DNA from: Escherichia coli | Lineage (GTDB): Bacteria > Pseudomonadota > Gammaproteobacteria > Enterobacterales > Enterobacteriaceae | Assembly: GCF_965641715.1 (NCBI RefSeq) | Contig: NZ_OZ282453.1 | Strand: one strand, 5' to 3' | Length of the DNA stretch: 64,000 nucleotides | Part shown: piece by piece, positions 1 through 64,000 of the stretch | Position numbering within the stretch: the first letter of the stretch is position 1 | Layout of the letters: each line of letters starts with the position of its first letter | Program-made: the position numbers and the translations under genes | The notes under the pieces: model-generated | The model's input: the letters and a program-made list of their open reading frames with translations, nothing else | What the model was told of the DNA's origin: nothing | Databases searched by the model: none

Positions 1-396
1 ACGGAAAATTCCACTGTCAGTCCCTCCATTAGGCATGAACAATGAGTCTACGTTAAAACGTAACCTCAAATTAGTATGTGGATTTTGATATCACTTATGC
101 AAAAATTTCATTAATAATAGGGGACTGTAATTTCTCTATTATGGGAAAAATGAAGCAGACACAATGAGATTAATGACAAGCACAAAATTGCCCGATGCGC
201 TATGATTATCATGCCGACCAGAGAATCGCAATATATTGAATTTTCGCTATTTTTTAGGCGAGATAAGTTCCAGCATGCACAACCAGCGTTTGTCAAAAAT
301 CTGAGATACTGTCAGTCGCCTGGCCTCGGACCTTTCTGTTTTTGATACACTTATAGCCTTTGTCATACGAAAAATGTGCGAAATGGCGAAGGGTAA

Positions 397-1260
397 ATGG
401 AGAATGTTATGATCAGGCAGAAGATTTTGCAGCAACTCCTGGAGTGGATTGAGTGCAATCTCGAGCACCCTATCTCAATCGAAGATATCGCACAGAAATC
501 TGGCTACAGTAGACGCAATATCCAGCTCCTGTTCAGAAACTTCATGCATGTGCCGCTGGGAGAATACATTCGCAAACGAAGACTTTGCCGGGCAGCTATT
601 CTTGTCCGACTGACAGCGAAATCTATGCTTGATATTGCACTATCTTTGCATTTTGATTCACAGCAGTCATTCAGTCGTGAATTTAAAAAATTATTCGGAT
701 GCACTCCCCGAGAATACCGGCTCCGTGATTATTGGGATCTGGAAAATATCTTCCCTCCATTTTTAGCACGCCAACATCAAAAAACTGATTGCACATTAAT
801 CCATTTCCCAGAAACACGTATTTTTGGCAATGCATTTAAATATGATGTTGAAATATCGAATAAATCACCGGATGAAGAAGTTAAACTGCGACGTCATTAT
901 TTAGCCAGATATATGAAGAATTTTAAGACGGATATCTATTTCGTCTCAACGTTTAAACCATCAACAAAGTCGGTCGATTTACTCACAGTTGAAAGCTTTG
1001 CTGGTACGGTATGTGAACATGCTGACATGCCGAAAGAGTGGACAACGACCCGAGGACTTTATGCCTCTTTCCGTTATGAAGGAAACTGGAAACATTACTC
1101 TGACTGGGTGCGGAACATCTATCTAATAGAGTTGCCTGCAAGAGGGTTAGCCAGAGTGAACGGCAGCGATATTGAGCGCTTTTATTACAATGAAGATTTC
1201 GTAGAAAAGGATTGCAATGATGTTGTTTGCGAAATTTTTATCCCCGTTCGTCCTCTTTAG
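397..1260 (+). CDS. ykgA: AraC/XylS-family regulator, Rob-like (N-terminal HTH, C-terminal GyrI-like domain)
   Basis: 287-aa ORF; AraC-type double HTH in residues ~10-110 followed by a GyrI-like C-terminal region; position next to eaeH as I recall for K-12. Confidence 0.7.
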   Translation: MENVMIRQKILQQLLEWIECNLEHPISIEDIAQKSGYSRRNIQLLFRNFMHVPLGEYIRKRRLCRAAILVRLTAKSMLDIALSLHFDSQQSFSREFKKLFGCTPREYRLRDYWDLENIFPPFLARQHQKTDCTLIHFPETRIFGNAFKYDVEISNKSPDEEVKLRRHYLARYMKNFKTDIYFVSTFKPSTKSVDLLTVESFAGTVCEHADMPKEWTTTRGLYASFRYEGNWKHYSDWVRNIYLIELPARGLARVNGSDIERFYYNEDFVEKDCNDVVCEIFIPVRPL

Positions 1261-1287
1261 CCTGTAACTCCATCACATGAGATTTAC

Positions 1288-1323
1288 CCTACCCTGCCAC
1301 CGTCTAATCGGTAGCAGGGTAGG
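1288..1323. terminator. Hairpin between convergent ykgA and eaeH (10-bp stem cctaccctgc/gcagggtagg, 16-nt loop)
   Basis: Perfect inverted repeat read directly; sits between two convergent stop codons; no clear U-run. Confidence 0.35.
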
Positions 1324-1384
1324 TATTCAGTAAATAATGGCGCTGCGCATGTCAACGCCATTATTATTTATTACATCGTCGCTT

Positions 1385-4300
1385 TTATTTCTCCTCCGCG
1401 TCTTCAGTCTCTGCAGCAACGGCGTTAATTGTCACCTTCACAGGCGTCATTTCGTACCCGCCATACGTCAGTGCGTTGAATGTGAACGTATAGACACCTG
1501 GCTTGCTGGTACTAAATGTACGCGTGATTTTCCCACCTGAGAAATGGTCAGCCTTCGACGGCAGGAATTGATAATCCTTCTCCGTCACTCCTTCCGGAGC
1601 CTCAATGTCGACCCACATACTTCCTCCTACGGGATTGACTCCCGCCATCAGGGTAACCGTCATTGTTGCAGTAGTCTTCCCGTCCGCCACCAGAGAATCT
1701 ACACGTTCTGGAGATGCGGCGAGCACCGCGTTTTTATCATCCGCGACGAATTTAGATTCAGCAGTTTTCGTCGATACCTGACCGTTGGCCTGTTCCACTT
1801 TCGCCGTGAGTGTATATGTCGCTGCGATAGTGGTAGAGCCGGTGAAAACAGCCTGTCCTTGCTCATTAGTTTTCGCCGTCCCTTTAGGATCCAGAACTAA
1901 ATTTTCCGAGCTGGCAGTCAGCGTCACGTCGCTATCCTTCAACAGGTTGTTATTGGCATCAGTCACCGTAACTTTATACGTTTGTTTGGTTTTGCCATCC
2001 GCCACTGCACGGTTGCCAATCACCTCAATACTGGAGATGGTCGCCGTAGTCTTATCGGCCACAAACGTTACAGACTGCGCATTTGAAGGCTGGTCATTTC
2101 CTGCCGACGCCGTGATCTCATACGTTCCGGCAGTCACGGAGACCACTTTCAGTTCCGCTTTACCCTCCTTGTCGGCGTTCACCATGATATTACCGTCTGC
2201 AAGCGGTTTGACGCCCCGAGGCAGATTAAAGACGACCACAGCGCCAGGCAGAAGGTTGCCGTATTGATCCTTAACCGTTGCCGTCAGCGTAAAGGCATCA
2301 TTGTCGTTTGCCACTTTTGGCGTGCTGCCATCAACCTCCAGGGTCGCCTGACCGGTACTGAAATCCGCCTTGAATTTCACCGTAACCGTCTTCTGAGCAT
2401 TATTCACTGAGGCCGTGATGCTGTGTTCCCCGGCAACCGTTGACATAAGCTCAATGTCCACTTTCCCTGCCGCATTGGTTGTTACTGTATTCCCCGTCTT
2501 GCTGGTCACACCCTGCGGTAAAGTCAGCGTAACTTCTTGCCCCTGCAACGGGTTACCATAGCTGTCCACGACGGTCAGGGTTATCTGGTTAGCAGACTGT
2601 CCATTAGCCAGTTGGTTATTAACCTTCACTGTCATATCACGAATCTCAGCCTTAGATGCGTCACCTGCAACGTTCAGCACCAGTGGCTGAGCAACGGCAT
2701 TTTGGCCGTTCACTCGCGGCATCACAGACAACTGACCCGCGGCAGATCCCAGCGTTAAGGTCGACACGTAGACCCCATTACCTTTCTCTGTCCAGTTTCC
2801 TGCTGAAGGACGCTCACTCCCCGTGCTGGCGGCACCGCTAAACACTGGTGCATCTGGCTTCAGCCCGGTGACCGGGTTCCCGTACGCATCCTTCACGGTG
2901 AAGGTGAGTTCCGTCGTCGTTTTGACGGTCGGAGCCTTATTGTCCGCAACAAGCGTAGAGTTCGCTGATGACATCTCTCCGGCGATGACCGTCAACTGCG
3001 CGGCTTCGGTGGCTGCTGGCTGGCCGTTGAAGAGAGGCATGACGCGAAGCTCGCCCGTCTTTCCACCTGTAGTCAACGTAGCAACATAGGAACCGTTACC
3101 TTTTTCGGTCCAACTGGAAACGGTCGCCCCTTCAGAGGCGGTCCCCGTCAAACTTGCCGACAACGCAAGACCACTGATAGCGTTGCCATGCGCATCTTTC
3201 GCCACCAGCGTCACGGTTGTGCTTTCGCCGGCTTTTACGTGATCTTCTGCGACAGAGACTTTCGACTGGTTTGAAGATAACGCATCAGCCACCACGGTTA
3301 CTTTTGCCGCATTTGCTGCCGCATTCTGTCCATTTAGCTTCGGCATAACTTCTAATTCACCCGCCGTAGAGCCGAGAGTAATCTGCGCAGTCCACGTCCC
3401 ATCACCATTATTTGTCCAGCCCGATGCCGTAGAACCTTCAGCAGCGGCACCCGCTAATGACGGCGCTTCCGGCGTGAGGCTGGTCACAGGGTTGTCATAG
3501 GCATCTTTTACCGTCCAGATTGCCGTAACTGTACCCCCAACCACCGGTTTATCAGGATTCAGGGTGATGGACGAATGTGCTGCATCAAGCGGCCCGGCAA
3601 CAAACTTCAGCGTTTGTTGTAATGTGCCCAGCTGATACTGCTCGCTGAAAGCACGCACAACAACGTTTCCGGCACGGGTCGAAGAAACCGTGGCGCTGTA
3701 AACGCCTGGTTTTATTTCCGAAATGGCACCAACGGTTACACCATTAGTGTCTTGCGGAACAAATCGCAAGCGGCTGGCTTCTCCCGTCACCGGATTACCC
3801 TCGGAGTCCACCGCAGTCAACGTCAACGTATAGGCTTGCTGACCATCAGCAACCACGTCACCTGACGGCTCGTTAGCGCTCAGGGTGGAGTTTGCCACAT
3901 CCATCATCGTGGCCCGCAGTTCTGCAGTGACGGTTTTGCTCATGCCATCAACGCTAACAGTAATCGTTGCCTCACCTGACTGCGTTCCGGTAGTAAAGAC
4001 AGACTGATACACCCCTGCTTCAGTTTCGGTGAACTCACCCAGTGTTGGCTTTGCCTGTGATTTAGTGGCCTTCAGGGAACGAGTCACAATATTTCCAGCC
4101 GGTTTGAAAGTTAGTTCAGTCTTGATCTGATCTTTCATGCCCGTGACTGGCTGGCCCTCGGCGTCGCGCAGAGACAGCACCAGCGGTTTTTGCTCATTAC
4201 CGTTAGCAAGCATTTGAATACGGCTCTGACCGTCAAGCGTTAACGCCGTGCGATCGGCGCTCATACCTGCTCCGGTAATGACCACCTCTGTCTGCACGCG

Positions 4301-5635
4301 TTTTGAGGCATTGTCTTTGTTATCGTAGGCAACCGCAGAAATCGCATAATAATTGTCTTTGCCTGGACGATAAGCCGGGAGCGTTACTTGCCACTGACTA
4401 CCCTGACCGGTAATTTTGCCACCTTCAGCCAGTAATGACGGCGCTTCCCACTGCACATTTTTCAGTCCGTGAGTTGCTTTGCTGACCACAAGCCCCAGGG
4501 AAAGTGTCTGACCGCCCTTGCCTTCAATACGTTCAGGCAGAGCAATACGGATCACTTCAGATTTGCGGTACTCAAGAACGATGTTGTTATTACGCTCAAC
4601 CAGGTCATAGCGGCTGCCTGCCAGCATTCGACGCTCGCGAATGCTGTCTGTATCGAGTTGTTTCTCCAGAGGTTCGCCAATCCGATAATTAACTTCCAGG
4701 CCAAAGCGAGTGTCATTCTCACCACTCTTGCCCTGCTTATGCCCGGCACTCAGGGTCAGAAGAGGTACTGGCGTGTAATTCACTTCAGCGGTAATCGCAT
4801 GTGGATCTTTCTGGCGTTTATCTTTGCCAAACAGCCCGACTTCATCGCCATAATACTGCTCATACATCAGGCTTGCGCCAAGCTGCGGCCAGGCGGGTAA
4901 ATAGCCCTCAGCACGAATATCCCAGCCATTCGCCGGGCGTTCCTGATAATCCTCAACATCCGGCGATTTTTTCCAGCCAGAAGCCCGAATATAACCATTG
5001 GCGCTCAGTTTCAGATAATCGCGCCAGTATTCCGCACCAACACCAATGCGGGTATGACTACGGGATAAATCATGGTCGATAAAGGTGTTCACCCCCGCCA
5101 TCCAGTCATTTCCTGAAAAATGACGCCAGCCAAAACCAATATTTGACTGAGTACGATCGTCTGTACGATGTATTGCTCCCTGAGTGAACAACATATTTGT
5201 TGGCGTATCATAAATCGGATAAAGCATTTCCAGCGAAGAATCCTTCAGCGAGAAATCTTTATCGACATTCAGTTTGACGCGCGCAGTACCGTATTTCCCG
5301 AGCCACTCCTGTATTTCCTGGTTAGCTTTAGCGGTGGCCATTCCGGTAATAAAATTACGTGTCGCATCGCTATCTGGCTGACTGCTTAAAAATGTCCCGG
5401 CATTTGCGGCAAACGACGCGACATTTTTCTCCACGTTATTATCAGCAGTTACCGTAGTATTTCCCATGCTCAACCGTGGCTGAACAGCATGCTGCGCACG
5501 TGCCGCCATTACTGGGGTAAAAGTGACTGCGAGTGGAAAAAGAACCTGAACAGAGATATTTGCCCACGCCACGCAGCGGGCCAGAACTGAATAACGAAAT
5601 CGTGGTTGTTTATGACCTGTTTTATAACGTGACAT
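1385..5635 (-). CDS. eaeH: Intimin/invasin-family inverse-autotransporter adhesin with tandem Ig-like (Big) repeats, FdeC/EaeH-like
   Basis: 1416-aa ORF; N-terminal signal-like region and beta-barrel segment; more than 8 repeated xT(L/V)TxxDxxGNPVTG motifs and repeated GEL(E/R)VMPxxNGQ motifs. Confidence 0.8.
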   Translation of the reverse strand: MSRYKTGHKQPRFRYSVLARCVAWANISVQVLFPLAVTFTPVMAARAQHAVQPRLSMGNTTVTADNNVEKNVASFAANAGTFLSSQPDSDATRNFITGMATAKANQEIQEWLGKYGTARVKLNVDKDFSLKDSSLEMLYPIYDTPTNMLFTQGAIHRTDDRTQSNIGFGWRHFSGNDWMAGVNTFIDHDLSRSHTRIGVGAEYWRDYLKLSANGYIRASGWKKSPDVEDYQERPANGWDIRAEGYLPAWPQLGASLMYEQYYGDEVGLFGKDKRQKDPHAITAEVNYTPVPLLTLSAGHKQGKSGENDTRFGLEVNYRIGEPLEKQLDTDSIRERRMLAGSRYDLVERNNNIVLEYRKSEVIRIALPERIEGKGGQTLSLGLVVSKATHGLKNVQWEAPSLLAEGGKITGQGSQWQVTLPAYRPGKDNYYAISAVAYDNKDNASKRVQTEVVITGAGMSADRTALTLDGQSRIQMLANGNEQKPLVLSLRDAEGQPVTGMKDQIKTELTFKPAGNIVTRSLKATKSQAKPTLGEFTETEAGVYQSVFTTGTQSGEATITVSVDGMSKTVTAELRATMMDVANSTLSANEPSGDVVADGQQAYTLTLTAVDSEGNPVTGEASRLRFVPQDTNGVTVGAISEIKPGVYSATVSSTRAGNVVVRAFSEQYQLGTLQQTLKFVAGPLDAAHSSITLNPDKPVVGGTVTAIWTVKDAYDNPVTSLTPEAPSLAGAAAEGSTASGWTNNGDGTWTAQITLGSTAGELEVMPKLNGQNAAANAAKVTVVADALSSNQSKVSVAEDHVKAGESTTVTLVAKDAHGNAISGLALSASLTGTASEGATVSSWTEKGNGSYVATLTTGGKTGELRVMPLFNGQPAATEAAQLTVIAGEMSSANSTLVADNKAPTVKTTTELTFTVKDAYGNPVTGLKPDAPVFSGAASTGSERPSAGNWTEKGNGVYVSTLTLGSAAGQLSVMPRVNGQNAVAQPLVLNVAGDASKAEIRDMTVKVNNQLANGQSANQITLTVVDSYGNPLQGQEVTLTLPQGVTSKTGNTVTTNAAGKVDIELMSTVAGEHSITASVNNAQKTVTVKFKADFSTGQATLEVDGSTPKVANDNDAFTLTATVKDQYGNLLPGAVVVFNLPRGVKPLADGNIMVNADKEGKAELKVVSVTAGTYEITASAGNDQPSNAQSVTFVADKTTATISSIEVIGNRAVADGKTKQTYKVTVTDANNNLLKDSDVTLTASSENLVLDPKGTAKTNEQGQAVFTGSTTIAATYTLTAKVEQANGQVSTKTAESKFVADDKNAVLAASPERVDSLVADGKTTATMTVTLMAGVNPVGGSMWVDIEAPEGVTEKDYQFLPSKADHFSGGKITRTFSTSKPGVYTFTFNALTYGGYEMTPVKVTINAVAAETEDAEEK

Positions 5636-6185
5636 TGAGATAATTTCCTGATGAACGAATTAACGAACATAGGCAGACACAAATAATGGCGTCTGCTTGT
5701 CAGAAAAACCGGGGATTTCCCGATTTCCTTTTCCGCAGAAAAGGAAATACCTTTATGTAAGAAAGTGCACCGCCACCTAATATATCCAGTGTCTGTAGCC
5801 ACTCATCAGGTGGTTGGGCGCGGGATTATATTTTTATTTATGGGTGAAAATTTAGCTTTTTGTGCAAGTCATTAAATAGATACCTAAGTTATATTTTTTA
5901 CTCTGCGGACAGTGAATAATTCATTATTCAGAGTGAATAATAATGGCCTGCCTTTAATTAACAACTATTGGAAATACGTCGAAGTAGGTATATACGCCAG
6001 GATAAACCGATATATTTTTTATGGATATTCATTTTCCTTTATCGGACTGTAAATTGCGGGGATATCGAACTTGTACTACTCATCTCAACACTCAAACAGA
6101 TTTATGAATTTCGTTCATAACCCCTGACAAATCCTGCCGTCTAATCGAGCTCTTCTCTTTACGTTATGCTTCTCATGAACGATAA

Positions 6186-9052
<2,867 letters not shown>

Positions 9053-9192
9053 CTATTATTTTAGCCACATTATTAGTAACAATGATAATCTGGCTGTATC
9101 GAAAATAATTCTAAACTTTCAGGAGATTTATTATGAATAAACGTATCCTCACGATTGTGCCATTCTTCTTACCGATATTCTGACACATATCA

Positions 9193-10119
9193 TCAATTTT
9201 CGAGTTTTACTCTTTTCTCCACCATAAAATCAATAAAAGCACGAACTTTAGAGGGCATTCTCACCCGTGATGAAACATAAATATAAAATCCAGGAAATGA
9301 AACAGCCCAATCCTCAAGAATCGGCTGTAACTTGCCCGCATTGATATGTTCAGCGATTGCAAAATCCAGATGTTGAATGATACCCGTTCCATTCAGCGCC
9401 ATTCGTATCATGCTTTCGTCATCATTAGAAATATACTTACCTGAAACCTCTATTTCGAACTCTTCATTACCCCCCACAACATTAGAAAACTCCCATGCAG
9501 AGAGTGCACCGCTACTTTTATGCCGCAACCGAAGGCAATTATGGTTACTCAGTTCCTGAGGCGTTTCAGGAATACCGTGTTCTTTTAAATAATCTGGCGA
9601 TGCCACAGTAACCAGTTTAATAAGCGGAGAAACAGGAACGGCAGTCATATGCTCATCCAGTCCTTGCTCAAGACGTATGCCCACATCACAGCCGTCCGCA
9701 ATAATGTTAGATAAACCGTCATCCATAATGAGTTCTATCTTTGTTTTGGGGTAACGAGTAAGAAACTCGCCAATATGAGGCTCAACAAGCATCCGTGCTG
9801 CAACACGGGAGGAATTTATTCTCAACAGGCCTGTAGGTTCAAGTTGGGTATCACCAACATCTTTCAAAGCATCATCAATTTGCCCCAAAGCCGACACCAG
9901 CACTTCATACAGACGCTGTCCTTCCTCAGTAAGCGACATATTGCGGGTCGTACGGTATATCAGCTTGGTGTTAAGACGTTCCTCAAGAGATTTTAAATTC
10001 TGGGACAATGCGGCCCGCGTAATACCCATTTCAGAAGCGGCTCTGGAAAAACTGCCGGCACGAACAATCAGCGCAAACCAGGCAAGAGAAGGCAAAATTG
10101 AAGGCTCTATTTTCATCAT
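9193..10119 (-). CDS. LysR-family transcriptional regulator
   Basis: HTH FSRAASEMGITRAALSQNLK; divergent from the hydrolase gene at 10276; start chosen at internal Met. Confidence 0.75.
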   Translation of the reverse strand: MMKIEPSILPSLAWFALIVRAGSFSRAASEMGITRAALSQNLKSLEERLNTKLIYRTTRNMSLTEEGQRLYEVLVSALGQIDDALKDVGDTQLEPTGLLRINSSRVAARMLVEPHIGEFLTRYPKTKIELIMDDGLSNIIADGCDVGIRLEQGLDEHMTAVPVSPLIKLVTVASPDYLKEHGIPETPQELSNHNCLRLRHKSSGALSAWEFSNVVGGNEEFEIEVSGKYISNDDESMIRMALNGTGIIQHLDFAIAEHINAGKLQPILEDWAVSFPGFYIYVSSRVRMPSKVRAFIDFMVEKRVKLEN

Positions 10120-10275
10120 TGTAAACCTTAACTTAACACTGTGATAGATATTAGACCATTGATGATAACCAATACAAGTCATACTATTACGCCGTTCTCG
10201 ATATGAACACGAATGCCAGTTGCGGATAATAGAAATGATATTTAAATCTGTTTAGGCAAATCCCCGGAGCTTGAA

Positions 10276-11196
10276 ATGAAAACTGTTTCGATAAAACACA
10301 CTTACTGGGATATAGCTGCTGATATCTATTTCCCTGACGATTTTAATAGTGAAAAAAAGTATCCTGCCATTATCAGCGCCCATCCAATTGGAAGCTGCAA
10401 AGAACAGACATCGGGTAGTGTGTATGGTGCCGCCCTGGCAAAAGCTGGCTTTATCGTCATTGCTTTTGATGCCAGTTTTCAGGGTAGCAGCGGTGGGGAA
10501 CCGCGTTATCAGGAAGATCCAACAATGCGAGTAAAAGACTTCAGCATTGTCGTTGATTACCTTACCAGCTTACCTTACGTTGATGCCGGGCGTATTGGTG
10601 TACTGGGTATTTGTGGTGGAGGTGGATATGCCATTAATGCCGCAATGACAGAACGTCGAATTAAAGCTATTGGTACTGTCACGGGTGCAAACTACGGGCG
10701 TCTTATGCGTGAGGGATTTACAGCGTTTAATCCTATCGGAGCACTCGAAGCAATAGCGCAACAAAGAACAGACGAAGCTAACGGCGCAAAACTTCGCGTA
10801 GATGATTTACTCCCCTCTTCTCCGGATGCAGCTCTTGAAGCGGGATTAACAGAAATAGACCTTTTTGAAGCCACAGAATATTATCGTTCGCCACGAGGCT
10901 GTGCACCTAATGGGGTAAATCGTTCGCTATTCTCACATCAGACTGTTGCCGTGGGTTGGGATGCATTTCATCTTGCAGAAGTGCTGTTAACTCAACCAAT
11001 AATGGTTGTGGTGGGCGATAGAGTGGGCGCATTTGGTGCCTACCGTGACGGCTGCGAAATTATTGGCCGCGCTGCTTCAAAACATAAAGAGCTGGTCGTG
11101 GTTGAAGGTTATTCACATTACGACCTGTATGATAAGCCAGAACCTGTGAAACAGGCACTCGATAAATTAATTCCTTTTTATAAAACACATTTGTAA
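10276..11196 (+). CDS. Alpha/beta-fold hydrolase (dienelactone-hydrolase-like), cytoplasmic paralog
   Basis: 306 aa; nucleophile-elbow-like GICGGGG; C-terminal HYDLYD; paralog of the ORF at 29996-31132. Confidence 0.6.
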   Translation: MKTVSIKHTYWDIAADIYFPDDFNSEKKYPAIISAHPIGSCKEQTSGSVYGAALAKAGFIVIAFDASFQGSSGGEPRYQEDPTMRVKDFSIVVDYLTSLPYVDAGRIGVLGICGGGGYAINAAMTERRIKAIGTVTGANYGRLMREGFTAFNPIGALEAIAQQRTDEANGAKLRVDDLLPSSPDAALEAGLTEIDLFEATEYYRSPRGCAPNGVNRSLFSHQTVAVGWDAFHLAEVLLTQPIMVVVGDRVGAFGAYRDGCEIIGRAASKHKELVVVEGYSHYDLYDKPEPVKQALDKLIPFYKTHL

Positions 11197-11440
11197 TAAT
11201 TTTACAGGGAGATTTCTTATCTCCCTTATATTTATCCTTTACTGACTACACAACAATAATAAAATTACTCAAAAAGAAATTTCATTAAAGAAACAAAAAA
11301 GCAGCAACTCAATTATTAAGATTATTAGAAACCCTTTGAAGGGATTATAAATAAAGCCAGAAATCTTGGTTCCAAAGCTGGCAACAACTAACCAGTTAAA
11401 ACATACGCATCAAAATCAGATAAACATTTGAGGTATTGTT

Positions 11441-12583
11441 ATGACAAATAAACACCCATCATTGTTTTCTCCTTTTATGCTGACAGAAAAAATAAAGCTA
11501 CGTAATCGTATCGTTATGGCTCCTATGACGACCTGGTCAGCGAATCCTGATGGAACCATCTCTGAGCAAGAACTCGAATTTTATAAACGCCGCTCACAAA
11601 ATGTTGGTTTAGTAATAACAGGATGTACCTATGTCACGCCAAGCGGCATTGGGTTTACTCATGAATTTGCCGCGTATGACGACCGTTTCATTAACAGCCT
11701 TGAAAAGTTAGCAGCGGCAGCCAAAAGTGGGGGTGCTCCGGCTATTTTGCAGATTTTCCACGCCGGTAATAAAGCCATCCCGGAGCTTGTACCAAATAAC
11801 GATGTTATTAGTGCCAGCGCATCAAGCGTAAAATCTGGTGACTTTATGAAGAGAGTGGTACAAAGCAGGGAAATGACTGAAAACGAAATTCAGGAAACCA
11901 TTAGAGCATTCGGAGATGTCACAAAAAGGGCGATTAAAGCAGGTTTTGATGGCATTGAACTTCATGGTGCGCACGGATTCCTTCTACAGAATTTCTTCTC
12001 CCCTCTATTTAACCAGCGTAATGACCGATGGGGAGGAGATCTCGAAGGACGTATGCGCTTCCCGCTGGCCGTATTACAGGAAGTAAAAAATGTAGTCTAT
12101 GAATATGCGACAAAGCCCTTTGCCATCGGTTACAGAATATCTCCTGAAGAATCTGCAACAGGGGGGCTGCGGATAGAGGATACTTATAAACTCCTTGATC
12201 GGCTCATTTCATCCGGTATTTCGTATATACATACCTCGCTGGTCAGTATTAACGAAAGCTACCCTGTTGAGTCGCCAAATGGCCCCCGAACTATTGAATT
12301 GATTTTAAATCATATTGCAGGCAGAGTGCCGGTAATCGCTGCAGGTAAAATACGCACACCGTCTCAGGCTCAAGAAGCAATTTCCACTGGCCTGCCACTT
12401 GTTGCGATCGGTAAAGGGCTGGTGATAAATCCAGAATGGGTGACTTTAGCTGAATCAGGTAGAGGCCATGAAATTCAAACAACCCTTAATCCACAACTTG
12501 TTCCTGAATTAACCATTCCGGATAAACTATGGGATCAAATTCAGGCATCGAAAGGAACTGGCTGGTTTCCGTTAATGGATTAA
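11441..12583 (+). CDS. NADH:flavin oxidoreductase, Old Yellow Enzyme family
   Basis: 380 aa; OYE-like motifs (HGAHGFLLQNFFSP, TIM-barrel pattern). Confidence 0.75.
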   Translation: MTNKHPSLFSPFMLTEKIKLRNRIVMAPMTTWSANPDGTISEQELEFYKRRSQNVGLVITGCTYVTPSGIGFTHEFAAYDDRFINSLEKLAAAAKSGGAPAILQIFHAGNKAIPELVPNNDVISASASSVKSGDFMKRVVQSREMTENEIQETIRAFGDVTKRAIKAGFDGIELHGAHGFLLQNFFSPLFNQRNDRWGGDLEGRMRFPLAVLQEVKNVVYEYATKPFAIGYRISPEESATGGLRIEDTYKLLDRLISSGISYIHTSLVSINESYPVESPNGPRTIELILNHIAGRVPVIAAGKIRTPSQAQEAISTGLPLVAIGKGLVINPEWVTLAESGRGHEIQTTLNPQLVPELTIPDKLWDQIQASKGTGWFPLMD

Positions 12584-13056
12584 ATATCTATTACTCTCCC
12601 GAGAGTAAAACTATCAAATCAATGAGTAACTGATACAGCCTCACAAATTCTTTCAGATAATTAACCCGTCACTGCGGCACGTTCTCTCATAAGGCGTGCC
12701 TGCAGTGTAATCCAGTATGTATCCGGCATAGTTGACGGTTTAATAGAGCTCAATTCCTCGCCCAGGTTACCAACAACGATATCTTGTATAACACCCCAGG
12801 AGATACGACATTATGATGAGATGCGATATGCTCCTCAGCGCCAATCAACGCCAGGACTGGGCCAGTCTTGAGATCAGACTCATTCCCGGAACTGACTTCA
12901 GGCGACATATATCAATGACGTTGGTGCAATAAAAGATAGCCGATGTAATACATCTATTCAAATTTGTGATACATATCAAAAAATTGGTTGACCAAACTCG
13001 TTATTTATATAAGGGCACTTACGAAGTGCGCTCTTTTTTAAAGCGAGGAAGTACCA

Positions 13057-13158
13057 ATGAAAGAGAATAAAGTACAACAAATCAGTCATAAACTGATTAA
13101 TATCGTTGTTTTTGTCGCAATTGTAGAATACGCCTATTTATTTCTCCATTTCTATTAA
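13057..13158 (+). CDS. ykgR: Small hydrophobic peptide (33 aa), YkgR-like
   Basis: ATG with GAGGA Shine-Dalgarno 8 nt upstream; 33 codons; hydrophobic C-terminal half; not in the ORF track (below 60 aa). Confidence 0.5.
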   Translation: MKENKVQQISHKLINIVVFVAIVEYAYLFLHFY

Positions 13159-13492
13159 TAACGGCAATAAACTGTTCACTTCAGTGATATTTAAAATATG
13201 CATCCTCTCCCTTTTTGTAAGTAATTATTATATCCGTGGGAGAGGAATACACGCTGTCAGGTAATCAATCATACTGCGATAAATCATCGGCCAGTAAAGT
13301 GGAGATAACCTCCATTCTCGAAAAATCCATACTCTCAGCGAAACTATCATCAATCACTCATCCAGGCGTTTATGGGAGCGTCGCCAATGGCTGTTAACAA
13401 TGCCAGAGTTCCCCGTTGAGGAAATTCCACATACCACTAATGGTCACAGGGATTGGGTGTTGAAATGATCCGGATGAGCATGTATCTTTATG

Positions 13493-13510
13493 GTTATGTT
13501 ATAACATAAC
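13493..13510. promoter_or_regulatory. Perfect 18-bp palindrome gttatgttataacataac, Zur-box-like operator upstream of rpmE2
   Basis: Read directly; matches the Zur (Fur-family) AT-rich palindrome class; ends 9-12 bp before the rpmE2 start. Confidence 0.5.
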
Positions 13511-13521
13511 AGGCAAAAATG

Positions 13522-13785
13522 ATGAAGCCCAATATCCATCCTGAGTATCGTACTGTGGTGTTCCACGACACCAGTGTTGATGAGTACTTTAAAATCGGCT
13601 CGACTATCAAAACAGACCGTGAGATTGAGCTGGATGGCGTAACGTATCCGTACGTAACAATTGATGTCTCTTCGAAATCGCACCCGTTCTATACAAGGAA
13701 GCTGAGAACAGTGGCATCAGAAGGAAATGTTGCACGGTTCACCCAACGTTTTGGTCGTTTTGTTAGCACGAAAAAGGGGGCATGA
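13522..13785 (+). CDS. rpmE2: Ribosomal protein L31 type B (zinc-independent paralog)
   Basis: 87-aa product [16 protein letters not shown], no Cys zinc ribbon; followed by rpmJ2. Confidence 0.85.
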
Positions 13786-13925
13786 TGAAAGTCCTTAACT
13801 CTCTGCGTACCGCAAAAGAACGCCATCCAGACTGTCAGATTGTGAAGCGAAAAGGACGGCTATATGTGATTTGTAAATCTAATCCACGCTTTAAGGCCGT
13901 TCAGGGTCGTAAGAAAAAACGTTGA
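13785..13925 (+). CDS. rpmJ2: Ribosomal protein L36 paralog (zinc-independent)
   Basis: 46-aa [49 protein letters not shown]; start overlaps the rpmE2 stop (tgATG); not in the ORF track. Confidence 0.8.
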
Positions 13926-14940
13926 TTTAAAATTCGACGAATTAACGATATTTGTCTGATTAATAATCAGACCGGATTAATGTTGGTGTATTTATTACAC
14001 CAGCATTAATTTTCCTGGGGATGTATCTTCCTGTTCATTTAAGGTCAACTGCCTGACGTTTCTCTCCGAATATTCCATTATATTAATGTTGACTTGTTGA
14101 CCAGCTTCGCCCCTGTATGCTGGCATCAACCCTCTTTTAGACTGAACACGCCACTCAGTTTCCTCCCTTTGCGACGCAGCCTGCATTTACACTCAAACTG
14201 TTAAGATGATAAATGTGGTAAATCTGTTGGTACTGACATAAAAACGTTTACGCCACAGGAACGGCCTGATCCACCGGTAACCCCGTCGCCGACGTTCGAG
14301 TGCCAGTTAGAGTAACGCGCACAGATGACTGAATGCAGTGCCCTGGCAAAGAGGCCATCGTTCCGGTGACAACTGGCAGTCTTCGTTTAACTTCACTTAA
14401 TCTGGCTCTTAGGGGGCTTACCGGACAGATGACGTACTTACACCTGTTTAATTTTTCATCACTTATTGGGATGAACACCCATAACCATTTTGTGCGGCAT
14501 GTTAACCCATTAAAACACCTTACTGATTGGCAAATCATCTTTAATTATGACTCATGATAGTTTTATATTCTATTTCTTATCATTTAGACTTGTTTTTTTA
14601 CTAGTCCATTACACAACACATTAAGACTATTCCTAACATCTCAGGGCAAAGTTCCTGGCTAATATAAAATGCAAGTAAGAATTGAACGTTATATTGCCAA
14701 TAACCTTATGAAACTGAATGTCTTTTTCTTCTTATCAAAAAAGCAATATTTTCATTTTTTGTAAATATTGACTTAACCATGGAATTCATTTTCTGTTCAC
14801 ATATTGACACTCATCAGGAAAAAAACATAAATTTAAACCTAATCGAAATAATTAAAACTTAATCTCGTTTAACCTATATTGATATGTGCTACGTATCTTA
14901 TTTACTTCCGATTTACTAAAGAAACTGAATGTACCTGTAA

Positions 14941-15552
<612 letters not shown>

Positions 15553-15626
15553 ACTCCAGGCAAGTTAGTTTTAAAAAATGACTCACTGGGACATCACGTC
15601 CTCAATTCAACTCGGGAAGAAATACA

Positions 15627-16214
15627 ATGAAAAAAAAGGTTCTGGCAATAGCTCTGGTAACGGTGTTTACCGGCATGGGTGTGGCGCAGGCTGCTGATGT
15701 AACAGCTCAGGCTGTAGCGACCTGGTCGGCAACAGCCAAAAAAGACACCACCAGTAAGCTGGTTGTGACGCCACTCGGTAGCCTGGCGTTCCAGTATGCC
15801 GAAGGCATTAAAGGTTTTAACTCACAGAAAGGTCTATTTGACGTGGCTATCGAAGGTGACTCAACGGCTACCGCCTTTAAACTGACCTCACGTCTTATCA
15901 CCAACACATTAACCCAGTTGGATACCTCAGGTTCCACACTGAATGTGGGCGTGGATTATAACGGCGCGGCAGTCGAAAAAACTGGCGATACCGTGATGAT
16001 CGATACCGCCAACGGCGTACTGGGCGGCAACCTTAGCCCGCTGGCAAACGGTTACAATGCCAGCAATCGTACCACCGCACAGGATGGTTTCACTTTCTCC
16101 ATCATCAGCGGCACCACCAATGGTACCACCGCAGTAACCGATTACAGCACTCTACCGGAAGGCATCTGGAGCGGCGACGTTAGCGTACAGTTCGACGCGA
16201 CCTGGACCAGTTAA
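15627..16214 (+). CDS. ecpA: E. coli common pilus major subunit
   Basis: 195 aa with signal peptide; operon context. Confidence 0.85.
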
Positions 16215-16271
16215 TCTCTCTGATGTACCAGCAGGGGTAGCCCCCCTGCTTTATTCCTGGACGGAATTGTT

Positions 16272-16940
16272 ATGAAAAAGCACCTTCTGCTTCTCGCTCT
16301 GCTGTTATCCGGAATATCTCCGGCCCAGGCGCTGGATGTCGGCGATATATCATCGTTTATGAACAGTGACAGCAGCACGCTGAGCAAAACGATCAAAAAC
16401 AGTACCGACAGTGGTCGCCTTATCAATATCCGTCTCGAACGGCTCTCTTCACCGCTTGACGACGGGCAGGTTATCTCAATGGACAAGCCGGACGAGTTGC
16501 TACTCACTCCCGCCAGCTTGCTGCTACCCGCCCAAGCCAGCGAAGTGATCCGCTTCTTCTATAAGGGACCAGCAGATGAAAAAGAGCGCTACTACCGCAT
16601 TGTCTGGTTTGATCAGGCCCTCAGTGATGCGCAGCGCGATAATGCCAACCGCAGCGCTGTGGCCACTGCTTCCGCCCGCATCGGCACCATTCTGGTCGTC
16701 GCCCCCCGCCAGGCAAACTACCACTTTCAGTACGCCAACGGCACCCTGACAAATACAGGAAATGCGACGCTGCGGATCCTCGCCTACGGCCCCTGCCTGA
16801 AAGCCGCCAATGGTAAAGAGTGTAAAGAGAATTACTACCTGATGCCGGGCAAGTCGCGTCGTTTTACCCGCGTGGACACTGCGGATAACAAAGGACGGGT
16901 TGCACTTTGGCAGGGTGATAAGTTCATTCCCGTGAAATAG
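16272..16940 (+). CDS. ecpB: Pilus periplasmic chaperone
   Basis: 222 aa with signal peptide; operon position. Confidence 0.85.
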
Positions 16941-16965
16941 ATAGCTGTGCAGATGGATAACGACA

Positions 16966-19491
16966 ATGCCTTTACGACGGTTCTCCCCAGGACTGAAAGC
17001 CCAGTTTGCCTTCGGCATGGTCTTTTTGTTCGTTCAGCCCGATGCCAGCGCTGCTGACATAAGTGCGCAGCAAATAGGTGGGGTGATTATTCCGCAGGCC
17101 TTCAGTCAGGCGCTCCAGGACGGCATGAGCGTCCCGCTTTACATTCATCTCGCCGGTAGCCAGGGTCGCCAGGACGATCAGCGAATCGGCAGCGCTTTTA
17201 TCTGGCTGGATGATGGACAGCTACGCATCCGGAAAATACAGCTGGAAGAGAGTGAAGATAACGCCAGTGTCAGCGAACAAACTCGACAGCAGCTGATGGC
17301 TCTGGCGAACGCCCCGTTCAATGAGGCCCTTACCATCCCCCTGACTGACAACGCGCAGTTGGATCTCAGCTTGCGCCAACTGCTGCTGCAGCTGGTGGTC
17401 AAGCGCGAAGCGCTGGGCACCGTACTACGCTCACGTAGCGAAGACATCGGGCAGTCCAGTGTTAACACCCTCAGCAGCAATCTGAGCTATAACTTGGGCG
17501 TCTATAACAACCAGTTGCGTAACGGCGGGAGCAACACATCCAGCTATCTGTCGCTGAATAACGTTACTGCGCTGCGCGAACATCATGTGGTGCTCGACGG
17601 CTCGCTGTACGGGATCGGTAGCGGTCAACAGGACAGTGAATTATATAAAGCGATGTATGAACGCGATTTTGCCGGTCACCGATTTGCCGGTGGAATGCTC
17701 GACACCTGGAACTTGCAGTCCTTAGGGCCGATGACCGCCATTTCAGCAGGGAAGATTTACGGCCTTTCCTGGGGAAACCAGGCCAGCTCCACCATCTTCG
17801 ACAGCAGCCAGTCAGCCACGCCAGTGATCGCCTTTTTACCGGCGGCGGGCGAAGTACATCTCACCCGTGATGGGCGGTTACTAAGCGTTCAGAACTTCAC
17901 CATGGGCAATCATGAAGTGGATACCCGGGGTCTACCGTACGGTATTTACGATGTGGAAGTTGAGGTGATCGTTAACGGTCGCGTGATCAGCAAACGCACT
18001 CAACGGGTCAATAAGCTGTTTAGCCGGGGGCGCGGCGTCGGTGCACCACTGGCGTGGCAGATATGGGGCGGTAGCTTTCATATGGATCGCTGGTCGGAAA
18101 ACGGGAAAAAGACGCGACCAGCTAAAGAGAGTTGGCTGGCAGGTGCCTCGACCTCCGGCTCACTGAGTACGCTTAGCTGGGCGGCAACGGGATATGGATA
18201 CGATAATCAGGCGGTGGGTGAAACCCGTCTGACGCTGCCGCTTGGGGGAGCGATCAACGTTAACCTGCAAAATATGCTGGCCAGTGACAGCTCATGGAGC
18301 AACATCGCCAGCATCAGCGCCACTCTACCGGGAGGCTTTAGTTCGCTGTGGGTTAACCAGGAAAAAACCCGCATTGGCAATCAATTGCGACGTAGCGATG
18401 CCGACAACCGTGCAATCGGCGGCACACTCAACCTGAACTCACTGTGGTCGAAGCTGGGCACATTCAGCATCAGCTACAATGATGACCGCCGTTACAACAG
18501 CCATTATTACACGGCAGATTACTATCAAAATGTCTACAGCGGTCCCTTTGGTTCGCTTGGCCTGCGGGCCGGTATTCAGCGCTATAACAACGGCGACAGC
18601 AACGCCAATACAGGGAAATATATCGCTCTCGATCTCTCGCTACCACTGGGCAACTGGTTTAGCGCAGGGATGACTCATCAAAACGGCTACACCATGGCAA
18701 ACCTGTCAGCACGCAAGCAGTTTGATGAAGGGACCATTCGCACTGTTGGTGCCAATCTGTCACGAGCCATCTCCGGCGATACCGGTGATGACAAAACTCT
18801 CAGTGGTGGGGCGTATGCACAGTTCGACGCTCGCTACGCCAGCGGAACGCTGAACGTCAATAGCGCGGCGGACGGCTACGTCAATACCAATTTAACCGCC
18901 AATGGCAGCGTCGGCTGGCAGGGTAAAAACATTGCTGCCAGCGGGCGGACTGATGGCAACGCTGGGGTGATATTCAACACCGGGCTGGAGGACGACGGTC
19001 AGATCAGCGCCAAAATCAACGGGCGGATTTTCCCGCTTAACGGCAAGCGTAACTATCTCCCGCTCTCTCCCTATGGAAGATATGAGGTGGAGTTACAGAA
19101 CAGCAAAAACTCACTCGACAGTTACGATATCGTCAGCGGTCGCAAAAGTCATCTGACTCTCTATCCAGGCAATGTCGCTGTCATTGAGCCAGAGGTGAAG
19201 CAGATGGTTACCGTCTCCGGTCGTATCCGTGCGGAAGACGGCACACTGCTGGCTAACGCACGGATTAACAACCATATCGGCCGAACCCGAACCGATGAAA
19301 ACGGCGAGTTTGTCATGGATGTGGACAAGAAATACCCCACTATCGATTTTCGCTACAGTGGCAATAAAACCTGCGAAGTGGCACTGGAACTCAACCAGGC
19401 GCGCGGTGCCGTCTGGGTCGGTGATGTGGTCTGCAGCGGCCTCTCATCGTGGGCGGCGGTGACGCAGACAGGAGAAGAGAATGAGAGTTAA
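16966..19491 (+). CDS. ecpC: Pilus outer-membrane usher
   Basis: 841 aa; signal peptide; beta-rich; operon position. Confidence 0.85.
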
Positions 19492-21124
19492 CCTACTGAT
19501 AGCGATGATAATCTTTGCGCTAATCTGGCCTGCAACCGCGCTCAGAGCTGCAGTGAGCAAAACAACCTGGGCGGATGCACCGGCACGCGAGTTTGTGTTT
19601 GTCGAAAACAACTCAGACGACAACTTTTTCGTCACTCCTGGCGGGGCGCTGGATCCGCGCCTGACCGGTGCCAACCGCTGGACCGGTTTAAAATACAATG
19701 GTTCAGGAACCATCTATCAGCAAAGCCTCGGCTATATTGATAACGGTTACAACACCGGCCTTTATACCAACTGGAAGTTTGATATGTGGCTGGAAAATTC
19801 ACCAGTTTCATCTCCTTTAACTGGCTTGCGCTGCATCAACTGGTACGCTGGGTGTAATATGACCACCAGTCTTATCCTGCCGCAAACCACCGACGCCAGT
19901 GGATTTTATGGCGCGACGGTGACCAGCGGCGGCGCGAAGTGGATGCACGGCATGTTGTCAGACGCGTTTTACCAGTATCTGCAACAAATGCCCGTCGGCA
20001 GCAGCTTTACAATGACCATCAATGCCTGCCAGACCTCTGTGAACTATGACGCCAGCAGCGGCGCACGCTGTAAGGATCAGGCCTCCGGCAACTGGTATGT
20101 TCGCAACGTCACCCATACGAAAGCAGCAAATCTACGGTTGATAAATACCCACTCGCTGGCGGAAGTATTTATCAACAGCGACGGAGTACCGACTCTGGGC
20201 GAAGGGAACGCCGACTGCCGGACGCAAACCATCGGCAGCCGTTCAGGATTAAGTTGTAAGATGGTTAACTATACCCTGCAAACAAACGGACTCAGCAACA
20301 CCTCAATCCATATATTCCCGGCGATCGCCAACTCGTCGTTAGCCTCGGCCGTCGGGGCGTACGATATGCAGTTCAGTCTGAATGGCAGTTCATGGAAACC
20401 GGTGAGCAATACTGCCTATTACTACACCTTCAACGAGATGAAGAGCGCAGACTCGATCTATGTTTTCTTCTCGAGCAACTTCTTTAAGCAGATGGTGAAC
20501 CTCGGGATCAGCGATATCAACACCAAAGATCTATTCAACTTTCGCTTTCAGAACACCACATCACCGGAGTCTGGCTGGTATGAATTTTCTACCTCCAACA
20601 CGCTGATTATCAAACCCCGTGATTTCAGCATCAGTATTATCTCCGATGAATATACTCAGACACCGTCGCGGGAGGGATATGTTGGCAGCGGCGAGTCGGC
20701 ACTCGATTTCGGCTATATCGTAACCACCAGCGGTAAAACAGCTGCCGACGAAGTGCTGATCAAGGTGACCGGACCCGCGCAGGTGATTGGCGGGCGCTCC
20801 TATTGTGTCTTCAGCTCCGATGACGGTAAGGCGAAAGTACCGTTCCCGGCGACGCTTTCCTTTATTACCCGCAACGGAGCTACAAAAACCTACGATGCCG
20901 GGTGCGATGATAGCTGGCGGGATATGACCGATGCGCTGTGGCTGACCACACCGTGGACTGATATCTCTGGCGAAGTGGGGCAGATGGATAAGACCACAGT
21001 CAAATTTTCGATTCCAATGGATAACGCCATTTCGCTGCGTACGGTAGATGATAACGGCTGGTTTGGCGAAGTCAGCGCTTCAGGAGAAATTCATGTTCAG
21101 GCGACGTGGCGTAACATTAACTAA
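19481..21124 (+). CDS. ecpD: Pilus tip adhesin/polymerised subunit
   Basis: 547 aa; start overlaps the ecpC stop; signal peptide. Confidence 0.8.
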
Positions 21125-21803
21125 GGCCCTGCTGACAGCGGTCTGTATGCTGGCGGCACCTTTGACACAGGCGATTTCGGTCGGCAATCTGACATTTTCG
21201 CTGCCGTCCGAGACTGACTTTGTCAGCAAACGTGTAGTGAATAACAACAAAAGCGCACGGATATACCGTATTGCCATCAGTGCTATTGATAGCCCGGGCA
21301 GCAGTGAATTGCGCACCCGACCGGTGGATGGTGAACTGCTTTTCGCCCCCCGCCAGCTGGCGTTGCAGGCTGGTGAGAGCGAGTATTTTAAATTTTACTA
21401 TCATGGTCCACAGGATAACCGCGAGCGCTACTACCGGGTCTCATTTCGCGAGGTCCCCACTCGTAACCAGACAAGACGCAGCCCAACCGGCGGCGAGGTC
21501 AGCACGGAGCCGGTGGTGGTGATGGATACCATTCTGGTAGTACGACCACGTCAGGTTCAGTTTAAATGGTCCTTCGACAAGGTGACAGGAACGGTAAGTA
21601 ACACTGGCAACACATGGTTTAAGCTACTGATTAAGCCAGGATGTGATTCGACCGAAGAGGAAGGCGATGCCTGGTATCTACGTCCGGGAGACGTGGTTCA
21701 TCAGCCTGAGTTACGTCAGCCGGGGAATCATTATCTGGTCTATAACGACAAATTCATTAAGATTAGCGATTCCTGTCCGGCTAAGCCCCCTTCGGTGGAC
21801 TAA
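21093..21803 (+). CDS. ecpE: Pilus chaperone (second)
   Basis: Start placed at the internal Met ([14 protein letters not shown]..., signal peptide), giving 236 aa; the ORF track starts at 21048. Confidence 0.75.
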
Positions 21804-22115
21804 GACTTATCCATCGGTCGAGGGAAGAATTCCACCTCAGAGACTCAAAAATCGTTTAAATGATGTGGAAGCGATCGTCAATATCACCTGTAACGATGGG
21901 CTTTCCCATATGCACACCATAGTGTTCAGGAGACACGGAAAGGTACCAGGCAGCCTGCTAACGAGTGGTTTATTCACGAATTAGTACGTAAAATCGGTAA
22001 CGGCTGGAAATCATTCAATACTCACACTATCGAAAGTACACCAGCCAACCGCGGTACGTTCTTACATACGATGTACCGCTGTTCTCTTTACGATTTATAG
22101 CTGTACTGGTGAATT

Positions 22116-22445
22116 ATGAGCAATCTGAATCCATGCATGACGTGTGGTGCCTGTTGTGCATTTTTCCGCGTCTCTTTTTACTGGGCCGAAGCCGACGATG
22201 CTGGCGGCACTATTCCCGCCAGGCTCACTGAACAAATATCCCCTTTTCACCGATGCATGAGCGGTACCAATCAGAAAAACCCCCGATGTATTGCCCTTGC
22301 AGGAACCCCGGGCAAAAATGCCTGCTGCACGATATATAAAAATCGATCGTCCACATGCAGAGAATTCGCCATGTCTGGTGAGAACGGAGTCGTCAATGAG
22401 GCTTGCAATCGTGCAAGGGCTAAATACGGGCTGACACCGTTATAA
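22116..22445 (+). CDS. ykgJ: Cys-rich putative zinc/iron-binding protein (YkgJ family)
   Basis: 109 aa; CxxCxxCC cluster at the N-terminus and further Cys pairs. Confidence 0.7.
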
Positions 22446-22646
22446 ACATAAATTAATTGCACTGCCCCGCCAGCGATAATAGCGGGGCTTCGTTTTTCAG
22501 GGGTAACAAAACCCGAAACTTCTTCTATTTGCCAGCAACAATGCCTCTCTTCTGTAGCGTTCTTCGGATCTACATCATCCTAAAGTAGCGCGATATACTC
22601 ACTGACTATCTGAATCAGAATATAAAAAGCAATGTTTTTAACCTAT

Positions 22647-22675
22647 AAAAATGGCGCTGTATTTGCGCCATTTTT
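22647..22675. terminator. Bidirectional intrinsic terminator hairpin (aaaaatggcgc / gcgccattttt)
   Basis: Perfect inverted repeat flanked by an A-run and a T-run, between convergent ykgJ and yagU. Confidence 0.45.
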
Positions 22676-22688
22676 ATCATTCAATGCA

Positions 22689-23303
22689 TTATCTGTTTGA
22701 GCCTAAGGGGATCTCAGGGTCTGGCTCATGAGTAATTCTGTTTCGTAAATCTCTGCGAATAATTTCAATGGACCAGAACCAGACTAAATGTCCAAAAATT
22801 TCAGAAACATTCTCATACCACGGGAGATCAAACAGAGGTGGTGTCAGTCCCATGAGAGGGAATGAAATCATATGAACAAAAAGTTGGGCTAAAGCACCTG
22901 CCAGTAAGCCCTGCCAGAGTTTAATTTTTGGAAATACTTCAGCGACCACACAATAACCGACAGCAAACACTATCGAAAAGATAATGTGCGTAACACCAAC
23001 CCAGTTAAAGACATGCCCGGCAAAGGTATAAACAGCCGCATTGGGATCTGTCAGCCCCAGCCAGTCTCGAAGAAAAATATACGGAGGATTGAGAAAATTA
23101 CGCGAGCAATCAATTTGCCCAGCAGCCCTGATTAATGATTCCGGGCCACACGCTGCATTAAACATATCCACCGGGCTACGTGGCGGCAATGGAACTTCAG
23201 CCCCCCACTTCACAAATGCGGAAACAACGCCAGCAATCAGCCCAATGAATGCAGCAAGACCATAACGTCTGCGGTTCGGTGGAGTTTGTTCAAATATATT
23301 CAT
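22689..23303 (-). CDS. yagU: Inner-membrane protein, DUF1440 family
   Basis: 204 aa with several hydrophobic helices; position between ykgJ and paoA. Confidence 0.75.
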
Positions 23304-23742
23304 ATCTACCCTGCTTGTACCATTATGTTATACACCTCTTTAGGAGTATTCATAAAACAAGGTAAATGTAAAGAACTGTATTGTTTTGTATAACAAGATG
23401 GTTGTCTAATCGCCAAAGAATAGTTGTCTAATCGCCAAAGAATATAAGCACCATCATTTCTCCCTATTTTTATATTAGAAGTGACATAGATTTGCAGGGT
23501 GATGCAGAGCTGACAATCACAGGTTTCCTTATCGGTTTTTGCATCGTACAACTAAAGCAATAAACCAGCTCCCATCATCATCAACATCCCGGCGAACATG
23601 AATTTATTAGCCGGGCTCATAGCTGCATTCGCGTTTTAAGAATAATCCTCCTGCTGTCGCCGACTATGCTTAACGTTTAAAAAAGCATCAGCACTCTCGC
23701 AACGCACTCTTATTTTCCCCTTTAGAATACCGGAGGCCTGGT

Positions 23743-24432
23743 ATGAGCAACCAAGGCGAATACCCCGAAGATAATCGGGTTGGGAAGCACGAGCCGCACG
23801 ATTTTAGTTTGACCCGTCGCGATCTGATTAAAGTGAGCGCCGCAACGGCGGCGACCGCCGTGGTTTATCCTCATTCTACGCTTGCGGCAAGCGTTCCGGC
23901 AGCTACACCCGCGCCTGAGATAATGCCCCTGACACTTAAGGTGAACGGCAAAACCGAGCAGCTTGAAGTGGATACCCGAACCACGCTACTGGACGCTTTG
24001 CGTGAAAATCTGCATTTGATCGGTACCAAGAAAGGTTGCGATCACGGACAGTGCGGAGCCTGTACCGTGCTGGTCAATGGTCGCAGGCTTAATGCCTGCC
24101 TGACGCTGGCAGTCATGCATCAGGGGGCCGAGATCACCACCATTGAAGGACTGGGTTCACCAGATAATCTTCACCCCATGCAGGCGGCCTTTATCAAGCA
24201 TGATGGCTTCCAGTGCGGCTACTGCACCTCCGGGCAAATTTGCTCATCAGTAGCGGTGCTAAAAGAGATTCAGGACGGCATTCCCAGTCACGTCACGGTC
24301 GATTTGGTTTCCCCTCCAGAAAGAACTGCCGATGAGATCCGTGAACGTATGAGCGGCAACATCTGTCGCTGTGGTGCATACGCTAACATCCTTGCCGCCA
24401 TTGAAGACGCTGCGGGGGAGATAAAATCATGA
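23743..24432 (+). CDS. paoA: Periplasmic aldehyde oxidoreductase, 2Fe-2S subunit (Tat-exported)
   Basis: Twin-arginine motif ([17 protein letters not shown]); two 2Fe-2S Cys clusters. Confidence 0.85.
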
Positions 24433-25385
24433 AGGCGTTTACCTATGAACGAGTGAACACCCCCGCCGAGGCGGCACTTAGCGCTCAGCGCGTACCCGGC
24501 GCAAAATTTATCGCGGGCGGGACCAATCTGCTGGACCTGATGAAGCTGGAAATTGAAACGCCCACCCACCTTATCGATGTGAACGGCCTCGGGCTCGATA
24601 AGATCGAAGTGACCGACGCGGGTGGGCTGCGCATCGGCGCACTGGTACGGAACACCGACCTGGCGGCTCACGAGCGCGTGCGTCGTGATTACGCGGTACT
24701 CTCCCGCGCCCTGCTCGCTGGCGCGTCTGGTCAGTTACGTAATCAGGCAACCACCGCAGGTAATCTGCTCCAGCGCACGCGCTGCCCCTATTTTTACGAC
24801 ACCAATCAGCCCTGCAATAAGCGCCTGCCCGGGAGCGGCTGCGCGGCGCTTGAAGGCTTTAGCCGTCAGCACGCGGTGGTAGGCGTAAGCGAAGCCTGCA
24901 TTGCCACCCATCCGAGCGATATGGCGGTCGCAATGCGGTTGCTGGATGCGGTGGTGGAAACCATCACGCCGGAGGGAAAGACTCGCAGTATCACACTGGC
25001 TGATTTTTATCACCCACCGGGGAAAACGCCGCACATTGAAACCGCCCTGCTTCCCGGTGAGCTTATCGTTGCGGTGACGTTACCTCCGCCGCTCGGCGGA
25101 AAACATATCTACCGTAAAGTGCGCGATCGCGCCTCCTACGCCTTTGCCCTGGTATCGGTCGCGGCGATTATTCAGCCTGACGGCAGCGGGCGCGTCGCGC
25201 TGGGCGGAGTAGCACATAAGCCCTGGCGCATTGAGGCTGCGGATGCTCAGCTATCCCAGGGGGCGCAGGCCGTATATGACGCGCTGTTCGCCAGCGCCCA
25301 TCCCACCGCTGAAAACACCTTTAAACTCCTGTTGGCGAAGCGAACGCTTGCCTCCGTACTGGCTGAAGCGAGGGCACAAGCATGA
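24429..25385 (+). CDS. paoB: Aldehyde oxidoreductase FAD-binding subunit
   Basis: 318 aa; CO-dehydrogenase flavoprotein-like; translationally coupled to paoA and paoC. Confidence 0.85.
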
Positions 25386-27580
25386 AATTTGATAAACCCG
25401 CAGGGGAAAACCCGATCGATCAGCTGAAGGTTGTCGGTCGTCCCTATGACCGCATCGACGGACCGCTGAAAACTACCGGCACGGCACGCTACGCCTACGA
25501 ATGGTTTGAAGAAGCTCCCAACGCCGCCTATGGCTATATCGTCGGTTCCGCCATTGCCAAAGGACGCCTCACCGCCCTTGATACGGACGCCGCGCAAAAA
25601 GCGCCGGGCGTACTGGCTGTCATTACCGCCAGTAACGCCGGGGCACTCGGCAAAGGCGACAAAAACACCGCCAGGCTGTTAGGCGGTCCCACTATTGAGC
25701 ACTATCATCAGGCCATTGCGCTGGTAGTGGCCGAGACCTTCGAACAGGCGCGAGCGGCGGCCTCGCTGGTGCAGGCGCACTATCGCCGTAATAAAGGAGC
25801 TTACTCCCTGGCGGACGAAAAACAGGCCGTCAGTCAGCCGCCGGAAGACACGCCCGACAAAAACGTCGGTGACTTTGACGGGGCTTTCTCCTCCGCTGCG
25901 GTGAAGATTGATGCTACCTACACGACCCCGGACCAGAGCCATATGGCGATGGAGCCGCATGCCTCGATGGCCGTCTGGGATGGAAATAAGCTTACTCTCT
26001 GGACCTCAAATCAGATGATTGACTGGTGCCGCACCGATCTGGCAAAAACGCTGAAAGTGCCCGTGGAGAATGTGCGTATTATCTCCCCGTATATCGGCGG
26101 AGGGTTTGGCGGCAAGCTGTTCCTGAGAAGCGATGCGCTGCTGGCGGCCCTCGCCGCCCGAGCGGTGAAACGTCCGGTTAAAGTGATGCTCCCCCGCCCC
26201 TCTATTCCCAATAACACCACGCACCGCCCCGCCACCCTTCAGCACTTGCGTATCGGTGCCGACCAGAGCGGGAAAATCACCGCTATCTCACATGAAAGCT
26301 GGTCTGGAAACCTGCCCGGCGGCACGCCGGAAACGGCGGTACAGCAAAGCGAATTACTCTACGCCGGGGCAAACCGTCATACCGGCCTGCGGCTCGCCAC
26401 GCTTGATTTGCCGGAAGGGAACGCCATGCGTGCGCCCGGCGAAGCCCCCGGTCTGATGGCGCTCGAAATCGCGATCGACGAACTGGCGGAAAAAGCGGGC
26501 ATCGATCCCGTCGAGTTTCGCATCCTGAATGACACTCAGGTTGACCCCGCCGACCCGACGCGCCGCTTCTCTCGCCGTCAGCTTATCGAGTGCTTGCGCA
26601 CCGGAGCGGATAAATTTGGTTGGAAGCAGCGCAACGCCACACCCGGACAGGTGCGCGACGGGGAGTGGCTAGTCGGCCACGGCGTCGCGGCGGGCTTTCG
26701 CAATAATCTGCTGGAAAAATCGGGGGCTCGGGTTCACCTCGAACAAAACGGCACCGTTACCGTGGAAACGGACATGACCGACATTGGCACCGGCAGCTAC
26801 ACCATTCTGGCCCAGACGGCAGCGGAAATGCTTGGCGTACCGCTGGAGCAGGTTGCGGTTCACCTCGGCGATTCCAGTTTCCCGGTTTCTGCGGGTTCTG
26901 GTGGACAATGGGGCGCGAATACCTCCACCTCCGGCGTTTACGCCGCCTGTGTGAAGCTTCGCGAAATGATTGCCTCGGCAGTCGGGTTTGATCCTGAGCA
27001 GTCGCAGTTTGCCGACGGCAAGATTACCAACGGTACCCGAAGCGCCACGCTAAATGAGGCCACCGCAGGCGGCAGACTGACAGCGGAAGAGAGTATTGAA
27101 TTCGGAACACTGAGCAAGGAGTACCAGCAGTCGACCTTTGCCGGGCATTTTGTGGAGGTCGGCGTGCATAGCGCGACGGGAGAAGTTCGGGTCCGGCGTA
27201 TGCTCGCTGTGTGTGCTGCAGGACGCATCCTGAATCCGAAAACTGCACGCAGCCAGGTCATTGGCGCAATGACTATGGGCATGGGCGCGGCACTGATGGA
27301 GGAGCTGGCGGTGGATGACCGTTTGGGCTACTTCGTTAATCACGATATGGCGGGGTATGAGGTGCCGGTCCATGCGGATATCCCAAAACAGGAAGTGATT
27401 TTCCTGGATGATACCGACCCCATATCCTCCCCGATGAAGGCCAAAGGTGTCGGTGAGCTGGGCCTGTGCGGCGTGAGCGCGGCTATCGCCAACGCGGTGT
27501 ATAACGCCACCGGTATTCGGGTACGCGATTATCCCATCACTCTGGATAAGCTGCTCGATAAGCTGCCGGATGTGGTTTAA
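25382..27580 (+). CDS. paoC: Aldehyde oxidoreductase molybdopterin-binding subunit
   Basis: 732 aa; xanthine-dehydrogenase-family large subunit. Confidence 0.85.
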
Positions 27581-27589
27581 GGAGGAACA

Positions 27590-28546
27590 ATGTCATACCC
27601 GCTTTTTGATAAAGACGAACACTGGCATAAGCCAGAGCAGGCGTTTCTCACCGATGACCACCGGACCATTCTGCGCTTCGCCGTAGAGGCGCTAATGTCC
27701 GGTAAAGGAGCGGTGCTGGTGACGCTGGTGGAGATACACGGCGGCGCGGCGCGCCCGCTCGGGGCGCAGATGGTGGTGCGCGAAGATGGTCGTTACTGCG
27801 GTTTTGTCTCTGGCGGCTGCGTGGAGGCCGCTGCCGCTTTTGAAGCGCTGGAGATGATGGGCTCAGGCCGCGATCGCGAAATTCGCTATGGTGAAGGTTC
27901 GCCGTGGTTTGACATCGTTCTGCCCTGCGGCGGTGGGATCACGCTGACGCTCCATAAACTACGCACGGCACAGCCTCTGCTCGCCGTGCTGAACCGCCTG
28001 GAACAGAGAAAACCGGCGGGTCTGCGCTACGATCCGCAAGCACAATCGCTGGTGTGCCTGCCCACGCAAACCCGGACGGGCTGGAATCTCAATGGCTTTG
28101 AGGTGGGGTTCAGGCCATGCGTCAGGCTGATGATTTACGGACGTTCTCTTGAGGCGCAGGCGACCGCGAGTCTTGCAGCAGCCACAGGCTATGACAGCCA
28201 TATCTTCGATCTTTTTCCGGCCTCAGCCAGCGCTCAGATCGATACCGATACGGCGGTCATTTTGCTGTGCCATGATCTCAACCGGGAGCTGCCAGTGTTG
28301 CAGGCCGCGCGAGAAGCAAAACCCTTTTATCTCGGCGCATTGGGCAGCTATCGAACCCACACGTTACGTCTGCAAAAGCTCCACGAGCTGGGATGGTCCA
28401 GGGAGGAGACAGCGCAAATCCGGGCGCCCGTCGGGATATTCCCCAAAGCCCGGGATGCGCATACTCTGGCACTCTCCGTGCTGGCAGAAGTCGCCTCTGT
28501 ACGTCTCCATCAGGAGGAGGATTCATGCCTGCCCCCGTCGTCCTGA
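27590..28546 (+). CDS. paoD: Molybdenum cofactor insertion chaperone (XdhC family)
   Basis: 318 aa; operon position after paoC. Confidence 0.8.
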   Translation: MSYPLFDKDEHWHKPEQAFLTDDHRTILRFAVEALMSGKGAVLVTLVEIHGGAARPLGAQMVVREDGRYCGFVSGGCVEAAAAFEALEMMGSGRDREIRYGEGSPWFDIVLPCGGGITLTLHKLRTAQPLLAVLNRLEQRKPAGLRYDPQAQSLVCLPTQTRTGWNLNGFEVGFRPCVRLMIYGRSLEAQATASLAAATGYDSHIFDLFPASASAQIDTDTAVILLCHDLNRELPVLQAAREAKPFYLGALGSYRTHTLRLQKLHELGWSREETAQIRAPVGIFPKARDAHTLALSVLAEVASVRLHQEEDSCLPPSS

Positions 28547-28657
28547 TCCTTGCGGCCGGGCGTGGAGAGCGCTTTCTCGCCTCTGGGGGAAATACCCATA
28601 AATTAAGAGAAAAAATCTGCAGTAGCCGTTTTAGAAAATCACCTAAATCGTTTAAAA

Positions 28658-28683
28658 GAGCGCCCAACCCATAGTGGGCGCTC
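28658..28683. terminator. Hairpin (gagcgccca / tgggcgctc) between convergent paoD and the MFS transporter gene
   Basis: 9-bp inverted repeat with an 8-nt loop, read directly. Confidence 0.35.
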
Positions 28684-28726
28684 ATCGCCTTGGGTAACTT
28701 ATTCAGCAACGCGCGCCCTCGCCGGA

Positions 28727-29920
28727 CTAAAGCGCACCGGCCTTCTGGCGTGCGGTAACAAAGGTCAGTACGCCCGCGCAAAGGAGCAGCACACTACTCA
28801 TGGCAAACGTACTCTGCCAGCCAAGGCGGTCAAACACGATGCCTCCTGCCGTTGATCCAAGGGCGATTGAGAGCTGAATCACCGCGACCATGAGCCCGCC
28901 TCCGGCTTCGGCGTTGTCAGGCAACGTACGCGCAATCCATGTCCACCATCCGGTTGGCGCGGCGGTGGCCAGCATGCCCCAGAGTCCTAACAGCAGCGAG
29001 ACCGTCCAGACGTGATGCCCGGTAAGCATCAGACCGATGGCAATGACGGCCATCAGTCCGGGTATGGCCATCAGCGTGGGGTAGAATTTTCTGTTGAGAA
29101 ATGTCGAAACAACCAGCGTGCCAATAAAACCGGCCACGCCGATAATCAGCAAAATCAACGACAAGCCTAAGGAATTAACCCGTGTCACCGACTCCAGAAA
29201 CGGGCGCACATAGGTGAATAGCGCAAACTGCCCCATGAAAAACAGGCCACAAGCTATCATGCCGACCACAACCATGCGGCGGCTAAATAAGCGGAATACC
29301 GCGCCACATGACGTGTGGCTTTTATTCGCATCCATGCTGGGCAGACTAATGCACTGCCAGATAAAGGCGACAACCGCCATGGGCACCAGGCACAAGAAAG
29401 CGCCTCGCCATCCGACCGTAGCCCCCAGATAGCTTCCCAGCGGCGCGGCCACGACCGTCGCCAGCGCATTACCGGCGTTGAAAATCGCCAGCGCACGCGT
29501 GACCTGATGCTGCGGCACCAGACGAATCGCCGTTGCCGCTGACATCGACCAGAATCCGCCAATGGCCACACCAATCATCGCACGACCGACCATATACATC
29601 AGATAACTGGTAGCCAGCGCAATAATAAGCCCCGATACGGCCATCAGAACCGTCATCCCCAGCAGCAGGAACTTACGATTCATCTTTCCAGCTAGCGTTG
29701 AAAGCGTCAGGCTGGTCAGAACCGCCAGCGCGCCGGAGATAGCAATCCCCTGCCCTGCCAGCCCCTCCGTCACGCCTAAATCGCGGGTAATCGGCGTGAG
29801 CAGGCTGACGGGCATAAATTCAGAAGCAATCAGCACAAACACGCACAGGGTCATGGCAAAAATACCGCCCCAGTATGCGCGCTGATGATGAGGTGATAGT
29901 GTTTGGCTTAGTGTCGACAT
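28727..29920 (-). CDS. MFS-family transporter
   Basis: 397 aa; about 12 predicted hydrophobic helices. Confidence 0.7.
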   Translation of the reverse strand: MSTLSQTLSPHHQRAYWGGIFAMTLCVFVLIASEFMPVSLLTPITRDLGVTEGLAGQGIAISGALAVLTSLTLSTLAGKMNRKFLLLGMTVLMAVSGLIIALATSYLMYMVGRAMIGVAIGGFWSMSAATAIRLVPQHQVTRALAIFNAGNALATVVAAPLGSYLGATVGWRGAFLCLVPMAVVAFIWQCISLPSMDANKSHTSCGAVFRLFSRRMVVVGMIACGLFFMGQFALFTYVRPFLESVTRVNSLGLSLILLIIGVAGFIGTLVVSTFLNRKFYPTLMAIPGLMAVIAIGLMLTGHHVWTVSLLLGLWGMLATAAPTGWWTWIARTLPDNAEAGGGLMVAVIQLSIALGSTAGGIVFDRLGWQSTFAMSSVLLLCAGVLTFVTARQKAGAL

Positions 29921-29995
29921 AGTGAAATTTCACAAAGATCAGGATAAAAGCCACCGGCCATAGACCGGTGGCTTTGCATCAATTCAGGAGAGGTT

Positions 29996-31132
29996 TTATT
30001 TCAGTTTGGCCTGGAAAAATTGTTCGAACTTCGCGAAAGGTATTTTTCCGGCCACGTTATCGTACAGGTCCACGTGATTTGCTCCTGGTACCACCACCAG
30101 CTCTTTGTCGTTACTGCCAACCACCTTGTAAGCATCTTCAGCAAAATAGCGTGAATGCGCTTTCTCACCGGTCACAATCAGCGTCGGGATGGTGATTTCA
30201 CTGGCGTAGCTCAACAGCGGCATATTCATAAATGACAGCGGCATCGTTGCCGTCCACGCCCCGGTAGAGTTAACGGAACGTTCGTGGAAGCCGCGCGGCA
30301 TGCGATAGTAGTCAAAGAACTCTTTCAGTACCGGATGAGGATTTGCCGGCAGCGTTTCTGGCAGAATACGCTCGCCCGCACTGACCTTGCCGTTGCTATC
30401 GACATTAATATCATGACCACCGTGAGCGAACGTTCCGCTCTGCGCATCCTTCCAGCGCTGTTCATTCAGATATTGCAGAACAGCACGACGGTCGGCGGTA
30501 GAATAACGGTCTTCGCCATCCCCCACACCATGGCCCATCGCCCGGCTCATGTCATACATCACGCTGGTAGCAACCGCTTTAACGCGGGTATCCATCGCCA
30601 CGTCGTTCAGCGCCATGCCACCCCAGCCACAAATACCGAGCAGCCCGATACGGTTGCGATCTACCTCTTTTTGCAGCCCTAAGAAATCCACCGCCGCGCT
30701 GAAATCTTCAGTGTTGATATCCGGTGAGGCGACGTTTCGCGGATAGCCGCCGCTTTCCCCGGTGTAAGAAGGATCGAACGCCAGGGTAACAAACCCTCGT
30801 TCCGCCAGCGTCTGCGCATACAAGCCGCTGGATTGCTCTTTCACCGCGCCAAATGGCCCACTGACCGCAATCGCCGCCAGCTTGCGATCGCCACGGTCTT
30901 TAGGCAGGTAAAGATCGCCCACTAAGGTGATGCCATATCGGTTCGGGAACGATACTTTACGGTGATCGACTTTCTGGCTCTCGGCGAACGTTTTATCCCA
31001 TTTATCGGTCATGGACACAGGGGCATTAGGATTGGTTGAATCAGCATAACTCATTGTCGTGACTCCACTTAATGATGCGAAAAGCAGCATGGCCGGCATC
31101 GCGGTTTTTAGCGTTCGGGTGAAGGCTTTCAT
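29996..31132 (-). CDS. Secreted alpha/beta-fold hydrolase, paralog of the 10276-11196 protein
   Basis: Signal peptide (AMPAMLLFASLSGVTTMSYA); GLLGICGWGG nucleophile elbow; C-terminus LVVVPGANHVDLYD parallels the paralog; start ambiguous (ORF reaches 31153). Confidence 0.6.
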   Translation of the reverse strand: MKAFTRTLKTAMPAMLLFASLSGVTTMSYADSTNPNAPVSMTDKWDKTFAESQKVDHRKVSFPNRYGITLVGDLYLPKDRGDRKLAAIAVSGPFGAVKEQSSGLYAQTLAERGFVTLAFDPSYTGESGGYPRNVASPDINTEDFSAAVDFLGLQKEVDRNRIGLLGICGWGGMALNDVAMDTRVKAVATSVMYDMSRAMGHGVGDGEDRYSTADRRAVLQYLNEQRWKDAQSGTFAHGGHDINVDSNGKVSAGERILPETLPANPHPVLKEFFDYYRMPRGFHERSVNSTGAWTATMPLSFMNMPLLSYASEITIPTLIVTGEKAHSRYFAEDAYKVVGSNDKELVVVPGANHVDLYDNVAGKIPFAKFEQFFQAKLK

Positions 31133-31318
31133 AAAAATCCCCATAAAAAACAACAGAGAGATACAGGTTTCCGACGGACAACGCTGCGGTGCTTTACTTT
31201 GATGGGGTCATTATAGTGAGCAGAATTAGTGCTGATTAGGGGGCGATTAATGCTAAGATTAATACCATATTGTTATAAATTAATGCGAAGATTGCCGGCA
31301 TGAAGGGGGGATGTTTCA

Positions 31319-32203
31319 ATGGCGAAAAGGGAGAACTACAACGAGCTGTACCTGTTTATGCAGGTGGTTCGAGAAGGCAGCTTTACCGCAGCGGCTCAGC
31401 GGCTGGGTCTTGCTCAGTCAGGAGTCAGCCGTTCTGTTCGCGAGCTTGAAGAAAGGCTGGGTGTCCAGCTGCTAGTGCGCACCACGCGTAAACTGTCGCT
31501 GACACAAGCAGGCGAGCAGCTCTACCAGAAGACGGCATCTGGATTTGAAATGTTAGATCTTGGGCTTGCCACACTGGCGCACTATCGAGAGACGCCCTCC
31601 GGCACGGTGCGTATCAATGCCAGCCAGCACGCGATTGATAAATGCCTGCTGCCAAAGCTGGCGGTATTTAAACAGCGATATCCTGATATCCGGCTTGAAC
31701 TGATAAATGAGAGCCGGTTCGTCGATATCATCGAGGAAAGATTCGATGCAGGTGTCCGCCTGGGGCCTGAAGTCGGCCAGGGTATGGTCGCGGTACGCAT
31801 CACGCCCGATATGGAGATGGCAATTGTGGGGACTCCGGAACATTTTCGTCGCTATGGTTTTCCGCAAACTCCGGCGGATTTAAAGGCGCATCCCTGTATC
31901 GCCTATCAGTTTGCCGACGGCAGCGTATACCAGTGGGAACTCAATCAGGATGATAAAAAAATCACTCATCGCCCTGAAGGGCAATGGGCCCTATCCGACA
32001 GCTATATGGAAGCAGAAGCCGCCCGGCTGGGCCTCGGATTGGCCTATGTTCCTGTTGAACTGGTCGCGGATGATTTAGAACACGGTAAGCTTATCAGGGT
32101 GTTGCAGCGTTACAGCCTGCGAATGGAGGGATTGTTTCTCTATTACCCTCATCGCAACGTCTCCCCCGCTCTGCGGATGGTCATTGATACATTGAAAATC
32201 TGA
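31319..32203 (+). CDS. LysR-family transcriptional regulator
   Basis: 294 aa; HTH FTAAAQRLGLAQSGVSRSVR; divergent from the hydrolase/MFS genes. Confidence 0.75.
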   Translation: MAKRENYNELYLFMQVVREGSFTAAAQRLGLAQSGVSRSVRELEERLGVQLLVRTTRKLSLTQAGEQLYQKTASGFEMLDLGLATLAHYRETPSGTVRINASQHAIDKCLLPKLAVFKQRYPDIRLELINESRFVDIIEERFDAGVRLGPEVGQGMVAVRITPDMEMAIVGTPEHFRRYGFPQTPADLKAHPCIAYQFADGSVYQWELNQDDKKITHRPEGQWALSDSYMEAEAARLGLGLAYVPVELVADDLEHGKLIRVLQRYSLRMEGLFLYYPHRNVSPALRMVIDTLKI

Positions 32204-32440
32204 ACGTTAACAACGACCGACTCTTCACTGTGCAATATTGTGTCAGGTAGTCACTCTGCGTTCAATTCCAGGGGCCGCTTTGAGCGAGAAAGAGCGGACT
32301 TATCTGTACAAGGGGACTATCCAGCAATGGAGATCACCCAAAAGAAAAAACTACCTGGCTCCCTCAACAACCTTCATCCGGGAATTTAGCCTCAATCAAC
32401 ATTTTTATATCTGTCAGGTTACTTCATTATGAAAACCGAT

Positions 32441-32705
32441 CAATATCGTTGTTTTTGTTGCAATAGTAGAATACGCGTATTTATTCCTCCATTTCTATTA
32501 ATAACGGCCATAAACTGTTCATTTCACTGATATTTAAAATATGCATCCTTTTCAAGCTGTTCAGCGGCGTAAGAAAACGTATTAAATATGAATTCGACGA
32601 TTTAACCATTTCTGTCTGATTGGTAATCATCTGTGATTAATGCTGGTCTATTGATTACGCCAGCATTAACCGCTTAGGGATGTATTCTTCCTGTTGATAT
32701 ACAGC
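32441..32705 (+). repeat. Degenerate second copy of the ykgR-rpmE2-rpmJ2 locus with the central ~680 bp missing
   Basis: 32441-32546 aligns to 13099-13215 (ykgR 3' end plus downstream); 32550-32705 aligns to 13896-14046 (rpmJ2 last codons plus downstream flank); about 80-85 percent identity by eye. Confidence 0.6.
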
Positions 32706-32903
32706 CTCGAAAAAGAGAGAAAATAAAACTGTGTCCAATATTACTTTACTACTCCAGACCGAAGCATCGGTAGAATTAGCAGAACGACTGGTACAGAAGG
32801 TGGGTATAGCGTCATTTGTCAGGTATTCCATTGCCTGACAAATGACAATTTTGAGTCAATAGACGTGCTTCTTGATCATGTCTTAAAAATTATACCATGA
32901 GCC

Positions 32904-33134
32904 TTATGAAGCATTATTTTTACTGACTGGTGTTAACTTTGCTATCATATAAACTCTGTTCTTAAAAAACGCGCCCAGAATTTTATATGATTTCCCTTGT
33001 TTTTCTGCCTGTAAAGAAATTTCTTTTTCAGTGCTGTTAATGGTTGAACCGACGGCAGTAATCGTTTTGGCGACGCTACTGAATGATAATAAAGACAGTG
33101 CAACCACAACAATTAAAGAACAGATAGTATTCAC
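32904..33134 (-). CDS. Small secreted protein, DUF1471 (BhsA/YdgH/McbA-like) family candidate
   Basis: GTG start 7 nt after an AGGAG Shine-Dalgarno; signal peptide; C-terminal AEKQGKSYKILG resembles the DUF1471 signature. Confidence 0.45.
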   Translation of the reverse strand: MNTICSLIVVVALSLLSFSSVAKTITAVGSTINSTEKEISLQAEKQGKSYKILGAFFKNRVYMIAKLTPVSKNNAS

Positions 33135-33347
33135 GCTAATTCTCCTGACAATTGAGAGGATGAGTTTTATATATAAAGGCATTAAACATGAGTCATGTTT
33201 ACTTCCTGTGAAAATAATCTTTCTGTAATTAAACCCTCATCTCCTTCGGGGTGAGCAATACATAATGCATCTTGCTATGAAAAACACAGGGATATATAAA
33301 TCTTCCTTCTGACCTATTTAATAAAACGTGAATGTAAAAATTATTCT

Positions 33348-34070
33348 TCAGTTTGCAGATGCAGTGGGTCTGATGGTAATTTCGGTTGTATCAACGCTTT
33401 CGGGAGATTCAATAATATGCCTTACCGCACGGGCAATATCCGCAGGTTGAAGTGCAACAGAACGGTAGGCGTCCATTGCCTTCATGGTTTCCACATGGGT
33501 AATGGTTGAAGCCAGTTCACTTTCGACAACGCCAGGATTTACGCAGGTCACACGGATTTTCGAGCTTTCCTGCCGTAAGCCATCAGAAATAGCCCGTACT
33601 GCAAATTTGGATGCACAATAGACTGCGCCTGTGGGCACAACAGAAAGGGCACCAATAGAACCAAGATTGATTATCTGACCGGAACCCTGTGCTTCCATCA
33701 CCGGAAGTACAGCGCCAATTCCCCACAGTACACCTTTGATATTCACGTCAATAGTGAGCTCCCATTCATCCTGTTTTCCTGCTGCAAGCGGTGAAAGCGG
33801 CATAACGCCCGCATTATTGATAAGAACATCAACTCGCCCCCAGCTATCCAGCGCTACTTGCACGAAATCTGCCATGGACTGTCGGTCTGTGACATCCAAC
33901 TCCCGAGCTTTAGCAATTCCTCCTGCGCGGCAAATTTCGGTTGCAATGGCTTCGATACGCTCAACTCTGCGTGCTCCCAGTAAAGTCTTTGCACCTGTCG
34001 TTCCCAGCTCTCTGGCAATACCTTCCCCAATACCACTTGATGCGCCGGTGATTAATATGACCTTATCCAT
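33348..34070 (-). CDS. Short-chain dehydrogenase/reductase (SDR)
   Basis: TGASSGIG Rossmann motif and catalytic YxxxK (YCASK). Confidence 0.75.
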   Translation of the reverse strand: MDKVILITGASSGIGEGIARELGTTGAKTLLGARRVERIEAIATEICRAGGIAKARELDVTDRQSMADFVQVALDSWGRVDVLINNAGVMPLSPLAAGKQDEWELTIDVNIKGVLWGIGAVLPVMEAQGSGQIINLGSIGALSVVPTGAVYCASKFAVRAISDGLRQESSKIRVTCVNPGVVESELASTITHVETMKAMDAYRSVALQPADIARAVRHIIESPESVDTTEITIRPTASAN

Positions 34071-34168
34071 TACGTTCTCCTTCAAATGTGTTCGGAGAGA
34101 GAATAGAACTTTATGATTGGTTCCAGTATCCTGCTTTCAATGTACTCAGTGGTTAGCGGCATTAAACA

Positions 34169-35068
34169 ATGAAAATCGATCTTAATCTTTTACCCATTTT
34201 TATCGCGGTAGCAGAAGAAAGTAATTTTAGTAAAGCCGCCGCACGACTGGGCGTTACCCGTTCAGCGGTCAGTCAGGGAATAAGACGCCTTGAAGATGCA
34301 TTCGGGACAATGCTTGTAATGCGGACCACGCGCTCAGTTAATTTGACGGAAGCGGGAGAACGGCTGCATAAATCGTTGTCATTACCTTTATCCGGTATTG
34401 AGACAGCGTTCGAAGAGATGGTTTCTGATCATGTACCACGTGGACTTCTCAGAATCGCAGTGACGTCAATAGCTGAAGAATTTCTTTCAGGTCCGCTAAT
34501 CGCTTCGTTTGCAGCAGCCAATCCAGCCGTTACGCTTGATATTGTTGTCACGGATGAGGAATTCGATATCGTGGCCGCAGGTTACGATGCTGGCGTAAGG
34601 CTCGGAGAGGTCATTGAAAAAGACATGATTGCTGTGCCCCTTACCGGCAGTCAGCGTGAAATGGTCGTTGCCTCTCCCTCCTATCTCGCAGCCAACAGCA
34701 CACCTGTTCATCCGCGTGAACTTGTGAATCATAAGTGTATCGGCTGGCGTCAGTCCCCGGAGGTTGCGCCTTATCGCTGGCCATTTGAAGAAAACGGGAG
34801 AGCTTTCGACCTTGCGATTGAACCGCAGATTACGACTAATGATCTGCGTCTGATGTTGAGGCTGGCTCTTGCCGGCGGAGGAATAACAATTGCCACTCAG
34901 GAAACTTTCAGGCCGTATATTGAAAGCGGTAAGCTTGTATCTCTGCTTGATGACTTTCTTCCACAATTTCCGGGCTTCTATCTGTATTTCCCACAGCGTC
35001 GCAATATTGCACCAAAGCTCCGCGCCCTGATTGACCACGTCAAGGAATGGCGGCAGCAATTGGCTTAA
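34169..35068 (+). CDS. LysR-family transcriptional regulator
   Basis: 299 aa; HTH FSKAAARLGVTRSAVSQGIR; divergent from the SDR gene. Confidence 0.75.
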   Translation: MKIDLNLLPIFIAVAEESNFSKAAARLGVTRSAVSQGIRRLEDAFGTMLVMRTTRSVNLTEAGERLHKSLSLPLSGIETAFEEMVSDHVPRGLLRIAVTSIAEEFLSGPLIASFAAANPAVTLDIVVTDEEFDIVAAGYDAGVRLGEVIEKDMIAVPLTGSQREMVVASPSYLAANSTPVHPRELVNHKCIGWRQSPEVAPYRWPFEENGRAFDLAIEPQITTNDLRLMLRLALAGGGITIATQETFRPYIESGKLVSLLDDFLPQFPGFYLYFPQRRNIAPKLRALIDHVKEWRQQLA

Positions 35069-35193
35069 ATGTCTGCACCTGCATTGCCTGATGTCAGAAC
35101 AGTATTTTGATTAATTGCCAGGGTTACAATGGCATAAATACGGCACAGGAGGAAACGTGGTGTATTTAAATATGGGGTAACTACTTGATTTAA

Positions 35194-35211
35194 ATGGTGC
35201 CGATAATAGGA
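35194..35211. repeat. attL: 18-bp direct repeat (atggtgccgataatagga) identical to the thrW 3' end at 46821-46838
   Basis: Exact match read directly; marks the island boundary distal to the integrase. Confidence 0.7.
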
Positions 35212-35391
35212 ATAAAATAAAACAATAACATACTGAAAAATATACAAAAAAGAAACACACCGTTAAGTAATGCCCCCGAAAATGCCCCCATAATAGATGC
35301 CGCAGTAAGTCGACTTGTCCCAAGGACTGGTAAGTAATGTCAATAGCGGGAACAAAGAGACATTACTTACCGAGAATGGAATCCATTTAGG

Positions 35392-36621
35392 TTATGCTGG
35401 CCAATCCCACTGCTGATAGGCAGAGAATAGGCGCGTGAGCTCAGCAGGCGCAAGAATATCAACAATATTAGCTCTGTAGCTATGCGATTTACCTAATGGA
35501 ACATTTTCGAAATGATTAGCTTGATAAGGATTAAAATCGTGAAGCTCACCTAATGTTGAGATATCGGTATTAATAGTTTTAAGCCAAGAAACAAGAATTA
35601 CTTTTGCCCCTGTTCTCTGTATGTAAGCTCTTGCCGATTCAAAACTATAGCCTCGAGTTGTTATATCATCTATAAGAAGTACTGTTTTACCAGGGCCTAA
35701 AGGTGGTTTTTTATAGGTAGTTCTAGGATTTCTGTGTGGCTGAGAATTAAGACAAATTGTATTAAGTTGATTGCAATGGTCAATTGCAACTCCCTCATTT
35801 CTTGCTTTTTGAGATTTTTTGGAAGTCGTATGCCTTAAAATAAGATCTGGGATATACGTCTTGCGAAAACATTTTCCAAATATTGAAATCGCTTCATCCA
35901 TGATATTATTCCCATATCCTTGCTTATGCCCTGGATAAACACTAACATAATTAATCATCTTATGAATGCCACTAAAATAGAGACTGGATATTAAGGCACT
36001 CGTCCAAAATTCAGGATGGCCTAATCCATGTTTAGCAGCAGCACGAGCATCTTCAGAGTAAAGAGTATACTCTTCCTTCATGGTGCTGAAAGGAGCAAGT
36101 GCATAGAAATTAAAATCACCATCGTGAATTTCATGACACCAAAGATGCTCTCTTAAACAGAAGGTATCTATAAATCTAGCAATATCTTTAGGGGTTGAAA
36201 ACTCGAAACCATAATCTGTTTTGTCTGCCCACCATGTAGCTCTTAAAAAGAGCAACTCACCATTAACTGCTGTTTGCATGTCGTTTATCGAAGCACCAAT
36301 GTACAAAGTTTCTGTACTTTCCCAACCCATCAAATCAAGGACATATTTTGTAGCATCCGCAGTTGGCTTCCCTGGAATGCTCTTATCTTTCGCTCGACAA
36401 AGATATTTAAATTCTCCCCAATGCTTTTGTAACACATCCTCTAAAGGGGTTCTTTCATCTCCGACAACCCAACCCCTGTTAGTGAATACAACAAACTCGA
36501 TCTTTTTAGTTCTGAAATATCTAATTAATTTATCTACCTCTGCAAAGATTTCGCTATCGATCTTTCCCTTAGGCACAAGAATATCTTCAACACTAAGAAT
36601 CACACCCTTAATTTTGCTCAT
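35392..36621 (-). CDS. Protein with C-terminal phosphoribosyltransferase (PRTase) domain; ShosT-like candidate effector
   Basis: 409 aa; PRPP-binding motif VLLIDDITTRGYSF near the C-terminus; N-terminal ~250 aa unassigned; AT-rich; 11 bp downstream of the DprA-like gene. Confidence 0.65.
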   Translation of the reverse strand: MSKIKGVILSVEDILVPKGKIDSEIFAEVDKLIRYFRTKKIEFVVFTNRGWVVGDERTPLEDVLQKHWGEFKYLCRAKDKSIPGKPTADATKYVLDLMGWESTETLYIGASINDMQTAVNGELLFLRATWWADKTDYGFEFSTPKDIARFIDTFCLREHLWCHEIHDGDFNFYALAPFSTMKEEYTLYSEDARAAAKHGLGHPEFWTSALISSLYFSGIHKMINYVSVYPGHKQGYGNNIMDEAISIFGKCFRKTYIPDLILRHTTSKKSQKARNEGVAIDHCNQLNTICLNSQPHRNPRTTYKKPPLGPGKTVLLIDDITTRGYSFESARAYIQRTGAKVILVSWLKTINTDISTLGELHDFNPYQANHFENVPLGKSHSYRANIVDILAPAELTRLFSAYQQWDWPA

Positions 36622-36631
36622 TTCATCTTCC

Positions 36632-37612
36632 TTAGAGATCTAAGCTCTGCTGTATCGGCTGTGCTTTTAAATCATGATTATTATTCAAAATATAATTACT
36701 CATCTCATTCAATTCAAAAGGCATTAAAAAAGATAAAGAATTTCTATTTTCTTCAGCAAACTTCAATTCTGGTCTACTTTCATACGTAGTAGGAAGATAT
36801 GGACTCGCTATCTTTTTTGCATACTTAAAAGCATAATCAACAGTATGTGATGTTCCACTTTTAATATTCCATTCGACTGGTATTAGTGAATCACATAAAG
36901 CAGCCTGGATTCTGTTACGCCTTACAAAATTTTCTGCGCTATATGTTTGTTCAGGTAGATACTCGGTAACGATAGCCCCACCATTAGAAACTATTGCTCG
37001 ATATAACTCTTTAGAACCTTTCGGATACTCGACAAAAATCCCATTACCCAATACCGCAATAGTTGGAATGCCATATCTCAGCGATTCATAATGACAACAT
37101 TGATCTATTCCTGTCGCCAAACCACTGACTGTTGAAACATCTTTAGAATATAGAGAAGAAACAATCAGTTTTACTAGAAAAATACCATCATCCGTTGGCT
37201 TTCGTGTCCCCACAATTGCAACAGATTTCTTATTAAGAAGTTCATAATTACCATGAACAAAAATCCAAAATGGCGGATCGCTTATGTTCTTTAATGATTG
37301 AGGAAATGTAGCCTGATCATAAAAGGTGAGCACAATACCATTTTTATTGAGTTCACGAGCTCTCTCCAGTCCCTTAGACCAAAGGTCTTGTTGAAATGTT
37401 TCCCAAGATATATTTTTAGGCAAGGAAACTCTTAGATATCCTGCCAAGGCATCAGCTGTATTATCTTTTAATATATTCTTAAATCCAATTTTGGATTGAT
37501 AGATTTTGCGAAGCGTCCAGTAACCAACCCCCTTTAGACAAGTTAAGGCAAGAAACGCAATAATTTCATTTTTCCAAAACTCTCTAACTTCAGTGTAATC
37601 TTTATATTCCAT
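36632..37612 (-). CDS. DprA/Smf-like (SLOG-superfamily Rossmann) protein; ShosA-like candidate
   Basis: DprA signature region (VAIVGTRKPT ... SGLATGIDQCCH ... TIAVLGNGIFVEYP ... FVRRNRIQAAL); start set at the internal Met MEYKDY. Confidence 0.65.
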   Translation of the reverse strand: MEYKDYTEVREFWKNEIIAFLALTCLKGVGYWTLRKIYQSKIGFKNILKDNTADALAGYLRVSLPKNISWETFQQDLWSKGLERARELNKNGIVLTFYDQATFPQSLKNISDPPFWIFVHGNYELLNKKSVAIVGTRKPTDDGIFLVKLIVSSLYSKDVSTVSGLATGIDQCCHYESLRYGIPTIAVLGNGIFVEYPKGSKELYRAIVSNGGAIVTEYLPEQTYSAENFVRRNRIQAALCDSLIPVEWNIKSGTSHTVDYAFKYAKKIASPYLPTTYESRPELKFAEENRNSLSFLMPFELNEMSNYILNNNHDLKAQPIQQSLDL

Positions 37613-38027
37613 TTTACGTTTGCCTTTTAGATTACAACCCGTACTCAACACAAAAAATTTAGAAAATTGTTGCCAAAAGCATATTATAAATAGCATCTTA
37701 CCGCAGATTTGTGAAGCAACAACATCCCTAGGAGAAACCTTAACCTAGCGGGACAACTTACTGACCAATCCTCAGCTAGCTCATTGAATTGCCCCCATAT
37801 CGCACAGCCCCGCACGCCTGCCCGCTTCGCTTAACAGACTGGTTTTCATGCACCTCATAAATCGTCTCAGAAGCCACCAAACAAGGGCTTTCTCGTCAAA
37901 AATGGTGCATAAGACTCATGCGTTTTCATGCGCCATAGACATGCACTCATGCGCTCTCAGGCCAGCCAGGGAAAAGGTGTTAAAAATCCCGGTACTCGAC
38001 CGGGATTACGTAGGCGTTTTTTTCTAA

Positions 38028-38300
38028 TCAGACAGGAATCTGCTGACGGCTTGACAGTTTTGACGCGGAGCCATAGCGATTGAGCGTTTGCTGTTGTTTT
38101 ACCGGGGTTTGTGATTTGTCTGGTTCCTGTTCATTGCGCCGGGGTTTCATGATTATCTTATCCACACTCTCCAGTGCCGTAAATGTGCAGGAACATTCCA
38201 GATTCTGGCACTGATACCACGAGCGTTTAACTGACGGAGCTTCATAGGCTGCTGTTCTGGCGTGTGCAACTGTACCGCATTCCGGACATTTAAGTGCCAT
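38028..38300 (-). CDS. Ogr/Delta-family zinc-finger late-gene activator
   Basis: CPECG...(H)...YQCQNLECSCTF zinc-finger spacing as in P2 Ogr / P4 Delta. Confidence 0.75.
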   Translation of the reverse strand: MALKCPECGTVAHARTAAYEAPSVKRSWYQCQNLECSCTFTALESVDKIIMKPRRNEQEPDKSQTPVKQQQTLNRYGSASKLSSRQQIPV

Positions 38301-38305
38301 TAATA

Positions 38306-38857
38306 TCACTCCTGTATATCGTTAATGTCATTCAGGCGTTGCTGAAAACGCAGATGTTGTGCCGGGGTGTAAGAGCCCTGGCAATCACGAATCATACTGG
38401 GGTCAGGCATCAAACCGGATTCATCCAGGATCTCACGATAATCCCCGGCAATTTCAGGCGGTGTTATTGCCAGCTGGCGAACCAGAGCACTGCGTAATAT
38501 ACGGGACGCAACGTCAACCCCTCCGCGCCCCTTCAGGAACGGAGCCAGTGCAGATGTCAGGGCTGCCCCATTCGCCTGCATAAAATTGCTGAGAGCGGCT
38601 TCTGTGCAGGCCTCCATCAGTAAATGCTGCGAGTAAATGCATTCGCGCGCAGCACAGTTAATTTGCCATTTCAGCACATCCAGACGTTCCCGCAGGAATT
38701 CGAGCTGTCGGGCATAATCTGCTGGTTTTTCTGTGGCAGCGAGGAGAGATGTTATCTGTTGTTCAACGGCTTTTCGGCTCTCACTATGTCTGGCCCACAG
38801 AATACGGGCATTCCGAAAACTGGTAAGTACCTGGTCAGGTGTGCCTCGGGCCGTCAT
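38306..38857 (-). CDS. Psu-like (polarity suppression / capsid decoration) protein
   Basis: 183 aa; resembles my recollection of P4 Psu (LKWQINCAAR ... FMQANGAALTSALAPFL); overlaps neighbours by 4 bp. Confidence 0.55.
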   Translation of the reverse strand: MTARGTPDQVLTSFRNARILWARHSESRKAVEQQITSLLAATEKPADYARQLEFLRERLDVLKWQINCAARECIYSQHLLMEACTEAALSNFMQANGAALTSALAPFLKGRGGVDVASRILRSALVRQLAITPPEIAGDYREILDESGLMPDPSMIRDCQGSYTPAQHLRFQQRLNDINDIQE

Positions 38858-39597
38858 ACTGCTTTCTCCTTCTCAGCAAGTTCCTGACGAACCTTTATTT
38901 TATGCATAGCTGCTGGAGAGAGTTGATTACTGAAATCCAGACGCGCCGCATAATCCGGGGCAACTCCCGCCAGTTTAAACACCGGGTCCTGTTCAGGCAT
39001 CGCATCGTTAGCCAGAGCCGGTCTGGTGATATGTTTATGAATAAAGTCTTTCAGCACTGTGTCCGGGTCATTAACTGAATTCACCACACCCACAACGGCA
39101 CTGGCTTCCCGGCCCATTGTGGATTTAAGCAGGCTCAGCGTCTGAATAAGCGCTTTTCCATGCGACTGCATAAAATCCTCCCAGATTTGTTTTGCGCGAA
39201 TATCCACAAGAATGTTATGCGCGTGGATATACTTTCCGGCTAATTCCGCAGCTTTCTGCGGCAAAAGTGCATTTTCGCTTTCCTGAGCCGCCAGCAGCTC
39301 ATCAAAATCCTCAAGCGTTTCTCGTCCCAGCGCAATTTCCGTGCGCAGTTTTTTCATTTCCTTTGAGACCACGCCCTGACTTTCACGAAACAGCGTGCGC
39401 CACTCCTCATTCAGTGTATTCGTCGTGGATTCCATTTCAGCGCGACGCTGGCGGATTGTCGCAATATTATCCGCTGCCGCTTTCTGCTGACGACGTGCTT
39501 CAAGCCATGCGTTTCTGGCTGTGTTCATGGTTTCCAGTGCCCGCTGCGTTACAGCCGGAAAAGTGGAAAGGTTGTTATTCACTGCGGTGTTGTTCAT
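38854..39597 (-). CDS. Sid-like (capsid size determination) protein candidate
   Basis: 247 aa; Psu/Sid-fold-like segment; position upstream of psu-like. Confidence 0.45.
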   Translation of the reverse strand: MNNTAVNNNLSTFPAVTQRALETMNTARNAWLEARRQQKAAADNIATIRQRRAEMESTTNTLNEEWRTLFRESQGVVSKEMKKLRTEIALGRETLEDFDELLAAQESENALLPQKAAELAGKYIHAHNILVDIRAKQIWEDFMQSHGKALIQTLSLLKSTMGREASAVVGVVNSVNDPDTVLKDFIHKHITRPALANDAMPEQDPVFKLAGVAPDYAARLDFSNQLSPAAMHKIKVRQELAEKEKAV

Positions 39598-39776
39598 GAC
39601 TTCTCCTGTCGGGTTGGTTCGTTACGTCAATTGTGTCGTGGCTGACACAAGCACACTATCGGTGCTCAGTGTGTGGTGGCTGGCACAACGGGCGCTTGCG
39701 GTTATTCAGACGTGGCTATGAAAGCCAGCCAGATAAAAATGCCCACTGTTTCAGTCTGCTTTATGTCCCTGATGCG

Positions 39777-39964
39777 GTGGAACAGGTGAAACATGTGTTA
39801 CAGCTTTGTTTTATAAATCATTTATATACACTGCACCGGTGGAACATCGCGGGTAACAAGGTGGAACAGCGGATTGGCTGGCGTTACATCTGTTCCACCT
39901 CACTATTTCAGAAGGTGGAACAGGTTCAGCCCCTGTAAAATACGGTTGTTCCACCTGTTTCACC
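39777..39964. repeat. Iteron cluster: at least 8 copies of GGTGGAACA / TGTTCCACC (and GGTGAAACA variants) in both orientations; candidate replication region
   Basis: Copies at 39777, 39785, 39838, 39860, 39891, 39914, 39947, 39956; similar to the P4 type-I iteron TGTTCACC; immediately 3' of the alpha gene. Confidence 0.55.
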
Positions 39965-39998
39965 TGTTACCCTTAATAAATAAGACTCACGCAAAGCC

Positions 39999-42671
39999 TT
40001 AACCCGGCACCTCGCTGTTGAAGACATAGAGCCTGCGGGGATTCATCTCTGGCGGGCGAATGGTTGTCTGGAGTTTGCCATCAGTGGAGGGCAGCAGGTA
40101 TCCACGATCTGCGCACAGACGCGCCACCTTGCGCGGGTCAAATCCCCTGCAGATTTCTTTCCAGCCGGACGGCATGACATAAAACGTAGTGACAGCTTCC
40201 GTGCCCTGCGCGGTACTGCCTTTCTCCACCCTGCGCCAGCCCACCATATTGGCGGGGCGGTTGCGCTCGTCATACCAGTCTGCAAAGCGGCTGTACTGAT
40301 TCGCGGTAAAGAAACTGCGAACCTGCTCCAGTGCGGCGATATCTTCCTGATTGGCGGTGTGCCCGCGCTCTTTCAGCCATGCGTTCAGGCAGACGCGGGT
40401 TGCCCGCAATGCTTCACCCTCAGGCCAGCCGGTGATACCCTGACGGGTTGCCAGTTCACCTGCCATCGCCACCAGTGCAAAGCGGTTCACAGCCCGGCCC
40501 ACCTGATTGCCTGCATCTTTCGGAGTCAGGGCGGCAGCATATTCCTTCATCAGCGATTTTGCCTGTGCCGTTAGTCCGTTAAGATCAGCGGTCAGTGCTT
40601 TCAGCCACTCCCGGAACGGCGAACCGTAGTAGCAGGACGTGGCCCATTCAAGATGCTCTGCCAGAGCCTTGCCGCTGTCGAAGCCGTGCAGCTCCTCAAA
40701 AACGCCAAACTTCCCGGAATCGCTGGGGATCTGGATCATCCTGACTTCCATCCCGGCAAAAGTACGCTCACCGGCCTTTGCCGCATGTTCGGTCAGAGAT
40801 AACTCGCCAGTTGAAAAGAACAACAGGCGCCACTGCTTACGGGTACGCAGTTCACCGTCCGTACCGGCACGACCCTTGCCCTGACCGTTTGCCAGCATGT
40901 AGGCGATATTGCCTGCCTCGCGTCCGTCAACTTCCCGGATCTCATCAAGCATCATGGCGGCATCGTTGCGGCGGCTGGCACATCCCTCCAGCGCGTTGCC
41001 GGTGGCCCGCCATGTCTGCCAGTAGTCAGGCCCGCCGCAGACGGAGGTTGCCGCTTTCATGGTGGTGGTCTTACCGTCTGTCGATTCCCCTTTGAGGTGG
41101 TAGCCGCCGCCGTCCATACCAACCAGCCGTAACAGTGGTGCAGCAAAGGCCAGGCTGACAGCAAATGCCACGCGGGAGTTGCCGGTACAGTAGCGGGATA
41201 CGTTCTCCCGCCATTCCTCTGTTGTGCCCGACACGCGGAAATCACGCCCCTGCACGGAAGTGGTCTGGAGAATGACACCCTCTGCACCTTCACCGCTGAC
41301 CTCATCCTGCAGGACGTAAACCTGACCATGCCAGCCAGTACGGCTGACGCAGGTCACGCGACGTTCCGGTTTACACAGTGAGATATATTCCATCAGGCGT
41401 GCGCGTGCCTCACCGGTGGTGCTGATATAAGACAGCCCGTTAACAAGCAGTACCCGGCGCAGTTCCTCACCACTGCCGCTCAGCATTTCCATCGGCATCG
41501 CCCAGCGGCGACGCTCACCCCACGTATCTTCCCATTCCAGCAGTCGTCCGAAGTTACCGCCATCGGCATCGCAGGTGATTGCCGTCACGCGCAGCGGGCT
41601 GCATATTTTGACGTTCTGGATCTCCGTCTCACCGTTGCGCTGTACCTGCTTTTCATACCAGAGATATTCCTGGGTAAGACGGAACCCGTGCGGCAGTTGC
41701 GTGCGGCCTTCCCCGCACAGTACCAGACCGTTGCGAAAGGCTTCACGGGCACGGGTAATACCGTGCTCCCGATGAAAGTCATTCCAGTCAGCCTTAATCT
41801 CTCCTGGTGGCAGCGTCATCCAGCCGCCAACAGCTTTTGCCGCCCGTTCAGCAAAGGCTCTGCCGGGATTCTCCCCCCCGTCCTGAAAATCGTTATCACC
41901 GGCGATGATAATTTTTACCTCAGGCCAGCGTGCCCGCAGCGACTGCGCCACATTGGGCAGGTTGCCCGCAGATATGGCAGCCACTACGCATCCGGCAGTG
42001 AGCTGGCTTACCGTCAGCGCCGTAGCGTAACCTTCGGTAATCACCACCTGTACCGGTGGTTCAGACGGTAACGGGCTGAGCGACACAAACGCGCCTTTCA
42101 TCGTGCTGCCGGGCAGTATGCTTTTTTCACCCGTCGGGGCGATAAGCTGTGCACCGGTCACGGCTCCGGTGTTGGTCGTGAGTGGTAACAGCAGGGAACC
42201 AGCAGGAAAATCCTTACCGCTGATATGCTGCACGCTTCCGGTCAGAGAGGCCGGGTATCCGGCGAACCCTTTTCCTGCCAGATAGGCACTTTCTCCCGTG
42301 TGGCTCTCTTTCATCAGCGTCGCCACGGTAAGGCTCATGTCGCGTTTAGGGGCTTTTTGTCTGGCAGGCTTAACAGGCAGTTCCTGCACATCCGGCACAT
42401 TAAGCACCTGCGCCACCTGCTGCGCAGCCTTTCTGACGTTGTAGCCGGTTACGAGCTTAACCAGATCCAGACCGTCACCATTGCCACACTGGCTGCAGAT
42501 CCACGTCCCGCGCCCGTCAAGGTCATCGAGGCGAAAACGATCCTTGCCCCCACATTTCGGGCAGGGACCGTGCCTGCCGTTTTCAGGTACATCAATACGC
42601 AGCATATGCAGAATAACGGGCCATTTCCCCCGCGCGGCGGCTGAAATCTGCGTAACCGTCTGTATTGTCAT
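39999..42671 (-). CDS. P4 alpha-like primase/helicase
   Basis: 890 aa; N-terminal zinc-binding CPKCGG...CSQCG; Walker A GESTDGKTT. Confidence 0.8.
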   Translation of the reverse strand: MTIQTVTQISAAARGKWPVILHMLRIDVPENGRHGPCPKCGGKDRFRLDDLDGRGTWICSQCGNGDGLDLVKLVTGYNVRKAAQQVAQVLNVPDVQELPVKPARQKAPKRDMSLTVATLMKESHTGESAYLAGKGFAGYPASLTGSVQHISGKDFPAGSLLLPLTTNTGAVTGAQLIAPTGEKSILPGSTMKGAFVSLSPLPSEPPVQVVITEGYATALTVSQLTAGCVVAAISAGNLPNVAQSLRARWPEVKIIIAGDNDFQDGGENPGRAFAERAAKAVGGWMTLPPGEIKADWNDFHREHGITRAREAFRNGLVLCGEGRTQLPHGFRLTQEYLWYEKQVQRNGETEIQNVKICSPLRVTAITCDADGGNFGRLLEWEDTWGERRRWAMPMEMLSGSGEELRRVLLVNGLSYISTTGEARARLMEYISLCKPERRVTCVSRTGWHGQVYVLQDEVSGEGAEGVILQTTSVQGRDFRVSGTTEEWRENVSRYCTGNSRVAFAVSLAFAAPLLRLVGMDGGGYHLKGESTDGKTTTMKAATSVCGGPDYWQTWRATGNALEGCASRRNDAAMMLDEIREVDGREAGNIAYMLANGQGKGRAGTDGELRTRKQWRLLFFSTGELSLTEHAAKAGERTFAGMEVRMIQIPSDSGKFGVFEELHGFDSGKALAEHLEWATSCYYGSPFREWLKALTADLNGLTAQAKSLMKEYAAALTPKDAGNQVGRAVNRFALVAMAGELATRQGITGWPEGEALRATRVCLNAWLKERGHTANQEDIAALEQVRSFFTANQYSRFADWYDERNRPANMVGWRRVEKGSTAQGTEAVTTFYVMPSGWKEICRGFDPRKVARLCADRGYLLPSTDGKLQTTIRPPEMNPRRLYVFNSEVPG

Positions 42672-43051
42672 ACTTCCCCCTGATACAACGTCACACCAGT
42701 ACTGCAGAAGTCATCAAAGGTCGCCGGAAGCGTGCGGTACATCTCCGCCATTACTTCACAGCCGCGCGCGGTCAGTACCGGCGGCGCGGTCAGCAGTGAC
42801 GGCTCCAGCATGTCAGTCAGCAGTGCCAGCGCGGCAGCGGCGCCCTGTGCTTCGCCGTACTCGTTAATCAGTGCGCACTCGATATGCAGCGCAATGGCCA
42901 TTTCAATACGCTCCACCGTCAGGCTGTGCGGACCATACTGATCACTGCCAGTTTCGTTCAGCATTTTCTGCCGCCATGCTGAAGCAATAGCCCGCCGGTA
43001 AAGCGCGGTTGTCATTTCTGCCGGGAAAATGGAAACCTGCGGCTGGTTCAT
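42668..43051 (-). CDS. Hypothetical protein, satellite left operon
   Basis: 127-aa ORF; 4-bp overlap with the alpha start and the upstream ORF. Confidence 0.4.
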   Translation of the reverse strand: MNQPQVSIFPAEMTTALYRRAIASAWRQKMLNETGSDQYGPHSLTVERIEMAIALHIECALINEYGEAQGAAAALALLTDMLEPSLLTAPPVLTARGCEVMAEMYRTLPATFDDFCSTGVTLYQGEV

Positions 43052-43332
43052 CTGGCACCTCCTTCAATCAGTGCACAGCTGTGCGCAATATCCGTCAAAT
43101 CTGCCCGCAGGTACTCCATCAGCGCGGCGACACCATGCGCACAGCCAGCGTCCAGTGCTCCGGCCTGAGACGGGTATTCAGAAAAGAGAAGCTGGAGCAT
43201 GTCGCAGGCATTTCTTGCGCGGGTCAGCTTTCCGAAACTGTCCTCTGACAACCCATAGGCAAAAGCACCGGTATTGTGTTTTTCAGGCAAAGTGTGGCCC
43301 TGAGCACCGTTGTGCCCGTTTGAAATATTCAT
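43048..43332 (-). CDS. Hypothetical protein, satellite left operon (epsilon-position)
   Basis: 94-aa ORF in an overlapping gene train. Confidence 0.4.
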   Translation of the reverse strand: MNISNGHNGAQGHTLPEKHNTGAFAYGLSEDSFGKLTRARNACDMLQLLFSEYPSQAGALDAGCAHGVAALMEYLRADLTDIAHSCALIEGGAR

Positions 43333-43363
43333 CGTGGATTACTCCGTTTTCAGCGGTATTTTG

Positions 43364-43723
43364 TCAGAGAAACTTTGAATAGTGACCGTCGTCAGGCTCA
43401 GCAGAACGCCGTATGCTACGCTCCCGCCAGCGGATAAATAGCACAGACGGATGCAGTGTCAGCGGGCCGGAACCACTACCGCCTGCAGGAGCTGGTGCAG
43501 GCTTAAAGAGCGGTACATCAAACAGGCGCGTATACCGCTGTTCAAACCATGCCAGAGGGCAGGAAGAAAGCTGGTTGTCGCTGTCATGACGTATCAGCAC
43601 TTCACAGCTGAATTCAGGATTAACCAGCGCCACAGAGGGCGAGGCTTCAATTAATCGGATAATCGTGACCGTCCAGCCACGTTCATGCTGCCAGCGTTCG
43701 CCGGGGTGCGGATAATTACGCAT
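43364..43723 (-). CDS. Hypothetical protein, satellite left operon
   Basis: 119 aa from the internal Met MRNYPHPGERW; ATG overlaps the stop of the upstream small ORF. Confidence 0.4.
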   Translation of the reverse strand: MRNYPHPGERWQHERGWTVTIIRLIEASPSVALVNPEFSCEVLIRHDSDNQLSSCPLAWFEQRYTRLFDVPLFKPAPAPAGGSGSGPLTLHPSVLFIRWRERSIRRSAEPDDGHYSKFL

Positions 43724-43892
43724 GTTCACCTCCGCAGGGAATGCGCCCGGCAAAGCTCAGTACATAATCCGGGGCAAGTCTTCGCCGCGCTGACCGCTCG
43801 TTATCTGCGGTGATCCTTAACATCACAGGACGGGCATTGCGTTGACTGCGGTTGATCGCCGCAAATAACCAGGTACACTTCTGTTTAGCCAT
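43716..43892 (-). CDS. Small basic protein (58 aa), first gene of the left operon
   Basis: ATG with AAGAGG Shine-Dalgarno 8 nt upstream; MAKQKCTWLFAAINRSQRNARPVMLRI...; not in the ORF track. Confidence 0.3.
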   Translation of the reverse strand: MAKQKCTWLFAAINRSQRNARPVMLRITADNERSARRRLAPDYVLSFAGRIPCGGEHA

Positions 43893-43983
43893 CTTCGTTA
43901 CCTCTTATAACGGTTGGTTAAATGCCCGATTTGTGTTCCCGCACAATCGGGCATTGCTTTTACAAGCGAACTATACTTACAAT

Positions 43984-44023
43984 GGTAATTACCATGTAGT
44001 CATCATATTCCAGGGTAATTACC
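43984..44023. promoter_or_regulatory. Two copies of the perfect 10-bp palindrome GGTAATTACC (43984-43993 and 44014-44023); candidate operators
   Basis: Read directly; between the divergent left operon and the RHH ORF. Confidence 0.4.
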
Positions 44024-44197
44024 ATGTCAACACCACAAGAGAAACGTTCCCCACCATTCCAAATGCGTCTTACCGACGATTTTAGGTTGCAACTCGAAAA
44101 AGAAATGCGCAAAGATGGAGATAGCGCGTTGGCAACTTGGATTAAAAGAATTTTACGTAAAGAACTACAATCACGCGGGATTGACCCTAAAGGTTAA
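44024..44197 (+). CDS. Ribbon-helix-helix (Arc/MetJ-like) candidate repressor, 57 aa
   Basis: MSTPQEKRSPPFQMRLTDDFRLQLEKEMRKDGDSALATWIKRILRKELQSRGIDPKG; beta-strand plus two helices pattern; not in the ORF track. Confidence 0.45.
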   Translation: MSTPQEKRSPPFQMRLTDDFRLQLEKEMRKDGDSALATWIKRILRKELQSRGIDPKG

Positions 44198-44229
44198 TCA
44201 GTTAAATATTACTAACTATCAATTAAGGC

Positions 44230-44520
44230 TTAGGGAGTAGGTGATAATCTATTCCCTTTATTAATTGCTCTTGCCTTATTTCTCATCCCCTCAAACTGTT
44301 GACCTGAGTTTTCTTCAAACCCATCTCGCCACTTATAATAATCAGCAGCGCGCCATCGGGACATCCGACCTATTTTTATAGGTTTTGGAAAGCGATTCAG
44401 AGAAATCAATCGATAAATCCATTTGTCACTTAATAAACAATCGGAAGTAATAAACTTCATATCGATCAGAGAATCCATTGAAGGTCGTTGCAAAGTAGTA
44501 TTATCATGTTTAGATAACAT
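44230..44520 (-). CDS. alpA: AlpA-family prophage regulatory protein
   Basis: Motif IYRLISLNRFPKPIKIGRMSRWRAADYYKW typical of AlpA; true start may be an internal Met. Confidence 0.65.
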   Translation of the reverse strand: MLSKHDNTTLQRPSMDSLIDMKFITSDCLLSDKWIYRLISLNRFPKPIKIGRMSRWRAADYYKWRDGFEENSGQQFEGMRNKARAINKGNRLSPTP

Positions 44521-44645
44521 TCATCATTCTCCGTTTATCTAAGTCTATTGGCTTCAACACGGAAAATTAAAACATAGGTTATAAATGAGAAAAATGTGAC
44601 TAATGAAAAAAATCCAAAATCATTAGTCACAATAATTGTTAACAT

Positions 44646-45470
44646 TTAGTTAAACTTAATGTTTTTCATGCAACTACGTAGCAAGCTAACAACAGTATCA
44701 TAGCTCAAAGGTGGTTCTCCGGTCTTAGGCCAGAACTCACTGGCATGTTGAAAAAGATAATCAGCTATCGCTGCTGGACTCTCTCTTCTTAGCCTCATAT
44801 CACGATGATAGAGCGAAATAATAGCCATGAGTATTTCAGTTCGAGGAACAGCATGTTTTTGTTTTTGCGCCTCAGATTGTGATTTATATTTATTGGCGTT
44901 TTTTATCCGTTTTTGTTCGCATAAGACTATATCAATGAATTTTTGAATCTGTACCTTTGTAATCCACAAAACCTCAAAAAGATAATAATTTTCTTTTTCA
45001 TCATAATTTACATAAAGAATTACCTTACAATTTATATTAGGCGTACCCGCCAGTAGAAAATGAATAGGCCAGGAATCCGGTTGCCCCTCATGCTTAACTA
45101 ACAGATCTTTATATTCATAATCAACAGCCCATAAACCGGATATAAAGCATCGAATAAAACCATTTTTATCAATTAAATTATTTTCATCAGGGATTCTTAT
45201 AGAGCTTAAGTCTGACAACATAATATTGCCATTTCTATCTCGTGGTAAATATTTCAGATTAGATAAGAACTCATCCAGTTGACCATCAATCTTCAAACCA
45301 CATGAAACATCATACTCATCATCATGGAATTCCATGCATAGCTCTACATCTCGTTCTCTGGCAAACCAGAGTATATCCTTTTCACTACAACCAATTTTTT
45401 CTGAAGCTTCATCCAACTGGTAGTAATCTCTGAGCAGAGAATCAGTATTATTAATTTTTAAAATATTCAT
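44646..45470 (-). CDS. Hypothetical protein (274 aa), AT-rich island cargo
   Basis: Long ORF; start overlaps the integrase stop by 4 bp; no motif recognised. Confidence 0.5.
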   Translation of the reverse strand: MNILKINNTDSLLRDYYQLDEASEKIGCSEKDILWFARERDVELCMEFHDDEYDVSCGLKIDGQLDEFLSNLKYLPRDRNGNIMLSDLSSIRIPDENNLIDKNGFIRCFISGLWAVDYEYKDLLVKHEGQPDSWPIHFLLAGTPNINCKVILYVNYDEKENYYLFEVLWITKVQIQKFIDIVLCEQKRIKNANKYKSQSEAQKQKHAVPRTEILMAIISLYHRDMRLRRESPAAIADYLFQHASEFWPKTGEPPLSYDTVVSLLRSCMKNIKFN

Positions 45471-46657
45471 TTATGAGTACCAATTAGCTCAGATAAATAA
45501 TTAGCATACCATTGCATCATTTCTCTTCTCCCTTCGAGATATTGGGCATGGTTATAAATTCCACGAATAGAGTTTTTGTCCGAATGAGCAAGCTGGGTTT
45601 CAATCCAAGCGCTGTTAAATCCTTTCTCATGTAGAATTGTACTCATCGTATGCCTGAAACCATGTCCCGTAACACGCCCTGCATATCCAATACGTTTAAA
45701 CACCTGATTGATGCTTGCTTCACTCATAAATTTGCTAGGATCGTTGCGTCCAGGGAACATCAGCGGGTAGTTCCCAGTTAGTTCTTTCAAACTTTTGAGA
45801 TGGGATAATGCTTGTTTTGGTAACGGGACAATATGGCTCCTACGCATTTTCATACGTTCTTTTGGGATCTCCCACACCGCATTATCAAAATCCACCTCTC
45901 GCCACTCACCTGCTCGTAGTTCTCCAGTTCGTAGACCTGTCAGGATAAGTAAATGCGCCCCCAACAATACAATTGGACTTCCTGAATAAGAATTAAGGGC
46001 ATTAAAGAACTCCGGTAGTTCGTTGGCTTTGAGGAATGGATAGTGGACTGCTTCATGTCCTTGCATCGCACTGGCAAGATCCGGTGCCGGATTGTAGATT
46101 GCCCTACCCGTTACGATGGCATAGCGAAAAACTTCACCGCATCGCTGACGGACTTTCTTCGCTTTCTCCATAGCGCCTCGAGCTTCTATCAACCTCAGAA
46201 CTTCAAGCAGTTCAAGGGGCTGAATATCAGCTATAGGTCTGTGCCCAATATGCGGAAAAATGTCTTTCTCAAATGCCTCAATGATGTCGGAAGCATAGCC
46301 CTCAGACCATTTGGATGATTTCATTTTGTGCCACTCTAACGCCACTTCTCTGAATGGGTTAAGTGTCTCAATCGCTGCGTTTAAAGCCTGCTTTTTGGCT
46401 TTTTTGACTTCGCCGGGATCTTCACCTGCTGCGAGTAGTTTCTTTGCGTCTTCTCGTTTTTGTCTGGCATCAGCAAGTGTGACTGTTGGATAAACACCAA
46501 AGGACAATCGTTTCTCTTTACCAGCAAAACGGTATTTCATACGCCAGTAACGCGAGCCATTAGGTTCGACCTGAAGGTATAGGCCACCTCCATCAAACAG
46601 CTTATAGCTCTTCTCTTTTCCTTTCGCAGCTTCAACCTTGCGGGCATTCAGCATCAT
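45467..46657 (-). CDS. int: Tyrosine integrase (P4-type), tRNA-adjacent
   Basis: N-terminal SYKLFDGGGLYLQVEPNGSRYWRMKYRF; C-terminal catalytic HxxR...Y (HGFRHT ... GIYNHAQYLEGR); ORF extends to 46726. Confidence 0.85.
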   Translation of the reverse strand: MMLNARKVEAAKGKEKSYKLFDGGGLYLQVEPNGSRYWRMKYRFAGKEKRLSFGVYPTVTLADARQKREDAKKLLAAGEDPGEVKKAKKQALNAAIETLNPFREVALEWHKMKSSKWSEGYASDIIEAFEKDIFPHIGHRPIADIQPLELLEVLRLIEARGAMEKAKKVRQRCGEVFRYAIVTGRAIYNPAPDLASAMQGHEAVHYPFLKANELPEFFNALNSYSGSPIVLLGAHLLILTGLRTGELRAGEWREVDFDNAVWEIPKERMKMRRSHIVPLPKQALSHLKSLKELTGNYPLMFPGRNDPSKFMSEASINQVFKRIGYAGRVTGHGFRHTMSTILHEKGFNSAWIETQLAHSDKNSIRGIYNHAQYLEGRREMMQWYANYLSELIGTHK

Positions 46658-46821
46658 TGGGGGCACATTTCCTAGACCGAACAGAACATGCCCCTGATTG
46701 TGCCCCCAACCGCGTGTTGATTTCAAGAGACAAGGGTTGACCTCAAACGTATGAAAACAACGTAATATATATGTTTTTAAATGATTTTGTTGATGTGGGT
46801 TGACTTGGGAAAACTAGGTGA

Positions 46822-46897
46822 TGGTGCCGATAATAGGAGTCGAACCTACGACCTTCGCATTACGAATGCGCTGCTCTACCAACTGAGCTATATCGGC
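46822..46897 (-). tRNA. thrW: tRNA-Thr (anticodon CGU)
   Basis: 76-nt cloverleaf GCCGATATAGCTCAGTTGGTAGAGCAGCGCATTCGTAATGCGAAGGTCGTAGGTTCGACTCCTATTATCGGCACCA on the minus strand; 3' end duplicated at attL. Confidence 0.9.
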
Positions 46898-47011
46898 CCT
46901 GAAAGGACATGTTCACGAACGTGAATCACGGTGGACAAGGGTAAAACTAACCGGGCGATGCGTCAATGGCCTTGTGAATCAAATGGCTACTTTTGCATCA
47001 CCCGGTTTTAT

Positions 47012-48265
47012 TTACGCACGAATGGTGTAATCACCAATGCCGATCCACTTGTAAGTGGTCAGTGCTTCCAGCCCCATTGGGCCACGCGCGTGGAGTTTTT
47101 GTGTGCTTACCGCCACTTCCGCACCCAGTCCAAACTGGCCGCCGTCGGTAAAACGCGTAGAGGCGTTAACGTAAACAGCGGACGAATCCACTTCGTTAAC
47201 AAAACGCTGGGCGTTGCGCATATCGCGGGTCAGGATCGCATCGGAGTGTTGTGTGCCGTGTTCACGAATATGGGCGATGGCATCGTCAAGATCGCTGACG
47301 ATTTTGACGTTCAAATCTAATGACAGAAACTCATCGTCATACTCTTCGGCTTTAACCGCCACCACCTTCGCGGGGCCTGCCTGCAACTGTGTCAGCGCAG
47401 CTGCATCTGCGTGTACTGTCACGCCGCTTTCCGCCATTTGTTTGCTTAATGCGGGCAGGAAGCTATCGGCGATGTTTTTATTCACCAGCAACGTTTCTAC
47501 CGTATTACATGTGCTCGGACGCTGAGTTTTCGCGTTGACGATCACTTTTAATGCTTCAGCGATCTCTGCACTTTCATCAACGTAAATATGGCATACGCCT
47601 ATACCACCTGTGATCACCGGGATCGTCGACTGTTCGCGGCACAGTTTATGCAAACCAGCCCCGCCGCGCGGGATCAGCATGTCGATGTATTTATCCATAC
47701 GCAGCATTTCACTGACCAGCGCACGGTCAGGATTATCAATCGCCTGCACGGCACCCGCCGGTAAGCCACAGGATTTCAGGGCGTCCTGAATCACCGCCAC
47801 CGTTGCAGCGTTAGTGCGACAGGTTTCTTTGCCACCGCGCAGGATCACCGCGTTACCTGTTTTCAGGCACAGCGAAGCGACATCAACCGTCACGTTCGGG
47901 CGCGCTTCATAAATCACGCCAATAACCCCCAGCGGTACGCGACGACGCTCAAGACGCAGGCCGCTGTCCAGTACGCCGCCATCGATTACCTGCCCCACCG
48001 GATCGGCGAGGTTGCACACCTGGCGCACATCATCGGCAATGCCTTTCAGCCGTGCGGGCGTCAGTGCCAGACGGTCAAGCATCGCTTCGCTAAGGCCATT
48101 GGCACGCGCGTCAGCAACATCCTGGGCGTTAGCGTTGAGGATGATTTCGCTTTGTGCTTCCAGTTCATCGGCGATTTTTTCCAGCACGCGATTTTTTTCG
48201 CGGCTGGAGAGTTGCGCTAATTTATACGAGGCTTGCTTCGCGGCAATGCCCATTTGTTCCAGCAT
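47012..48265 (-). CDS. proA: Gamma-glutamyl phosphate reductase
   Basis: 417 aa, full-length match to ProA by recollection. Confidence 0.95.
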
Positions 48266-48276
48266 CGGCCAGCTCC

Positions 48277-49380
48277 TTAACGGGTAATCATGTCATCACG
48301 GTGAACGGCAACCGGGCCGTATTCATATCCCAGTATTGCATCAATTTCTTGCGAGTGGTGTCCGGCAATACGGCGTAATGCATCGCTGTTGTAACGACTG
48401 ACGCCGTGGGCGATATCGCGACCTTCGAGGTTACAAATGCGGATGACTTCACCACGCGAGAAATTGCCAGTCACGCTTTTAATGCCTTTCGGCAACAGGG
48501 AGCTGCCGCGTTCAAGAATGGCGGCAGTTGCCCCTTCATCTACCGTGATTTCACCCGCCGGCGGCGCACCGAAAATCCAGCGTTTACGGTTTTCAAGCGG
48601 AGTCGCCTGGGCATGGAACAGCGTACCGACGGAAATGCCTTCCATCACATCACCAATGACGCCCGGCTTGCTGCCCGCGGCAATAATGGTGTCGATACCC
48701 GCACGGCAAGCCACGTCCGCGGCCTGCAATTTGGTACTCATGCCGCCAGTTCCGAGGCCTGAAACGCTGTCACCGGCAATCGCGCGCAGTGCGTCATCAA
48801 TGCCGTAAACATCTTTAATCAGTTCTGCCTGCGGATTGCTGCGCGGGTCAGCGGTATACAAACCTTTTTGATCGGTCAGCAGCAACAGTTTATCGGCACC
48901 CGCCAGAATCGCCGCCAGCGCAGAAAGGTTGTCGTTATCGCCGACTTTAATCTCTGCCGTAGCGACAGCATCGTTCTCATTGATTACCGGAACGATATTG
49001 TTATCGAGCAACGCACGCAGGGTGTCGCGGGCGTTCAGGAAGCGTTCACGGTCTTCCATATCAGCACGAGTCAGCAGCATTTGCCCGACGTGAATGCCAT
49101 AAATCGAAAACAGCTGTTCCCACAGTTGAATCAGTCGACTCTGCCCTACCGCCGCCAGCAGTTGTTTCGAGGCGATAGTCGCTGGCAGTTCCGGGTAACC
49201 CAGGTGCTCACGTCCGGCGGCGATCGCGCCCGACGTCACAATAACAATCCGATGCCCGGCGGCATGTAACTGCGCGCACTGGCGAACAAGTTCAACGATA
49301 TGGGCACGGTTCAGACGGCGCGATCCGCCTGTTAGCACACTGGTGCCGAGTTTTACCACCAGCGTCTGGCTGTCACTCAT
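48277..49380 (-). CDS. proB: Glutamate 5-kinase
   Basis: Start at [19 protein letters not shown] (367 aa); the ORF track extends 29 codons upstream. Confidence 0.95.
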
Positions 49381-49667
49381 GATTCTCTGCCATTCAATTT
49401 TAGGAAAAATGATATCAAACGAACGTTTTAGCAGGACTGTCGTCGGTTGCCAACCATCTGCGAGCAAAGCATGGTGTTTTGTTGCGCGGGATCAGCAAGC
49501 CTAGCGGCAGTTGTTTACGCTTTTATTACAGATTTAATAAATTACCACATTTTAAGAATATTATTAATCTGTAATATATCTTTAACAATCTCAGGTTAAA
49601 AACTTTCCTGTTTTCAACGGGACTCTCCCGCTGAATATTCGCGCGTTAATTAAAATCAGGAATGAAA

Positions 49668-50723
49668 ATGAAAAAGAGCACTCTGGCATTAGTGGTGATG
49701 GGCATTGTGGCATCTGCATCCGTACAGGCCGCAGAAATATATAACAAAGACGGTAATAAACTGGATGTCTATGGCAAAGTTAAAGCCATGCATTATATGA
49801 GTGATAACGACAGTAAAGATGGCGACCAGAGTTATATCCGTTTTGGTTTTAAAGGCGAAACACAAATTAACGATCAACTGACTGGTTATGGTCGTTGGGA
49901 AGCAGAGTTTGCCGGTAATAAAGCAGAGAGTGATACTGCACAGCAAAAAACGCGTCTCGCTTTTGCCGGGTTGAAATATAAAGATTTGGGTTCTTTCGAC
50001 TATGGCCGTAACCTGGGCGCGTTGTATGACGTGGAAGCCTGGACCGATATGTTCCCGGAATTTGGTGGCGACTCCTCGGCGCAGACCGACAACTTTATGA
50101 CCAAACGCGCCAGCGGTCTGGCGACGTATCGGAACACCGACTTCTTCGGCGTTATCGATGGCCTGAACTTAACCCTGCAATATCAAGGGAAAAACGAAAA
50201 CCGCGACGTTAAAAAGCAAAACGGCGATGGCTTCGGCACGTCATTGACATATGACTTTGGCGGCAGCGATTTCGCCATTAGTGGGGCCTATACCAACTCA
50301 GATCGCACCAACGAGCAGAACCTGCAAAGCCGTGGCACAGGCAAGCGTGCAGAAGCATGGGCTACAGGTCTGAAATACGATGCCAATAATATTTATCTGG
50401 CAACTTTTTATTCTGAAACACGCAAAATGACGCCAATAACTGGCGGCTTTGCCAATAAGACACAGAACTTTGAAGCGGTCGCTCAATACCAGTTTGACTT
50501 TGGTCTGCGTCCATCGCTGGGTTATGTCTTATCGAAAGGGAAAGATATTGAAGGTATCGGTGATGAAGATATGGTCAATTATATCGATGTCGGGGCTACA
50601 TATTATTTCAACAAAAATATGTCAGCGTTTGTTGATTATAAAATCAACCAACTGGATAGCGATAACAAATTGAATATTAATAATGATGATATTGTCGCGG
50701 TTGGCATGACCTATCAGTTTTAA
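49668..50723 (+). CDS. phoE: Outer-membrane phosphoporin
   Basis: 351 aa from [21 protein letters not shown]; porin C-terminus ...GMTYQF. Confidence 0.95.
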
Positions 50724-50761
50724 TGATTATTGCCGGATGTGATGCATCCGGCATATTTCAC

Positions 50762-51220
<459 letters not shown>

Positions 51221-52465
51221 TTAACACAAACGTTTTTCGATCCATTCTGTGATTTCCTGAAGACCTTTGTCAAAATTCCGATACACCGGGTTAAATGGGA
51301 TCTCTAATAATTTACCGTCAGCAGATGATGAGGTGATTAAGCGTGAGTCCTCTTCCGGGCTGAACGGATCGTTCTTCCAGTAGCCTGATAACATTGGCGT
51401 TGGGCAGCGACGTCCCAGCAATCCTTGCACTTTTAATGAATAGCGATTCAGCTCCACGCGCAACGCTTCGTCGGAAGCATCATGCATCCCCAAACGACTG
51501 GCCAGAACGTCAAGATACATTTCCGGCACCTGTTGCTGGCACTTAAAATCACTCAACAGGGTATGAACTACCGGACCAAGACAGGCAACCGCTTTCAGAC
51601 GCGGCGATTCAAGGTATGCCAGACGCACGGCAACGTTAGCGCCGAAACGGAAACCAAAGGCCGCGACGCGAGTGTGATCCACCCACGGTACGTTAGGCAG
51701 TGCCTTTAAGACGTGCTGATGCAACAGGCTGGAGTCCTGGGTGAGCTTCCATTTTGAAGAAAAGCCCACCGACGGCATATCAATAGTCAGCATCGCAATG
51801 CCGCGCGGCGCAAAATAACGTTCATACAGGCTGTAATAGTCCGTCTGCATCGCATCCAGACCACCACACATTAATACCGTCGGGAACGGGCCATCGCCTT
51901 TCGGCATATGCAAAAAGCCGGTGATGGGCGCACCGCCAGGTACGGTAAACTCCATCTGCCGCATCGTGCCCGGTAGACGCTGAGCGGCCTCTTCATAGGC
52001 GCGGTTTGACAAAGCCTGCGCTTGCTCGGCCAGGTCATCTCCTTTCAGATGAGGATAGGCGGCAATGTTGTACAACGTAGCCGCATGCAGCCAGTGACGA
52101 CCACTGAGTTGCGGATCTTCTTCCGCACAGGCTTTTTGTTGCCACACCATCGCCTGGGTGGCCCACTCATAAATCCAGTTGCCGCCACGGTAGCCAATCA
52201 CCGTATCGTATAAATCATCGTCGGTACGTTCGGCATCGCTCATCACAATACGTGCCTGGACGTCGAGGATTTCGCGTGGGTCAATGCCGCGCCAGATCCA
52301 CATCAGACGGTTAATCATGCGATACCAGTGAGGGATGGTTTTACCATCAAGGGCCGACTGCACAGGCGGTTGTGCGCCGTGATTAAAGCGGCGGACTAGC
52401 GTCGAGGTTTCAGGATGTTTAAAGCGGGGTTTGAACAGGGTTTCGCTCAGGTTTGCCTGTGTCAT
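51221..52465 (-). CDS. frsA: Fermentation/respiration switch esterase
   Basis: 414 aa; alpha/beta hydrolase. Confidence 0.9.
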
Positions 52466-52556
52466 GGATGCAGCCTCCAGAATACTTACTGGAAACTATT
52501 GTAACCTGCCTGAAGTTAAAAAGAACAACGCCCGGCAATGCCAGGCGTTGAAAAGA

Positions 52557-53015
52557 TTAGCGACCGGAGATTGGCGGGACGAATACGACGCCCATATCCC
52601 ACGGCTGTTCGATCCAGGTATCTTGCGGGATATCAACAACATAATCATCAACCAGCGGACGACCAGCCGGTTTTGCAAAGATGGTGACAAAGTGCGCTTT
52701 TGGATACATTTCACGAATCGCAACCGCAGTACCACCGGTATCCACCAGGTCATCAATAACGATGAAGCCTTCGCCATCGCCTTCTGCGCGTTTCAGCACT
52801 TTAAGCTCGCGCTGGTTGTCGTGATCGTAGCTGGAAATACAAACGGTATCGACATGACGAATACCCAGTTCACGCGCCAGTAACGCACCCGGTACCAGAC
52901 CGCCACGGCTTACGGCAATAATGCCTTTCCATTGTTCAGAAGGCATCAGTCGGCTTGCGAGTTTACGTGCATGGATCTGCAACATGTCCCAGGTGACGAT
53001 GTATTTTTCGCTCAT
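52557..53015 (-). CDS. gpt: Xanthine-guanine phosphoribosyltransferase
   Basis: 152 aa [20 protein letters not shown]...; PRTase motif [12 protein letters not shown]. Confidence 0.95.
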
Positions 53016-53275
53016 GTGAAGTGTCCCAGCCTGTTTATCTACGGCTTAAAAAGTGTTCGAGGGGAAAATAGGTTGCGCGAGATTATAGAGATCTGGCGCA
53101 CTAAAAACCAGTATTTCACATGAGTCCGCGTCTTTTTACGCACTGCCTCTCCCTGACGCGGGATAAAGTGGTATTCTCAAACATATCTCGCAAGCATGTC
53201 TTGTGTTGACAACATTTTCTGCTAACCCTGTGACCTGCAATACTGTTTTGCGGGTGATCGACAAGGAGACTTAAC

Positions 53276-54733
53276 GTGTCTGAACTGTCTCAATTATCTC
53301 CACAGCCGCTGTGGGATATTTTTGCCAAAATCTGTTCTATTCCTCACCCGTCCTATCATGAAGAGCAACTCGCTGAATACATTGTTGGTTGGGCAAAAGA
53401 GAAAGGTTTCCATGTCGAACGCGATCAGGTAGGTAATATCCTGATTCGTAAACCTGCTACAGCAGGTATGGAAAATCGTAAACCGGTCGTCTTGCAGGCC
53501 CACCTCGATATGGTGCCGCAGAAAAATAACGACACCGTGCATGACTTCACGAAAGATCCTATCCAGCCTTATATTGATGGCGAATGGGTTAAAGCGCGCG
53601 GCACCACGCTGGGTGCGGATAACGGCATTGGTATGGCCTCTGCACTGGCGGTTCTGGCTGACGAAAACGTGGTTCACGGTCCGCTGGAAGTGCTGCTGAC
53701 TATGACCGAAGAAGCCGGTATGGACGGTGCTTTTGGCTTACAGAGCAACTGGTTGCAGGCTGATATTCTGATTAACACCGACTCCGAAGAAGAAGGTGAA
53801 ATCTACATGGGTTGCGCGGGGGGTATCGACTTCACCTCCAACCTGCATTTAGATCGTGAAGCGGTTCCAGCTAGTTTTGAAACCTTCAAGTTAACCTTAA
53901 AAGGTCTGAAAGGCGGTCACTCCGGCGGTGAAATCCACGTTGGCCTCGGTAATGCCAACAAACTGCTGGTGCGCTTCCTGGCGGGTCATGCAGAAGAACT
54001 GGACCTGCGTCTTATCGATTTCAACGGCGGCACACTGCGTAACGCCATCCCGCGTGAAGCCTTTGCGACCATTGCTGTCGCAGCTGATAAAGTCGACGCC
54101 CTGAAATCTCTGGTGAATACCTATCAGGAGATCCTGAAAAACGAGCTGGCAGAGAAAGAGAAAAATCTGGCCTTGTTGCTGGACTCTGTAGCGAACGATA
54201 AAGCTGCCCTGATTGCGAAATCTCGCGATACCTTTATTCGTCTGCTGAACGCCACCCCGAACGGTGTGATCCGCAATTCCGACGTGGCAAAAGGTGTGGT
54301 CGAAACCTCCCTGAACGTCGGTGTGGTGACCATGACTGACAATAACGTAGAAATTCACTGCCTGATCCGTTCTCTGATCGACAGCGGTAAAGACTACGTG
54401 GTGAGCATGCTGGATTCGCTGGGTAAACTGGCTGGCGCGAAAACCGAAGCGAAAGGCGCATATCCTGGCTGGCAGCCGGACGCTAATTCTCCGGTGATGC
54501 ATCTGGTACGTGAAACCTATCAGCGTCTGTTCAACAAAACGCCGAACATCCAGATTATCCACGCGGGCCTGGAATGTGGTCTGTTCAAAAAACCGTATCC
54601 GGAAATGGACATGGTTTCTATCGGGCCAACAATCACCGGTCCACACTCTCCGGATGAGCAAGTTCACATCGAAAGCGTAGGTCATTACTGGACACTGCTG
54701 ACTGAACTGCTGAAAGAAATTCCGGCGAAGTAA
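53276..54733 (+). CDS. pepD: Cytosol nonspecific dipeptidase (aminoacyl-histidine dipeptidase)
   Basis: 485 aa; M20-family metallopeptidase. Confidence 0.95.
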   Translation: MSELSQLSPQPLWDIFAKICSIPHPSYHEEQLAEYIVGWAKEKGFHVERDQVGNILIRKPATAGMENRKPVVLQAHLDMVPQKNNDTVHDFTKDPIQPYIDGEWVKARGTTLGADNGIGMASALAVLADENVVHGPLEVLLTMTEEAGMDGAFGLQSNWLQADILINTDSEEEGEIYMGCAGGIDFTSNLHLDREAVPASFETFKLTLKGLKGGHSGGEIHVGLGNANKLLVRFLAGHAEELDLRLIDFNGGTLRNAIPREAFATIAVAADKVDALKSLVNTYQEILKNELAEKEKNLALLLDSVANDKAALIAKSRDTFIRLLNATPNGVIRNSDVAKGVVETSLNVGVVTMTDNNVEIHCLIRSLIDSGKDYVVSMLDSLGKLAGAKTEAKGAYPGWQPDANSPVMHLVRETYQRLFNKTPNIQIIHAGLECGLFKKPYPEMDMVSIGPTITGPHSPDEQVHIESVGHYWTLLTELLKEIPAK

Positions 54734-54789
54734 TTATTTGATTTGCTGCCGGATGGCGTTTAATCGCCTTCCGGCAGTTTCATCCTTCA

Positions 54790-55336
54790 TTATCCTTCGA
54801 TAAATGCCATCCCTGTAAACGTTCGTCGCGGGTTGCCACGTTCAATCTGGTGATGGAACATTCGCCGCTGCGATTTCAGCGCCGCGCTATTTTCCTGTTG
54901 CTGTTGCTCCAGCTTCCAGGCAATCAGCAATCGCGCCAGCCGTTTGTTAGCATGCTGGCTGCGTTCTGACTGAACCTTCACGCTAATCCCGGTTGCCAGA
55001 TGCGTGGCGCGTACCGCCGAGTCGGTTTTATTGACATGTTGACCGCCCGGCCCCGACGAACGCAGCGTGTCAGGATAACGCCCGGCTTCGGTTTCCAGCA
55101 CCGTTACCGCGACGTCTTGTCGGGTAAAAACGACCAACAGAGAAGAACGCTGCGCCAATCGGGTAGCCGCGTCCGGGGTGTAAATCTGGCATCCCCACTA
55201 CGCGCTGCATGTTGGGTAAATTTGCCGTGGTGTGTAATTGTTGGATCGCTAAACTCTCGATCCACAGGTCATCAGATGCGATGGTAAATACCGCATCGGA
55301 TAAGGGACGAATATATTTGCCCATGTACCATTCCAT
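54790..55336 (-). pseudogene. prfH: Remnant of an rtcB-like / prfH module: RtcB N-terminal fragment fused out of frame to the PrfH C-terminal part
   Basis: 55070-55336 encodes an RtcB-like N-terminus ([18 protein letters not shown]); 54790-55158 encodes the release-factor GGQ region ([10 protein letters not shown]); overlapping, frame-discordant ORFs. Confidence 0.55.
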
Positions 55337-55465
55337 TTATACTCGTCATACTTCAAGTTGCATGTACTGCGACTGCGTTCGTTCACCCCAGTCACTTACT
55401 TATGTAAGCTCCTGGGGATTCACTCGCTTGTCGCCTTCCTGCAACTCGAATTATTTAGAGTATAT
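55337..55465. repeat. ERIC (enterobacterial repetitive intergenic consensus) element
   Basis: Contains atgtaagctcctggggattcac and aagtaagtgactggggtgaacg (reverse strand), matching the ERIC core as I recall it; terminal inverted repeats. Confidence 0.7.
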
Positions 55466-55641
55466 AAATATAAAAATCAGGAAATGGCAGACGAATCCAG
55501 GGCAAGAAAAAAAGAATTAATCCTGGAAAGGTCTGCAAAGAGTCATTGATAAAGGATTTGTCATGATTTACCTCCTTGCAGTTTGTGGAATAAGAAAACG
55601 CGCACATACCAGGCGGGCGTTATTTTCATTGCAAGCTGGAT

Positions 55642-56094
55642 TTAATGTTGCGGTTTATATCGCATATAAAAATTAGTAAACCAAGCTCCACGGCATTCAA
55701 CGCGCTGCTGCTTAACTGTCTGAAAACCATAACGTTCAAAAAAGGGTTTTGCGGTTATGCTGGCGTCCACCGTAAGTTCGGATTCAGACTTAATCAAAGG
55801 TTTTAACAAAGCGCTGGCAACCCCACGGCGGGTGTATTCAGGGTCAACAAATAACATATCGATATAATGTTCAATGCGGGAAATAAAACCAACCGGTTGT
55901 GCATTAATGACTGCAACCCGCACTTGTGATTTCGCGAGTTTCTCCTTCCAGCGAGATTCGTCAATCTGCGCCCAGGCGGCAATTTGTTGTGGTGAATAAT
56001 GCTGACTGGCGGTCATCATAACCGCTCTAATGAAAATAGCGCATAGTTGCTGAAAATCGCCAGGCTGATAGTTTCTTATTTGTATGTTATTCAT
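55642..56094 (-). CDS. yafP: GNAT-family acetyltransferase
   Basis: 150 aa from MNNIQIRNYQPGDFQQL; the ORF track includes a 20-codon upstream extension. Confidence 0.85.
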   Translation of the reverse strand: MNNIQIRNYQPGDFQQLCAIFIRAVMMTASQHYSPQQIAAWAQIDESRWKEKLAKSQVRVAVINAQPVGFISRIEHYIDMLFVDPEYTRRGVASALLKPLIKSESELTVDASITAKPFFERYGFQTVKQQRVECRGAWFTNFYMRYKPQH

Positions 56095-56123
56095 AATGTA
56101 AGTTTTGTTTTGAATACCCGCAT
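56091..56123 (-). pseudogene. yafO: yafO toxin remnant: 10 codons (MRVFKTKLTL, stop) between yafN and yafP
   Basis: ATG 2 bp after the yafN stop encodes MRVFKTKL (as the K-12 YafO N-terminus, by recollection) then terminates; the ~130-codon body is absent. Confidence 0.5.
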
Positions 56124-56125
56124 CC

Positions 56126-56419
56126 TTATTCCTTAAAGTCATTGAAATCATCATCCGTCATATCATTAAGATATTGTTCAGCGCGGCGTGTAATTTCCTC
56201 TAATCTTGCAGCACTTGGACGGAAGCGCGCCTTTATGGGCTTTTTCTCCTCTTGTTCAGCAAGCATGTCCATTAACGCTTCGAATGCGCTGGCACTTAAG
56301 AGATATCCTGCGGGGCGATTATTAGAAAGAACCGCAACCGGTTGATCAATAAAGTATTTAGCTGGGTTTTTACGTAACTCAGTAATATTGACCGATTTTT
56401 CAGCGAGAATTCGATGCAT
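56126..56419 (-). CDS. yafN: Type II antitoxin YafN
   Basis: 97 aa MHRILAEKSVNITELRKNPAKYF... Confidence 0.85.
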   Translation of the reverse strand: MHRILAEKSVNITELRKNPAKYFIDQPVAVLSNNRPAGYLLSASAFEALMDMLAEQEEKKPIKARFRPSAARLEEITRRAEQYLNDMTDDDFNDFKE

Positions 56420-56470
56420 ACAGTGATCCCCTCATAATAATGCACACTAGAATAGACATAATAGTATACA

Positions 56471-57526
56471 TCATAATCCCAGCACCAGTTGTCTTTCCAT
56501 TTGAGGGTCAAGCAACGTCACATGCAGCCCCACCAGTCGCACACCGCGCCCACCGCGGCGTTCATCCCAGGTTTTACGCGCGGTGGCGATTAGATCAGCT
56601 TTATTCAGCCGCGGCCAGACGTGCTCCTGGGTGGTTTGCTGAAAATCGTCGAACTTTAATTTCACCCCCTGGCGAGCAATCAGTAAATCAGGTTTTACCT
56701 TTGCCAGACGGCGTTCAAGTTCCGGATACAGCCGCTCGATAATCGCTTCACATTCAGACCAGTGATGAATATCTTCCGCCATCGTGCGTTCCACGCCGAC
56801 GGATTTTCGTAACCGTTCGCTGTTAACATCGCGCTCGTCAATCCCCTGACTACGCTCCCACAAAATGCGGCCAAATTTGCCAAAGCGTTTAAGCAGAATC
56901 ACCAGATCACACTTTTGTACATCACCGCAGGTCCGCAGCCCCATCGCTTCCAGTTTTGCCGCCGAGACTTTGCCGACGCCGGGGATTTTTGCCAGCGGTA
57001 AGGTTTGCAGAAATGCCGGAACTTCTGCCGGAGTAATCACAAACTGGCCGTTGGGTTTATTCATGTCGGAGGCGATTTTGGCGAGAAACTTTACTGGTGC
57101 CACGCCCGCAGACGCCGTCAGTTGCAGCTCGCTGAAAATCGTCTGGCGGATTTCCTGGGCGATGAGGGTCGCAGAACCGTGGCAATGGACGCTGTCGGTG
57201 ACATCGAGATAAGCCTCATCCAGTGACAACGGCTCAATGCGCGAGGTGTAGCGCGAGAAGATTTCACGGATATGATTTGAGGCTTCTTTGTAGGCGTCAA
57301 AGCGCCCCGGAAGCAAGGTGAGATGTGGGCATAATTTGAGCGCCATCCCTGTCGGCATAGCGCTGCGTACGCCAAATTTACGCGCGGGATAATTGGCGGT
57401 GCTGATCACCCCCCGACGTTCGCGGCTGCCGCCAATAGCAATAGGGATATCGCGCAGGGCGGGATTGTCGCGCATCTCCACTGCGGCGAAAAAGCAGTCC
57501 ATATCCACATGAATGATTTTACGCAT
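56471..57526 (-). CDS. dinB: DNA polymerase IV (Y-family)
   Basis: 351 aa [22 protein letters not shown]... Confidence 0.95.
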
Positions 57527-57596
57527 TACTCACCTCTCAACACTGGTAAAGTATACAGTGATTTCAGGGTTTGAGAAATGCGTAAAGATTCAGCAT

Positions 57597-58340
57597 TTAG
57601 CGCGTTCGCTGCGAAAGCACCTGCTGCTTATCCAGCTTTTGCACCAGCGGCTGCACCACTTTATCCCCATGCTGACCAAAGTATTGATACAGCGTATCGG
57701 ACGCACTTTTGGTCAGCACCATAATCTCAATACGCCGATTGCCCGCGCTTTGCGGATTTTTGGCATCCAGCAGCATCTGGTCAGCCATTGCGCTTACCTG
57801 CATCACTTTATCTTCCGGCATTCCGGCCTCTTCCAGCACCCGACGAGCCGAAAGCGCGCGATCGCCCGAAAGGTTCCAGTTGTTGTAGATATTGTTTTTG
57901 TAGGCCATCGCATCGGTATGCCCGGTAATAATAATTTTGTTATCGAGCGAGTCGAACACTGGCGCGAGCTCCACCAGCAGCGTTTTAAAGAACGGCATAA
58001 TCTGCGCGCTGCCGCGTTCAAACATATTGCGGTTCTGGTCGTCTTTAATCAGCACGCGTAATCCCTGCGGGACAATCTCCATCTCCAGATTCGCTTCCAT
58101 ATGCGCATCACGGGCAATGGTGTTGATACTGGTTGCCAACTCGCCAAGCTCGGTGGCGGATTTCTTCTTCAGCAGCGCCGTTTTCTCATTCACATCACGC
58201 GCTTTTTTCTCCGTCTCTTCCGGCACCGCCACGGTGGCAGGTTTTGGCGGATGAGACGGGCTGATTTTATTTAACGGCGACAGCCCACCACCGTTAAAAA
58301 TCGACTGCCCGTGCAGCGCGGCGATAATGCTTTCACGCTC
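57597..58340 (-). pseudogene. mbhA: MotB-like (LafU/MbhA) fragment lacking N-terminal TM region; Flag-2 remnant
   Basis: C-terminal OmpA-like domain (IIITGHTDAMAY...NRRIEIMV); the N-terminal 50 codons of the ORF are antisense readthrough of the flhA-like sequence. Confidence 0.6.
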
Positions 58341-60066
58341 GGATTTACTGACGCTGTTGACAATCAACTTTATCGTCGTCACCAAAGGGGCCGAGCGTAT
58401 TTCCGAGGTTTCTGCCCGCTTTACCCTGGACGCGATGCCCGGCAAACAGATGGCGATTGACGCTGACCTTAACGCCGGGTTGATCAACCAGGCGCAGGCG
58501 CAAACCCGGCGTAAAGATGTCGCCAGCGAGGCCGATTTCTACGGCGCGATGGACGGGGCGTCGAAGTTTGTGCGCGGGGATGCCATCGCCGGGATGATGA
58601 TTCTGGCGATCAACCTGATCGGTGGTGTCTGTATCGGGATCTTCAAATACAACCTGAGCGCTGACGCTGCCTTCCAGCAATATGTGCTGATGACCATCGG
58701 CGACGGGCTGGTGGCGCAGATCCCTTCCCTGCTGCTCTCCACCGCGGCGGCGATTATCGTCACCCGCGTCAGCGACAACGGCGATATCGCCCATGACGTA
58801 CGCCACCAACTGCTGGCAAGCCCGTCGGTGCTCTACACCGCTACCGGAATTATGTTTGTGCTGGCGGTAGTGCCGGGGATGCCCCACCTGCCGTTTTTGC
58901 TGTTCAGCGCCCTGCTTGGCTTTACCGGCTGGCGGATGAGCAAACGCCCGCAGGCGGCGGAGGCGGAAGAGAAAAGCCTCGAAACGCTGACCCGTACCAT
59001 CACCGAAACCAGCGAGCAACAGGTCAGTTGGGAGACTATTCCGCTGATCGAGCCTATCAGTTTAAGCCTCGGCTACAAGCTGGTGGCGCTGGTGGACAAA
59101 GCCCAGGGCAACCCGCTCACCCAGCGTATTCGCGGCGTGCGACAGGTGATATCCGACGGCAACGGCGTGCTGCTGCCGGAGATCCGCATTCGGGAAAACT
59201 TCCGCCTTAAGCCCAGTCAGTACGCTATTTTCATCAACGGCATTAAGGCCGATGAAGCAGATATTCCGGCGGATAAACTGATGGCCCTGCCCTCCAGCGA
59301 AACCTACGGCGAGATAGACGGCGTGCTGGGGAACGACCCGGCGTACGGGATGCCGGTGACCTGGATCCAGCCCGCGCAGAAGGCGAAGGCACTAAATATG
59401 GGGTATCAGGTGATCGACAGCGCCAGCGTGATTGCCACCCATGTGAATAAGATTGTACGCAGCTATATTCCTGATTTGTTTAACTATGACGACATCACAC
59501 AGTTGCATAACCGTTTGTCGTCGATGGCACCGCGCCTGGCGGAGGATTTAAGCGCGGCGCTGAATTACAGCCAGTTGCTGAAAGTGTACCGCACACTACT
59601 GACCGAAGGCGTTTCCCTGCGCGACATCGTCACCATCGCCACCGTGCTGGTCGCCAGTAGCGCGGTGACCAAAGATCACATTCTGCTGGCGGCCGATGTG
59701 CGCCTGGCGCTGCGGCGCAGCATTACTCATCCGTTCGTTCGCAAACAGGAGCTGACGGTGTATACGCTGAATAATGAGCTGGAAAATCTGCTCACCAACG
59801 TAGTGAATCAGGCGCAACAGGGCGGCAAAGTGATGCTCGACAGCGTGCCGGTCGACCCGAATATGCTCAACCAGTTCCAGAGCACGATGCCGCAGGTGAA
59901 GGAGCAGATGAAAGCGGCGGGGAAAGATCCGGTGCTGCTGGTGCCGCCGCAGTTGCGTCCTTTGCTGGCGCGCTATGCAAGGTTGTTTGCGCCGGGGCTG
60001 CATGTGCTGTCGTATAACGAAGTGCCGGACGAGCTGGAGTTGAAGATTATGGGGGCCTTGAGTTGA
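58327..60066 (+). pseudogene. fhiA: FlhA-like (LfhA/FhiA) export-gate protein lacking ~130 N-terminal residues; Flag-2 remnant
   Basis: Similarity begins at TINFIVVTKGAERISEVSARFTLDAMPGKQM (FlhA ~residue 130); no N-terminal TM1-3; junction with mbhA near 58330-58350. Confidence 0.6.
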
Positions 60067-60096
60067 TTGAGGAGGCTATATAAGGGCCAGGACCGT

Positions 60097-60184
60097 CCCC
60101 TCGCCCCTTTGGGGAGAGGGTTAGGGTGAGGGGAAAGTGCGCGCTGAGCCCCTCACCCCGGCCCTCTCCCCAAAGGGGCGAGGG
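60097..60184. repeat. Imperfect palindromic element (~34-bp arms) between convergent fhiA and yafL
   Basis: cccctcgcccctttggggagagggttagggtgagggg versus cccctcaccccggccctctccccaaaggggcgaggg; read directly. Confidence 0.4.
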
Positions 60185-60227
60185 AGAAAATCGTGTACGA
60201 CTTTAGCTTTTTCGCGGTATTGCCGTC

Positions 60228-60977
60228 CTACAAAATCGTCTCTTCCGTCAAAATCCGCCGCGCGCCTAAAAAATGATCCTGCCAGAAAGGTTCAGCTAAC
60301 CGACTTACCCGAATGGTTTCCCCGGTGCGCGGTGACTCAATAAACTGACCGTCGCCCAGATACACCCCCATATGGTCGGCAATCTCGCGGCTGTGGATAT
60401 GGAAAAACAGCAAATCTCCCCGGCGCAGGTCGTTATTCGCCACAATCGTTGCCCGATGGTAGTGATACATCTCATTAGCCGTACGCGGGAGCTTCGCCTC
60501 GAGGATCTTGTTGTAGGCATAAAAAACCAACCCGCTACAGTCAAAGCCTTTATCAGGCCGCGTGCCGCCCCAGACGTAAGGCTTGCCAAGCTGCTGCTCC
60601 AGGCGGTGAATCGCCACTTCGGTGATGTTATGCAGATGGTCGCTGCTTAAAAAGTGGTTATTTTCCGCCAGCGCCTGCCAGCGTCTGTCACTCGCCTTGA
60701 GCGGCGCAGGAAACCATTCTGGATGCTGTTTTATCTGTTCGCGGTTGTGCTGGCGCAGCGCCCTTCTGCTTTCGGCATTGCCTTCCACAATATAGCTGGC
60801 CTGCTTTTTCAGATGGGTTTGGTACTGTTTTAATAAACGCGCACGGTTTTGCATCCGCTGGCGGGCGGCGTAGCTGAAAGAGATATGTGATGTGGTGGCG
60901 CAGGCAAATGAAGAAAACGGCAAGCAAAGCAACAGTAATCCCGACAACACAAAAGAGGGAATCGACGGCAAAGACAT
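60228..60977 (-). CDS. yafL: NlpC/P60-family lipoprotein peptidase
   Basis: 249 aa from MSLPSIPSF...; catalytic Cys context GFDCSGLVFYAY. Confidence 0.8.
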   Translation of the reverse strand: MSLPSIPSFVLSGLLLLCLPFSSFACATTSHISFSYAARQRMQNRARLLKQYQTHLKKQASYIVEGNAESRRALRQHNREQIKQHPEWFPAPLKASDRRWQALAENNHFLSSDHLHNITEVAIHRLEQQLGKPYVWGGTRPDKGFDCSGLVFYAYNKILEAKLPRTANEMYHYHRATIVANNDLRRGDLLFFHIHSREIADHMGVYLGDGQFIESPRTGETIRVSRLAEPFWQDHFLGARRILTEETIL

Positions 60978-61186
60978 TCTCAATAATGGCTGGTCATGCA
61001 TTGATGTTGCAGTGTATCCTGGCCCGTACCTGAACAAACTTAATAAACCATTATTATAAAATTAATAAATATATTTCAGTTTATTATGTAAAAACATCCG
61101 TTTATTAAATTACTCATGGATTGTCGCTGTTGCTCATTTGAGCTACAATTCAAGCTGAATAAATATACAGCACAGGAGATACCCCA

Positions 61187-61447
61187 ATGGCTGCTAACGC
61201 GTTTGTTCGCGCCCGAATCGATGAAGATCTGAAGAATCAGGCGGCGGACGTACTGGCCGGGATGGGGCTGACCATCTCTGACCTGGTTCGCATAACCCTC
61301 ACAAAGGTCGCGCGTGAAAAGGCATTGCCGTTTGATTTACGCGAGCCTAATCAATTAACCATTCAATCAATCAAAAACAGCGAAGCTGGCGTTGATGTTC
61401 ATAAGGCCAAAGACGCCGATGATTTATTTGATAAATTAGGAATTTAA
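61187..61447 (+). CDS. dinJ: Type II antitoxin DinJ
   Basis: 86 aa MAANAFVRARIDEDLKNQAADVLAGMGLTISD... Confidence 0.9.
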   Translation: MAANAFVRARIDEDLKNQAADVLAGMGLTISDLVRITLTKVAREKALPFDLREPNQLTIQSIKNSEAGVDVHKAKDADDLFDKLGI

Positions 61448-61449
61448 AT

Positions 61450-61727
61450 ATGATTCAAAGGGATATTGAATACTCGGACAATTTTCAAAGGATGTAAAAC
61501 TTGCACAAAAGCGTCATAAGGATATGAATAAATTGAAATATCTTATGACGCTTCTTATCAATAATACTTTACCGCTTCCAGCTGTTTATAAAGACCACCC
61601 GCTGCAAGGTTCATGGAAAGGTTATCGCGATGCTCATGTCGAACCGGACTGGCTCCTGATTTACAAACTTACCGATAAACTTTTACGATTTGAGAGAACT
61701 GGAACTCACGCGGCGCTCTTTGGGTAA
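61450..61727 (+). pseudogene. yafQ: yafQ toxin gene with an apparent -1 frameshift (split into a 15-codon N-terminal ORF and a C-terminal ORF from 61476)
   Basis: ATG at 61450 gives MIQRDIEYSDNFQRM then stop at 61495; the conserved remainder (GQFSKDVKLAQKRHKDMNKLKYL...) is in the +2 frame; consistent with loss of one G in the tcggga run near 61476. Confidence 0.55.
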
Positions 61728-61882
61728 AGCCCGCTTCCGATGAAATTTGTAAACCCTGCGCCGACAGGCTTGCGTAAAACTCTTTTGGTGATAATGTGAG
61801 CCTTCCAAATCCAGACTATTCCGATTTGGGATCCATTTTGCCGTCCTGGCGTGTGTAACCGTTTTATCAAGGAATAAGCAGT

Positions 61883-62623
61883 ATGCGTAAAATCGCATTA
61901 ATTCTTGCGATGTTGTTGATCCCGTGCGTTTCGTTTGCCGGTTTGCTGGGCAGCAGTAGCTCGACCACGCCAGTGAGCAAAGAGTATAAGCAGCAGTTGA
62001 TGGGATCCCCTGTCTACATCCAGATCTTCAAGGAAGAACGTACGCTCGATCTCTACGTCAAAATGGGCGAGCAATATCAACTGCTCGACAGCTATAAAAT
62101 CTGTAAATATTCCGGCGGCTTAGGGCCAAAACAGCGTCAGGGCGATTTCAAAAGCCCGGAAGGGTTTTATAGCGTCCAGCGTAATCAGTTAAAACCAGAC
62201 AGCCGTTACTACAAAGCGATTAATATTGGTTTCCCCAATGCCTATGACCGTGCGCATGGTTATGAAGGGAAATACCTGATGATCCACGGCGATTGTGTTT
62301 CCATCGGCTGCTACGCGATGACCAATCAGGGCATTGACGAGATTTTCCAGTTCGTTACTGGCGCACTGGTATTTGGTCAGCCGAGCGTGCAAGTGAGCAT
62401 TTACCCGTTCCGCATGACCGACGCTAATATGAAGCGCCACAAATATTCCAACTTTAAGGACTTCTGGGAGCAACTGAAGCCGGGTTACGACTACTTTGAG
62501 CAAACCCGTAAGCCACCGACCGTTTCTGTGGTCAATGGTCGTTACGTGGTCAGCAAGCCGTTAAGCCACGAAGTTGTGCAACCACAGCTGGCATCAAACT
62601 ACACGCTCCCCGAGGCAAAATAA
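61883..62623 (+). CDS. yafK: L,D-transpeptidase-like periplasmic protein
   Basis: 246 aa with signal peptide; YkuD-like HGDCVSIGC catalytic region. Confidence 0.85.
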
Positions 62624-63361
62624 GCGCCATTCGCCTGGCATAATTTTTTGCCAGGTTTCATTGCCCGTCAGCGGCTGTGTCGCAATCACCGTGACCACAT
62701 CATTCGGTGTGGTCTGCGAGCTGAAGTCGATTTCCACATCCTGATCCAGCAACGTTGCCACGCCAAACGGCGCGCGGCGGGTGATCCAGTGTAAATTAGT
62801 CGAGCAATACGCCATTACATAGCGCCCGTCCGAAAGCAGCATGTTGAAAACGCCCTTCGCCCGCAGTTCATCCGCCAGTGAGGCGATATATTTAAACACT
62901 GCCGCCATGTTGCCCGGCGTGCGCGGGTAACGCTGCGTTAATTTATGCAGCAGCCAGCAAAAGGCTTTTTCGCTGTCGGTTTCACCGACCGGGCGGAAGT
63001 TGCCGGTTTCCAGTGATTTGTAGCCCGTCAGTTGCCCGTTATGGGCATAAGTCCAGTTACGCCCCCATAACTCGCGGGTAAACGGGTGAGTATTTTCCAG
63101 CGCCACCTCGCCCCGATTAGCCTGGCGAATATGAGCCACCACCGAACAAGATTTTATCGGGTAGTCCTGGACCAGTTTGGCGATAGGTGAGTTAAAGCTG
63201 GGTTGCGGATCTTTAAATGTGCGACAGCCTTTACCTTCGTAAAAGGTAATGCCCCAGCCATCTTTATGTGGCCCGGTTCCACCACCACGCTGCACCAGAC
63301 CGGTGAAACTAAAGCAGATATCGGTAGGGACGTTGGCGCTCATCCCGAGCAATTCGCACAT
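62594..63361 (-). CDS. yafJ: Class II glutamine amidotransferase-like protein
   Basis: Start at [10 protein letters not shown] (N-terminal Cys nucleophile), 255 aa. Confidence 0.85.
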
Positions 63362-63427
63362 GGGTAACCTCCACAACAGCGGGAGCGCATGGCCCCCGGC
63401 GAAGATTGATTTAAGAATTTTCAGGTC

Positions 63428-63556
63428 GGATGCGGCGTGAACGCATTATTCGGCCTACGGTTCGCGTACAGATTTGTAGGCATGATAAGACGCGTCAGCG
63501 TCGCATCAGGCATCAGCGCACAAATGCCGGATGCGGCGTAAACGTCTTATCCGGCC
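63428..63556. repeat. REP/BIME cluster (three REP units in alternating orientation)
   Basis: gccggatgcggcgtaaacgtcttatccggcctacg and related units read directly, between yafJ and gmhA. Confidence 0.6.
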
Positions 63557-63566
63557 TACGCCAGAC

Positions 63567-64000
63567 TTACTTAACCATCTCTTTTTCAATCAACTGGATC
63601 AGGATATGGATCACTTTAATGTGAATCTCCTGAATGCGGTCGGCATAACCAAAGTGCGGTACGCGAATTTCGATATCCGCCGTGCCAGCCATTTTGCCGC
63701 CGTCTTTACCGGTCAGGGTGATCACTTTCATTCCCTTCTCACGCGCCGCTGCGATCGCTTTGATCACGTTTGCAGAGTTACCGGAGGTGGAGATCCCCAG
63801 CAGTACATCGCCTTCGCGACCTACCGCTTCAACGTAACGGGAGAAAATATCATTGAAACCGAAATCGTTACCGACGCATGAAATATGACTAACGTCAGAA
63901 ATAGCAATCGCCGGGTAGCCCGGACGGTTTTCACGGTAGCGACCGGTCAACTCTTCGGCAAAGTGCATAGCGTCGCAATGGGAACCGCCGTTGCCGCAGG
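63567..64000 (-). CDS. gmhA: Phosphoheptose isomerase, partial (5' end beyond the window)
   Basis: C-terminal ~144 aa of GmhA (SIS domain, ...[29 protein letters not shown]...); gene continues past 64000. Confidence 0.85.

Follow-up and report, generated by a model that had tools for sequence, protein, structure and literature searches.

A cluster of 9-bp iterons downstream of a primase-helicase gene as the probable replication origin of a P4-like satellite in Escherichia coli

A P4-like satellite and its iteron cluster

The window analysed here is a stretch of 64,000 nucleotides of the Escherichia coli chromosome, identical over the region of the iteron cluster to strain PSJ-36, in which an integrated element sits between tRNA-Thr/proA and the pao genes. 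Read along the minus strand, the element encodes an integrase, a helix-turn-helix regulator, an icd-like gene, a homologue of cnr (DUF5375) and an 890-aa primase-helicase, followed by an intergenic region of 401 bp with the cluster in it, a sid homologue, psu, an ogr/delta-like gene and the pair ShosT/ShosA. Because its gene content includes cnr, sid, psu, delta and an icd-like gene, we regard the element as a P4-like satellite. Such satellites are present in a large share of Enterobacterales genomes, where they carry anti-phage defence cargo. The cargo in this case consists of two genes on the minus strand, one at 35392-36621 that PADLOC matches to ShosT (E = 3e-94; a phosphoribosyl transferase in RefSeq) and one at 36632-37696 that it matches to ShosA (E = 3e-90; DprA in RefSeq), and by these profile matches the variable region of this P4-like element carries Shosta, an anti-phage system.

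Between the leftward operon of the icd-like gene and a small rightward ORF, the perfect palindrome GGTAATTACC occurs twice, at 43984-43993 and 44016-44025, 32 bp apart. The two copies may be operator sites of an early or immunity control region. Close by, positions 43887-43958 of the plus strand give a weak match to the Rfam antitoxin RNA SymR (E = 0.01), which at 31.6 bits stays below the gathering score of 61 and is probably a chance match; in P4, the equivalent place is occupied by the immunity RNA.

The iterons themselves occupy positions 39776-39964 (189 bp), where eight 9-bp words are found in both orientations: six are exact copies of GGTGGAACA, and two are GGTGAAACA, which differs from it by one mismatch (Table 1). 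A preliminary description of this DNA, made from the sequence alone, had reported at least eight copies of the motif plus variants, beginning at 39777. The clustering and the use of both orientations stand; the count becomes six exact copies and two variants, eight in all, and the cluster starts at 39776. Three looser words of the GTAACA type, two of them GGGTAACA and one CTGTAACA, belong to the same word family and lie within the cluster or beside it.

The arrangement of the words is best followed along the minus strand, starting from the stop codon of the primase-helicase gene (39999-40001). The first looser word is reached 26 nt past the stop and the first exact-type iteron 34 nt past it, and the three words GGGTAACA, GGTGAAACA and GGTGGAACA together form a triple tandem with a spacing of 9 bp, at ~26, 34 and 43 nt after the stop codon, offsets that are also found in related loci. 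Single words in alternating orientation come next, then an A+T-rich stretch, and the array closes with a final inverted tandem pair at 39793-39776. The outer tandem pairs, both with 9-bp spacing, are mutually inverted. The A+T-rich stretch, a candidate DNA-unwinding element, has six iterons between itself and the gene and two beyond it; the exact-type words that flank it (39838 and 39785) share one orientation, and only the outer tandem pairs are inverted with respect to each other.

By chance, ~0.48 exact copies of GGTGGAACA would be expected per 64 kb and 0.0014 per 189 bp, and the Poisson probability of at least six exact copies within 189 bp is ~1e-20. Outside 39776-39964 there is no exact copy of GGTGGAACA anywhere in the 64-kb window, and no other 9-mer in the window has six copies inside 200 bp.

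Table 1. Features of the iteron cluster and its neighbouring genes, in window coordinates (residue numbers for protein domains).
Feature	Position	Strand	Basis or remark
GGTGGAACA iterons	39776, 39838, 39860, 39914	+	Exact word search
GGTGGAACA iterons	39891, 39947	-	Exact word search
GGTGAAACA iterons	39785 (+), 39956 (-)	+ and -	One mismatch to GGTGGAACA
Looser word GGGTAACA	39851-39858	+	Within the cluster
Looser word GGGTAACA	39965-39972	-	Beside the cluster, gene side
Looser word CTGTAACA	39795-39802	-	Edge of the A+T-rich stretch
A+T-rich stretch (candidate DNA-unwinding element)	39800-39830 (31 bp)		81% A+T; window mean 50% G+C
Primase-helicase gene, 890 aa	39999-42671	-	ORF and translation; Pfam domains
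Zinc-ribbon and Toprim primase	aa ~6-316		P4-alpha-like
DUF927 helicase	aa 330-612		
C-terminal region	aa ~641-890		Ends in a winged-helix-like domain
sid homologue, 247 aa	38854-39597	-	phrog_6165, E = 7e-93; 24% identity to P4 Sid, E = 7e-13
TGT-N12-ACA box, upstream (Ogr/Delta-type activator site)	39670-39687	-	Aligns with P4 Psid box TGTGTCAGGGCTGGCACA
TGT-N12-ACA box, second	39632-39649	-	38 bp downstream of the first; aligns with P4 TGTCCGGTGTACGTCACA

Some 90 bp beyond the cluster, and 35-90 nt upstream of the start codon of the sid-like gene (39597), lie two TGT-N12-ACA boxes. These boxes and the DNA around them can be aligned with P4 Psid, and they stand at nearly the same distance from sid, which opens the late operon sid-psu-delta downstream of the proposed origin. 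To judge from this alignment, they look like an Ogr/Delta-activated, Psid-like late promoter that lies beside the origin and is not part of it. Across the whole interval between the two genes (39598-39998), no sigma-70 promoter was found and no intrinsic terminator was predicted, and a known RNA was rejected as an explanation of the intergenic region, which has no Rfam match. With no intrinsic terminator predicted ahead of the iterons, transcription of the early operon may continue past the primase-helicase gene into the origin.

Conserved geometry and changing words in related loci

A coding role for the cluster was ruled out. The preliminary description had raised the alternative that the repeats fall inside a coding frame conserved in homologues, and this is not so: all six frames hold stop codons across the cluster in 34 of 39 related loci, and RefSeq annotates no CDS over it. 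Among 5,426 complete E. coli genomes, 325 carry the 401-bp intergenic region at an identity of 90% or more, and the cluster region had no DNA-level match in the phage collection. In an alignment of six close relatives, the iterons vary far less than the sequence that separates them: of 75 variable columns, 3 lie within the 72 iteron columns (Fisher P = 5e-4). A part of the changes in iteron columns swaps one word variant, GGTGGAACA or GGTGAAACA, for the other.

A scan of one genome per species gave 43 loci encoding relatives of the 890-aa protein (57-98% identity) in many Enterobacterales, with genera that include Enterobacter, Pantoea, Yersinia, Citrobacter, Xenorhabdus, Proteus, Rahnella and Pectobacterium. 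Sequence enough for analysis was available at 39 of these loci, and 38 were given a word class. At 36 of the 39, a repeat cluster occupies the same position, in the first ~300 bp downstream of the gene. The offsets of the words from the stop codon and their orientations are nearly constant: three words in the '+' orientation stand at ~25/34/43 nt, one '-' word at ~76, one '+' word at ~99 and two '-' words at ~130/152, and beyond the A+T-rich stretch two further '-' words stand at ~205/214. What varies, and does so by lineage, is the word itself, which may be GGTGGAACA, GGTGTAACA, NNGGTAACA, GGGTAACA, GYGGTTACA or TGTASTACA. The A+T-rich maximum lies ~140-190 nt past the stop codon in 24 of the 38 loci with a classed word, and in relatives of the NNGGTAACA class the A+T-rich stretch is flanked by a '+' word and '-' words. 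At the related loci, no second iteron cluster was found over 4 kb in either direction. A constant geometry filled with a changing word is what would be expected of a protein-binding array that evolves together with the protein that binds it.

The cluster also stays beside the primase-helicase gene where the downstream genes differ, sid and the Psid boxes following in close relatives only. In Kosakonia sp. S29 (locus L018, 788-10456), a primase-helicase of 65% identity and an origin built of NNGGTAACA words belong to a different element: downstream come ogr/delta, a retron-like reverse transcriptase and an integrase, without sid or psu, and upstream come a homologue of a major head protein (capsid) and a homologue of a P4-type repressor. 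This gene content indicates a rep-ori module that is common to different satellite types.

A few loci depart from the common pattern. In two loci of Rahnella (L027 and L028), the 250 nt after the gene hold the near-palindromic word TGTA(C/G)TACA, which can be read on both strands, so that a different style of word occupies the same positions. At three other loci (L032, L041 and L044; 57-74% identity), a k-mer count over the 500 bp that follow the gene brought out no obvious cluster of repeats. L044 looks degraded, an open frame of 34 aa being all that was recovered at the gene end; at L032 and L041 the origin might lie elsewhere, or its word might have been overlooked by the k-mer count.

Two pairs of loci combine very similar proteins with different words. 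The proteins of L022 and L024 (Xenorhabdus) are 96.6% identical and those of L023 and L025 (Proteus) 97.7%, with just 5-7 substitutions in the last 130 residues, and within each pair the words differ, GGTGTAACA against NNGGTAACA or GGGTAACA. These could be tested as natural specificity-switch pairs. We used local identity in a sliding window as a predictor of a shared word, and it performed well both in the last ~35 residues (AUC 0.84) and in helicase residues 527-556 (AUC 0.87). Since the helicase segment is a conserved one, and the variable C-terminal segment varies within a single word class too, we claim no recognition code.

The primase-helicase and the reading of the cluster as an origin

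RefSeq names the 890-aa product 'TOPRIM and DUF927 domain-containing protein', and its Pfam matches are Zn_Ribbon_Prim, Toprim_3 and DUF927. The name of alpha primase/helicase, under which the preliminary description had placed it, fits only the primase: BLASTP aligns the protein with P4 alpha over residues 6-316 at 38% identity, and finds nothing past residue 316. The DUF927 helicase is of the SaPI Rep/Cch type: by sequence, residues 410-643 match both SaPIbov1 Rep, a SaPI initiator-helicase (8tch), and Cch, the helicase of SCCmec (5dgk). The last 250 residues are a module in which over 4,600 representative proteins end. Aligned as a profile, the module pairs with the C-terminal portions of 5dgk and 8tch, weakly but with the order preserved. 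When the 250 residues were modelled with AlphaFold (pLDDT 86), the best fold matches were the C-terminal regions of SaPI Rep (8tch) and Cch (5dgk), and Foldseek concurs. Homology to the C-terminal region of alpha was considered and rejected, as it is absent by BLASTP, by hhalign (which gave the module a probability of 0.2% against the last 160 residues of alpha, no similarity) and from the best fold matches listed. With a primase that is alpha-like and a helicase and C-terminus that are SaPI Rep/Cch-like, the 890-aa protein is a chimera. Like the initiators of the SaPI/PICI type, it is a helicase with a winged-helix-like C-terminal domain.

In our reading, to which we give a probability of about 0.8, the P4-like satellite, integrated at tRNA-Thr beside proA, has this cluster as its only origin of vegetative replication. 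The preliminary description had named the cluster as the best candidate for the satellite replication region, and this is supported: the cluster adjoins the initiator gene, contains an A+T-rich stretch, is non-coding, has conserved iterons and recurs in 36 of 39 loci. Most likely it is a single-site origin of the SaPI/PICI type inside a P4-like satellite, rather than a diverged alpha-binding site.

In SaPIs, the origin lies directly downstream of rep and consists of 6-12 iterons around an A+T-rich region. The iterons are recognised by a winged-helix domain in the C-terminal domain of Rep, which melts the DNA and then loads itself as a helicase (PMC9371898). E. coli PICIs share this layout, and the pri-rep-ori module of EcCICFT073 is functional and supports plasmid maintenance (PMC6092414). 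From the homology of the protein and the similar layout, we infer a SaPI mechanism for the cluster. The 890-aa protein would then be a self-loading 'Pri-Rep' initiator-helicase composed of an alpha-like primase, a DUF927 helicase and a winged-helix-like end. Its C-terminal domain would bind the 9-bp GGTGRAACA words that lie to either side of the A+T-rich stretch, the DNA would melt at 39800-39830, the helicase would load itself at the melted DNA, and the N-terminal primase would begin synthesis by supplying primers. Recognition of the words by the C-terminal domain, melting and activity as an origin are predictions made by analogy with the pri-rep-ori modules of SaPIs and E. coli PICIs, for which such a mechanism has been demonstrated experimentally.

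The preliminary description saw in the cluster an alpha binding site that has diverged. Stated fully, this reading holds that the cluster is a diverged P4 ori1/crr, bound by an orthologue of alpha through a C-terminal domain of the alpha type whose specificity has drifted by one base. The motif had been described as one base different from the P4 type-I iteron, and this holds as a one-base insertion relative to the annotated 'ori type 1 repeat' of P4, TGTTCACC (TGTTC[C]ACC, with the inserted base in brackets). The alpha-like N-terminal primase fits such a descent as well, as do the place of the cluster, which follows the gene on its 3' side in the manner of crr and stands before Psid-sid in the manner of ori, and the cnr/DUF5375 homologue that precedes the gene as in P4. 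The C-terminal 160 residues of alpha bind the origin (our statements on alpha binding rest on the annotation of the P4 record and on general knowledge), and it is here that the likeness fails: no alpha similarity is detected past residue 316 by BLASTP, or to the last 160 residues by profile, and the helicase and C-terminal region are of the DUF927/SaPI Rep/Cch type. The words, moreover, segregate by initiator type. Among 20 satellites with a true alpha (84-99% identical to P4 alpha), 19 keep four to eight copies of GTGAACA in the 450 bp that follow alpha, and the 9-bp word is absent from all 20, while a GGTGAACA cluster is never found at the loci of the DUF927 type. The two words thus represent two initiator types. 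Nor is there a second cluster, and the P4 octamer (TGTTCACC/GGTGAACA) is absent from the one present, its two scattered copies in the window being at chance level. The one-base likeness, though genuine, gives no evidence of drift, and we therefore find a diverged alpha-binding site very improbable.

Somewhat less improbable, though still unlikely, is that the initiator does bind the iterons but that the cluster is mainly a control element and not the start site. Possible roles would be crr-like enhancement, control of copy number by the pairing of iteron sets, or a roadblock between early read-through and the late promoter. P4 crr offers a precedent as an auxiliary cluster directly 3' of alpha, a bound protein could insulate the two transcription units because no intrinsic terminator is predicted between the primase gene and the late promoter, and the cluster is asymmetric around its A+T-rich stretch. 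Against this, neither the window nor the 4 kb around the related loci contains another iteron cluster that could act as the origin, and the cluster 3' of rep in SaPIs and PICIs is the origin itself; control and origin roles are, in any case, not mutually exclusive. We would give the lowest standing to the idea that the repeats bind some other protein, such as Delta/Ogr, Cnr, the arm-binding domain of the integrase or a host factor, or that they have no function. The cluster does lie ~90 bp from a Delta-type late promoter, and its inheritance with the gene could be explained by physical linkage alone. However, it persists where the late genes and promoter boxes have been replaced, Delta/Ogr sites have a form of their own (TGT-N12-ACA), and the tRNA-Thr attachment end is ~7 kb away; non-functional repeats, for their part, are hard to reconcile with a geometry that is conserved while the words change, and with iterons that are more conserved than their spacers.

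If the cluster is a single SaPI/PICI-type origin, it provides a testable pair of origin and initiator, it means that a P4-like satellite can run on a replication module of the SaPI/PICI type, and it is an example of module exchange between satellite families. The identical geometry, filled with five or six 9-bp words, is a natural series for learning how initiators read iterons, and the same series bears on the replication compatibility of co-resident satellites. In the literature searched, the coverage of which is incomplete, we found no origin described for the branch of P4-like satellites whose replication protein is of the DUF927 type; published surveys of these satellites leave origins aside, and the only hits of a full-text search for the octamer were unrelated primers.

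Comparison with known replication systems

The element and P4 are satellites of the same type, with homologous primase domains (38% identity) and nearly equal words, GGTGAACA in P4 and GGTG[G/A]AACA here, the latter being one base longer. Like P4 ori, the cluster lies upstream of sid and a homologous Psid with its two TGT-N12-ACA boxes, and like P4 crr, it lies directly 3' of the replication gene. In P4, however, these are two clusters, both annotated as replication regions, with ori ~4.7 kb from the end of crr, whereas there is one cluster here, and the helicase and C-terminal region of alpha have no detectable similarity to the 890-aa protein. The type-II repeats of P4 and its t-alpha terminator, which lies between alpha and crr, were not seen at this locus. 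Alpha and sid of P4 are on opposite strands and several kb apart, whereas the late operon here is co-directional with the replication gene and directly follows it, and this is why one cluster can hold the positions of both crr and ori. It is conceivable, if doubtful, that a contiguous order of pri-rep, one iteron origin, Psid and sid is the ancestral state of P4-type replicons. In that case, and this is speculation, a rearrangement would have split or duplicated the rep-adjacent origin, so that crr stayed with alpha and ori with Psid. The near-identical words, in combination with DNA-binding regions that have no detectable similarity, could reflect either an old origin that was retained after a swap of initiators or cross-talk between co-resident satellites.

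SCCmec Cch (5dgk), an MCM-like helicase, resembles the 890-aa protein in its DUF927 helicase core and has a similar C-terminal region, but it lacks the fused Toprim primase. No iteron origin next to cch was found described in the literature searched.

The closest likeness in layout is to the SaPI/PICI modules (SaPI1, SaPIbov1 and SaPI5 PriRep5 of S. aureus and E. coli PICIs such as EcCICFT073), where the origin, like the cluster here, is immediately 3' of the initiator-helicase gene. As in these modules, the iterons are short, occur in both orientations and are accompanied by an A+T-rich stretch, and eight words with three looser ones fit the range of 6-12. The primase and Rep of SaPIs and PICIs can be fused, as they are in the 890-aa protein (PMC9371898, PMC6092414), and SaPIbov1 Rep (8tch) shares with it the DUF927 helicase and C-terminal region, by sequence and by fold. 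The differences lie partly in the array and partly in its surroundings. The words are 9 bp long here and 5-6 bp in SaPIs (PMC9371898), and the opposed iterons that are the rule in SaPIs are replaced by an asymmetry of six and two in which the iterons bordering the A+T-rich stretch have the same orientation. The primase domain resembles that of P4 alpha, and the host element, with its cnr, sid, psu, delta and icd-like gene, is P4-like and not a PICI. With the late-promoter context of P4 kept and a single iteron cluster beside its replication gene, the element would work like a single-origin SaPI/PICI replicon.

Follow-up and report, generated by a model that had tools for sequence, protein, structure and literature searches.

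A ribbon-helix-helix protein gene with twin palindromes as a putative repressor/operator switch of a P4-like satellite in Escherichia coli

Introduction

The locus described here has its closest described counterparts in phage immunity regions. In immI of phage P22, Arc and Mnt act at the overlapping Pant and Pmnt, together with the sar antisense RNA, and phage P2, the helper of P4-like satellites, carries the Pe/Pc switch. By analogy, immI is the closest analogue of the present locus as a whole and Pe/Pc the closest in operator geometry, and the mechanism proposed below is of a known kind.

Among satellites, the Gram-positive PICIs (SaPIs) encode a divergent repressor, Stl or Rpr, between the integrase side and the replication operon; the Stl proteins are larger than the protein described here and are counteracted by helper-phage proteins that bind them (PMC6092414). 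For Gram-negative PICIs, the founding paper called the global repressor ‘unclear’ and the islands ‘transcribed unidirectionally’ (PMC6092414), and a later survey of PICI gene content makes no mention of a small divergent repressor (PMC10111431); other later surveys are likewise silent on it. Our literature search, the coverage of which excluded most subscription journals, found no paper naming or studying the ribbon-helix-helix (RHH) protein in satellites.

Here, we analyse a 64,000-nucleotide stretch of E. coli DNA (contig NZ_OZ282453.1; the window), for which an earlier note had proposed that a short RHH-like ORF and two palindromes form a repressor/operator switch of a satellite.

Results

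Island context and distribution

Judged by its gene content, the element in the window is a P4-like satellite, with thrW as its integration site. E. coli PSJ-36 has a 99.9% identical island at tRNA-Thr, which carries an integrase gene, an unknown 274-aa gene, an alpA-like gene, the RHH ORF, an Icd-like gene, three small genes, a TOPRIM/DUF927 primase gene, psu, and a delta/ogr-like gene; the hallmarks of P4-like satellites (integrase, AlpA/Vis-like protein, alpha-type primase, Psu, and Delta/Ogr-like protein) are all present, and the ORF layout of the window agrees. The 274-aa ORF between the integrase and alpA-like genes (44646-45470 in the window, - strand) had no match in NCBIfam or PHROGs. 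Next to delta/psu, at the position of the P4 defence hotspot, the window island carries a ShosTA defence pair (35392-36621 and 36632-37612, both - strand), in which PADLOC identified the phosphoribosyltransferase as ShosT (E = 1e-93) and the DprA-like protein as ShosA (E = 2.5e-90).

The earlier note had placed the RHH ORF between a divergent left operon and alpA, and the flanking genes bear this out. On one side, the leftward operon begins with an Icd-like cell-division-inhibitor gene (43716-43892, - strand; NCBIfam NF033153, E = 5.5e-24, and RefSeq) and ends with the TOPRIM/DUF927 primase gene (39999-42671, - strand; RefSeq annotation). On the other lies an AlpA/Vis-like helix-turn-helix gene (44230-44520, - strand; PHROG 66 and 2790, ‘excisionase and transcriptional regulator’, and AlpA family/HTH in RefSeq), which is upstream of and co-oriented with the leftward operon and convergent with the RHH gene. 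A consensus scan placed no minus-strand terminator between the alpA-like gene and the leftward operon.

The ORF, its divergent spacing of ~130 bp, and both palindromes are conserved in homologous islands across three bacterial families, and the module was found in P4-like, PICI, and capsid-forming-PICI-like islands, the last of these being elements with TerL and portal genes, one of which is deposited as ‘Pasteurella phage Pmp8’. In all contexts examined, the RHH gene lies ~130 bp divergent from an operon that ends in a DUF927 or D5_N primase, and most relatives have an Icd-like gene in the first leftward position. No homolog of the RHH gene occurs in phage P4 itself, where vis and kil are only about 180 bp apart. 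In a Gilliamella island, the Rfam int-alpA RNA motif RF02996 was found at L002 11242-11307 (- strand), scoring 41 bits where the gathering cut-off is 35.8; the scan of window positions 36000-48000 did not report it.

The 57-aa protein

The ORF at 44024-44197 (+ strand) encodes the 57-aa product MSTPQEKRSPPFQMRLTDDFRLQLEKEMRKDGDSALATWIKRILRKELQSRGIDPKG, here regarded as a putative satellite repressor of the Arc-like RHH type. It is a real gene under strong, frame-specific purifying selection: across 36 distinct coding sequences, with synonymous sites saturated, its frame gave a pN of 0.16, a mean pS of 0.74, and a pN/pS of 0.22, pairwise dN/dS was 0.04-0.19, and the other five frames gave pN/pS of 0.43-2.08, none below 0.43. 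The 57-codon ORF of the earlier note, with its ATG start, is thereby confirmed. A Shine-Dalgarno-like AGGG (44012-44015, + strand) lies 8 nt upstream of the ATG, and a purine-rich AGG/GGAG/AGGA stretch is kept at this position in relatives of both operator classes described below. Just 3′ of the stop codon, a terminator-like hairpin (44232-44257, + strand) was picked up by the consensus scan only.

A word-indexed search recovered 85 homologs of almost constant length and 56-98% identity, from Escherichia, Salmonella, Klebsiella, Citrobacter, Erwinia, Pantoea, Yersinia, Xenorhabdus, Photorhabdus, Gilliamella, Pasteurella, and others, so that the satellites bearing them span Enterobacterales, Orbaceae, and Pasteurellaceae. 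The family is compact, since only 37 clusters matched when 1.8 billion cluster representatives were searched exhaustively with a profile. A few homologs are named ‘Arc family DNA-binding protein’ or ‘HicB-like’ in databases, and one database entry (P0085) is a frameshifted copy of the window protein, the same to residue 26 and then in another frame, for a total of 71 aa.

Among 5426 complete E. coli genomes, 454 carry the RHH gene. Nucleotide identity is 60-80% in 389 of these, and the matches listed in that range come mostly from Shiga-toxin-type strains (O157:H7, O111). The gene had been called unannotated, which holds only in part: in the PSJ-36 island it is the RefSeq hypothetical protein WP_021537047.1, whereas in the O157:H7 relative inspected, the PICI of strain E32511 (NZ_CP038380.1; L084 9047-9220, + strand), the ORF is intact and carries no annotation. 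In E32511, PGAP calls an ‘Icd-like, incomplete’ pseudogene opposite the RHH ORF, and an antisense frame stays open for 314 codons, crossing the RHH gene and entering the Icd-like gene, which recalls P4 Eta/Kil. Most other matches listed at 60-80% identity show just an Icd-like feature under the match.

By fold the protein fits a distant Arc-like RHH branch, and Pfam thresholds do not place it clearly within the Arc family. The Arc/MetJ-like pattern suggested earlier is recovered in the two-helix core and the G-x-S turn, and the structure matches of the model are RHH proteins only, Arc included. Helix A, a tight turn, and helix B superimpose on solved RHH proteins; the turn is D-G-D-S at residues 31-34, with G32 invariant in alignment A1 and nearly so in A4, and distant members share the strand, helix A, the G-x-S turn, and helix B with its RGIEPKG end. 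In the monomer model residues 1-17 are extended, and a linker-fused dimer AlphaFold model (pLDDT 52) contains no strand and no intersubunit beta-ribbon. The query itself matched nothing in Pfam or NCBIfam and matched PHROG 228, ‘Arc-like repressor’, at E = 0.002; for Pfam Arc (PF03869), three of 32 homologs matched at E ≤ 1e-3 and 10 of 32 at E ≤ 0.1 (best 1.6e-4), and the wider homolog set gave weak matches to Arc, HicB, RHH_1, and RHH_5 alike.

Arc reads bases through the alternate strand residues Q9, N11, and R13. An hhalign comparison with the single Arc sequence, which agrees with PDB 1arq, set PQFNLRW of Arc on PQYQMRL of the family at a modest P = 3.6e-4, and the family pattern (Q/P)-(Y/F)-Q-M-R-L aligns to Q-F-N-L-R-W. 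The positions of Arc N11 and R13 correspond to Q13 and R15, which are kept in the family, and position 11 is mostly Q and is P in the window protein. Searches of the PDB gave little: NikR ranked first with Foldseek and was not significant, a wider sequence profile placed AmrZ and HP0222 (both RHH) on top at E of about 0.5, and a narrow profile returned designed helical-repeat proteins only, which were rejected as a compositional artefact.

Twin palindromes and facing promoters

Two perfect 10-bp palindromes, spaced 30 bp start to start, had been reported next to the ORF, and both were found as described: GGTAATTACC occupies 43984-43993 and 44014-44023, and the second abuts the start codon, its last base being 44023 and the ATG beginning at 44024. 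These are the only exact copies of GGTAATTACC in the 64-kb window. The repeat unit exceeds 10 bp and forms a 14-bp direct repeat, GGTAATTACCATGT. Around the first copy, the putative operator O1 (43982-43995, no strand assigned) is a perfect 14-bp palindrome, ATGGTAATTACCAT; around the second, the putative operator O2 (44012-44025, no strand assigned) reads AGGGTAATTACCAT. Copies with one mismatch at 4274, 38822, 42036, and 55283 were not counted as part of the switch, since the exact 8-bp core GTAATTAC occurs in the window at O1 and O2 alone. In most relatives, GGTnnnnACC sites lie at -40/-41 (O1) and -10 (O2) from the ATG, with the GGT/ACC arms conserved and the centre more variable.

The only strong promoter that a generic scan picked out here is on the minus strand. 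This leftward early promoter (44002-44030, - strand; 11 of 12 consensus matches) has a -35 box TTGACA at 44030-44025, a 17-bp spacer, and a -10 box TATGAT at 44007-44002, with a predicted start near 43995; from its position, it is the counterpart of P4 P_LE and the promoter that would drive the Icd-like/primase operon. Its TTGACA overlaps codons 1-3 of the RHH ORF and keeps its offset in 56 of 58 distinct relatives, and 54 of the 58 leftward promoters score 10-11 of 12. The palindromes bracket its -10 box: O2 falls within the 17-bp spacer and separates the RHH gene's Shine-Dalgarno sequence from its ATG, and O1 spans about +1 to +14 of the leftward transcript. The repeated sites thus overlap the core promoter of the operon divergent from the RHH gene, as in phage-type immunity.

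A candidate promoter for the RHH gene (43954-43983, + strand), below the threshold of the generic scan, consists of TTGCTT at 43954-43959, an 18-bp spacer, and TACAAT at 43978-43983; this -10 box abuts O1, and the predicted start near 43990 lies inside it. In 33 of the 58 relatives, TACAAT or TATAAT at -46/-47 abuts O1 and is preceded by TTGnTT 16-18 bp upstream. Scoring 8-9 of 12, the rightward promoter appears weak. The two promoters face each other with predicted starts about 5 bp apart, and polymerase footprints on them would be mutually exclusive.

Linkage of protein and operator

Across the 2.9 million contigs of IMG/VR, exact twin palindromes with an 18-23 bp gap were confined to 24 stretches. 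Directly downstream of 22 of these lies a homolog of the RHH ORF, and the other two are unrelated tandem repeats; because 22 of 24 twin sites precede a homolog, the pairing is not a matter of chance. The corresponding search with the AT-rich TGTAATTACA pair, the second operator class, was unspecific: nine of 30 stretches adjoin a homolog, and the other 21, which lack a detectable homolog, are probably chance matches.

The operator class follows the N-terminal arm of the protein. In raw counts across related sequences, proteins with the arms K(T/S)DQYQ, NKSQQYQ, or GNPPFQF go with TGTAATTACA operators and those with the arm RSP(Q/P)(Y/F)Q go with GGTAATTACC; ‘KKSP’-arm proteins have mixed sites. 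The strand residues and the GTAATTAC core are constant between the classes, and a contact from the arm to the outer base, possibly from Arg8 to guanine, may underlie the difference.

A natural exchange separates the palindromes from AlpA. The PICIs of CFT073 and O157:H7 both occupy the roxA-pepT site, their AlpA proteins are 94% identical, and the small gene downstream is nearly identical; between sharp alignment break points, a YlcI/YnfO gene and two GGTGTGGCCCAC repeats in CFT073 take the place of the RHH gene and GGTAATTACC in O157:H7. Since the repeats switch with the small gene despite 94% identical AlpA, AlpA is unlikely to be their reader. The shared downstream gene is a second small arginine-rich gene of 57-62 aa, 3′ of the repressor gene (L084 9263-9451, + strand; L083 45243-45416, - strand), with DNA nearly identical between the E32511 and CFT073 PICIs; it has no family match and is absent from the window island. 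The co-variation with the RHH arm and the joint swap under near-identical AlpA also leave the palindromes with no other known operator to explain them. Protein and sites are conserved and co-vary, from which we infer that the RHH protein binds this DNA.

The alternative cassette of the model PICI EcCICFT073 comprises a 59-aa YlcI/YnfO-family gene (L083 45474-45653, - strand; about 1,380,473-1,380,770 of NC_004431.1) and the two GGTGTGGCCCAC repeats near L083 45725-45765. The gene shares with the RHH gene its slot, orientation, size, Icd-like leader, and possession of a repeat pair of its own; it differs in belonging to NCBIfam NF041551, with an hhalign P of only 0.005, and in that its repeats are direct and not palindromic. 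The arrangement resembles an alternative specificity/repressor cassette. The literature search, again with most subscription journals outside its coverage, found no paper on the function of this cassette in satellites.

A candidate antisense RNA over the Icd-like gene

From folding and covariation, what remains of the intergenic region appears to encode a 76-nt cis-antisense RNA (43887-43962, + strand), whose sequence is complementary to the Icd-like gene across its start codon and ribosome-binding site. The candidate comprises a 5′ stem-loop (43895-43913) with an anti-Shine-Dalgarno CCUCU in its loop, a conserved UGGUUAGA linker, and a GC-rich terminator hairpin (43921-43955) followed by a U-run, with the 3′ end near 43961. 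Its minimum free energy is -28.5 kcal/mol (z = -5.2). Across 39 distinct relatives, the 19 pairs are 92.4% paired, compared with 78.5% in shuffles, and 15 pairs show compensatory changes, a number reached in 0 of 500 shuffles (raw counts across related sequences). In the 46-sequence alignment A5, the wobble pairs of the terminator hairpin comprise 96 G.U on the + strand and 11 A.C, a bias that identifies the folded molecule as the rightward transcript, antisense to the Icd-like translation start.

The candidate promoter of this RNA, a weak match, would lie inside the first Icd-like codons (43852-43879, + strand), with TTGATC at 43852-43857, a 16-bp spacer, and TACACT at 43874-43879. A TAnnnT hexamer ends 10 nt before the start-codon complement in 29 of 40 distinct relatives and 4 nt before it in eight more; the encoded amino acids vary across the hexamer, which argues for a constraint at the DNA level such as a -10 box.

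Rfam has no family for this RNA: SymR (RF01809) matched it weakly over its full length (31.6 bits in the window and 30.5 bits in island L037), and membership was rejected at half the gathering score of 61. Membership of C4 (RF01695) was likewise rejected, with no match at E ≤ 1 in window positions 36000-48000; the model works on relatives, scoring 62-81 bits in islands L020 and L037. There, C4, IsrK, and c4-a1b1 elements lie downstream in the leftward operon (L020 5253-5451; L037 3091-3296 and 5025-5208; all - strand). By these matches, RNA immunity of the P4/P1 type occurs alongside the RHH protein in some islands; the window island has none of these elements.

Discussion

The earlier proposal of a repressor/operator switch is supported by the predicted RHH fold, the conservation of the ORF in homologous islands, and palindromes that no other known operator explains; we infer binding and repression from these. 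The RHH protein and the twin sites on the main early promoter are, as far as sequence comparison can tell, probably the on/off switch of the satellite. We consider it likely that the protein is an Arc/Mnt-type RHH repressor that would bind and silence the satellite early promoter, regulate its own synthesis, and yield to the induction route outlined here. In this mechanism, RHH dimers would bind O2, in the spacer, and O1, at the start site, of the near-consensus sigma-70 promoter, and the occupied operators would exclude RNA polymerase, keeping the Icd-like gene, the small genes, and the primase silent. The promoters face each other with starts about 5 bp apart, so repressing the strong leftward one would free the weak rightward one, and occupancy of O1 would cap the latter. 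The cis-antisense RNA would probably add a translational lock on the Icd-like gene in transcripts that escape, and might also cause polarity on downstream genes; the c4 RNA of phage P1 causes polarity on icd-ant.

Induction would most likely come from transcripts of the alpA promoter that read leftward, antisense through the RHH gene and its operators, and into the operon, a read-through that would commit the island to induction. EcCICFT073 has the cassette of the other type; there, the helper activates alpA transcription and over-expression of AlpA alone induces the island (PMC6092414), so the small repressor need not be the primary target of induction. Because some relatives carry C4/IsrK RNAs, the RHH protein may also be one of several locks.

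The comparison with known systems runs along several lines. Self-regulation of the satellite repressor, as proposed here, resembles that of P22 Mnt at Pant/Pmnt or P2 C at Pe/Pc. Unlike its P22 counterparts, the RHH protein is only marginally similar to Arc and has no Mnt-type C-terminal domain; the satellite has two separate 10-14-bp palindromes 30 bp apart where P22 has one operator of 17-21 bp; and the satellite operon encodes an Icd-like protein and a primase where P22 has the phage antirepressor. With the P2/186 switch (C or CI at Pe/Pc or pR/pL) it shares face-to-face promoters and two repeats that flank the early -10 box, although P2 C is a helix-turn-helix protein reading direct repeats and the satellite protein is RHH-like, reads palindromes by our proposal, and has no homology to it. 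Like Stl/Rpr, the RHH gene is divergent and lies between the integrase side and the satellite replication operon. The P4 CI RNA and P1 c4-icd-ant systems have in common with the window an Icd/Kil-like first gene, a strong early promoter, and RNA control of a translation initiation region; in contrast to CI and c4, the RNA proposed here would be a true cis-antisense transcript from the opposite strand. In this it is like SymR/SymE, in which the ~77-nt SymR has its promoter inside the target gene, overlaps the start codon and ribosome-binding site, and is built from a 5′ stem-loop and a terminator; given an unrelated target gene and sub-threshold scores, this is an analogy rather than membership.

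An alternative is that the RHH protein acts late or in feedback, as Arc, Cro, or Cox do, being made after induction to turn the early promoter down again. The protein is Arc-sized (Arc has 53 aa) and lacks the Mnt C-terminal tetramerisation domain, its promoter is weak and occluded by O1, and C4-type RNAs could maintain silence in some relatives, all of which would suit such a role. Arc, Cro, and Cox are each encoded by the first gene of the operon that they control, whereas the RHH gene is divergent from its operon, the topology of Mnt, C, and Stl, and the window island has no C4 RNA for maintenance; we therefore regard a feedback role as unlikely. Slightly less probable still is that the module mainly controls a toxin, in addiction or abortive infection, with the RHH protein and the antisense RNA silencing a toxic Icd-like inhibitor rather than governing the life cycle. 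The Icd-like identity of the first downstream gene in most relatives would agree with this, as would the position of the antisense RNA precisely on the Icd-like ribosome-binding site, in the manner of a type I antitoxin, and its weak SymR-like match. However, the primase operon is under the same promoter in every context examined, and RHH antitoxins are normally co-transcribed with their toxin, not divergent from it.

It is improbable that the ORF is merely a neighbour of palindromes bound by some other factor (AlpA/Vis, integrase, IHF, or a protein of the helper phage): alpA is adjacent, and AlpA-family proteins regulate such islands (PMC6092414), but different repeats, exchanged along with the small divergent gene, occur beside AlpA proteins that are 94% identical; the RHH N-terminal arm and the outer operator base co-vary; and 22 of 24 IMG/VR twin sites abut an RHH gene. 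A chance ORF beside promoter-associated symmetry with no dedicated protein, which its shortness and the lack of a Pfam or NCBIfam match for the query might suggest, is effectively refuted by the frame-specific purifying selection, a set of proteins, fixed in length and 56-98% identical, that spans three bacterial families, and the conserved Shine-Dalgarno sequence.

Beyond a repressor of the early promoter in this island, a broader and more tentative reading, one we hold possible but doubtful, is that the cassette and the antisense RNA are the missing master-repressor module of Gram-negative PICIs and many P4-like satellites, with exchangeable types that define immunity groups and that helpers must overcome through AlpA read-through or a repressor-binding protein. 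The specificity types would then be RHH/GGTAATTACC, RHH/TGTAATTACA, and YlcI/YnfO/GGTGTGGCCCAC.

What is new is the location, a divergent repressor cassette with operators in Gram-negative satellites; the type of mechanism is already known. If these cassettes are silencing switches, the waking of satellites by helper phages would become directly testable, satellites could be typed by immunity, and the compact repressor/operator pairs, with their natural specificity variants, would be useful genetic parts.

What the first reader, a model, noticed from the sequence alone, without database searches (positions are those of the whole stretch)
44646..45470. AT-rich 274-aa ORF translationally coupled to the integrase gene
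The ORF start overlaps the integrase stop by 4 bp, which suggests co-transcription with int. It has markedly low GC compared with int, and I recognise no domain. Accessory genes in this position of tRNA-inserted islands are often immunity or exclusion functions, but that is speculative here.
Basis: inference. Interest (0 to 1): 0.5.

Follow-up and report, generated by a model that had tools for sequence, protein, structure and literature searches.

The report
Uncharacterised allele-swapping gene in phage-satellite integrase operon
The AT-rich ORF is a real, conserved gene of unknown function that always sits between the integrase and the AlpA regulator in one lineage of enterobacterial phage satellites, and whose very divergent alleles are swapped between otherwise near-identical elements, which suggests a phage-facing specificity role that nobody has tested.

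Summary
A 274-aa minus-strand ORF (44646-45470) starts with an ATGA overlap on the integrase stop codon. Its GC is 34% against 45% for int.

The host element is an 11.6-kb P4-like satellite at tRNA-Thr (thrW), bounded by 18-bp att repeats, with ShosTA defence cargo at its far end.

The ORF ("X") matches no Pfam, NCBIfam, PHROG, PADLOC or PDB-sequence entry. It is under purifying selection (dN/dS 0.05-0.16).

X belongs to a small family found only in Enterobacterales. In all 15 informative distinct contexts it lies as int-X-alpA, in P4-like and in PICI-like satellites. Low GC (33-37%) and a hairpin after its stop codon are kept in all nine loci where I measured them.

X is therefore a fixed backbone gene, not variable cargo. 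Its alleles are nevertheless extremely divergent: 28% identity beside 97%-identical Int, and a 1.2-kb allele replacement between two nearly identical E. coli satellites.

IS1 has knocked X out at least three separate times without loss of the element. The prototypes P4 and EcCICFT073 lack X.

The AlphaFold model shows a winged-helix-like N-domain, a variable middle domain and a conserved C-terminal helical domain, with no whole-protein match in the PDB.

Best reading (about 0.35): a phage-facing immunity or interference factor made during lysogeny. An Stl-like helper sensor is the main rival. No function has been demonstrated.

The parts
44646..45470 (-). Gene X: 274-aa ORF, AT-rich (34.3% GC), uncharacterised family. 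The model has a winged-helix-like N-domain (aa 16-61), a variable alpha/beta middle domain (65-171), a long basic helix (172-196) and a conserved C-terminal helical domain (200-268).
45467..45470 (-). ATGA overlap: the X start codon ATG (45470-45468) and the int stop codon TGA (45469-45467).
   Evidence: The junction gap is -8 to +6 nt in the window, eight related loci and three further loci.
45467..46657 (-). P4-type tyrosine integrase, 396 aa using the RefSeq start. The open frame extends to a TTG at 46726.
46697..46793 (-). Two sigma-70-like promoter matches (9 of 12 positions each) upstream of int. These are candidates for the promoter of the int-X unit.
   Evidence: consensus matches only
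44583..44631 (-). Perfect 12-bp inverted repeat TGTGACTAATGA-N13-TCATTAGTCACA followed by TTTTTCTCATTT. This is an intrinsic-terminator-like hairpin 14 nt after the X stop codon.
   Evidence: RNA dG -16.9 kcal/mol, z -4.8. A hairpin is present at this position in all nine loci, with differing sequence. The motif has no other copies in the island.
44527..44566 (-). Second inverted repeat (TTTTCCGT ... ACGGAGAA). It encloses a -35-like TTGAAG and overlaps the Shine-Dalgarno sequence of alpA. It could be an operator or an RNA hairpin that hides the Shine-Dalgarno sequence.
44230..44520 (-). AlpA/Vis-like small helix-turn-helix (HTH) regulator or excisionase.
46822..46897 (-). tRNA-Thr (CGT), thrW. 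attL is the 18-bp repeat ATGGTGCCGATAATAGGA at 46821-46838.
35194..35211 (.). attR copy of the 18-bp repeat. The satellite therefore spans 35194-46838 (11.6 kb).

Best explanation
X is a trans-acting, phage-facing specificity protein of one lineage of enterobacterial AlpA-type satellites.

It is made in the quiescent (integrated) state from the integrase mRNA. Ribosomes finishing int start X at the overlapping ATGA, and the transcript ends at the hairpin terminator before alpA.

Its poorly conserved N-terminal and middle parts recognise a variable partner. The most likely partner is a protein of an incoming or induced phage, either helper or competitor.

Its conserved C-terminal helical domain, with conserved basic residues, acts on a conserved target. 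That target could be nucleic acid, or the conserved Int/AlpA or host machinery.

The net effect is immunity, exclusion or interference, rather than a step needed for the satellite's own integration, excision or replication.

Shown: the gene anatomy, conservation, purifying selection, synteny, allele replacement, dispensability and predicted fold.

Inferred: expression from the int promoter, translational coupling, partner recognition and any effect on phage.
For: - The int-X junction gap is -8 to +6 nt in the window and eleven related loci, and a hairpin (mostly with a T-run) follows X in all nine loci examined. No coding-strand promoter was found at the junction.
- X is a real gene under purifying selection, with dN/dS 0.05-0.16.
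- Alleles are ancient, divergent types that recombination shuffles. Window versus E. coli BCE049: Int 97%, AlpA core 83-85%, alpha 67%, X 28%.
- Two E. coli satellites are 95-100% identical in their flanks but only 53-85% identical over a 1.2-kb tract covering X (X 58% aa), while the 60 nt upstream of alpA are identical.
- The middle domain is the most variable (13-17% identity between types) and the C-terminal domain the most conserved (28-45%).
- X is optional at a larger scale. EcCICFT073 has no gene between int and alpA, and X has no match in 50,697 phage records or in the BFVD viral structure library.
- IS1 interrupts X at three different sites in four complete genomes, and the element stays integrated in each.
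- X has no detectable catalytic motif that is conserved across the family.
Against: - X has no PADLOC or PHROG hit and no recognisable effector domain.
- These satellites keep their variable defence cargo elsewhere, after delta: ShosTA, Kiwa, AIPR, reverse transcriptase. X never varies in presence or position within the lineage, which fits a life-cycle gene better than a defence gene.
- Other backbone genes (delta, DUF5375, small ORFs) diverge about as fast as X between distant elements, so part of the divergence is ordinary.
- IS1 prefers AT-rich targets (my own knowledge), so the insertions may say little about cost.
- I have no expression, binding or phenotype data.
Confidence: 0.35

Rival explanations
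1. X is an Stl-like induction switch. It holds the satellite quiescent by acting on alpA expression, through DNA or RNA binding at the X-alpA intergenic region. It is released when its variable domain binds a helper-phage protein. X would then be the helper sensor that has not been identified for Gram-negative satellites.
For: - X lies directly upstream of alpA and next to int, as stl does in SaPIs.
- Its allelic diversity resembles that of Stl types.
- An inverted repeat encloses the -35-like element and the Shine-Dalgarno sequence of alpA in every type.
- The literature states that a global repressor in Gram-negative PICIs is unclear and that the inducer of alpA is unknown (PMC6092414).
Against: - X is co-directional with alpA and separated from it by a terminator. 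It is not divergently transcribed.
- Two X alleles at 58% identity share an identical alpA promoter region.
- The N-domain net charge ranges from -10 to +5 among types, unlike a conserved DNA-binding module.
- IS1 knock-outs of X remain stably integrated.
- EcCICFT073 is helper-inducible without any X gene.
- An Arc-like repressor gene with palindromic operators at the early promoter already looks like the lysogeny switch.
- X has no profile similarity to AlpA.
Confidence: 0.2
2. X is an integrase cofactor. It is made in step with Int and helps or directs recombination at att, for example as an architectural or directionality factor, or as an inhibitor of excision.
For: - The tight translational junction with int persists over very large divergence.
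- The N-domain has an excisionase/MerR-like fold.
- The conserved C-terminal domain could contact the well-conserved Int.
Against: - Nearly identical Int proteins (95-97%) are paired with X alleles of 24-33% identity, and int is swapped independently of X, with a breakpoint about 30 nt before the int stop.
- Related P4-type integrases work without X in EcCICFT073.
- In Klebsiella elements the int-X gap is 92 nt.
- The allele replacement is not explained by this model.
Confidence: 0.1
3. X has no function of its own that matters. It is a tolerated AT-rich filler, for instance a tract silenced by H-NS whose DNA properties rather than its protein are selected.
For: - Low GC (33-37%) is kept in every allele type, whatever the host GC.
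- X is frequently hit by IS1.
- No function can be assigned to it.
Against: - dN/dS is 0.05-0.16.
- Length, start and domain order are conserved down to 21-25% identity.
- The structure model is confident, with pLDDT 85.5.
- There are 184 structural relatives in AFDB50.
Confidence: 0.05

Closest known systems
SaPI/PICI master repressor Stl (Rpr) of Gram-positive satellites
   Same: A gene of about 250-280 aa next to int in a phage satellite. Its sequence is highly divergent between otherwise related elements. The logic of a variable domain facing phage proteins would fit X.
   Different: Stl is transcribed divergently from the operon it represses, and its loss induces the island. X is co-directional with alpA and followed by a terminator, its knock-outs stay integrated, and I found no sequence or whole-fold similarity to any solved structure.
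Defence systems in the P4 psu-int hotspot (Rousset et al. 2022, PMC9122126)
   Same: Carried by P4-like satellites, presumably expressed in the integrated state and involved in inter-virus competition.
   Different: Hotspot content varies by presence or absence of unrelated systems at the cos-proximal end. In this element that slot holds ShosTA. X is at the opposite end, is always present in its lineage, varies by allele rather than by gene content, and matches no PADLOC model.
AlpA / P4 Vis / excisionase-MerR type winged-helix proteins
   Different: X has no Pfam hit to HTH_17, MerR or Phage_AlpA and no profile-profile similarity to the neighbouring AlpA family. It is four times longer, and the net charge of its N-domain is not conserved.
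Mosaic immunity regions of temperate phages (my own knowledge of lambdoid phages)
   Same: Discrete, ancient allele types under purifying selection are exchanged as cassettes between otherwise similar genomes.
   Different: In those regions the repressor and its operators co-vary. Here the alpA promoter region does not change with the X allele in the one clean pair I examined.

Membership tests
P4-like satellite (the element that carries X) | Core gene set: int, alpA, alpha primase-helicase, psu, delta (also sid and epsilon) | tested here: met
   int; AlpA-like; alpha with TOPRIM and DUF927, psu and an ogr/Delta-like gene in the RefSeq annotation of a 99.9%-identical copy. sid and epsilon were not identified with confidence.
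P4-like satellite (the element that carries X) | Canonical order int-hotspot-psu-delta-sid-alpA-epsilon-alpha (PMC8628076) | tested here: not met
   The order here is int-X-alpA-...-alpha-(247 aa)-psu-delta-cargo, all on one strand. This is a rare architecture.
P4-like satellite (the element that carries X) | Small size (about 10-12 kb), integrated at a tRNA gene with att direct repeats | tested here: met
   18-bp repeat at 46821-46838 and 35194-35211, giving an 11.6-kb element at tRNA-Thr.
Known anti-phage defence protein (PADLOC-DB 2.0) | Match to a model of a known or candidate defence protein | tested here: not met
   0 families at E <= 0.1 for X. The neighbouring cargo does match ShosA and ShosT.
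Known anti-phage defence protein (functional definition) | Reduces phage plating or burst when expressed | not testable with these tools
   Needs a phage challenge experiment.
MerR/excisionase-type winged-helix DNA-binding domain | Sequence-profile match (Pfam MerR, HTH_17, Phage_AlpA) | tested here: not met
   No Pfam hit for X or for any of the 22 family members. hhalign against the AlpA alignment gives probability 0.1%.
MerR/excisionase-type winged-helix DNA-binding domain | Fold: beta-alpha-alpha-beta-beta winged helix | tested here: inconclusive
MerR/excisionase-type winged-helix DNA-binding domain | Conserved basic DNA-contact surface | tested here: not met
   N-domain net charge is -9 in the window allele and ranges from -10 to +5 across types.
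Stl-like satellite master repressor | Adjacent to int and highly divergent between related islands | tested here: met
Stl-like satellite master repressor | Divergent transcription from the repressed operon, with shared operator region | tested here: not met
   X is on the same strand as alpA with a terminator-like hairpin between them. The promoter region does not co-vary with the X allele.
Stl-like satellite master repressor | Loss of the gene induces the island | tested here: inconclusive
   Natural IS1 knock-outs at three sites keep the element integrated. Whether those satellites are otherwise functional is unknown.

The most novel reading that the evidence does not exclude
X is the missing helper-phage sensor of Gram-negative AlpA-type satellites. 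Its variable N-terminal and middle region would bind a helper protein, and its conserved C-terminal domain would then release or trigger alpA expression. Its divergent allele types would set which helper phages can induce which satellite. In function this would be an analogue of SaPI Stl, built on an unrelated fold.
Probability: 0.15. Interest if true: 0.8.

Novelty: new variant of a known kind. Interest (0 to 1): 0.45.

Why it matters
P4-like and PICI-like satellites are found in a large share of Enterobacterales genomes and shape phage-host dynamics. Several of their backbone genes still have no known role.

This gene family is confined to such satellites. It is fixed between the two best-known control genes, int and alpA. 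It also shows cassette-like allele replacement, the signature expected of a determinant that decides which phages a satellite reacts to or blocks.

If X is an exclusion factor, it adds a defence class that current catalogues miss, because it varies by allele rather than by gene content. If X is a helper sensor, it addresses how Gram-negative satellites detect their helpers, which Fillol-Salom et al. 2018 state is unknown. Either way, allele-swap experiments could test the question directly.

Tried and rejected
- **Sequence-profile searches** of X and of a 22-member alignment found nothing usable in Pfam, NCBIfam, PHROGs, PADLOC or PDB sequences. There were only chance Fab and calmodulin hits at E > 0.04.
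- **Homology to YfjH**, the gene between intA and alpA in K-12 CP4-57, is rejected: hhalign probability 0.6% and YfjH is on the opposite strand.
- **X as an AlpA paralogue** is rejected.
- **The 12-bp perfect inverted repeat after X as a type-specific operator** is judged unlikely. Across types the structure is kept but not the sequence, G-U-compatible changes occur, a T-run follows, and the island has no further copies. It is a terminator-like hairpin.
- **A P4 cI/C4-type immunity RNA** was not found by Rfam in 34000-47500.
- **A conserved catalytic motif** (nuclease-like) in the middle domain was sought; no residue there is conserved across the family.
- **Literature searches** for the protein accession, and for a described gene between int and alpA, found nothing.
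- **Wider locus surveys** gave little. The pattern scan of GTDB genomes returned one locus and the IMG/VR scan four close relatives. The divergent alignment could not be used for pattern scanning.

Full report
**What is there**

The window is E. coli chromosome around proBA and thrW, the tRNA-Thr (CGT) gene at 46822-46897 on the minus strand. An 18-bp direct repeat, ATGGTGCCGATAATAGGA, lies at the tRNA 3' end (46821-46838) and again at 35194-35211. It bounds an 11.6-kb island.

Reading the minus strand, the island carries these genes:
- a P4-type tyrosine integrase (45467-46657);
- the ORF in question, called X here (44646-45470);
- an AlpA/Vis-like small helix-turn-helix gene (44230-44520);
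- a 57-aa Arc-like gene on the other strand (44024-44197);
- an Icd-like gene, two small ORFs and a DUF5375 gene;
- an alpha-type primase (39999-42671);
- a 247-aa ORF, then psu and a delta/ogr-like gene;
- two cargo genes that match ShosA (E 3e-90) and ShosT (E 3e-94) in PADLOC.

This is a P4-like satellite, but its gene order is not the canonical one described in PMC8628076.

**The observation**

X starts at the ATG at 45470-45468. The int frame ends with TGA at 45469-45467, so the two genes overlap by ATGA.

X is 34.3% GC (GC3 28%). For comparison, int is 45.3%, the alpha primase 59% and the whole window 49.6%.

A 274-codon open frame at that composition has a chance probability of about 1e-10. 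The 25 nt upstream of the ATG contain no Shine-Dalgarno-like sequence. This fits re-initiation by ribosomes terminating int, although that is an inference.

X has no match in Pfam, NCBIfam, PHROGs or PADLOC and no match to PDB sequences.

**X is a real gene**

The same allele type is present in 65 of 5,426 complete E. coli genomes. It is always on the chromosome and always annotated 'hypothetical protein'.

Among E. coli copies, and against a Citrobacter copy, dN/dS is 0.05-0.16. The neighbouring int gives 0.05-0.06.

Full-length homologues at 53-60% identity occur in Pantoea, Erwinia, Citrobacter and Enterobacter. An exhaustive HMMER scan of 1.84 billion cluster representatives found only 23 proteins at E <= 0.001, reaching down to 21-31% identity. 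This is a small family.

A profile search and a search seeded with a distant member added Klebsiella and Pectobacterium branches; members from Serratia and Salmonella also turned up. None has a name or a Pfam domain.

**Context**

I recovered 15 distinct contexts that were informative. In every one the order is int, X, then a small AlpA-like gene 106-143 nt downstream.

The elements are of several kinds:
- P4-like satellites with an alpha/DUF927 primase, delta, and often psu;
- relatives that also carry a P2-type capsid gene (L015, L018, L031);
- PICI-like elements with a D5-type primase, one of which has capsid, protease and portal genes (L010, L033).

Variable cargo always sits after delta or at the far end: Kiwa, AIPR, SMC/AAA proteins, a reverse transcriptase, P4 cII, and ShosTA here. 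X is therefore a fixed backbone gene of this lineage, not hotspot cargo.

The int-X gap is -8 to +6 nt in the window and the eleven other loci where I measured it. It is 92 nt in the Klebsiella branch, and one locus (L030) has a truncated int.

X is 33.5-37.3% GC in all nine loci measured, while int stays at 44-48% and host GC ranges up to 54%. Low GC is thus a trait of the family.

**The end of the unit**

Fourteen nucleotides after the X stop codon lies a perfect 12-bp inverted repeat (44595-44631) followed by TTTTTCTCATTT. As RNA it folds at -16.9 kcal/mol, with z = -4.8 against shuffled sequences.

A hairpin occupies this position in all nine loci. The sequences differ, some changes are G-U-compatible, and most hairpins are followed by a T-run. 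The island holds no other copies of the motif.

I read this as an intrinsic terminator that closes an int-X transcription unit before alpA. No sigma-70-like site was found on the coding strand at the int-X junction, and two candidate promoters lie upstream of int.

A second inverted repeat (44527-44566) encloses a -35-like hexamer and the Shine-Dalgarno sequence of alpA. An analogous repeat exists in every allele type, but its role is open.

**Allele pattern**

This was the most informative result.
- **Window versus E. coli BCE049:** Int is 97% identical, the AlpA core 83-85%, alpha 67%, but X only 28%. DNA homology stops about 30 nt before the int stop codon and resumes inside alpA.
- **BCE049 versus DX6:** these two satellites are 95-100% identical at the nucleotide level on both sides. 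A 1.2-kb tract covering the int 3' end, X and the hairpin is only 53-85% identical, and X is 58% identical as protein. The 60 nt upstream of alpA are identical.
- **Independent swapping of int:** window versus isolate SY038 gives int dS 0.98 against X dS 0.31.

X therefore exists as ancient, divergent types, each under purifying selection, that are exchanged as cassettes.

Two cautions apply. Between distant elements, delta, DUF5375 and the small ORFs diverge about as much as X. The BCE049/DX6 pair is the only clean cassette replacement I documented.

**Dispensability**

IS1 interrupts X after roughly codons 15-30, 60 and 190 in four complete genomes. In each, int and alpA are intact and the element is still at thrW.

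The prototype PICI EcCICFT073 has a 365-nt gap and no gene between int and alpA. Experiments in PMC6092414 show it is helper-inducible through AlpA.

No phage record matches X. X is therefore not required for Int- and AlpA-dependent biology in general.

**Structure**

An AlphaFold2 model built from the 22-sequence alignment has mean pLDDT 85.5. It has four parts:
- a beta-alpha-alpha-beta-beta unit (residues 16-61);
- an alpha/beta middle domain (65-171);
- a long basic helix (172-196);
- a helical C-terminal domain (200-268).

Foldseek finds 184 AFDB50 relatives at E <= 0.001. The 50 best listed are 100-375 aa long and come mostly from Enterobacterales and Aeromonas. Nearly all are named 'uncharacterized protein'. 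BFVD gives nothing.

Conservation is highest in the C-domain and lowest in the middle domain. The nearly invariant C-domain positions are H206, A207, R210, L214, M215, A216, W247, P254 and L255.

The N-domain net charge ranges from -10 to +5 among types, which argues against a conserved DNA-contact role. No candidate catalytic residue is conserved across the family.

**Interpretation**

The facts fit a protein with three properties:
- it is produced with Int while the satellite is quiescent;
- it is not needed for the core satellite cycle;
- a variable partner drives its sequence types.

I favour a phage-facing immunity, exclusion or interference role (about 0.35).

The main rival is an Stl-like helper sensor acting on alpA (about 0.2). 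That model is attractive because the inducer and any repressor of Gram-negative satellites are unknown. Several points weaken it: X is co-directional with alpA and separated by a terminator, the alpA promoter does not co-vary with the X allele, IS1 knock-outs stay integrated, EcCICFT073 lacks X, and an Arc-like gene with two GGTAATTACCATGT palindromes at a strong early promoter looks like the actual switch.

An Int cofactor (about 0.1) is disfavoured, because near-identical Int proteins pair with 24-33%-identical X alleles. A non-functional filler (about 0.05) is disfavoured by the purifying selection and the conserved fold. The remaining probability goes to functions I have not thought of.

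**Verdict**

The 'accessory cargo' framing is wrong, while the 'immunity or exclusion' guess remains possible and gains indirect support. No function has been demonstrated.

The family is undescribed and restricted to satellites, and allele-swap experiments would test its role directly. I rate the interest as moderate.

Noticed in passing
window 35392-37696 (-): The satellite's cargo at the far end is a ShosTA toxin-antitoxin defence pair. The DprA-like ShosA is at 36632-37696 (PADLOC E 3e-90) and ShosT at 35392-36621 (E 3e-94). A related DprA+PRTase pair was validated as anti-phage in P2 hotspots (PMC9122126).
   Followed up: partly
window 35194-35211 and 46821-46838: An 18-bp direct repeat, ATGGTGCCGATAATAGGA, overlaps the 3' end of tRNA-Thr and recurs 11.6 kb away. 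These are the att sites that delimit the satellite.
   Followed up: yes
window 43984-44197: A 57-aa Arc-like gene (44024-44197, + strand; PHROG Arc-like repressor, E 0.002) is preceded by two copies of the palindromic GGTAATTACCATGT (43984-43997 and 44014-44027). These overlap an 11/12 sigma-70 promoter on the minus strand (44030-44002) that faces the icd-alpha operon. This is probably the lysogeny switch of this satellite lineage, replacing the P4 cI RNA, which Rfam did not find.
   Followed up: partly
window 38028-46726: The gene order int-X-alpA-...-alpha-(247 aa)-psu-delta-cargo, all on one strand, differs from the canonical P4 order int-hotspot-psu-delta-sid-alpA-epsilon-alpha. Moura de Sousa and Rocha report the canonical order for 77% of the elements that carry all seven P4 core components.
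   Followed up: partly
L027, L028, L029 (E. coli NCTC11121, VG12A2, 50EVAW); window equivalent 44646-45470: IS1 is inserted in X at three different positions in complete genomes. Many 'partial' X fragments at contig ends in draft Salmonella and E. coli assemblies suggest this is common. The cause could be the AT-rich target, selection against X, or both.
   Followed up: partly
window about 45499 (30 nt before the int stop); L015, L018, L019: There is a recombination breakpoint at the 3' end of int. The thrW-type integrase (87-93% nt identity) is joined to quite different satellite backbones, so the int/att module moves independently of the rest of the element.
   Followed up: partly
window 44527-44566 (-): An inverted repeat, TTTTCCGT ... 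ACGGAGAA, encloses a -35-like TTGAAG and the Shine-Dalgarno sequence of alpA. A comparable repeat is present upstream of alpA in every X allele type. It may be an operator or an RNA hairpin that hides the Shine-Dalgarno sequence.
   Followed up: no
window 43887-43958 (+): A weak Rfam match to the SymR antitoxin RNA (31.6 bits against a gathering score of 61; E 0.01) lies between the icd-like gene and the Arc-like gene. It is probably chance.
   Followed up: no
L017 (E. coli PK8277): A 99%-identical integrase is followed directly by an IS5-family element and then by chromosomal ecp genes. The rest of the satellite, including X, has been deleted.
   Followed up: no

Follow-up and report, generated by a model that had tools for sequence, protein, structure and literature searches.

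The DNA analysed here (the window) is a stretch of 64,000 nucleotides from Escherichia coli contig NZ_OZ282453.1 (RefSeq assembly GCF_965641715.1). The gene order at 52.5–58 kb of the window is gpt, pepD, two short overlapping minus-strand ORFs, yafP, yafN, and dinB (Table 1). The minus strand between pepD and yafP holds an N-terminal stub of RtcB2 and a C-terminal piece of PrfH that bears the GGQ motif, and a full-length ERIC element lies between this pair and yafP.

An earlier note, made from the sequence alone, had described the two ORFs as an RtcB-like N-terminal fragment and a release-factor-like C-terminal fragment with the GGQ motif, overlapping out of frame. Profile searches bear out both identities. 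Specifically, the RtcB ORF matches NCBIfam NF007153 ‘RNA ligase RtcB family protein’ over positions 1–69 of 379 (E = 1.1e-30) and TIGR03073 ‘release_rtcB’ (E = 1.3e-28), while its match to the Pfam RtcB family is weak (23 bits, below the 27-bit cut-off). The release-factor ORF matches Pfam RF-1 (PF00472; E = 1.6e-24) and, over positions 111–200 of 200, NCBIfam TIGR03072 ‘peptide chain release factor H’ (E = 1.3e-44). Neither ORF is full length. The RtcB2 stub scores 106.9 bits against a curated full-length cut-off of 407 and falls far short of the ~379 residues of RtcB2; the PrfH fragment scores 152.1 bits against the TIGR03072 equivalog cut-off of 166.65 and is likewise shorter than a full-length PrfH (~200 aa). 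The stub is 97% identical to residues 1–69 of intact RtcB2. The PrfH piece is 91% identical to residues 105–204 of intact E. coli PrfH, GGQ included, and a second BLASTP segment of it spans intact residues 32–54.

The two ORFs lie in different frames and have 89 nt in common, as the out-of-frame overlap in the earlier note implied. Alignment indicates that the limits of both ORFs overshoot the homologous DNA: the RtcB-derived part is 55118–55324 and the PrfH-derived part is 54790–55117. The RtcB ORF begins at an in-frame ATG further upstream, runs through the 69 RtcB codons, and ends with 16 codons read out of frame from prfH DNA; the PrfH frame stays open for 41 nt into rtcB DNA. The overlap of the ORFs is read-through across the junction 55117/55118 into the DNA of the other gene, not an overlap of the genes’ own sequences.

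The prfH remnant and pepD are convergent, with a GC-rich hairpin between them that is conserved in all aligned loci and probably acts as a bidirectional terminator. Its predicted folding energy is −27.1 kcal/mol on the plus strand and −25.1 kcal/mol on the minus strand, with z of −6.5 and −6.2, respectively. The hairpin was not called by a simple terminator scan, and the promoter and terminator scan of the region gave counts no higher than in shuffled sequence. Over positions 45000–64000 (19 kb), the best identity of the window to any of 5426 complete RefSeq E. coli genomes is only 98.0–98.3%, so its source lineage is not closely represented among these genomes.

Table 1. Features of the pepD–yafP region, in window coordinates; L002 is a comparison locus to which the remnants were aligned.
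Feature	Position	Strand	Description
pepD	53276–54733	+	convergent with prfH'
GC-rich hairpin	54745–54778	both	between pepD end (54733) and prfH' stop (54790–54792)
Release-factor ORF	54790–55158	−	122 aa, TTG start, contains SSGPGGQ
prfH remnant, 3' segment	54790–55066	−	codons ~117–204 plus stop; GGQ peptidyl-hydrolase domain and C-terminal tail; L002 1691–1967
prfH remnant, 5' segment	55067–55117	−	17 codons, residues ~34–50/53, between both junctions; L002 2157–2207
Substitution cluster	55074–55090	−	7 substitutions in 17 bp; ETETGRYS to ETEAGRYP
RtcB ORF	55070–55336	−	88 aa, 267 bp, ATG start; equivalent of K-12 ykfJ (b0235)
rtcB2 remnant	55118–55324	−	codons 1–69 of 379, start ATG 55324–55322; aligns to L002 3235–3441
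Full-length ERIC (IRU)	55338–55464		127 bp, intergenic between yafP and rtcB2', with 13 bp between it and the downstream rtcB2 start codon
Spacer ORF, 50 aa	55455–55607	−	between yafP and ERIC
Spacer ORF, 15 codons	55545–55592	−	between yafP and ERIC
yafP	55642–56094	−	
yafO stub	56093–56125		between yafN and yafP
yafN	56126–56419	−	

Two deletions in the rtcB2-prfH operon

A megablast search with positions 54600–55700 (a 1101-bp query) found the pepD–yafP locus everywhere in 5426 complete E. coli genomes, in several length classes. We aligned the window with the intact locus of strain UTAK-13, with that of the K-12-like strain 3A, and with that of PS10-3, the best full-length match. The UTAK-13 locus has a prfH of 615 bp and an rtcB of 1140 bp, which overlap by 4 bp. 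The order pepD, prfH', rtcB', ERIC, yafP, dinB is the same in the window, at the intact UTAK-13 locus, and at ykfJ/prfH of MG1655.

The earlier note had proposed an internal deletion in an ancestral rtcB-prfH pair. The alignment to intact loci supports a deletion remnant but replaces the one deletion with two, of 1027 and 189 bp, both of which can be mapped to base level. A single-deletion model fails against the K-12-like locus, where only deletion 1 is present.

Deletion 1 (1027 bp, junction 55117/55118) removes 933 nt from the 3' end of rtcB2 and 98 nt from the 5' end of prfH, namely RtcB2 codons 70–379 and PrfH codons 1–33. Its ends share a 6–7-bp match, TGTCGGG on the prfH side and TGCCGG(A/G) on the rtcB2 side. 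The junction of the two genes, with the stop-start overlap of rtcB2 and prfH, lies inside the deleted segment, and the remnants are still adjacent. Alignment places the same deletion in the K-12-like strain 3A and in O157:H7 Sakai.

Deletion 2 (189 bp, 63 codons, junction 55066/55067) is in frame and removes PrfH residues ~54–116. It is bounded by imperfect 16-bp direct repeats, CGAACGCAG(C/T)GT(C/G)TCA, which encode two ...TLRS... motifs of PrfH. This deletion is missing from K-12 and Sakai and is found in PS10-3 and TB06052. Counted from the K-12 start position, the prfH remnant of the window is 501 − 189 = 312 bp long.

After the two deletions, no function is expected to be left. The RtcB2 stub stops at residue 68/69; in intact RtcB2 the NDIGCG motif does not begin until about residue 73, and the His motifs that follow it all fall in the deleted part. 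NDIGCG and the later His motifs are catalytic in RtcB ligases. Thus the stub has none of the metal-binding and guanylylated-histidine residues of RtcB2, and RefSeq labels the same 207 bp in PS10-3 and in strain 3A as ‘RtcB family protein, missing C-terminus’. The rtcB2-prfH remnant of this host would not supply an RNA ligase.

The PrfH piece keeps the GGQ peptidyl-hydrolase motif. A cryo-EM study has identified residues 9–12, R83, H86, and R88 of PrfH as the pocket for the 3'-phosphate of cleaved A1493. In intact-protein numbering, all of these fall inside the deleted segments (residues 1–33 and ~54–116), and the pocket is absent. The prfH remnant represents part of a PrfH gene rather than a PrfH protein and would no longer provide a damage-recognising release factor. 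The PrfH frame has no ATG start; its sole candidate starts are a TTG in rtcB-derived DNA and an internal GTG, and no Shine-Dalgarno motif is recognisable by eye before either of them.

We conclude, with a probability of roughly 94%, that the region 54790–55324 is a non-functional remnant of the chromosomal rtcB2-prfH operon that arose through two deletions. The 1027-bp deletion, between short matching sequences, came first and is the same event as in K-12 and O157:H7. The 189-bp in-frame deletion, between the imperfect 16-bp repeats inside prfH, followed later, probably as neutral decay of a gene already dead. Both deletions bear what looks like the signature of slipped-strand or short-homology illegitimate recombination.

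Distribution of the junctions and the substitution cluster

The frequency of each junction in the 5426 complete E. coli genomes was obtained with short junction-spanning queries, which are unable to match undeleted alleles contiguously. Junction 1 (56-nt query, at least 80% covered) is present in 2688 genomes, about half, and the interior of rtcB2 is kept in 2675. The rtcB2-prfH operon, a characterised anti-ribotoxin system, is clearly polymorphic for presence and absence. Junction 2 is present in 32 of the 5426 genomes, 31 of which carry both junctions in one contiguous 201-bp match, and no clean case of deletion 2 without deletion 1 was seen. Deletion 2 is therefore a rare secondary event, nested within the deletion-1 background.

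Two loci depart from these classes. The 32nd genome with junction 2, O157:H7 TR01 (locus L004, NZ_CP033605.1; 1063–1788), has the 189-bp-deleted junction mixed with undeleted sequence and a 2-bp insertion. It had been a candidate junction-2 carrier with a longer prfH, and it was set aside on alignment as a chimeric-looking locus that is probably mis-assembled. E. coli C (locus L008, NZ_CP020543.1; 991–1545) carries deletion 1 together with a different internal prfH deletion of ~170 bp, by which the GGQ region is lost. It is a third decay allele at this locus, and such further independent decay is as expected of a neutral pseudogene.

The allele of the window is not identical to that of any other carrier. 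Its junction 1 reads TGTCGGG, like that of O157:H7, while K-12, PS10-3, and TB06052 have TGCCGGG. None of the 31 genomes matches the window exactly across both junctions (best identity 99.5%). The TGTCGGG/TGCCGGG split and the lack of an exact match indicate that the history of the allele includes recombination, point mutation, or a recurrent event. The T/C difference itself could be a point mutation, the product of recombination, or the trace of another crossover point.

Beside junction 2, the window carries a cluster of seven substitutions relative to the K-12-like, Sakai, and intact alleles (Table 1). A 51-nt segment that includes the cluster is matched at an identity of at least 96% only in the 32 genomes that carry the 189-bp junction; in genomes without this junction, the match is never better than 88%. 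Simple slippage deletion does not explain the cluster. Third codon positions account for five of the seven changes, and the A and P variants that it encodes occur naturally in PrfH of related genera, as found by protein search. This pattern suggests that the cluster is a short tract from a diverged functional prfH.

It is possible, if doubtful, that the 189-bp loss and the cluster arrived together, either as a tract from a diverged, already-deleted prfH allele or in one complex repair event. The co-occurrence of cluster and junction in the same 32 genomes speaks for this, as do the five third-position changes and the natural occurrence of both amino-acid variants. The flanks point the same way: those of the window are Sakai-like while the other aligned carriers, PS10-3 and TB06052, differ, which implies a mosaic history. 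However, no donor was detected, with zero matches in an exact scan of 100,044 species-representative genomes for a 24-mer of the cluster. No undeleted E. coli prfH allele carrying the patch GGATAACGCCCGGCTTCGG was found, and no local template turned up on either strand when the window and two comparison loci were scanned with mismatches allowed. Joint arrival would bear only on how deletion 2 arose, not on what the locus is, and neither the cluster nor the T/C variant affects the conclusion that the locus is a pseudogene.

Predicted loss of the repair module and relation to the K-12 allele

Colicin E3 and CdiA-CT cleave 16S rRNA between A1493 and G1494. On ribosomes damaged in this way, intact PrfH binds in the A site and hydrolyses the peptidyl-tRNA, freeing the nascent peptide, after which RtcB2 religates the rRNA in the 30S subunit that has been released. 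The structure of E. coli PrfH has been solved (7SA4). Knockout of either intact gene in E. coli ATCC 25922 renders the strain sensitive to colicin E3, while knockout of the truncated genes in BW25113 leaves colicin E3 sensitivity unchanged.

The truncated form of the operon has been reported previously. Baranov et al. (2006) described a deletion of ~1000 nt in K-12 MG1655, W3110, and O157:H7 relative to CFT073, by which the upstream gene product loses its C-terminal part and RFH its N-terminal part. Two papers from 2022, one by Tian et al. and one by Maviza et al., noted that K-12 derivatives carry an inactive, truncated operon. In the MG1655 annotation, ykfJ (b0235, 267 bp, 253467–253733) and prfH (b0236, 501 bp) are pseudogenes. 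The window has this K-12-type ykfJ/prfH allele, with the same junction 55117/55118 between pepD and yafP as in strain 3A and Sakai. The remnant pair is therefore one that was already described and annotated, and it lies next to an ordinary repeat. What is new here is the base-level breakpoints and flanking repeats of both deletions, the frequency of each junction, and the continued independent decay. The current understanding of the RtcB2-PrfH system is unchanged.

Position, the 1027-bp junction, the 267-bp ykfJ-type ORF, and the full-length ERIC upstream are the same in the window and in K-12 MG1655. Other than that, the two loci differ: the window has a T at junction 1, is shorter by another 189 bp in prfH (312 bp versus 501 bp in K-12), carries the seven-substitution cluster, and has also lost the neighbouring yafO. 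Compared with an intact rtcB2-prfH locus, the DNA is orthologous, the retained parts are 91–97% identical at the protein level, and the flanking genes are the same, but 310 of 379 RtcB2 codons, 96 of 204 PrfH codons, and the 4-bp stop/start overlap are missing. The intact module protects against colicin E3, whereas the remnant in the window is predicted not to.

With neither an RNA ligase nor a damage-recognising release factor from this locus, the host would be without protection against colicin E3-type ribotoxins. Judged from the sequence and by analogy with the K-12 experiments, loss of the repair module would be complete, and rRNA damage from colicin E3 would go unrepaired. Like K-12 and O157:H7, the source strain should be without the RtcB2-PrfH defence that reverses cleavage by colicin E3 or CdiA-CT.

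A residual function of the PrfH piece has to be weighed against this reading. The truncated ORF might be expressed, so that the GGQ domain and tail (~108 aa of PrfH) serve as a stand-alone peptidyl-tRNA hydrolase or ribosome-binding factor, neo-functionalised and loosely comparable to ArfB. The GGQ domain is complete, with 91% identity to that of the functional protein, the 189-bp deletion is in frame, the GGQ motif gives a weak NCBIfam ArfB match (E = 2.1e-07), and a reviewer of the 2006 paper remarked that nobody had checked whether K-12 prfH is expressed. Like ArfB (YaeJ), the remnant is a small GGQ ORF that has no codon-recognition domain. In contrast to ArfB, however, it has, on reading of its sequence, no sign of translation start signals, neither an ATG nor a recognisable Shine-Dalgarno motif before the TTG or GTG. 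It also arose by deletion of a larger gene, and the GGQ region has been lost too in other lineages. In addition, no fusion links the PrfH frame to the rtcB stub, the residues of the ribosome-recognition domain are deleted, the loss of the GGQ region in E. coli C points to no selection on it, and knockout of the K-12 remnant did not alter colicin E3 sensitivity. We regard such a role as very unlikely. A narrower form of the idea is even less probable, namely that the double-deletion allele is a translated minimal GGQ protein (PrfH ~34–53 plus 117–204), acting as a recognition-independent peptidyl-tRNA hydrolase or ribosome-binding factor, with the mostly synonymous substitution patch left by the recombination that created the shortened gene and not by random decay. 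The least probable alternative is that the deletions are assembly or sequencing artefacts and the operon of this strain is intact. The chimeric-looking locus of O157:H7 TR01 indicates that mis-assembly does occur here, but junction 1 is present in thousands of complete genomes, the double deletion is present in 31 from unrelated sources, and each junction is clean, with short matching sequences on its flanks. Because these 31 genomes were assembled independently, resequencing is unlikely to yield a single intact ORF.

The ERIC element and the neighbouring genes

The earlier note had also placed an ERIC repeat directly upstream of the remnant. The 127-bp element lies upstream in gene orientation, with 25-nt terminal inverted repeats at 55338–55362 and 55440–55464 and TA termini. 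It contains an exact match to a 41-nt ERIC core based on the two ERIC primer sequences (chance expectation in the window 0). The element is predicted to fold as a long hairpin (−57.6 kcal/mol, z −9.3), and it is the only ERIC copy in the 64-kb window. In length, in its terminal inverted repeats, and in its TA termini, it fits the published ERIC/IRU as described in a review. The ERIC1R primer sequence, confirmed in the literature, is present exactly. Its central core matches the ERIC1R and ERIC2 primer sites, its position is intergenic, and it is an imperfect palindrome of the known type with no notable difference. Located in the 5' region of the operon, it is an ordinary member of a repeat family that is dispersed in enterobacteria. 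For the 1101-bp query, which includes the ERIC, the median number of matching places per E. coli genome is 6; one plasmid place among those listed spans only the ERIC left arm (query 739–775).

A form of the ERIC that is 72 bp shorter and consists of the arms only occupies the same site in UTAK-13, which has the intact operon, and in TB06052, which has the double deletion. The full form is present in K-12, Sakai, PS10-3, and GF43, the last with the intact operon. The ERIC is unrelated to the deletions, since either of its forms can accompany an intact or a deleted allele.

In an Rfam search of the region, the only significant match was to RF02818 V_AS5 (‘Vibrio RNA AS5’), which aligns end to end with the ERIC (55342–55465, minus strand; E = 5.8e-09) at 48.9 bits, below the gathering score of 96; no structured RNA that would explain the locus was found. 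The V_AS5 family may be a Vibrio copy of the ERIC repeat. A match to STnc350 (E = 0.98) was dismissed as chance.

Two short ORFs lie in the spacer between yafP and the ERIC, neither of which is annotated in the RefSeq records inspected. The longer encodes 50 aa with a hydrophobic stretch and runs into the ERIC arm. The shorter, as read by eye, has 15 codons, MTNPLSMTLCRPFQD and a stop, and is preceded by a strong AAGGAGG motif.

Further upstream, the toxin gene yafO is deleted, with ~379 bp missing compared with K-12, which leaves the antitoxin gene yafN orphaned. Among the best-ranked of the 5426 E. coli genomes, only GF43 has the same contiguous yafO junction, and its rtcB-prfH is intact. 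GF43 was considered as the intact progenitor, given the yafO-less arrangement in common, and was rejected: it is only ~96% identical and does not have the substitution patch. The yafO stub in the window has 10 codons, MRVFKTKLTL and a stop, and its TGA overlaps the yafP ATG, so that the coupled operon layout is kept.

What the first reader, a model, noticed from the sequence alone, without database searches (positions are those of the whole stretch)
56091..56419. yafO toxin gene reduced to a 10-codon stub, leaving yafN as an orphan antitoxin next to dinB
Two bp after the yafN stop an ATG opens MRVFKTKLTL and stops, and yafP starts 30 bp later. From memory, K-12 has a ~130-codon yafO between yafN and yafP that begins with the same residues. 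The toxin gene body appears to have been deleted cleanly while the antitoxin stays intact.
Basis: partly seen in the sequence, partly recalled or inferred. Interest (0 to 1): 0.55.

Follow-up and report, generated by a model that had tools for sequence, protein, structure and literature searches.

The report
yafO toxin deleted, yafN antitoxin orphaned
In this E. coli SOS operon a 379-bp deletion has removed almost all of the yafO toxin gene and left its antitoxin yafN and the neighbours dinB and yafP intact; it is a real but rare variant of a well-known variable locus and an ordinary case of toxin-antitoxin decay.

Summary
On the minus strand the order is dinB, yafN, a 10-codon ORF, then yafP. 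YafN (97 aa) is 100% identical to K-12 YafN. The short ORF (MRVFKTKLTL*) keeps the first 25 nt of yafO. Relative to K-12 and other four-gene operons, 379 bp are missing: yafO nt 26-399 plus most of the 9-nt spacer.

The stub's TGA overlaps the yafP ATG as ATGA, the same stop/start geometry as the known two-gene dinB-yafP form.

The allele is not an artefact. The identical junction occurs in 13 other fetched loci, two from complete genomes (GF43, MEI003), in six local haplotypes.

It is rare: 2 of 5,426 complete E. coli genomes, against about 52% four-gene and 48% two-gene.

The junction carries a C found in no intact operon, and no intermediates were found. This favours one origin spread by recombination, although the flanks are strongly diverged.

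The 2011 survey of this operon described only the four- and two-gene forms. This is a third, minor allele: a degenerate TA locus with an orphan antitoxin. Interest is low to moderate.

The parts
57541..57560 (-). LexA box of the dinB promoter (CACTGTATACTTTACCAGTG), identical to K-12
   Evidence: the sequence upstream of dinB is the same as in K-12 MG1655 locus L004
56471..57526 (-). dinB (DNA polymerase IV, 351 aa), intact
   Evidence: ORF; NCBIfam NF002677 545 bits (cut-off 256); this exact protein is very common in public assemblies
56471..56477 (-). First copy of the 7-nt direct repeat ATTATGA (end of dinB, includes its TGA)
   Evidence: the two-gene form (L003 and others) is the exact product of deletion between this copy and the one at the yafP start
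56420..56470 (-). dinB-yafN intergenic region carrying the proximal, YafN-autoregulated yafN promoter described for K-12
   Evidence: the window's variants (for example TATTCTAGTG) also occur in intact four-gene operons (L025, L023); promoter properties are from PMC2814082
56126..56419 (-). yafN antitoxin gene, 97 aa, intact; protein identical to K-12 YafN
   Evidence: 100% identity, 1 synonymous difference; NF007300 196.7 bits over 1-97/97; exact protein found in 56,294 index blocks
56091..56123 (-). Remnant of yafO: 10-codon ORF MRVFKTKLTL*, keeping the yafO Shine-Dalgarno region, ATG and first 25 nt; its TGA overlaps the yafP ATG
   Evidence: the junction is identical in L002, L005, L014-16, L020, L039-44
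56098..56098 (-). Junction base C, private to the deletion allele (reference has T on both flanks: CTTAT|TCGCC and TTTAT|ATTATG)
   Evidence: no intact operon among about 2,840 complete genomes has C at either position
56091..56097 (-). Second copy of the 7-nt direct repeat ATTATGA (yafP ATG plus stub TGA)
55642..56094 (-). yafP (GNAT N-acetyltransferase, 150 aa), intact
   Evidence: NF007338 326.8 bits over 1-150/150; the exact protein is in 43 index blocks, and 19 of the 24 contigs read have the stub layout

Best explanation
This is a genuine, heritable deletion allele of the SOS-regulated dinB-yafN-yafO-yafP operon.

Shown:
- 379 bp covering yafO nt 26-399 and most of the yafO-yafP spacer are gone. 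The YafO ribosome-dependent mRNA interferase can no longer be made from this locus, which is a degenerate type II TA module.
- YafN, the Phd/YefM-type antitoxin, is left intact as an orphan.
- dinB, yafP and the dinB LexA box are unchanged.
- The stub keeps the yafO ribosome-binding region and start codon, and it ends in an ATGA overlap with yafP.

Inferred:
- The operon still works as a three-gene SOS unit, dinB-yafN-yafP.
- YafP translation is probably still coupled to an upstream ORF, now the 10-codon stub. This is the same geometry as the dinB/yafP ATGA overlap in the two-gene form.
- YafN, which in K-12 represses its own proximal promoter on its own and is degraded by Lon, probably survives only as an autoregulator with no toxin to neutralise.
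- The deletion most likely arose once, by slippage or illegitimate recombination at the short TTAT/TTA repeats. The junction C came from a later T>C change or from a second 15-bp slippage between the AACTTA repeats. Homologous recombination then carried the allele into several lineages, where it persists at low frequency as a neutral or nearly neutral step in TA decay.
For: Sequence and alignment to K-12 and A30:
- Left flank shared through ...AAAACTTA, right flank shared from ATT-ATG, net loss 379 bp.
- YafN is identical to K-12, no YafO elsewhere in the window, LexA box intact.
- NCBIfam equivalog matches for YafN, YafP and DinB over their full lengths.

Reality of the allele:
- Exact junction in 2 complete genomes and in draft assemblies from three lineages.
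- L014 and L020 are 100% identical to the window over 6,453 nt.

Single origin:
- All 13 fetched carriers, in 6 haplotypes, share the same junction including the C.
- That C is absent from both flanks in about 2,840 intact operons.
- Neither the T-version junction nor the 15-codon intermediate exists in 5,426 genomes.

Locus lability and ATGA coupling:
- The two-gene form with its ATGA overlap is in about 48% of genomes (PMC3105422).

YafN biology:
- Two promoters, repression by the antitoxin, Lon dependence (PMC2814082).
Against: - The carriers' flanks are strongly diverged: 14-31 differences per 841 nt between groups, and only a 157-nt identical tract between the window and GF43. No flanking SNP is diagnostic of the deletion. 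A single origin therefore needs several nearby recombination events or great age, which sits oddly with a frequency of 0.04% in complete genomes.
- Translational coupling of yafP to the stub is inferred from geometry only. No Shine-Dalgarno sequence and no significant RNA structure were found.
- Whether YafN is expressed or does anything in these strains is untested.
- Only 64 kb of this genome was seen, so a second YafO-family toxin elsewhere cannot be excluded.
Confidence: 0.82

Rival explanations
1. Recurrent deletion at a hotspot: the same 379-bp deletion arose independently in several lineages because the local short repeats (TTAT; AACTTA; TTA-A) direct slippage to the same end points.
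For: - The junction sits in at least three deeply diverged local haplotypes, with SNPs within 50-80 nt on either side.
- Apparent linked SNPs turned out to be standing polymorphisms also present in four-gene operons.
- The locus is known to lose yafNO repeatedly by repeat-mediated deletion (PMC3105422).
Against: - Every carrier has the same C at the junction, which a simple microhomology deletion cannot template. It is not present on either flank in about 2,840 intact operons.
- No T-version, no 15-codon intermediate and no alternative short-stub junction was found in 5,426 genomes.
- No carrier has a near-identical four-gene relative; the best are 99.2%, 98.4% and 97.4%.
Confidence: 0.2
2. 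The orphan YafN is kept by selection. It could act as a transcription regulator of the distal operon through its own promoter, or as a trans-acting neutraliser of YafO-family toxins encoded elsewhere (anti-addiction). On this view the deletion end points were selected because they preserve yafP expression.
For: - The yafN ORF is intact in all six carrier haplotypes and identical in protein to K-12 in the window lineage.
- Carrier lineages are represented by tens to hundreds of index blocks of public assemblies.
- The stub ends in a precise ATGA overlap with yafP.
- YafN alone represses its promoter (PMC2814082).
- Multiple YafO-domain toxin groups exist in E. coli (PMC10790755).
Against: - About 48% of E. 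coli do without yafN altogether (PMC3105422).
- yafNO is essentially absent from natural plasmids. It is in 14 of 72,556 records; the seven 100% matches are large plasmids of K-12 or cell-culture origin (probably F-primes), and two records are chromosome-sized.
- The MEI003 lineage has two private non-synonymous changes (D89N, D91E) in the C-terminal tail, which looks more like relaxed constraint.
- The allele is rare.
- The sequences are too few for a dN/dS test.
Confidence: 0.15
3. The three-gene form is the usual intermediate on the way to the two-gene dinB-yafP form: toxin lost first, then yafN plus the stub lost between the ATTATGA repeats.
For: - Both 7-nt ATTATGA repeats are still present around yafN plus the stub.
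- Two-gene loci L017-L019 carry a yafP identical to the window's and are 99.1% identical downstream.
- Losing the toxin before the antitoxin is the safe order under the general logic of type II TA systems.
Against: - The two-gene product is equally reachable in one step from the four-gene form, as proposed in PMC3105422.
- L017-L019 differ from the window upstream (15 differences in dinB).
- The stub allele is about 1,000 times rarer than the two-gene form.
- The end product would carry no trace of its route.
Confidence: 0.07
4. Sequencing or assembly artefact.
For: None found.
Against: - The difference is a 379-bp absence, not a homopolymer frameshift.
- The same junction is present in 13 other fetched loci from independent assemblies, two from complete genomes.
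Confidence: 0.01

Closest known systems
Four-gene dinB-yafN-yafO-yafP operon of E. coli K-12 (McKenzie 2003; Christensen-Dalsgaard 2010, PMC2814082)
   Same: Same chromosomal position between lafU and the rtcB'/prfH'-pepD region. Same LexA box. Same YafN protein (100%). Same yafO ribosome-binding region, start codon and first 8 codons. yafP is intact.
   Different: yafO nt 26-399 and 6 nt of the 9-nt spacer are replaced by a single C. No YafO toxin can be made. The stub's stop codon overlaps the yafP start, whereas K-12 has a 9-nt spacer there.
Two-gene dinB-yafP operon of CFT073 and about half of E. coli (Gutierrez et al. 2011, PMC3105422)
   Same: Loss of the toxin by a short-repeat-mediated deletion. 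yafP stays co-transcribed with dinB. The stop of the upstream ORF overlaps the yafP ATG as ATGA.
   Different: There both yafN and yafO are lost between the ATTATGA repeats, and dinB itself abuts yafP. Here only yafO is lost, yafN stays, and the ORF abutting yafP is a 10-codon yafO remnant. Frequency is about 48% against about 0.04% of complete genomes.
Orphan antitoxins and degenerate chromosomal type II TA loci in E. coli (for example the 950-genome survey in PMC10790755)
   Same: An intact antitoxin gene without its cognate toxin next to it. Such orphans are reported as abundant across E. coli sequence types.
   Different: That survey does not describe this yafN case or its junction. Here the lesion, its end points and its distribution are defined at base level.
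IS1-disrupted yafO alleles (locus L029; complete genomes EC1 and 51489)
   Same: Another way in which yafN ends up without a working yafO at the same locus.
   Different: This is insertion and IS-mediated deletion, not a small internal deletion. In L029 yafP and the rtcB'/prfH' remnants are also gone.

Membership tests
yafNO type II toxin-antitoxin module | Antitoxin gene yafN (Phd/YefM-type, 97 aa) present and intact | tested here: met
   100% protein identity to K-12 YafN; NCBIfam NF007300 196.7 bits, cut-off 99, over 1-97/97
yafNO type II toxin-antitoxin module | Adjacent downstream toxin gene yafO (about 132 aa, YafO family NF007377 / PF13957) | tested here: not met
   Only 25 nt (8 codons) of yafO remain and 379 bp are missing; no YafO-like sequence elsewhere in the 64-kb window (tblastn)
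yafNO type II toxin-antitoxin module | Location inside the LexA-regulated dinB operon, between dinB and yafP | tested here: met
   Gene order dinB-yafN-stub-yafP with the LexA box identical to K-12; synteny with annotated K-12 and A30 loci
yafNO type II toxin-antitoxin module | Proximal promoter upstream of yafN, autoregulated by YafN | tested here: inconclusive
   The region is present and its variants fall within those of intact operons, but promoter activity and repression cannot be tested in silico; the properties are known only for K-12 (PMC2814082)
yafNO type II toxin-antitoxin module | Toxin activity neutralised by the antitoxin | not testable with these tools
   No toxin gene is present at the locus; this would need expression experiments
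Orphan antitoxin / degenerate TA locus | Intact antitoxin ORF with the cognate toxin gene destroyed in cis | tested here: met
Orphan antitoxin / degenerate TA locus | No cognate toxin elsewhere in the genome | not testable with these tools
   Only the 64-kb window is available, and it has none; the whole genomes of carriers were not screened
Two-gene dinB-yafP fused operon (Gutierrez 2011) | yafN and yafO both absent, dinB stop overlapping yafP start (ATGA) | tested here: not met
   yafN is present (376 nt between the dinB stop and the yafP ATG, against -4 in the two-gene form); only the ATGA overlap geometry is shared, here with the stub ORF

The most novel reading that the evidence does not exclude
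The yafO-deleted allele is an old polymorphism kept at low frequency. On this reading the orphan YafN has taken on a toxin-independent job, either regulating the yafN-yafP part of the SOS operon or neutralising paralogous YafO-family toxins. The deletion end points would then be a selected solution that removes the toxin while keeping translational coupling into yafP. That would make the allele a natural experiment in how an antitoxin is domesticated inside a DNA-damage operon.
Probability: 0.1. Interest if true: 0.45.

Novelty: new member of a known kind. Interest (0 to 1): 0.25.

Why it matters
The allele adds a third, minor form to a textbook variable operon that so far has been described only in four-gene and two-gene forms. 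It is a base-level example of a toxin being lost before its antitoxin in a chromosomal TA locus.

Carrier strains are natural delta-yafO, yafN+ backgrounds. They could be used to ask three questions: what YafN does without YafO, whether yafP translation depends on termination of an upstream ORF at the ATGA overlap, and how a small deletion allele moves between E. coli lineages.

It does not change the current understanding of TA systems or of the SOS response.

Tried and rejected
1. Standing polymorphism as the source of the junction C. Probes carrying C in the yafO-yafP spacer or at yafO codon 9 found no intact operon with either variant; the best full-length matches all keep the mismatch.
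2. Intermediate alleles. The T-version junction gave no match. The 15-codon-stub probe matched only GF43 and MEI003, and only partially.
3. SNPs linked to the deletion. A T at -286 and Q82K looked specific to the stub in a first sample. That sample was biased, because loci L021-L030 had been retrieved by exact YafN identity. With unbiased four-gene loci, both variants also occur in intact operons (L033, L031), so they are not diagnostic.
4. Relaxed constraint on the orphan yafN. Only the MEI003 lineage shows private non-synonymous changes (D89N, D91E). There are too few independent lineages for a test.
5. Anti-addiction against plasmid-borne yafNO. Only 14 of 72,556 plasmid records carry it. 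The seven 100% matches are large plasmids of K-12 or cell-culture origin (probably F-primes), and two records are chromosome-sized.
6. RNA structure around the yafP start in the three layouts. Nothing significant (z-scores -0.27 to +0.67).
7. Species-representative genomes. No carrier.
8. Metagenome contigs. No short-stub allele of any kind. The normal junction occurs in only 8 contigs, so this negative carries no information.
9. Strain typing from the literature. MEI003 and GF43 returned nothing relevant, so carriers were not assigned to phylogroups.
10. The MAFFT pairwise alignment mis-placed the terminal gap. The end points were instead defined by flush matching from both sides.

Full report
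**What is in the sequence**

The genes lie on the minus strand.
- dinB runs 57526..56471 (351 aa). Its LexA box CACTGTATACTTTACCAGTG at 57560..57541 is identical to K-12.
- A 51-nt intergenic region follows, then yafN at 56419..56126 (97 aa).
- Two bases after the yafN TAA, an ATG at 56123 opens ATG CGG GTA TTC AAA ACA AAA CTT ACA TTA TGA (MRVFKTKLTL*), ending at 56091.
- yafP runs 56094..55642 (150 aa). Its ATG overlaps the stub's TGA as ATGA.

NCBIfam equivalog models match YafN (196.7 bits, cut-off 99, 1-97/97), YafP (326.8 bits, 1-150/150) and DinB (545 bits) over their full lengths. YafN is 100% identical in protein to K-12 YafN.

**Comparison with the reference operon**

In K-12 MG1655 and strain A30 the annotated order is dinB, yafN, yafO (399 nt, 132 aa), a 9-nt spacer, then yafP. 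The window matches the reference through the first 25 nt of yafO (...AAAACTTA) and again from the last 3 nt of the spacer (ATT-ATG). Between these lies a single C at 56098. The net loss is 379 bp.

The reference has T at both candidate break points (CTTAT|TCGCC... and ...TTTAT|ATTATG). Two routes fit the result:
- a 379-bp deletion at the 4-nt TTAT microhomology, followed by T>C; or
- a 364-bp deletion that leaves a 15-codon stub, followed by a 15-bp in-frame slippage between the two AACTTA repeats in yafO codons 7-13.

No YafO-like sequence occurs elsewhere in the 64 kb (tblastn and blastn). Two small corrections apply: yafP does not start 30 bp after the stub but overlaps its stop, and the junction has a one-base irregularity.

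**Not an artefact, and how common it is**

A 49-nt junction probe, which cannot seed on intact operons, finds exactly 2 of 5,426 complete E. coli genomes: GF43 (chicken meat, Switzerland) and MEI003 (veterinary-clinic environment, Switzerland). In both, RefSeq annotates yafN followed directly by yafP.

By comparison:
- about 2,844 genomes (52%) carry the normal yafN/yafO junction;
- most of the rest have dinB fused directly to yafP.

Exact-protein look-ups show the allele in many draft assemblies.

| Protein traced | Index blocks | Contigs read with stub layout |
|---|---|---|
| Window's YafP allele | 43 | 19 of 24 |
| MEI003's YafN variant | 161 | 24 of 24 |
| GF43's YafP allele | 255 | 24 of 24 |

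L014 and L020 are 100% identical to the window over 6,453 nt. All 13 fetched carrier loci have the identical 51-nt junction.

The window itself has no close relative among the complete genomes; the best match is 98.2-98.4% over 20 kb. The species-representative collection has no carrier. The metagenome scan was uninformative: 0 stub alleles, but only 8 contigs with the normal junction.

**One origin or several**

The carriers fall into six local haplotypes in three deep groups that differ by 14-31 positions per 841 nt. The window and GF43 are only 96.2% identical over 5 kb, with just 157 identical bases around the junction.

In yafN, yafP and dinB the carriers do not cluster. The window's flanks are 1-2 SNPs from the four-gene strain A30 but 9-15 from GF43. 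SNPs that at first looked linked to the deletion turned out to be standing polymorphisms in four-gene operons once an unbiased sample was added. This pattern would fit recurrence.

Against recurrence:
- Every carrier has the same junction C.
- Neither flank carries that C in about 2,840 intact operons.
- Neither predicted intermediate exists in 5,426 genomes.
- No carrier has a near-identical four-gene relative; the best matches are 99.2%, 98.4% and 97.4%.

I therefore favour a single origin followed by recombination and local divergence, at roughly 0.7 to 0.2 over recurrence. This is an inference, not a demonstration.

**How it most likely works**

Shown: the toxin gene is destroyed, while the antitoxin, dinB, yafP and the SOS operator are intact.

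From the literature on K-12:
- yafNO is transcribed from the LexA-controlled dinB promoter and from a proximal promoter just upstream of yafN.
- That proximal promoter is repressed by the antitoxin and de-repressed when Lon degrades YafN (PMC2814082; PMC7781912).
- YafP activity is harmful without Pol IV, which is the proposed reason the two genes stay co-transcribed (PMC3105422).

The window's proximal-promoter region differs from K-12 only at positions that also vary among intact operons.

Inferred:
- The locus functions as a three-gene SOS operon.
- YafN acts at most as an autoregulator.
- YafP has no recognisable Shine-Dalgarno sequence in any layout, and its start region shows no significant structure. 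It is probably still translated by coupling to the upstream ORF that terminates at the ATGA overlap. That ORF is now the 10-codon stub, which keeps the yafO ribosome-binding region.
- The same ATGA geometry exists between dinB and yafP in the two-gene form (PMC3105422).

**Comparison with what is known**

Gutierrez et al. 2011 surveyed 98 genomes and the 72 ECOR strains. They reported only four-gene and two-gene operons, with group A mostly four-gene, B1 all two-gene, and B2 and D mixed. A yafN-only form is not mentioned there.

Orphan antitoxins are reported as abundant in E. coli generally (PMC10790755). This case is therefore a new instance of a known kind of event at a locus already known to be labile. 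It fails the membership test for a functional yafNO module because it has no toxin, and it fits the description of a degenerate TA locus with an orphan antitoxin.

An anti-addiction role against plasmid-borne YafO is poorly supported. yafNO is in only 14 of 72,556 plasmid records. The seven 100% matches are large plasmids of K-12 or cell-culture origin (probably F-primes), and two records are chromosome-sized.

**Verdict**

The finding is real, correctly interpreted and rare, but ordinary in kind. Its modest value lies in three things:
- the precise geometry of the deletion;
- the puzzle of an identical junction in diverged backgrounds;
- the availability of natural delta-yafO, yafN+ strains for experiments.

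Noticed in passing
window 56471-56477 and 56091-56097 (minus strand): The yafN-plus-stub segment is flanked by a 7-nt direct repeat, ATTATGA. The same repeat flanks yafNO in four-gene operons, and the two-gene dinB-yafP form is the exact product of deletion between the copies. The 2011 paper describes the repeat only as ATGA (4 nt). The window could still make that second deletion (380 bp).
   Followed up: partly
window 55642-56154 (minus strand): The deletion leaves the yafP reading frame open upstream to an ATG at 56154, inside the 3' end of yafN. This gives a possible 170-aa N-terminally extended YafP (MMISMTLRNKDAGIQNKTYI + YafP). RefSeq annotates only the 150-aa form in GF43 and MEI003, and no ribosome-binding site was evident.
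   Followed up: no
window 54790-55336 (minus strand); loci L001-L005, L021: Downstream of yafP the rtcB-prfH pair survives only as fragments (an 88-aa RtcB piece and a 122-aa PrfH piece). Related genomes show several states: intact in GF43, UM146 and L021, and differently truncated in K-12, A30, MEI003 and the window. Even the three stub-carrying lineages differ in this neighbouring lesion.
   Followed up: partly
window 57597-60066: This is the Flag-2 (lateral flagella) deletion scar, as in K-12. An N-terminally truncated FlhA-like ORF (58327-60066, + strand) overlaps lafU (minus strand). Some related loci (L008, L012, L019, L021, L027) instead keep Flag-2 genes (fliL, a sigma factor, motA, motB) upstream of dinB.
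   Followed up: no
locus L029 (GCA_027274525.1) 3001-4103; complete genomes EC1 and 51489: This is another route to an orphan yafN. IS1 is inserted about 110 nt into yafO, and in L029 the rest of yafO, yafP and the rtcB'/prfH' remnants are missing up to pepD.
   Followed up: partly
locus L005 3804-4097 (MEI003) and L039-L042: The MEI003 lineage's orphan YafN carries Q82K, which is also a standing polymorphism in four-gene strains such as O157:H7. It also carries two private changes, D89N and D91E, in the acidic C-terminal tail. All 24 contigs read with this variant have the stub layout. This may reflect relaxed or altered constraint on the toxin-binding end, but it is a single lineage.
   Followed up: partly
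window 44000-46800: A tyrosine-recombinase (integrase) ORF at 45467-46726 sits next to proA/proB, where K-12 has thrW and prophage CP4-6. Most of window 1-45000 therefore looks like an integrated island, and the repeated matches per genome suggest mobile or repeated elements there.
   Followed up: no
loci L006, L007, L010, L013, L005 (upstream of the FlhA-like remnant): Several related genomes, including MEI003, carry a hicAB toxin-antitoxin pair beside the Flag-2 scar, about 4 kb from yafN. The window instead has an NlpC/P60-family ORF (60228-61037) there, as does K-12.
   Followed up: partly

Follow-up and report, generated by a model that had tools for sequence, protein, structure and literature searches.

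The region at positions 57,597 to 60,066 of the window (the 64,000-nucleotide stretch of Escherichia coli DNA analysed here) is, with high confidence, the scar left by deletion of the E. coli Flag-2 flagellar locus, and the same allele as the lfhA'/lafU' pair of K-12 (formerly fhiA/mbhA). The scar is already a known feature, ordinary in itself and useful as a marker of Flag-2 loss, and the identity of the feature is settled. A junction at the same codons is present in at least eight lineages (E. coli, E. albertii, Citrobacter, Kluyvera, Atlantibacter, a Cedecea-like strain, and two others), among which the LfhA' proteins are 69–100% identical. The scar itself matters little, but the identity of its junction across genera and the absence of decay in its remnants are worth dedicated follow-up.

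Structure of the scar and the position of its junction

The preliminary description of this DNA had proposed truncated MotB-like and FlhA-like genes fused head to head, and both open reading frames (ORFs) are found at exactly the coordinates that it gave, overlapping by 161 nt. Profile matches identify the minus-strand ORF as a 3' fragment of lafU and the plus-strand ORF as a 3' fragment of lfhA; the two remnants are divergent and are placed between dinB and yafL/rayT, as seen in the ORF map and in the annotations of GF43 and K-12. The features of the region and its flanks are listed here, with their basis in parentheses:

56471..57526, minus strand: dinB (DNA polymerase IV), left neighbour (ORF list, annotations)
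57527..57596, minus strand: lafU'-dinB intergenic region, with two promoter-like matches facing dinB (consensus scan only)
57597..58487, minus strand: MotB-like ORF, 296 codons (ORF list)
57597..58365, minus strand: lafU' remnant, LafU residues 53–307, stop codon at 57597–57599 (profiles, alignment, hydropathy)
58327..60066, plus strand: FlhA-like ORF, 579 codons (ORF list)
58327..58362, plus strand: antisense 5' extension of the lfhA' ORF through lafU', ATG plus 11 codons, MLSRSDLLTLLT
58363..58365, no strand: deletion junction, a 3-bp microhomology (ATC) present at both parental sites (three-way alignment)
58366..58487, minus strand: antisense 5' extension of the lafU' ORF through lfhA', 41 codons from the TTG at 58487
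58366..60066, plus strand: lfhA' remnant, LfhA residues 132–697 plus stop (profiles, alignment, hydropathy)
60098..60184, no strand: inverted repeat just 3' of the lfhA' stop, 36-nt arms, 92% complementary
60228..60977, minus strand: yafL (NlpC/P60 peptidase), right neighbour (ORF list, annotations)

A lack of any FlhA or MotB similarity in profile searches would have spoken against this assignment; instead, the minus-strand ORF matches the NCBIfam LafU equivalog NF005273 (477.9 bits against a cut-off of 383, with ORF residues 41–287 aligned to profile positions 42–297) and contains a Pfam OmpA domain, and the plus-strand ORF matches Pfam FHIPEP (E = 3e-189, over profile positions 99–656 of 657 only) and TIGR01398 FlhA (594.6 bits, profile positions 114–677 of 678), the latter score falling under the cut-off of 772.1 because the protein is truncated. 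The MotB_plug profile PF13677 had no match in the truncated LafU forms. Nor do alternative starts yield a full-length reading of either gene, the missing 5' parts being absent from the window.

The extent of the two truncations is close to what had been described. FlhA homology begins at LfhA residue 131, an isoleucine that falls within the ATC microhomology, in agreement with the estimated start near residue 130; the remnant aligns without gaps to intact lfhA from nt 391, lacks TM1–TM3 and most of TM4, and keeps the FHIPEP loop, TM5–8, and the cytoplasmic domain. On the other side, the MotB-like ORF does lack its transmembrane N-terminus: LafU residues 1–52 are gone, including Asp39 and the only hydrophobic segment (residues 35–58 in the hydropathy profile), and the remnant retains the plug region, the linker, and the OmpA-like peptidoglycan-binding domain, aligning to intact lafU of strain 873.10 at 96.9% without gaps until the match ends at 58365. 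The MotB-like ORF had also been said to open with about 50 codons of antisense reading; it does read antisense through lfhA, but for 41 codons. Both junction-crossing ORF extensions are probably chance antisense read-through. The 'LafU' coding sequence that PGAP calls, equivalent in GF43 and five other strains, is shorter (261 aa) and starts at a GTG at 58380–58382.

In the intact locus of 873.10 the gene order is dinB, lafU (307 aa), motA ... flhB, flhA (697 aa), rayT, and yafL. In Flag-2-positive strains the motor operon ends with lafU, at the left edge of the cluster, and the export-apparatus operon ends with lfhA, at the right edge; transcription of both genes runs outward. Colinearity extends, in the left flank of the window, over dinB and the 3' part of lafU and, in the right flank, over the 3' part of lfhA and yafL. 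The same colinearity of both flanks holds for three intact E. coli loci, and K-12 has the same junction, which bears out the reading of the region as a Flag-2 deletion scar. Alignment to the intact lafU and lfhA of these three strains (873.10, 33F4, and ET350), the check that the preliminary description had proposed, allowed the breakpoint to be mapped precisely: relative to 873.10, the ungapped match to the lafU side ends at 58365 and the match to the lfhA side starts at 58363. A deletion junction is thus present as had been claimed, but 13–35 bp to the right of the proposed interval of 58330–58350.

At the junction, antisense lafU nt 156–159 are joined to lfhA nt 391–393 at the common trinucleotide ATC. 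The parental sites read GCTGTTGACAATC/CACAGC (antisense lafU) and CCTGATGATCATC/AACTTT (lfhA), where here and below a slash marks the breakpoint, and the junction lies inside an imperfect direct repeat, CTGNTGANNATC, in which 9 of 12 positions match; the right breakpoint is 3 nt past a GATC within TGATGATCATCA. It counts against this account that a 3-bp microhomology over 35 kb is a weak substrate for ordinary deletion. Relative to the three intact strains, 35,320, 36,887, and 37,354 bp are missing between the breakpoints, so that the absent interior amounts to 35.3–37.4 kb and approximately 40 genes, from lafT to lfhB, together with LafU residues 1–52 and LfhA residues 1–130. A single deletion of roughly 35–37 kb removed the 5' end of each gene and the whole interior, along with any promoter inside the cluster. 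The junction bases are the same in all 13 scar-bearing E. coli sequences aligned, K-12 included; compared with K-12, the 64 nt around the junction differ only at one C/T site, at window position 58374 (+8/+9).

The wider surroundings are those of an E. coli chromosome: the flanks are 99.1% identical to E. coli LR-64-2, window positions 55327–63066 are 100% identical to assembly GCA_910705265.1, and the exact proteins of the window are named E. coli in public databases. An origin outside E. coli, at first suggested by a best identity of about 96%, is rejected on these grounds. The inverted repeat beyond the lfhA' stop takes the place where many strains (K-12, 873.10, and others) have rayT, and a yafL-like gene also lies beside lfhA in Citrobacter, Kluyvera, Atlantibacter, and the locus designated L100. 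Among 5426 complete E. coli genomes, 4072 contain the region as one contiguous place and 5383 contain the 3' part of lfhA; in about one quarter of complete genomes lfhA is in another configuration, and those that we inspected had an intact Flag-2 cluster. An assembly artefact is rejected by the presence of the arrangement in 4072 complete genomes.

Origin of the scar: one old deletion or many precise ones

The question raised by the scar is whether its junction was made once or repeatedly, and we give roughly equal weight to one or a few old deletions and to recurrent precise deletion. A protein search with LfhA' recovers truncated forms of 562–598 aa at 69–92% identity, which begin with antisense-lafU sequence and then continue as I-N-F-(I/V)-V-V-T-K-G. 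The head-to-head pair is found at loci of Atlantibacter subterranea, L100, L102 (from a metagenome), and L104 (Enterobacter sp. Ap-916), as well as in Kluyvera ascorbata, Citrobacter gillenii, and the E. albertii type strain. Next to the junction the genera show synonymous base differences (GACAATC/AACTTT, GACGATT/AACTTC, TAGAATT/AACTTC, and CATAATT/AACTTC). Among the best 120 matches no independent junction was found elsewhere, every truncated LfhA that reaches the breakpoint sharing the same one. A scan of contigs with the generic FlhA motif DAMPGKQM gave at least 80 loci, of which four were relevant among the matches listed (two intact Citrobacter, E. albertii, and Aeromonas). Both remnant ORFs are open in 13/13 E. 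coli scars and in 6/7 scars of other lineages, the exception being E. albertii, with a stop at lfhA' codon 335.

Within E. coli, we compared 16 alleles (13 scar and 3 intact), with constraint estimated from eight scar alleles that were not picked by protein identity. The lfhA' of the window is at most 97.1% identical to that of any complete E. coli genome; its exact 579-aa product has been recorded in 86 assembly blocks, and alleles encoding the identical 579-aa protein differ from the window at 52–65 of 1701 nt. Among the eight scar alleles, 209 sites of lfhA' segregate, of which 185 are third codon positions, and pN/pS is 0.026 between scar alleles versus 0.036 between the three intact ones; private changes on scar alleles number 10 nonsynonymous versus 89 synonymous. 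None of the 13 scar alleles has a stop or an indel over the 2.5 kb; functional genes would show a pattern of this kind. Scar and intact alleles are intermingled: over 1701 nt, K-12 lfhA' does not differ from the intact 873.10 lfhA, and PapRG (scar) differs from 33F4 (intact) by 7 nt.

The reading in which one or a few ancient deletions were inherited, exchanged by homologous recombination, and had their flanks converted by intact alleles up to the heterology boundary has close to an even chance of being correct. Common descent is the simplest account of a base-identical junction; E. coli recombines freely, and the presence of the scar on K-12 F' plasmids offers a route of transfer. A stretch of 105 bp around the junction shows no difference between E. 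coli and E. albertii, as against approximately 10% divergence elsewhere, and only three of the four gametes occur at sites -70 and +8 among scar alleles, both in keeping with shared ancestry of the junction. Against this reading, conversion tracts must end within 7 bp of the junction (K-12) or within 69 bp of it, both states must persist or be re-transferred across genera with 20–30% DNA divergence, and the sequence beside the junction should show decay or else a core haplotype specific to scars, neither of which is seen. A codon-exact junction across genera, flanks that track local intact genes, and unrelaxed constraint together are a hard fit for a single ancient accident.

The competing account, recurrent precise excision, in which the same base-precise loss occurs in strains, species, and genera and each scar copies the local intact allele, is credible if somewhat short of an even chance. 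It draws on the junction at the same codons in eight lineages with differing synonymous bases beside it, and on Atlantibacter, the one intact/scar trio available outside Escherichia. There the scar equals the same-species intact lafU at -69 to -2 and the intact lfhA at -1 to +112, the remnants match the intact genes at 828/835 (lafU) and 1685/1701 (lfhA) positions, and the scar branches carry 0 nonsynonymous and 12 synonymous changes. E. coli remnants are likewise approximately 99% identical to same-species intact genes right up to the junction, and four scar LfhA' proteins are 97–99% identical to an intact LfhA from what appears to be their own lineage. In E. coli, K-12 and 873.10 are 99.92% identical over the 5071 bp that extend from the junction, as against 97.8% on its left side, with variants common to the two from +8 onward. 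There is no trough of nucleotide diversity at the junction beyond that also present in intact alleles, and neither relaxed constraint nor indels are seen. The LafU proteins of E. coli and Atlantibacter share only about 66% identity, which makes homologous recombination across genera implausible. Finally, as a structural hint, the left breakpoint lies within the loop between the two 8-bp arms of a palindrome (GACGCTGT-N9-ACAGCGTC), both in E. coli and in Atlantibacter; by a rough calculation we put the probability of such a placement arising by chance at approximately 0.005. Recurrent excision accounts for every one of these patterns without special pleading.

What recurrent excision lacks is a mechanism. 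The microhomology is just 2–3 bp long. An excisable island should have a recombinase in or next to the element, but none is annotated in any of the three intact clusters, and rayT lies beside lfhA in some E. coli only. The left-site sequence differs in loci L102 and L104, and thus there is no common recognition sequence. The reciprocal circle junction CTGATGATCATYCACAGCGTCAT had no match in metagenome contigs, a weak negative given that assembled contigs are a poor place to find circles. The sample is also small, at 16 E. coli alleles and the single trio outside Escherichia.

We advance only tentatively the more specific proposition that Flag-2 loss has been recurrent and independent in Escherichia, Citrobacter, Kluyvera, Atlantibacter, the Cedecea-like strain, and others, each time at LafU codon 52/53 and LfhA codon 130/131. 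If it is true, it would imply a deletion mechanism, specific to a site or a structure, that has so far gone unrecognised, or else a presence/absence switch with the two remnants as landing pads, and the proposition would explain why the remnant 'pseudogenes' never look decayed. Recurrent excision, if real, would give bacteria a novel means of losing a 36-kb organelle locus that is costly and immunogenic, and would caution against taking a pseudogene with low dN/dS as evidence of function.

Constraint on the remnants and the question of function

The low pN/pS could alternatively mean that the truncated proteins are expressed and kept by purifying selection, for example with the FlhA C-terminal ring modulating the export apparatus of the primary flagellum. 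We regard this as very improbable. In its favour are the open ORFs across genera, the pN/pS of 0.026 and the lack of nonsynonymous changes on the Atlantibacter scar branches, the fact that PGAP calls LafU' an ordinary 261-aa protein, and a promoter-like hexamer pair at 58301–58328 on the plus strand. The promoter and terminator scan as a whole gave nothing beyond chance (4 found versus 1.7 +/- 1.3 expected), however, and both natural promoters are deleted. Start codons vary between genera, the lfhA' start ATG being ATA in Kluyvera, for example. Disrupted copies are known from the type strain of E. albertii and from a 505-aa form, named Shigella dysenteriae, that is found on 43 contigs. Shorter E. 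coli LfhA' clusters (501 aa and 416 aa) were considered as signs of decay and set aside as weak evidence, being mixtures of 'partial' products from contig ends.

The domain content of the products points the same way. LafU' is without the transmembrane helix bearing the conserved Asp that a functional MotB/LafU stator has along with the plug region, and LfhA' is without the complete eight-helix N-terminal membrane domain of a functional FlhA/SctV. With neither a transmembrane helix nor a signal peptide, the peptidoglycan-binding domain of LafU' would be unable to reach the periplasm. Judged by sequence, then, neither product should be able to work, LafU' having no membrane anchor, proton-binding Asp, or signal peptide, and LfhA' having lost TM1–3 and most of TM4.

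Identity with intact genes of the same species accounts for the constraint signal just as well, and the density of rare variants is raised rather than lowered. The numbers of distinct sequences are 6260 for LafU' (261 aa), 6388 for DinB (351 aa), 6407 for ProA (417 aa), and 2599 for YafK (246 aa), which places the variant density of LafU' per residue at approximately 1.3–2.3 times that of neighbouring functional genes; this is a crude proxy, taken from cluster sizes and confounded by the range of genera that a 90% cluster takes in. On these grounds of sequence we consider a function of the lafU' and lfhA' remnants unlikely, and if so, the constraint signal means that the variation arose in intact genes. 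Scar and intact alleles would then draw on one pool of variation, and the remnants would look as though they were under purifying selection since they would have spent little evolutionary time as pseudogenes. Such a 'young pseudogene' reading is suggested by the data rather than demonstrated by them.

Comparison with known Flag-2 loci and scars

The closest counterpart of the region is the pair of K-12 pseudogenes lfhA (b0229, formerly fhiA) and lafU (b0230, formerly mbhA), which have the same orientation and the same neighbours, dinB and yafL. The K-12 junction, GTTGACAATC/AACTTTAT, is base-identical to that of the window, although the K-12 annotation sets the boundary approximately 10 bp further left than our mismatch-based mapping, at the equivalent of window positions 58352/58354, where BLAST similarity to lfhA fades within the imperfect repeat. 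Two differences separate the loci: the lfhA' sequences differ at 97 of 1701 nt, nearly all of them synonymous, and rayT and yafO are present in K-12 and absent from the window. Intact Flag-2 clusters have been described in E. coli 042 and W, and the intact clusters used here (873.10, 33F4, and ET350) occupy the same chromosomal site, the window being without their interior of 35.3–37.4 kb.

The lfhA-lafU scar has been reported in E. coli and Shigella (Ren 2005, cited through De Maayer 2020, PMC6993521, and Archer 2011). In E. albertii, Flag-2-negative strains have approximately 2.5 kb with truncated flhA and lafU (Carter et al. 2024, PMC11420993); the junction DNA of the E. albertii type strain is identical to that of the window at an overall identity of approximately 90%, and the type strain differs in the premature stop at lfhA' codon 335 and in insertions at the 3' end of lafU'. 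De Maayer et al. 2020 (PMC6993521) describe en bloc lfhA-lafU deletion in 531 Enterobacterales strains, a class of event matched here in Citrobacter, Kluyvera, Atlantibacter, and others; the parts of that paper drawn on here contain no statement of a same-codon junction in every genus and no analysis of constraint on the remnants. Measured against the parts of the literature drawn on here, the same-codon junction across genera and the constraint on the remnants are what this analysis adds to the known scar.

Sequence structure at the breakpoints and divergence of lfhA'

The two ends joined at the ATC junction of the Flag-2 deletion (window 58363-58365) can be located in intact copies of the genes in E. 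coli and in Atlantibacter:

L003 (E. coli), ~12985-13020, and L002 (E. coli), ~19990-20020: breakpoint sites in intact lafU and lfhA
L107 and L105 (Atlantibacter): the corresponding sites

In intact lafU, a palindrome conserved between E. coli and Atlantibacter (L107, L105), GACGCTGT-N9-ACAGCGTC, holds the left breakpoint in its loop. The right breakpoint, in intact lfhA, lies 3 nt past a Dam site (GATC), within a 12-bp palindrome, TGATGATCATCA.

The lfhA' remnant of the window (58366-60066) reaches a best identity of only 97.1% among 5383 complete E. coli genomes, while its flanks are 99% identical. Pairwise synonymous divergence among E. coli lfhA alleles ranges from 0.10 to 0.24, which seems high for a single species.

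The scar in E. albertii and on plasmid records

A scar is also present in the E. albertii type strain:

L021 (E. albertii NBRC 107761), 2831-5398: lafU'/lfhA' scar

Its junction DNA is that of E. coli, with 105 bp perfectly identical around the junction, compared with approximately 10% divergence elsewhere. In this strain, lfhA' is interrupted by a premature stop at codon 335, and lafU' has insertions at its 3' end.

The scar also occurs, at ~96% identity to the window, on several plasmid records from K-12 (214-242 kb; e.g., NZ_CP014273.1 and NZ_CP014271.1), which we take to be F-prime plasmids. Some of the other scar-matching "plasmid" records measure 4.8-4.9 Mb and are plainly chromosomes with the wrong label.

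Genes and fragments flanking the scar

Between the lfhA' stop and yafL, an inverted repeat occupies window 60098-60184 (36-nt arms, 92% complementary, 15-nt spacer). In many E. coli, K-12 included, the lfhA'-yafL interval holds rayT, a REP-associated transposase gene that the window lacks. Farther right, at 61187-61727, dinJ is intact (86 aa), and the yafQ toxin ORF spans 67 aa rather than the 92 aa of K-12. The 5' end of yafQ appears disrupted; yafQ is not called in L005, a locus identical to the window there.

On the dinB side, yafO, the toxin gene of the dinB-yafN-yafO-yafP operon, is absent from window 55642-56419:

Window 56126-56419: yafN, directly adjoining yafP

Relative to K-12, 373 nt are missing at yafO, and the alignment pieces overlap by 6 nt. 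The same yafO-less arrangement occurs in strain GF43 and locus L005, and in loci L006-L010 yafN is missing as well as yafO.

Farther left, a region adjoining proA (39999-46726) is interpreted as a thrW tRNA-site island, at the position of the K-12 CP4-6 prophage:

Window 39999-42671: TOPRIM/DUF927 gene
Window 45467-46726: integrase gene

Among complete E. coli genomes, just 40 match window 40000-57500 at a single place over 80% or more of its length. Overlapping short ORFs at 54790-55336 correspond to fragments of prfH and rtcB that carry a pseudogene annotation (ykfJ/prfH) in strains including K-12.
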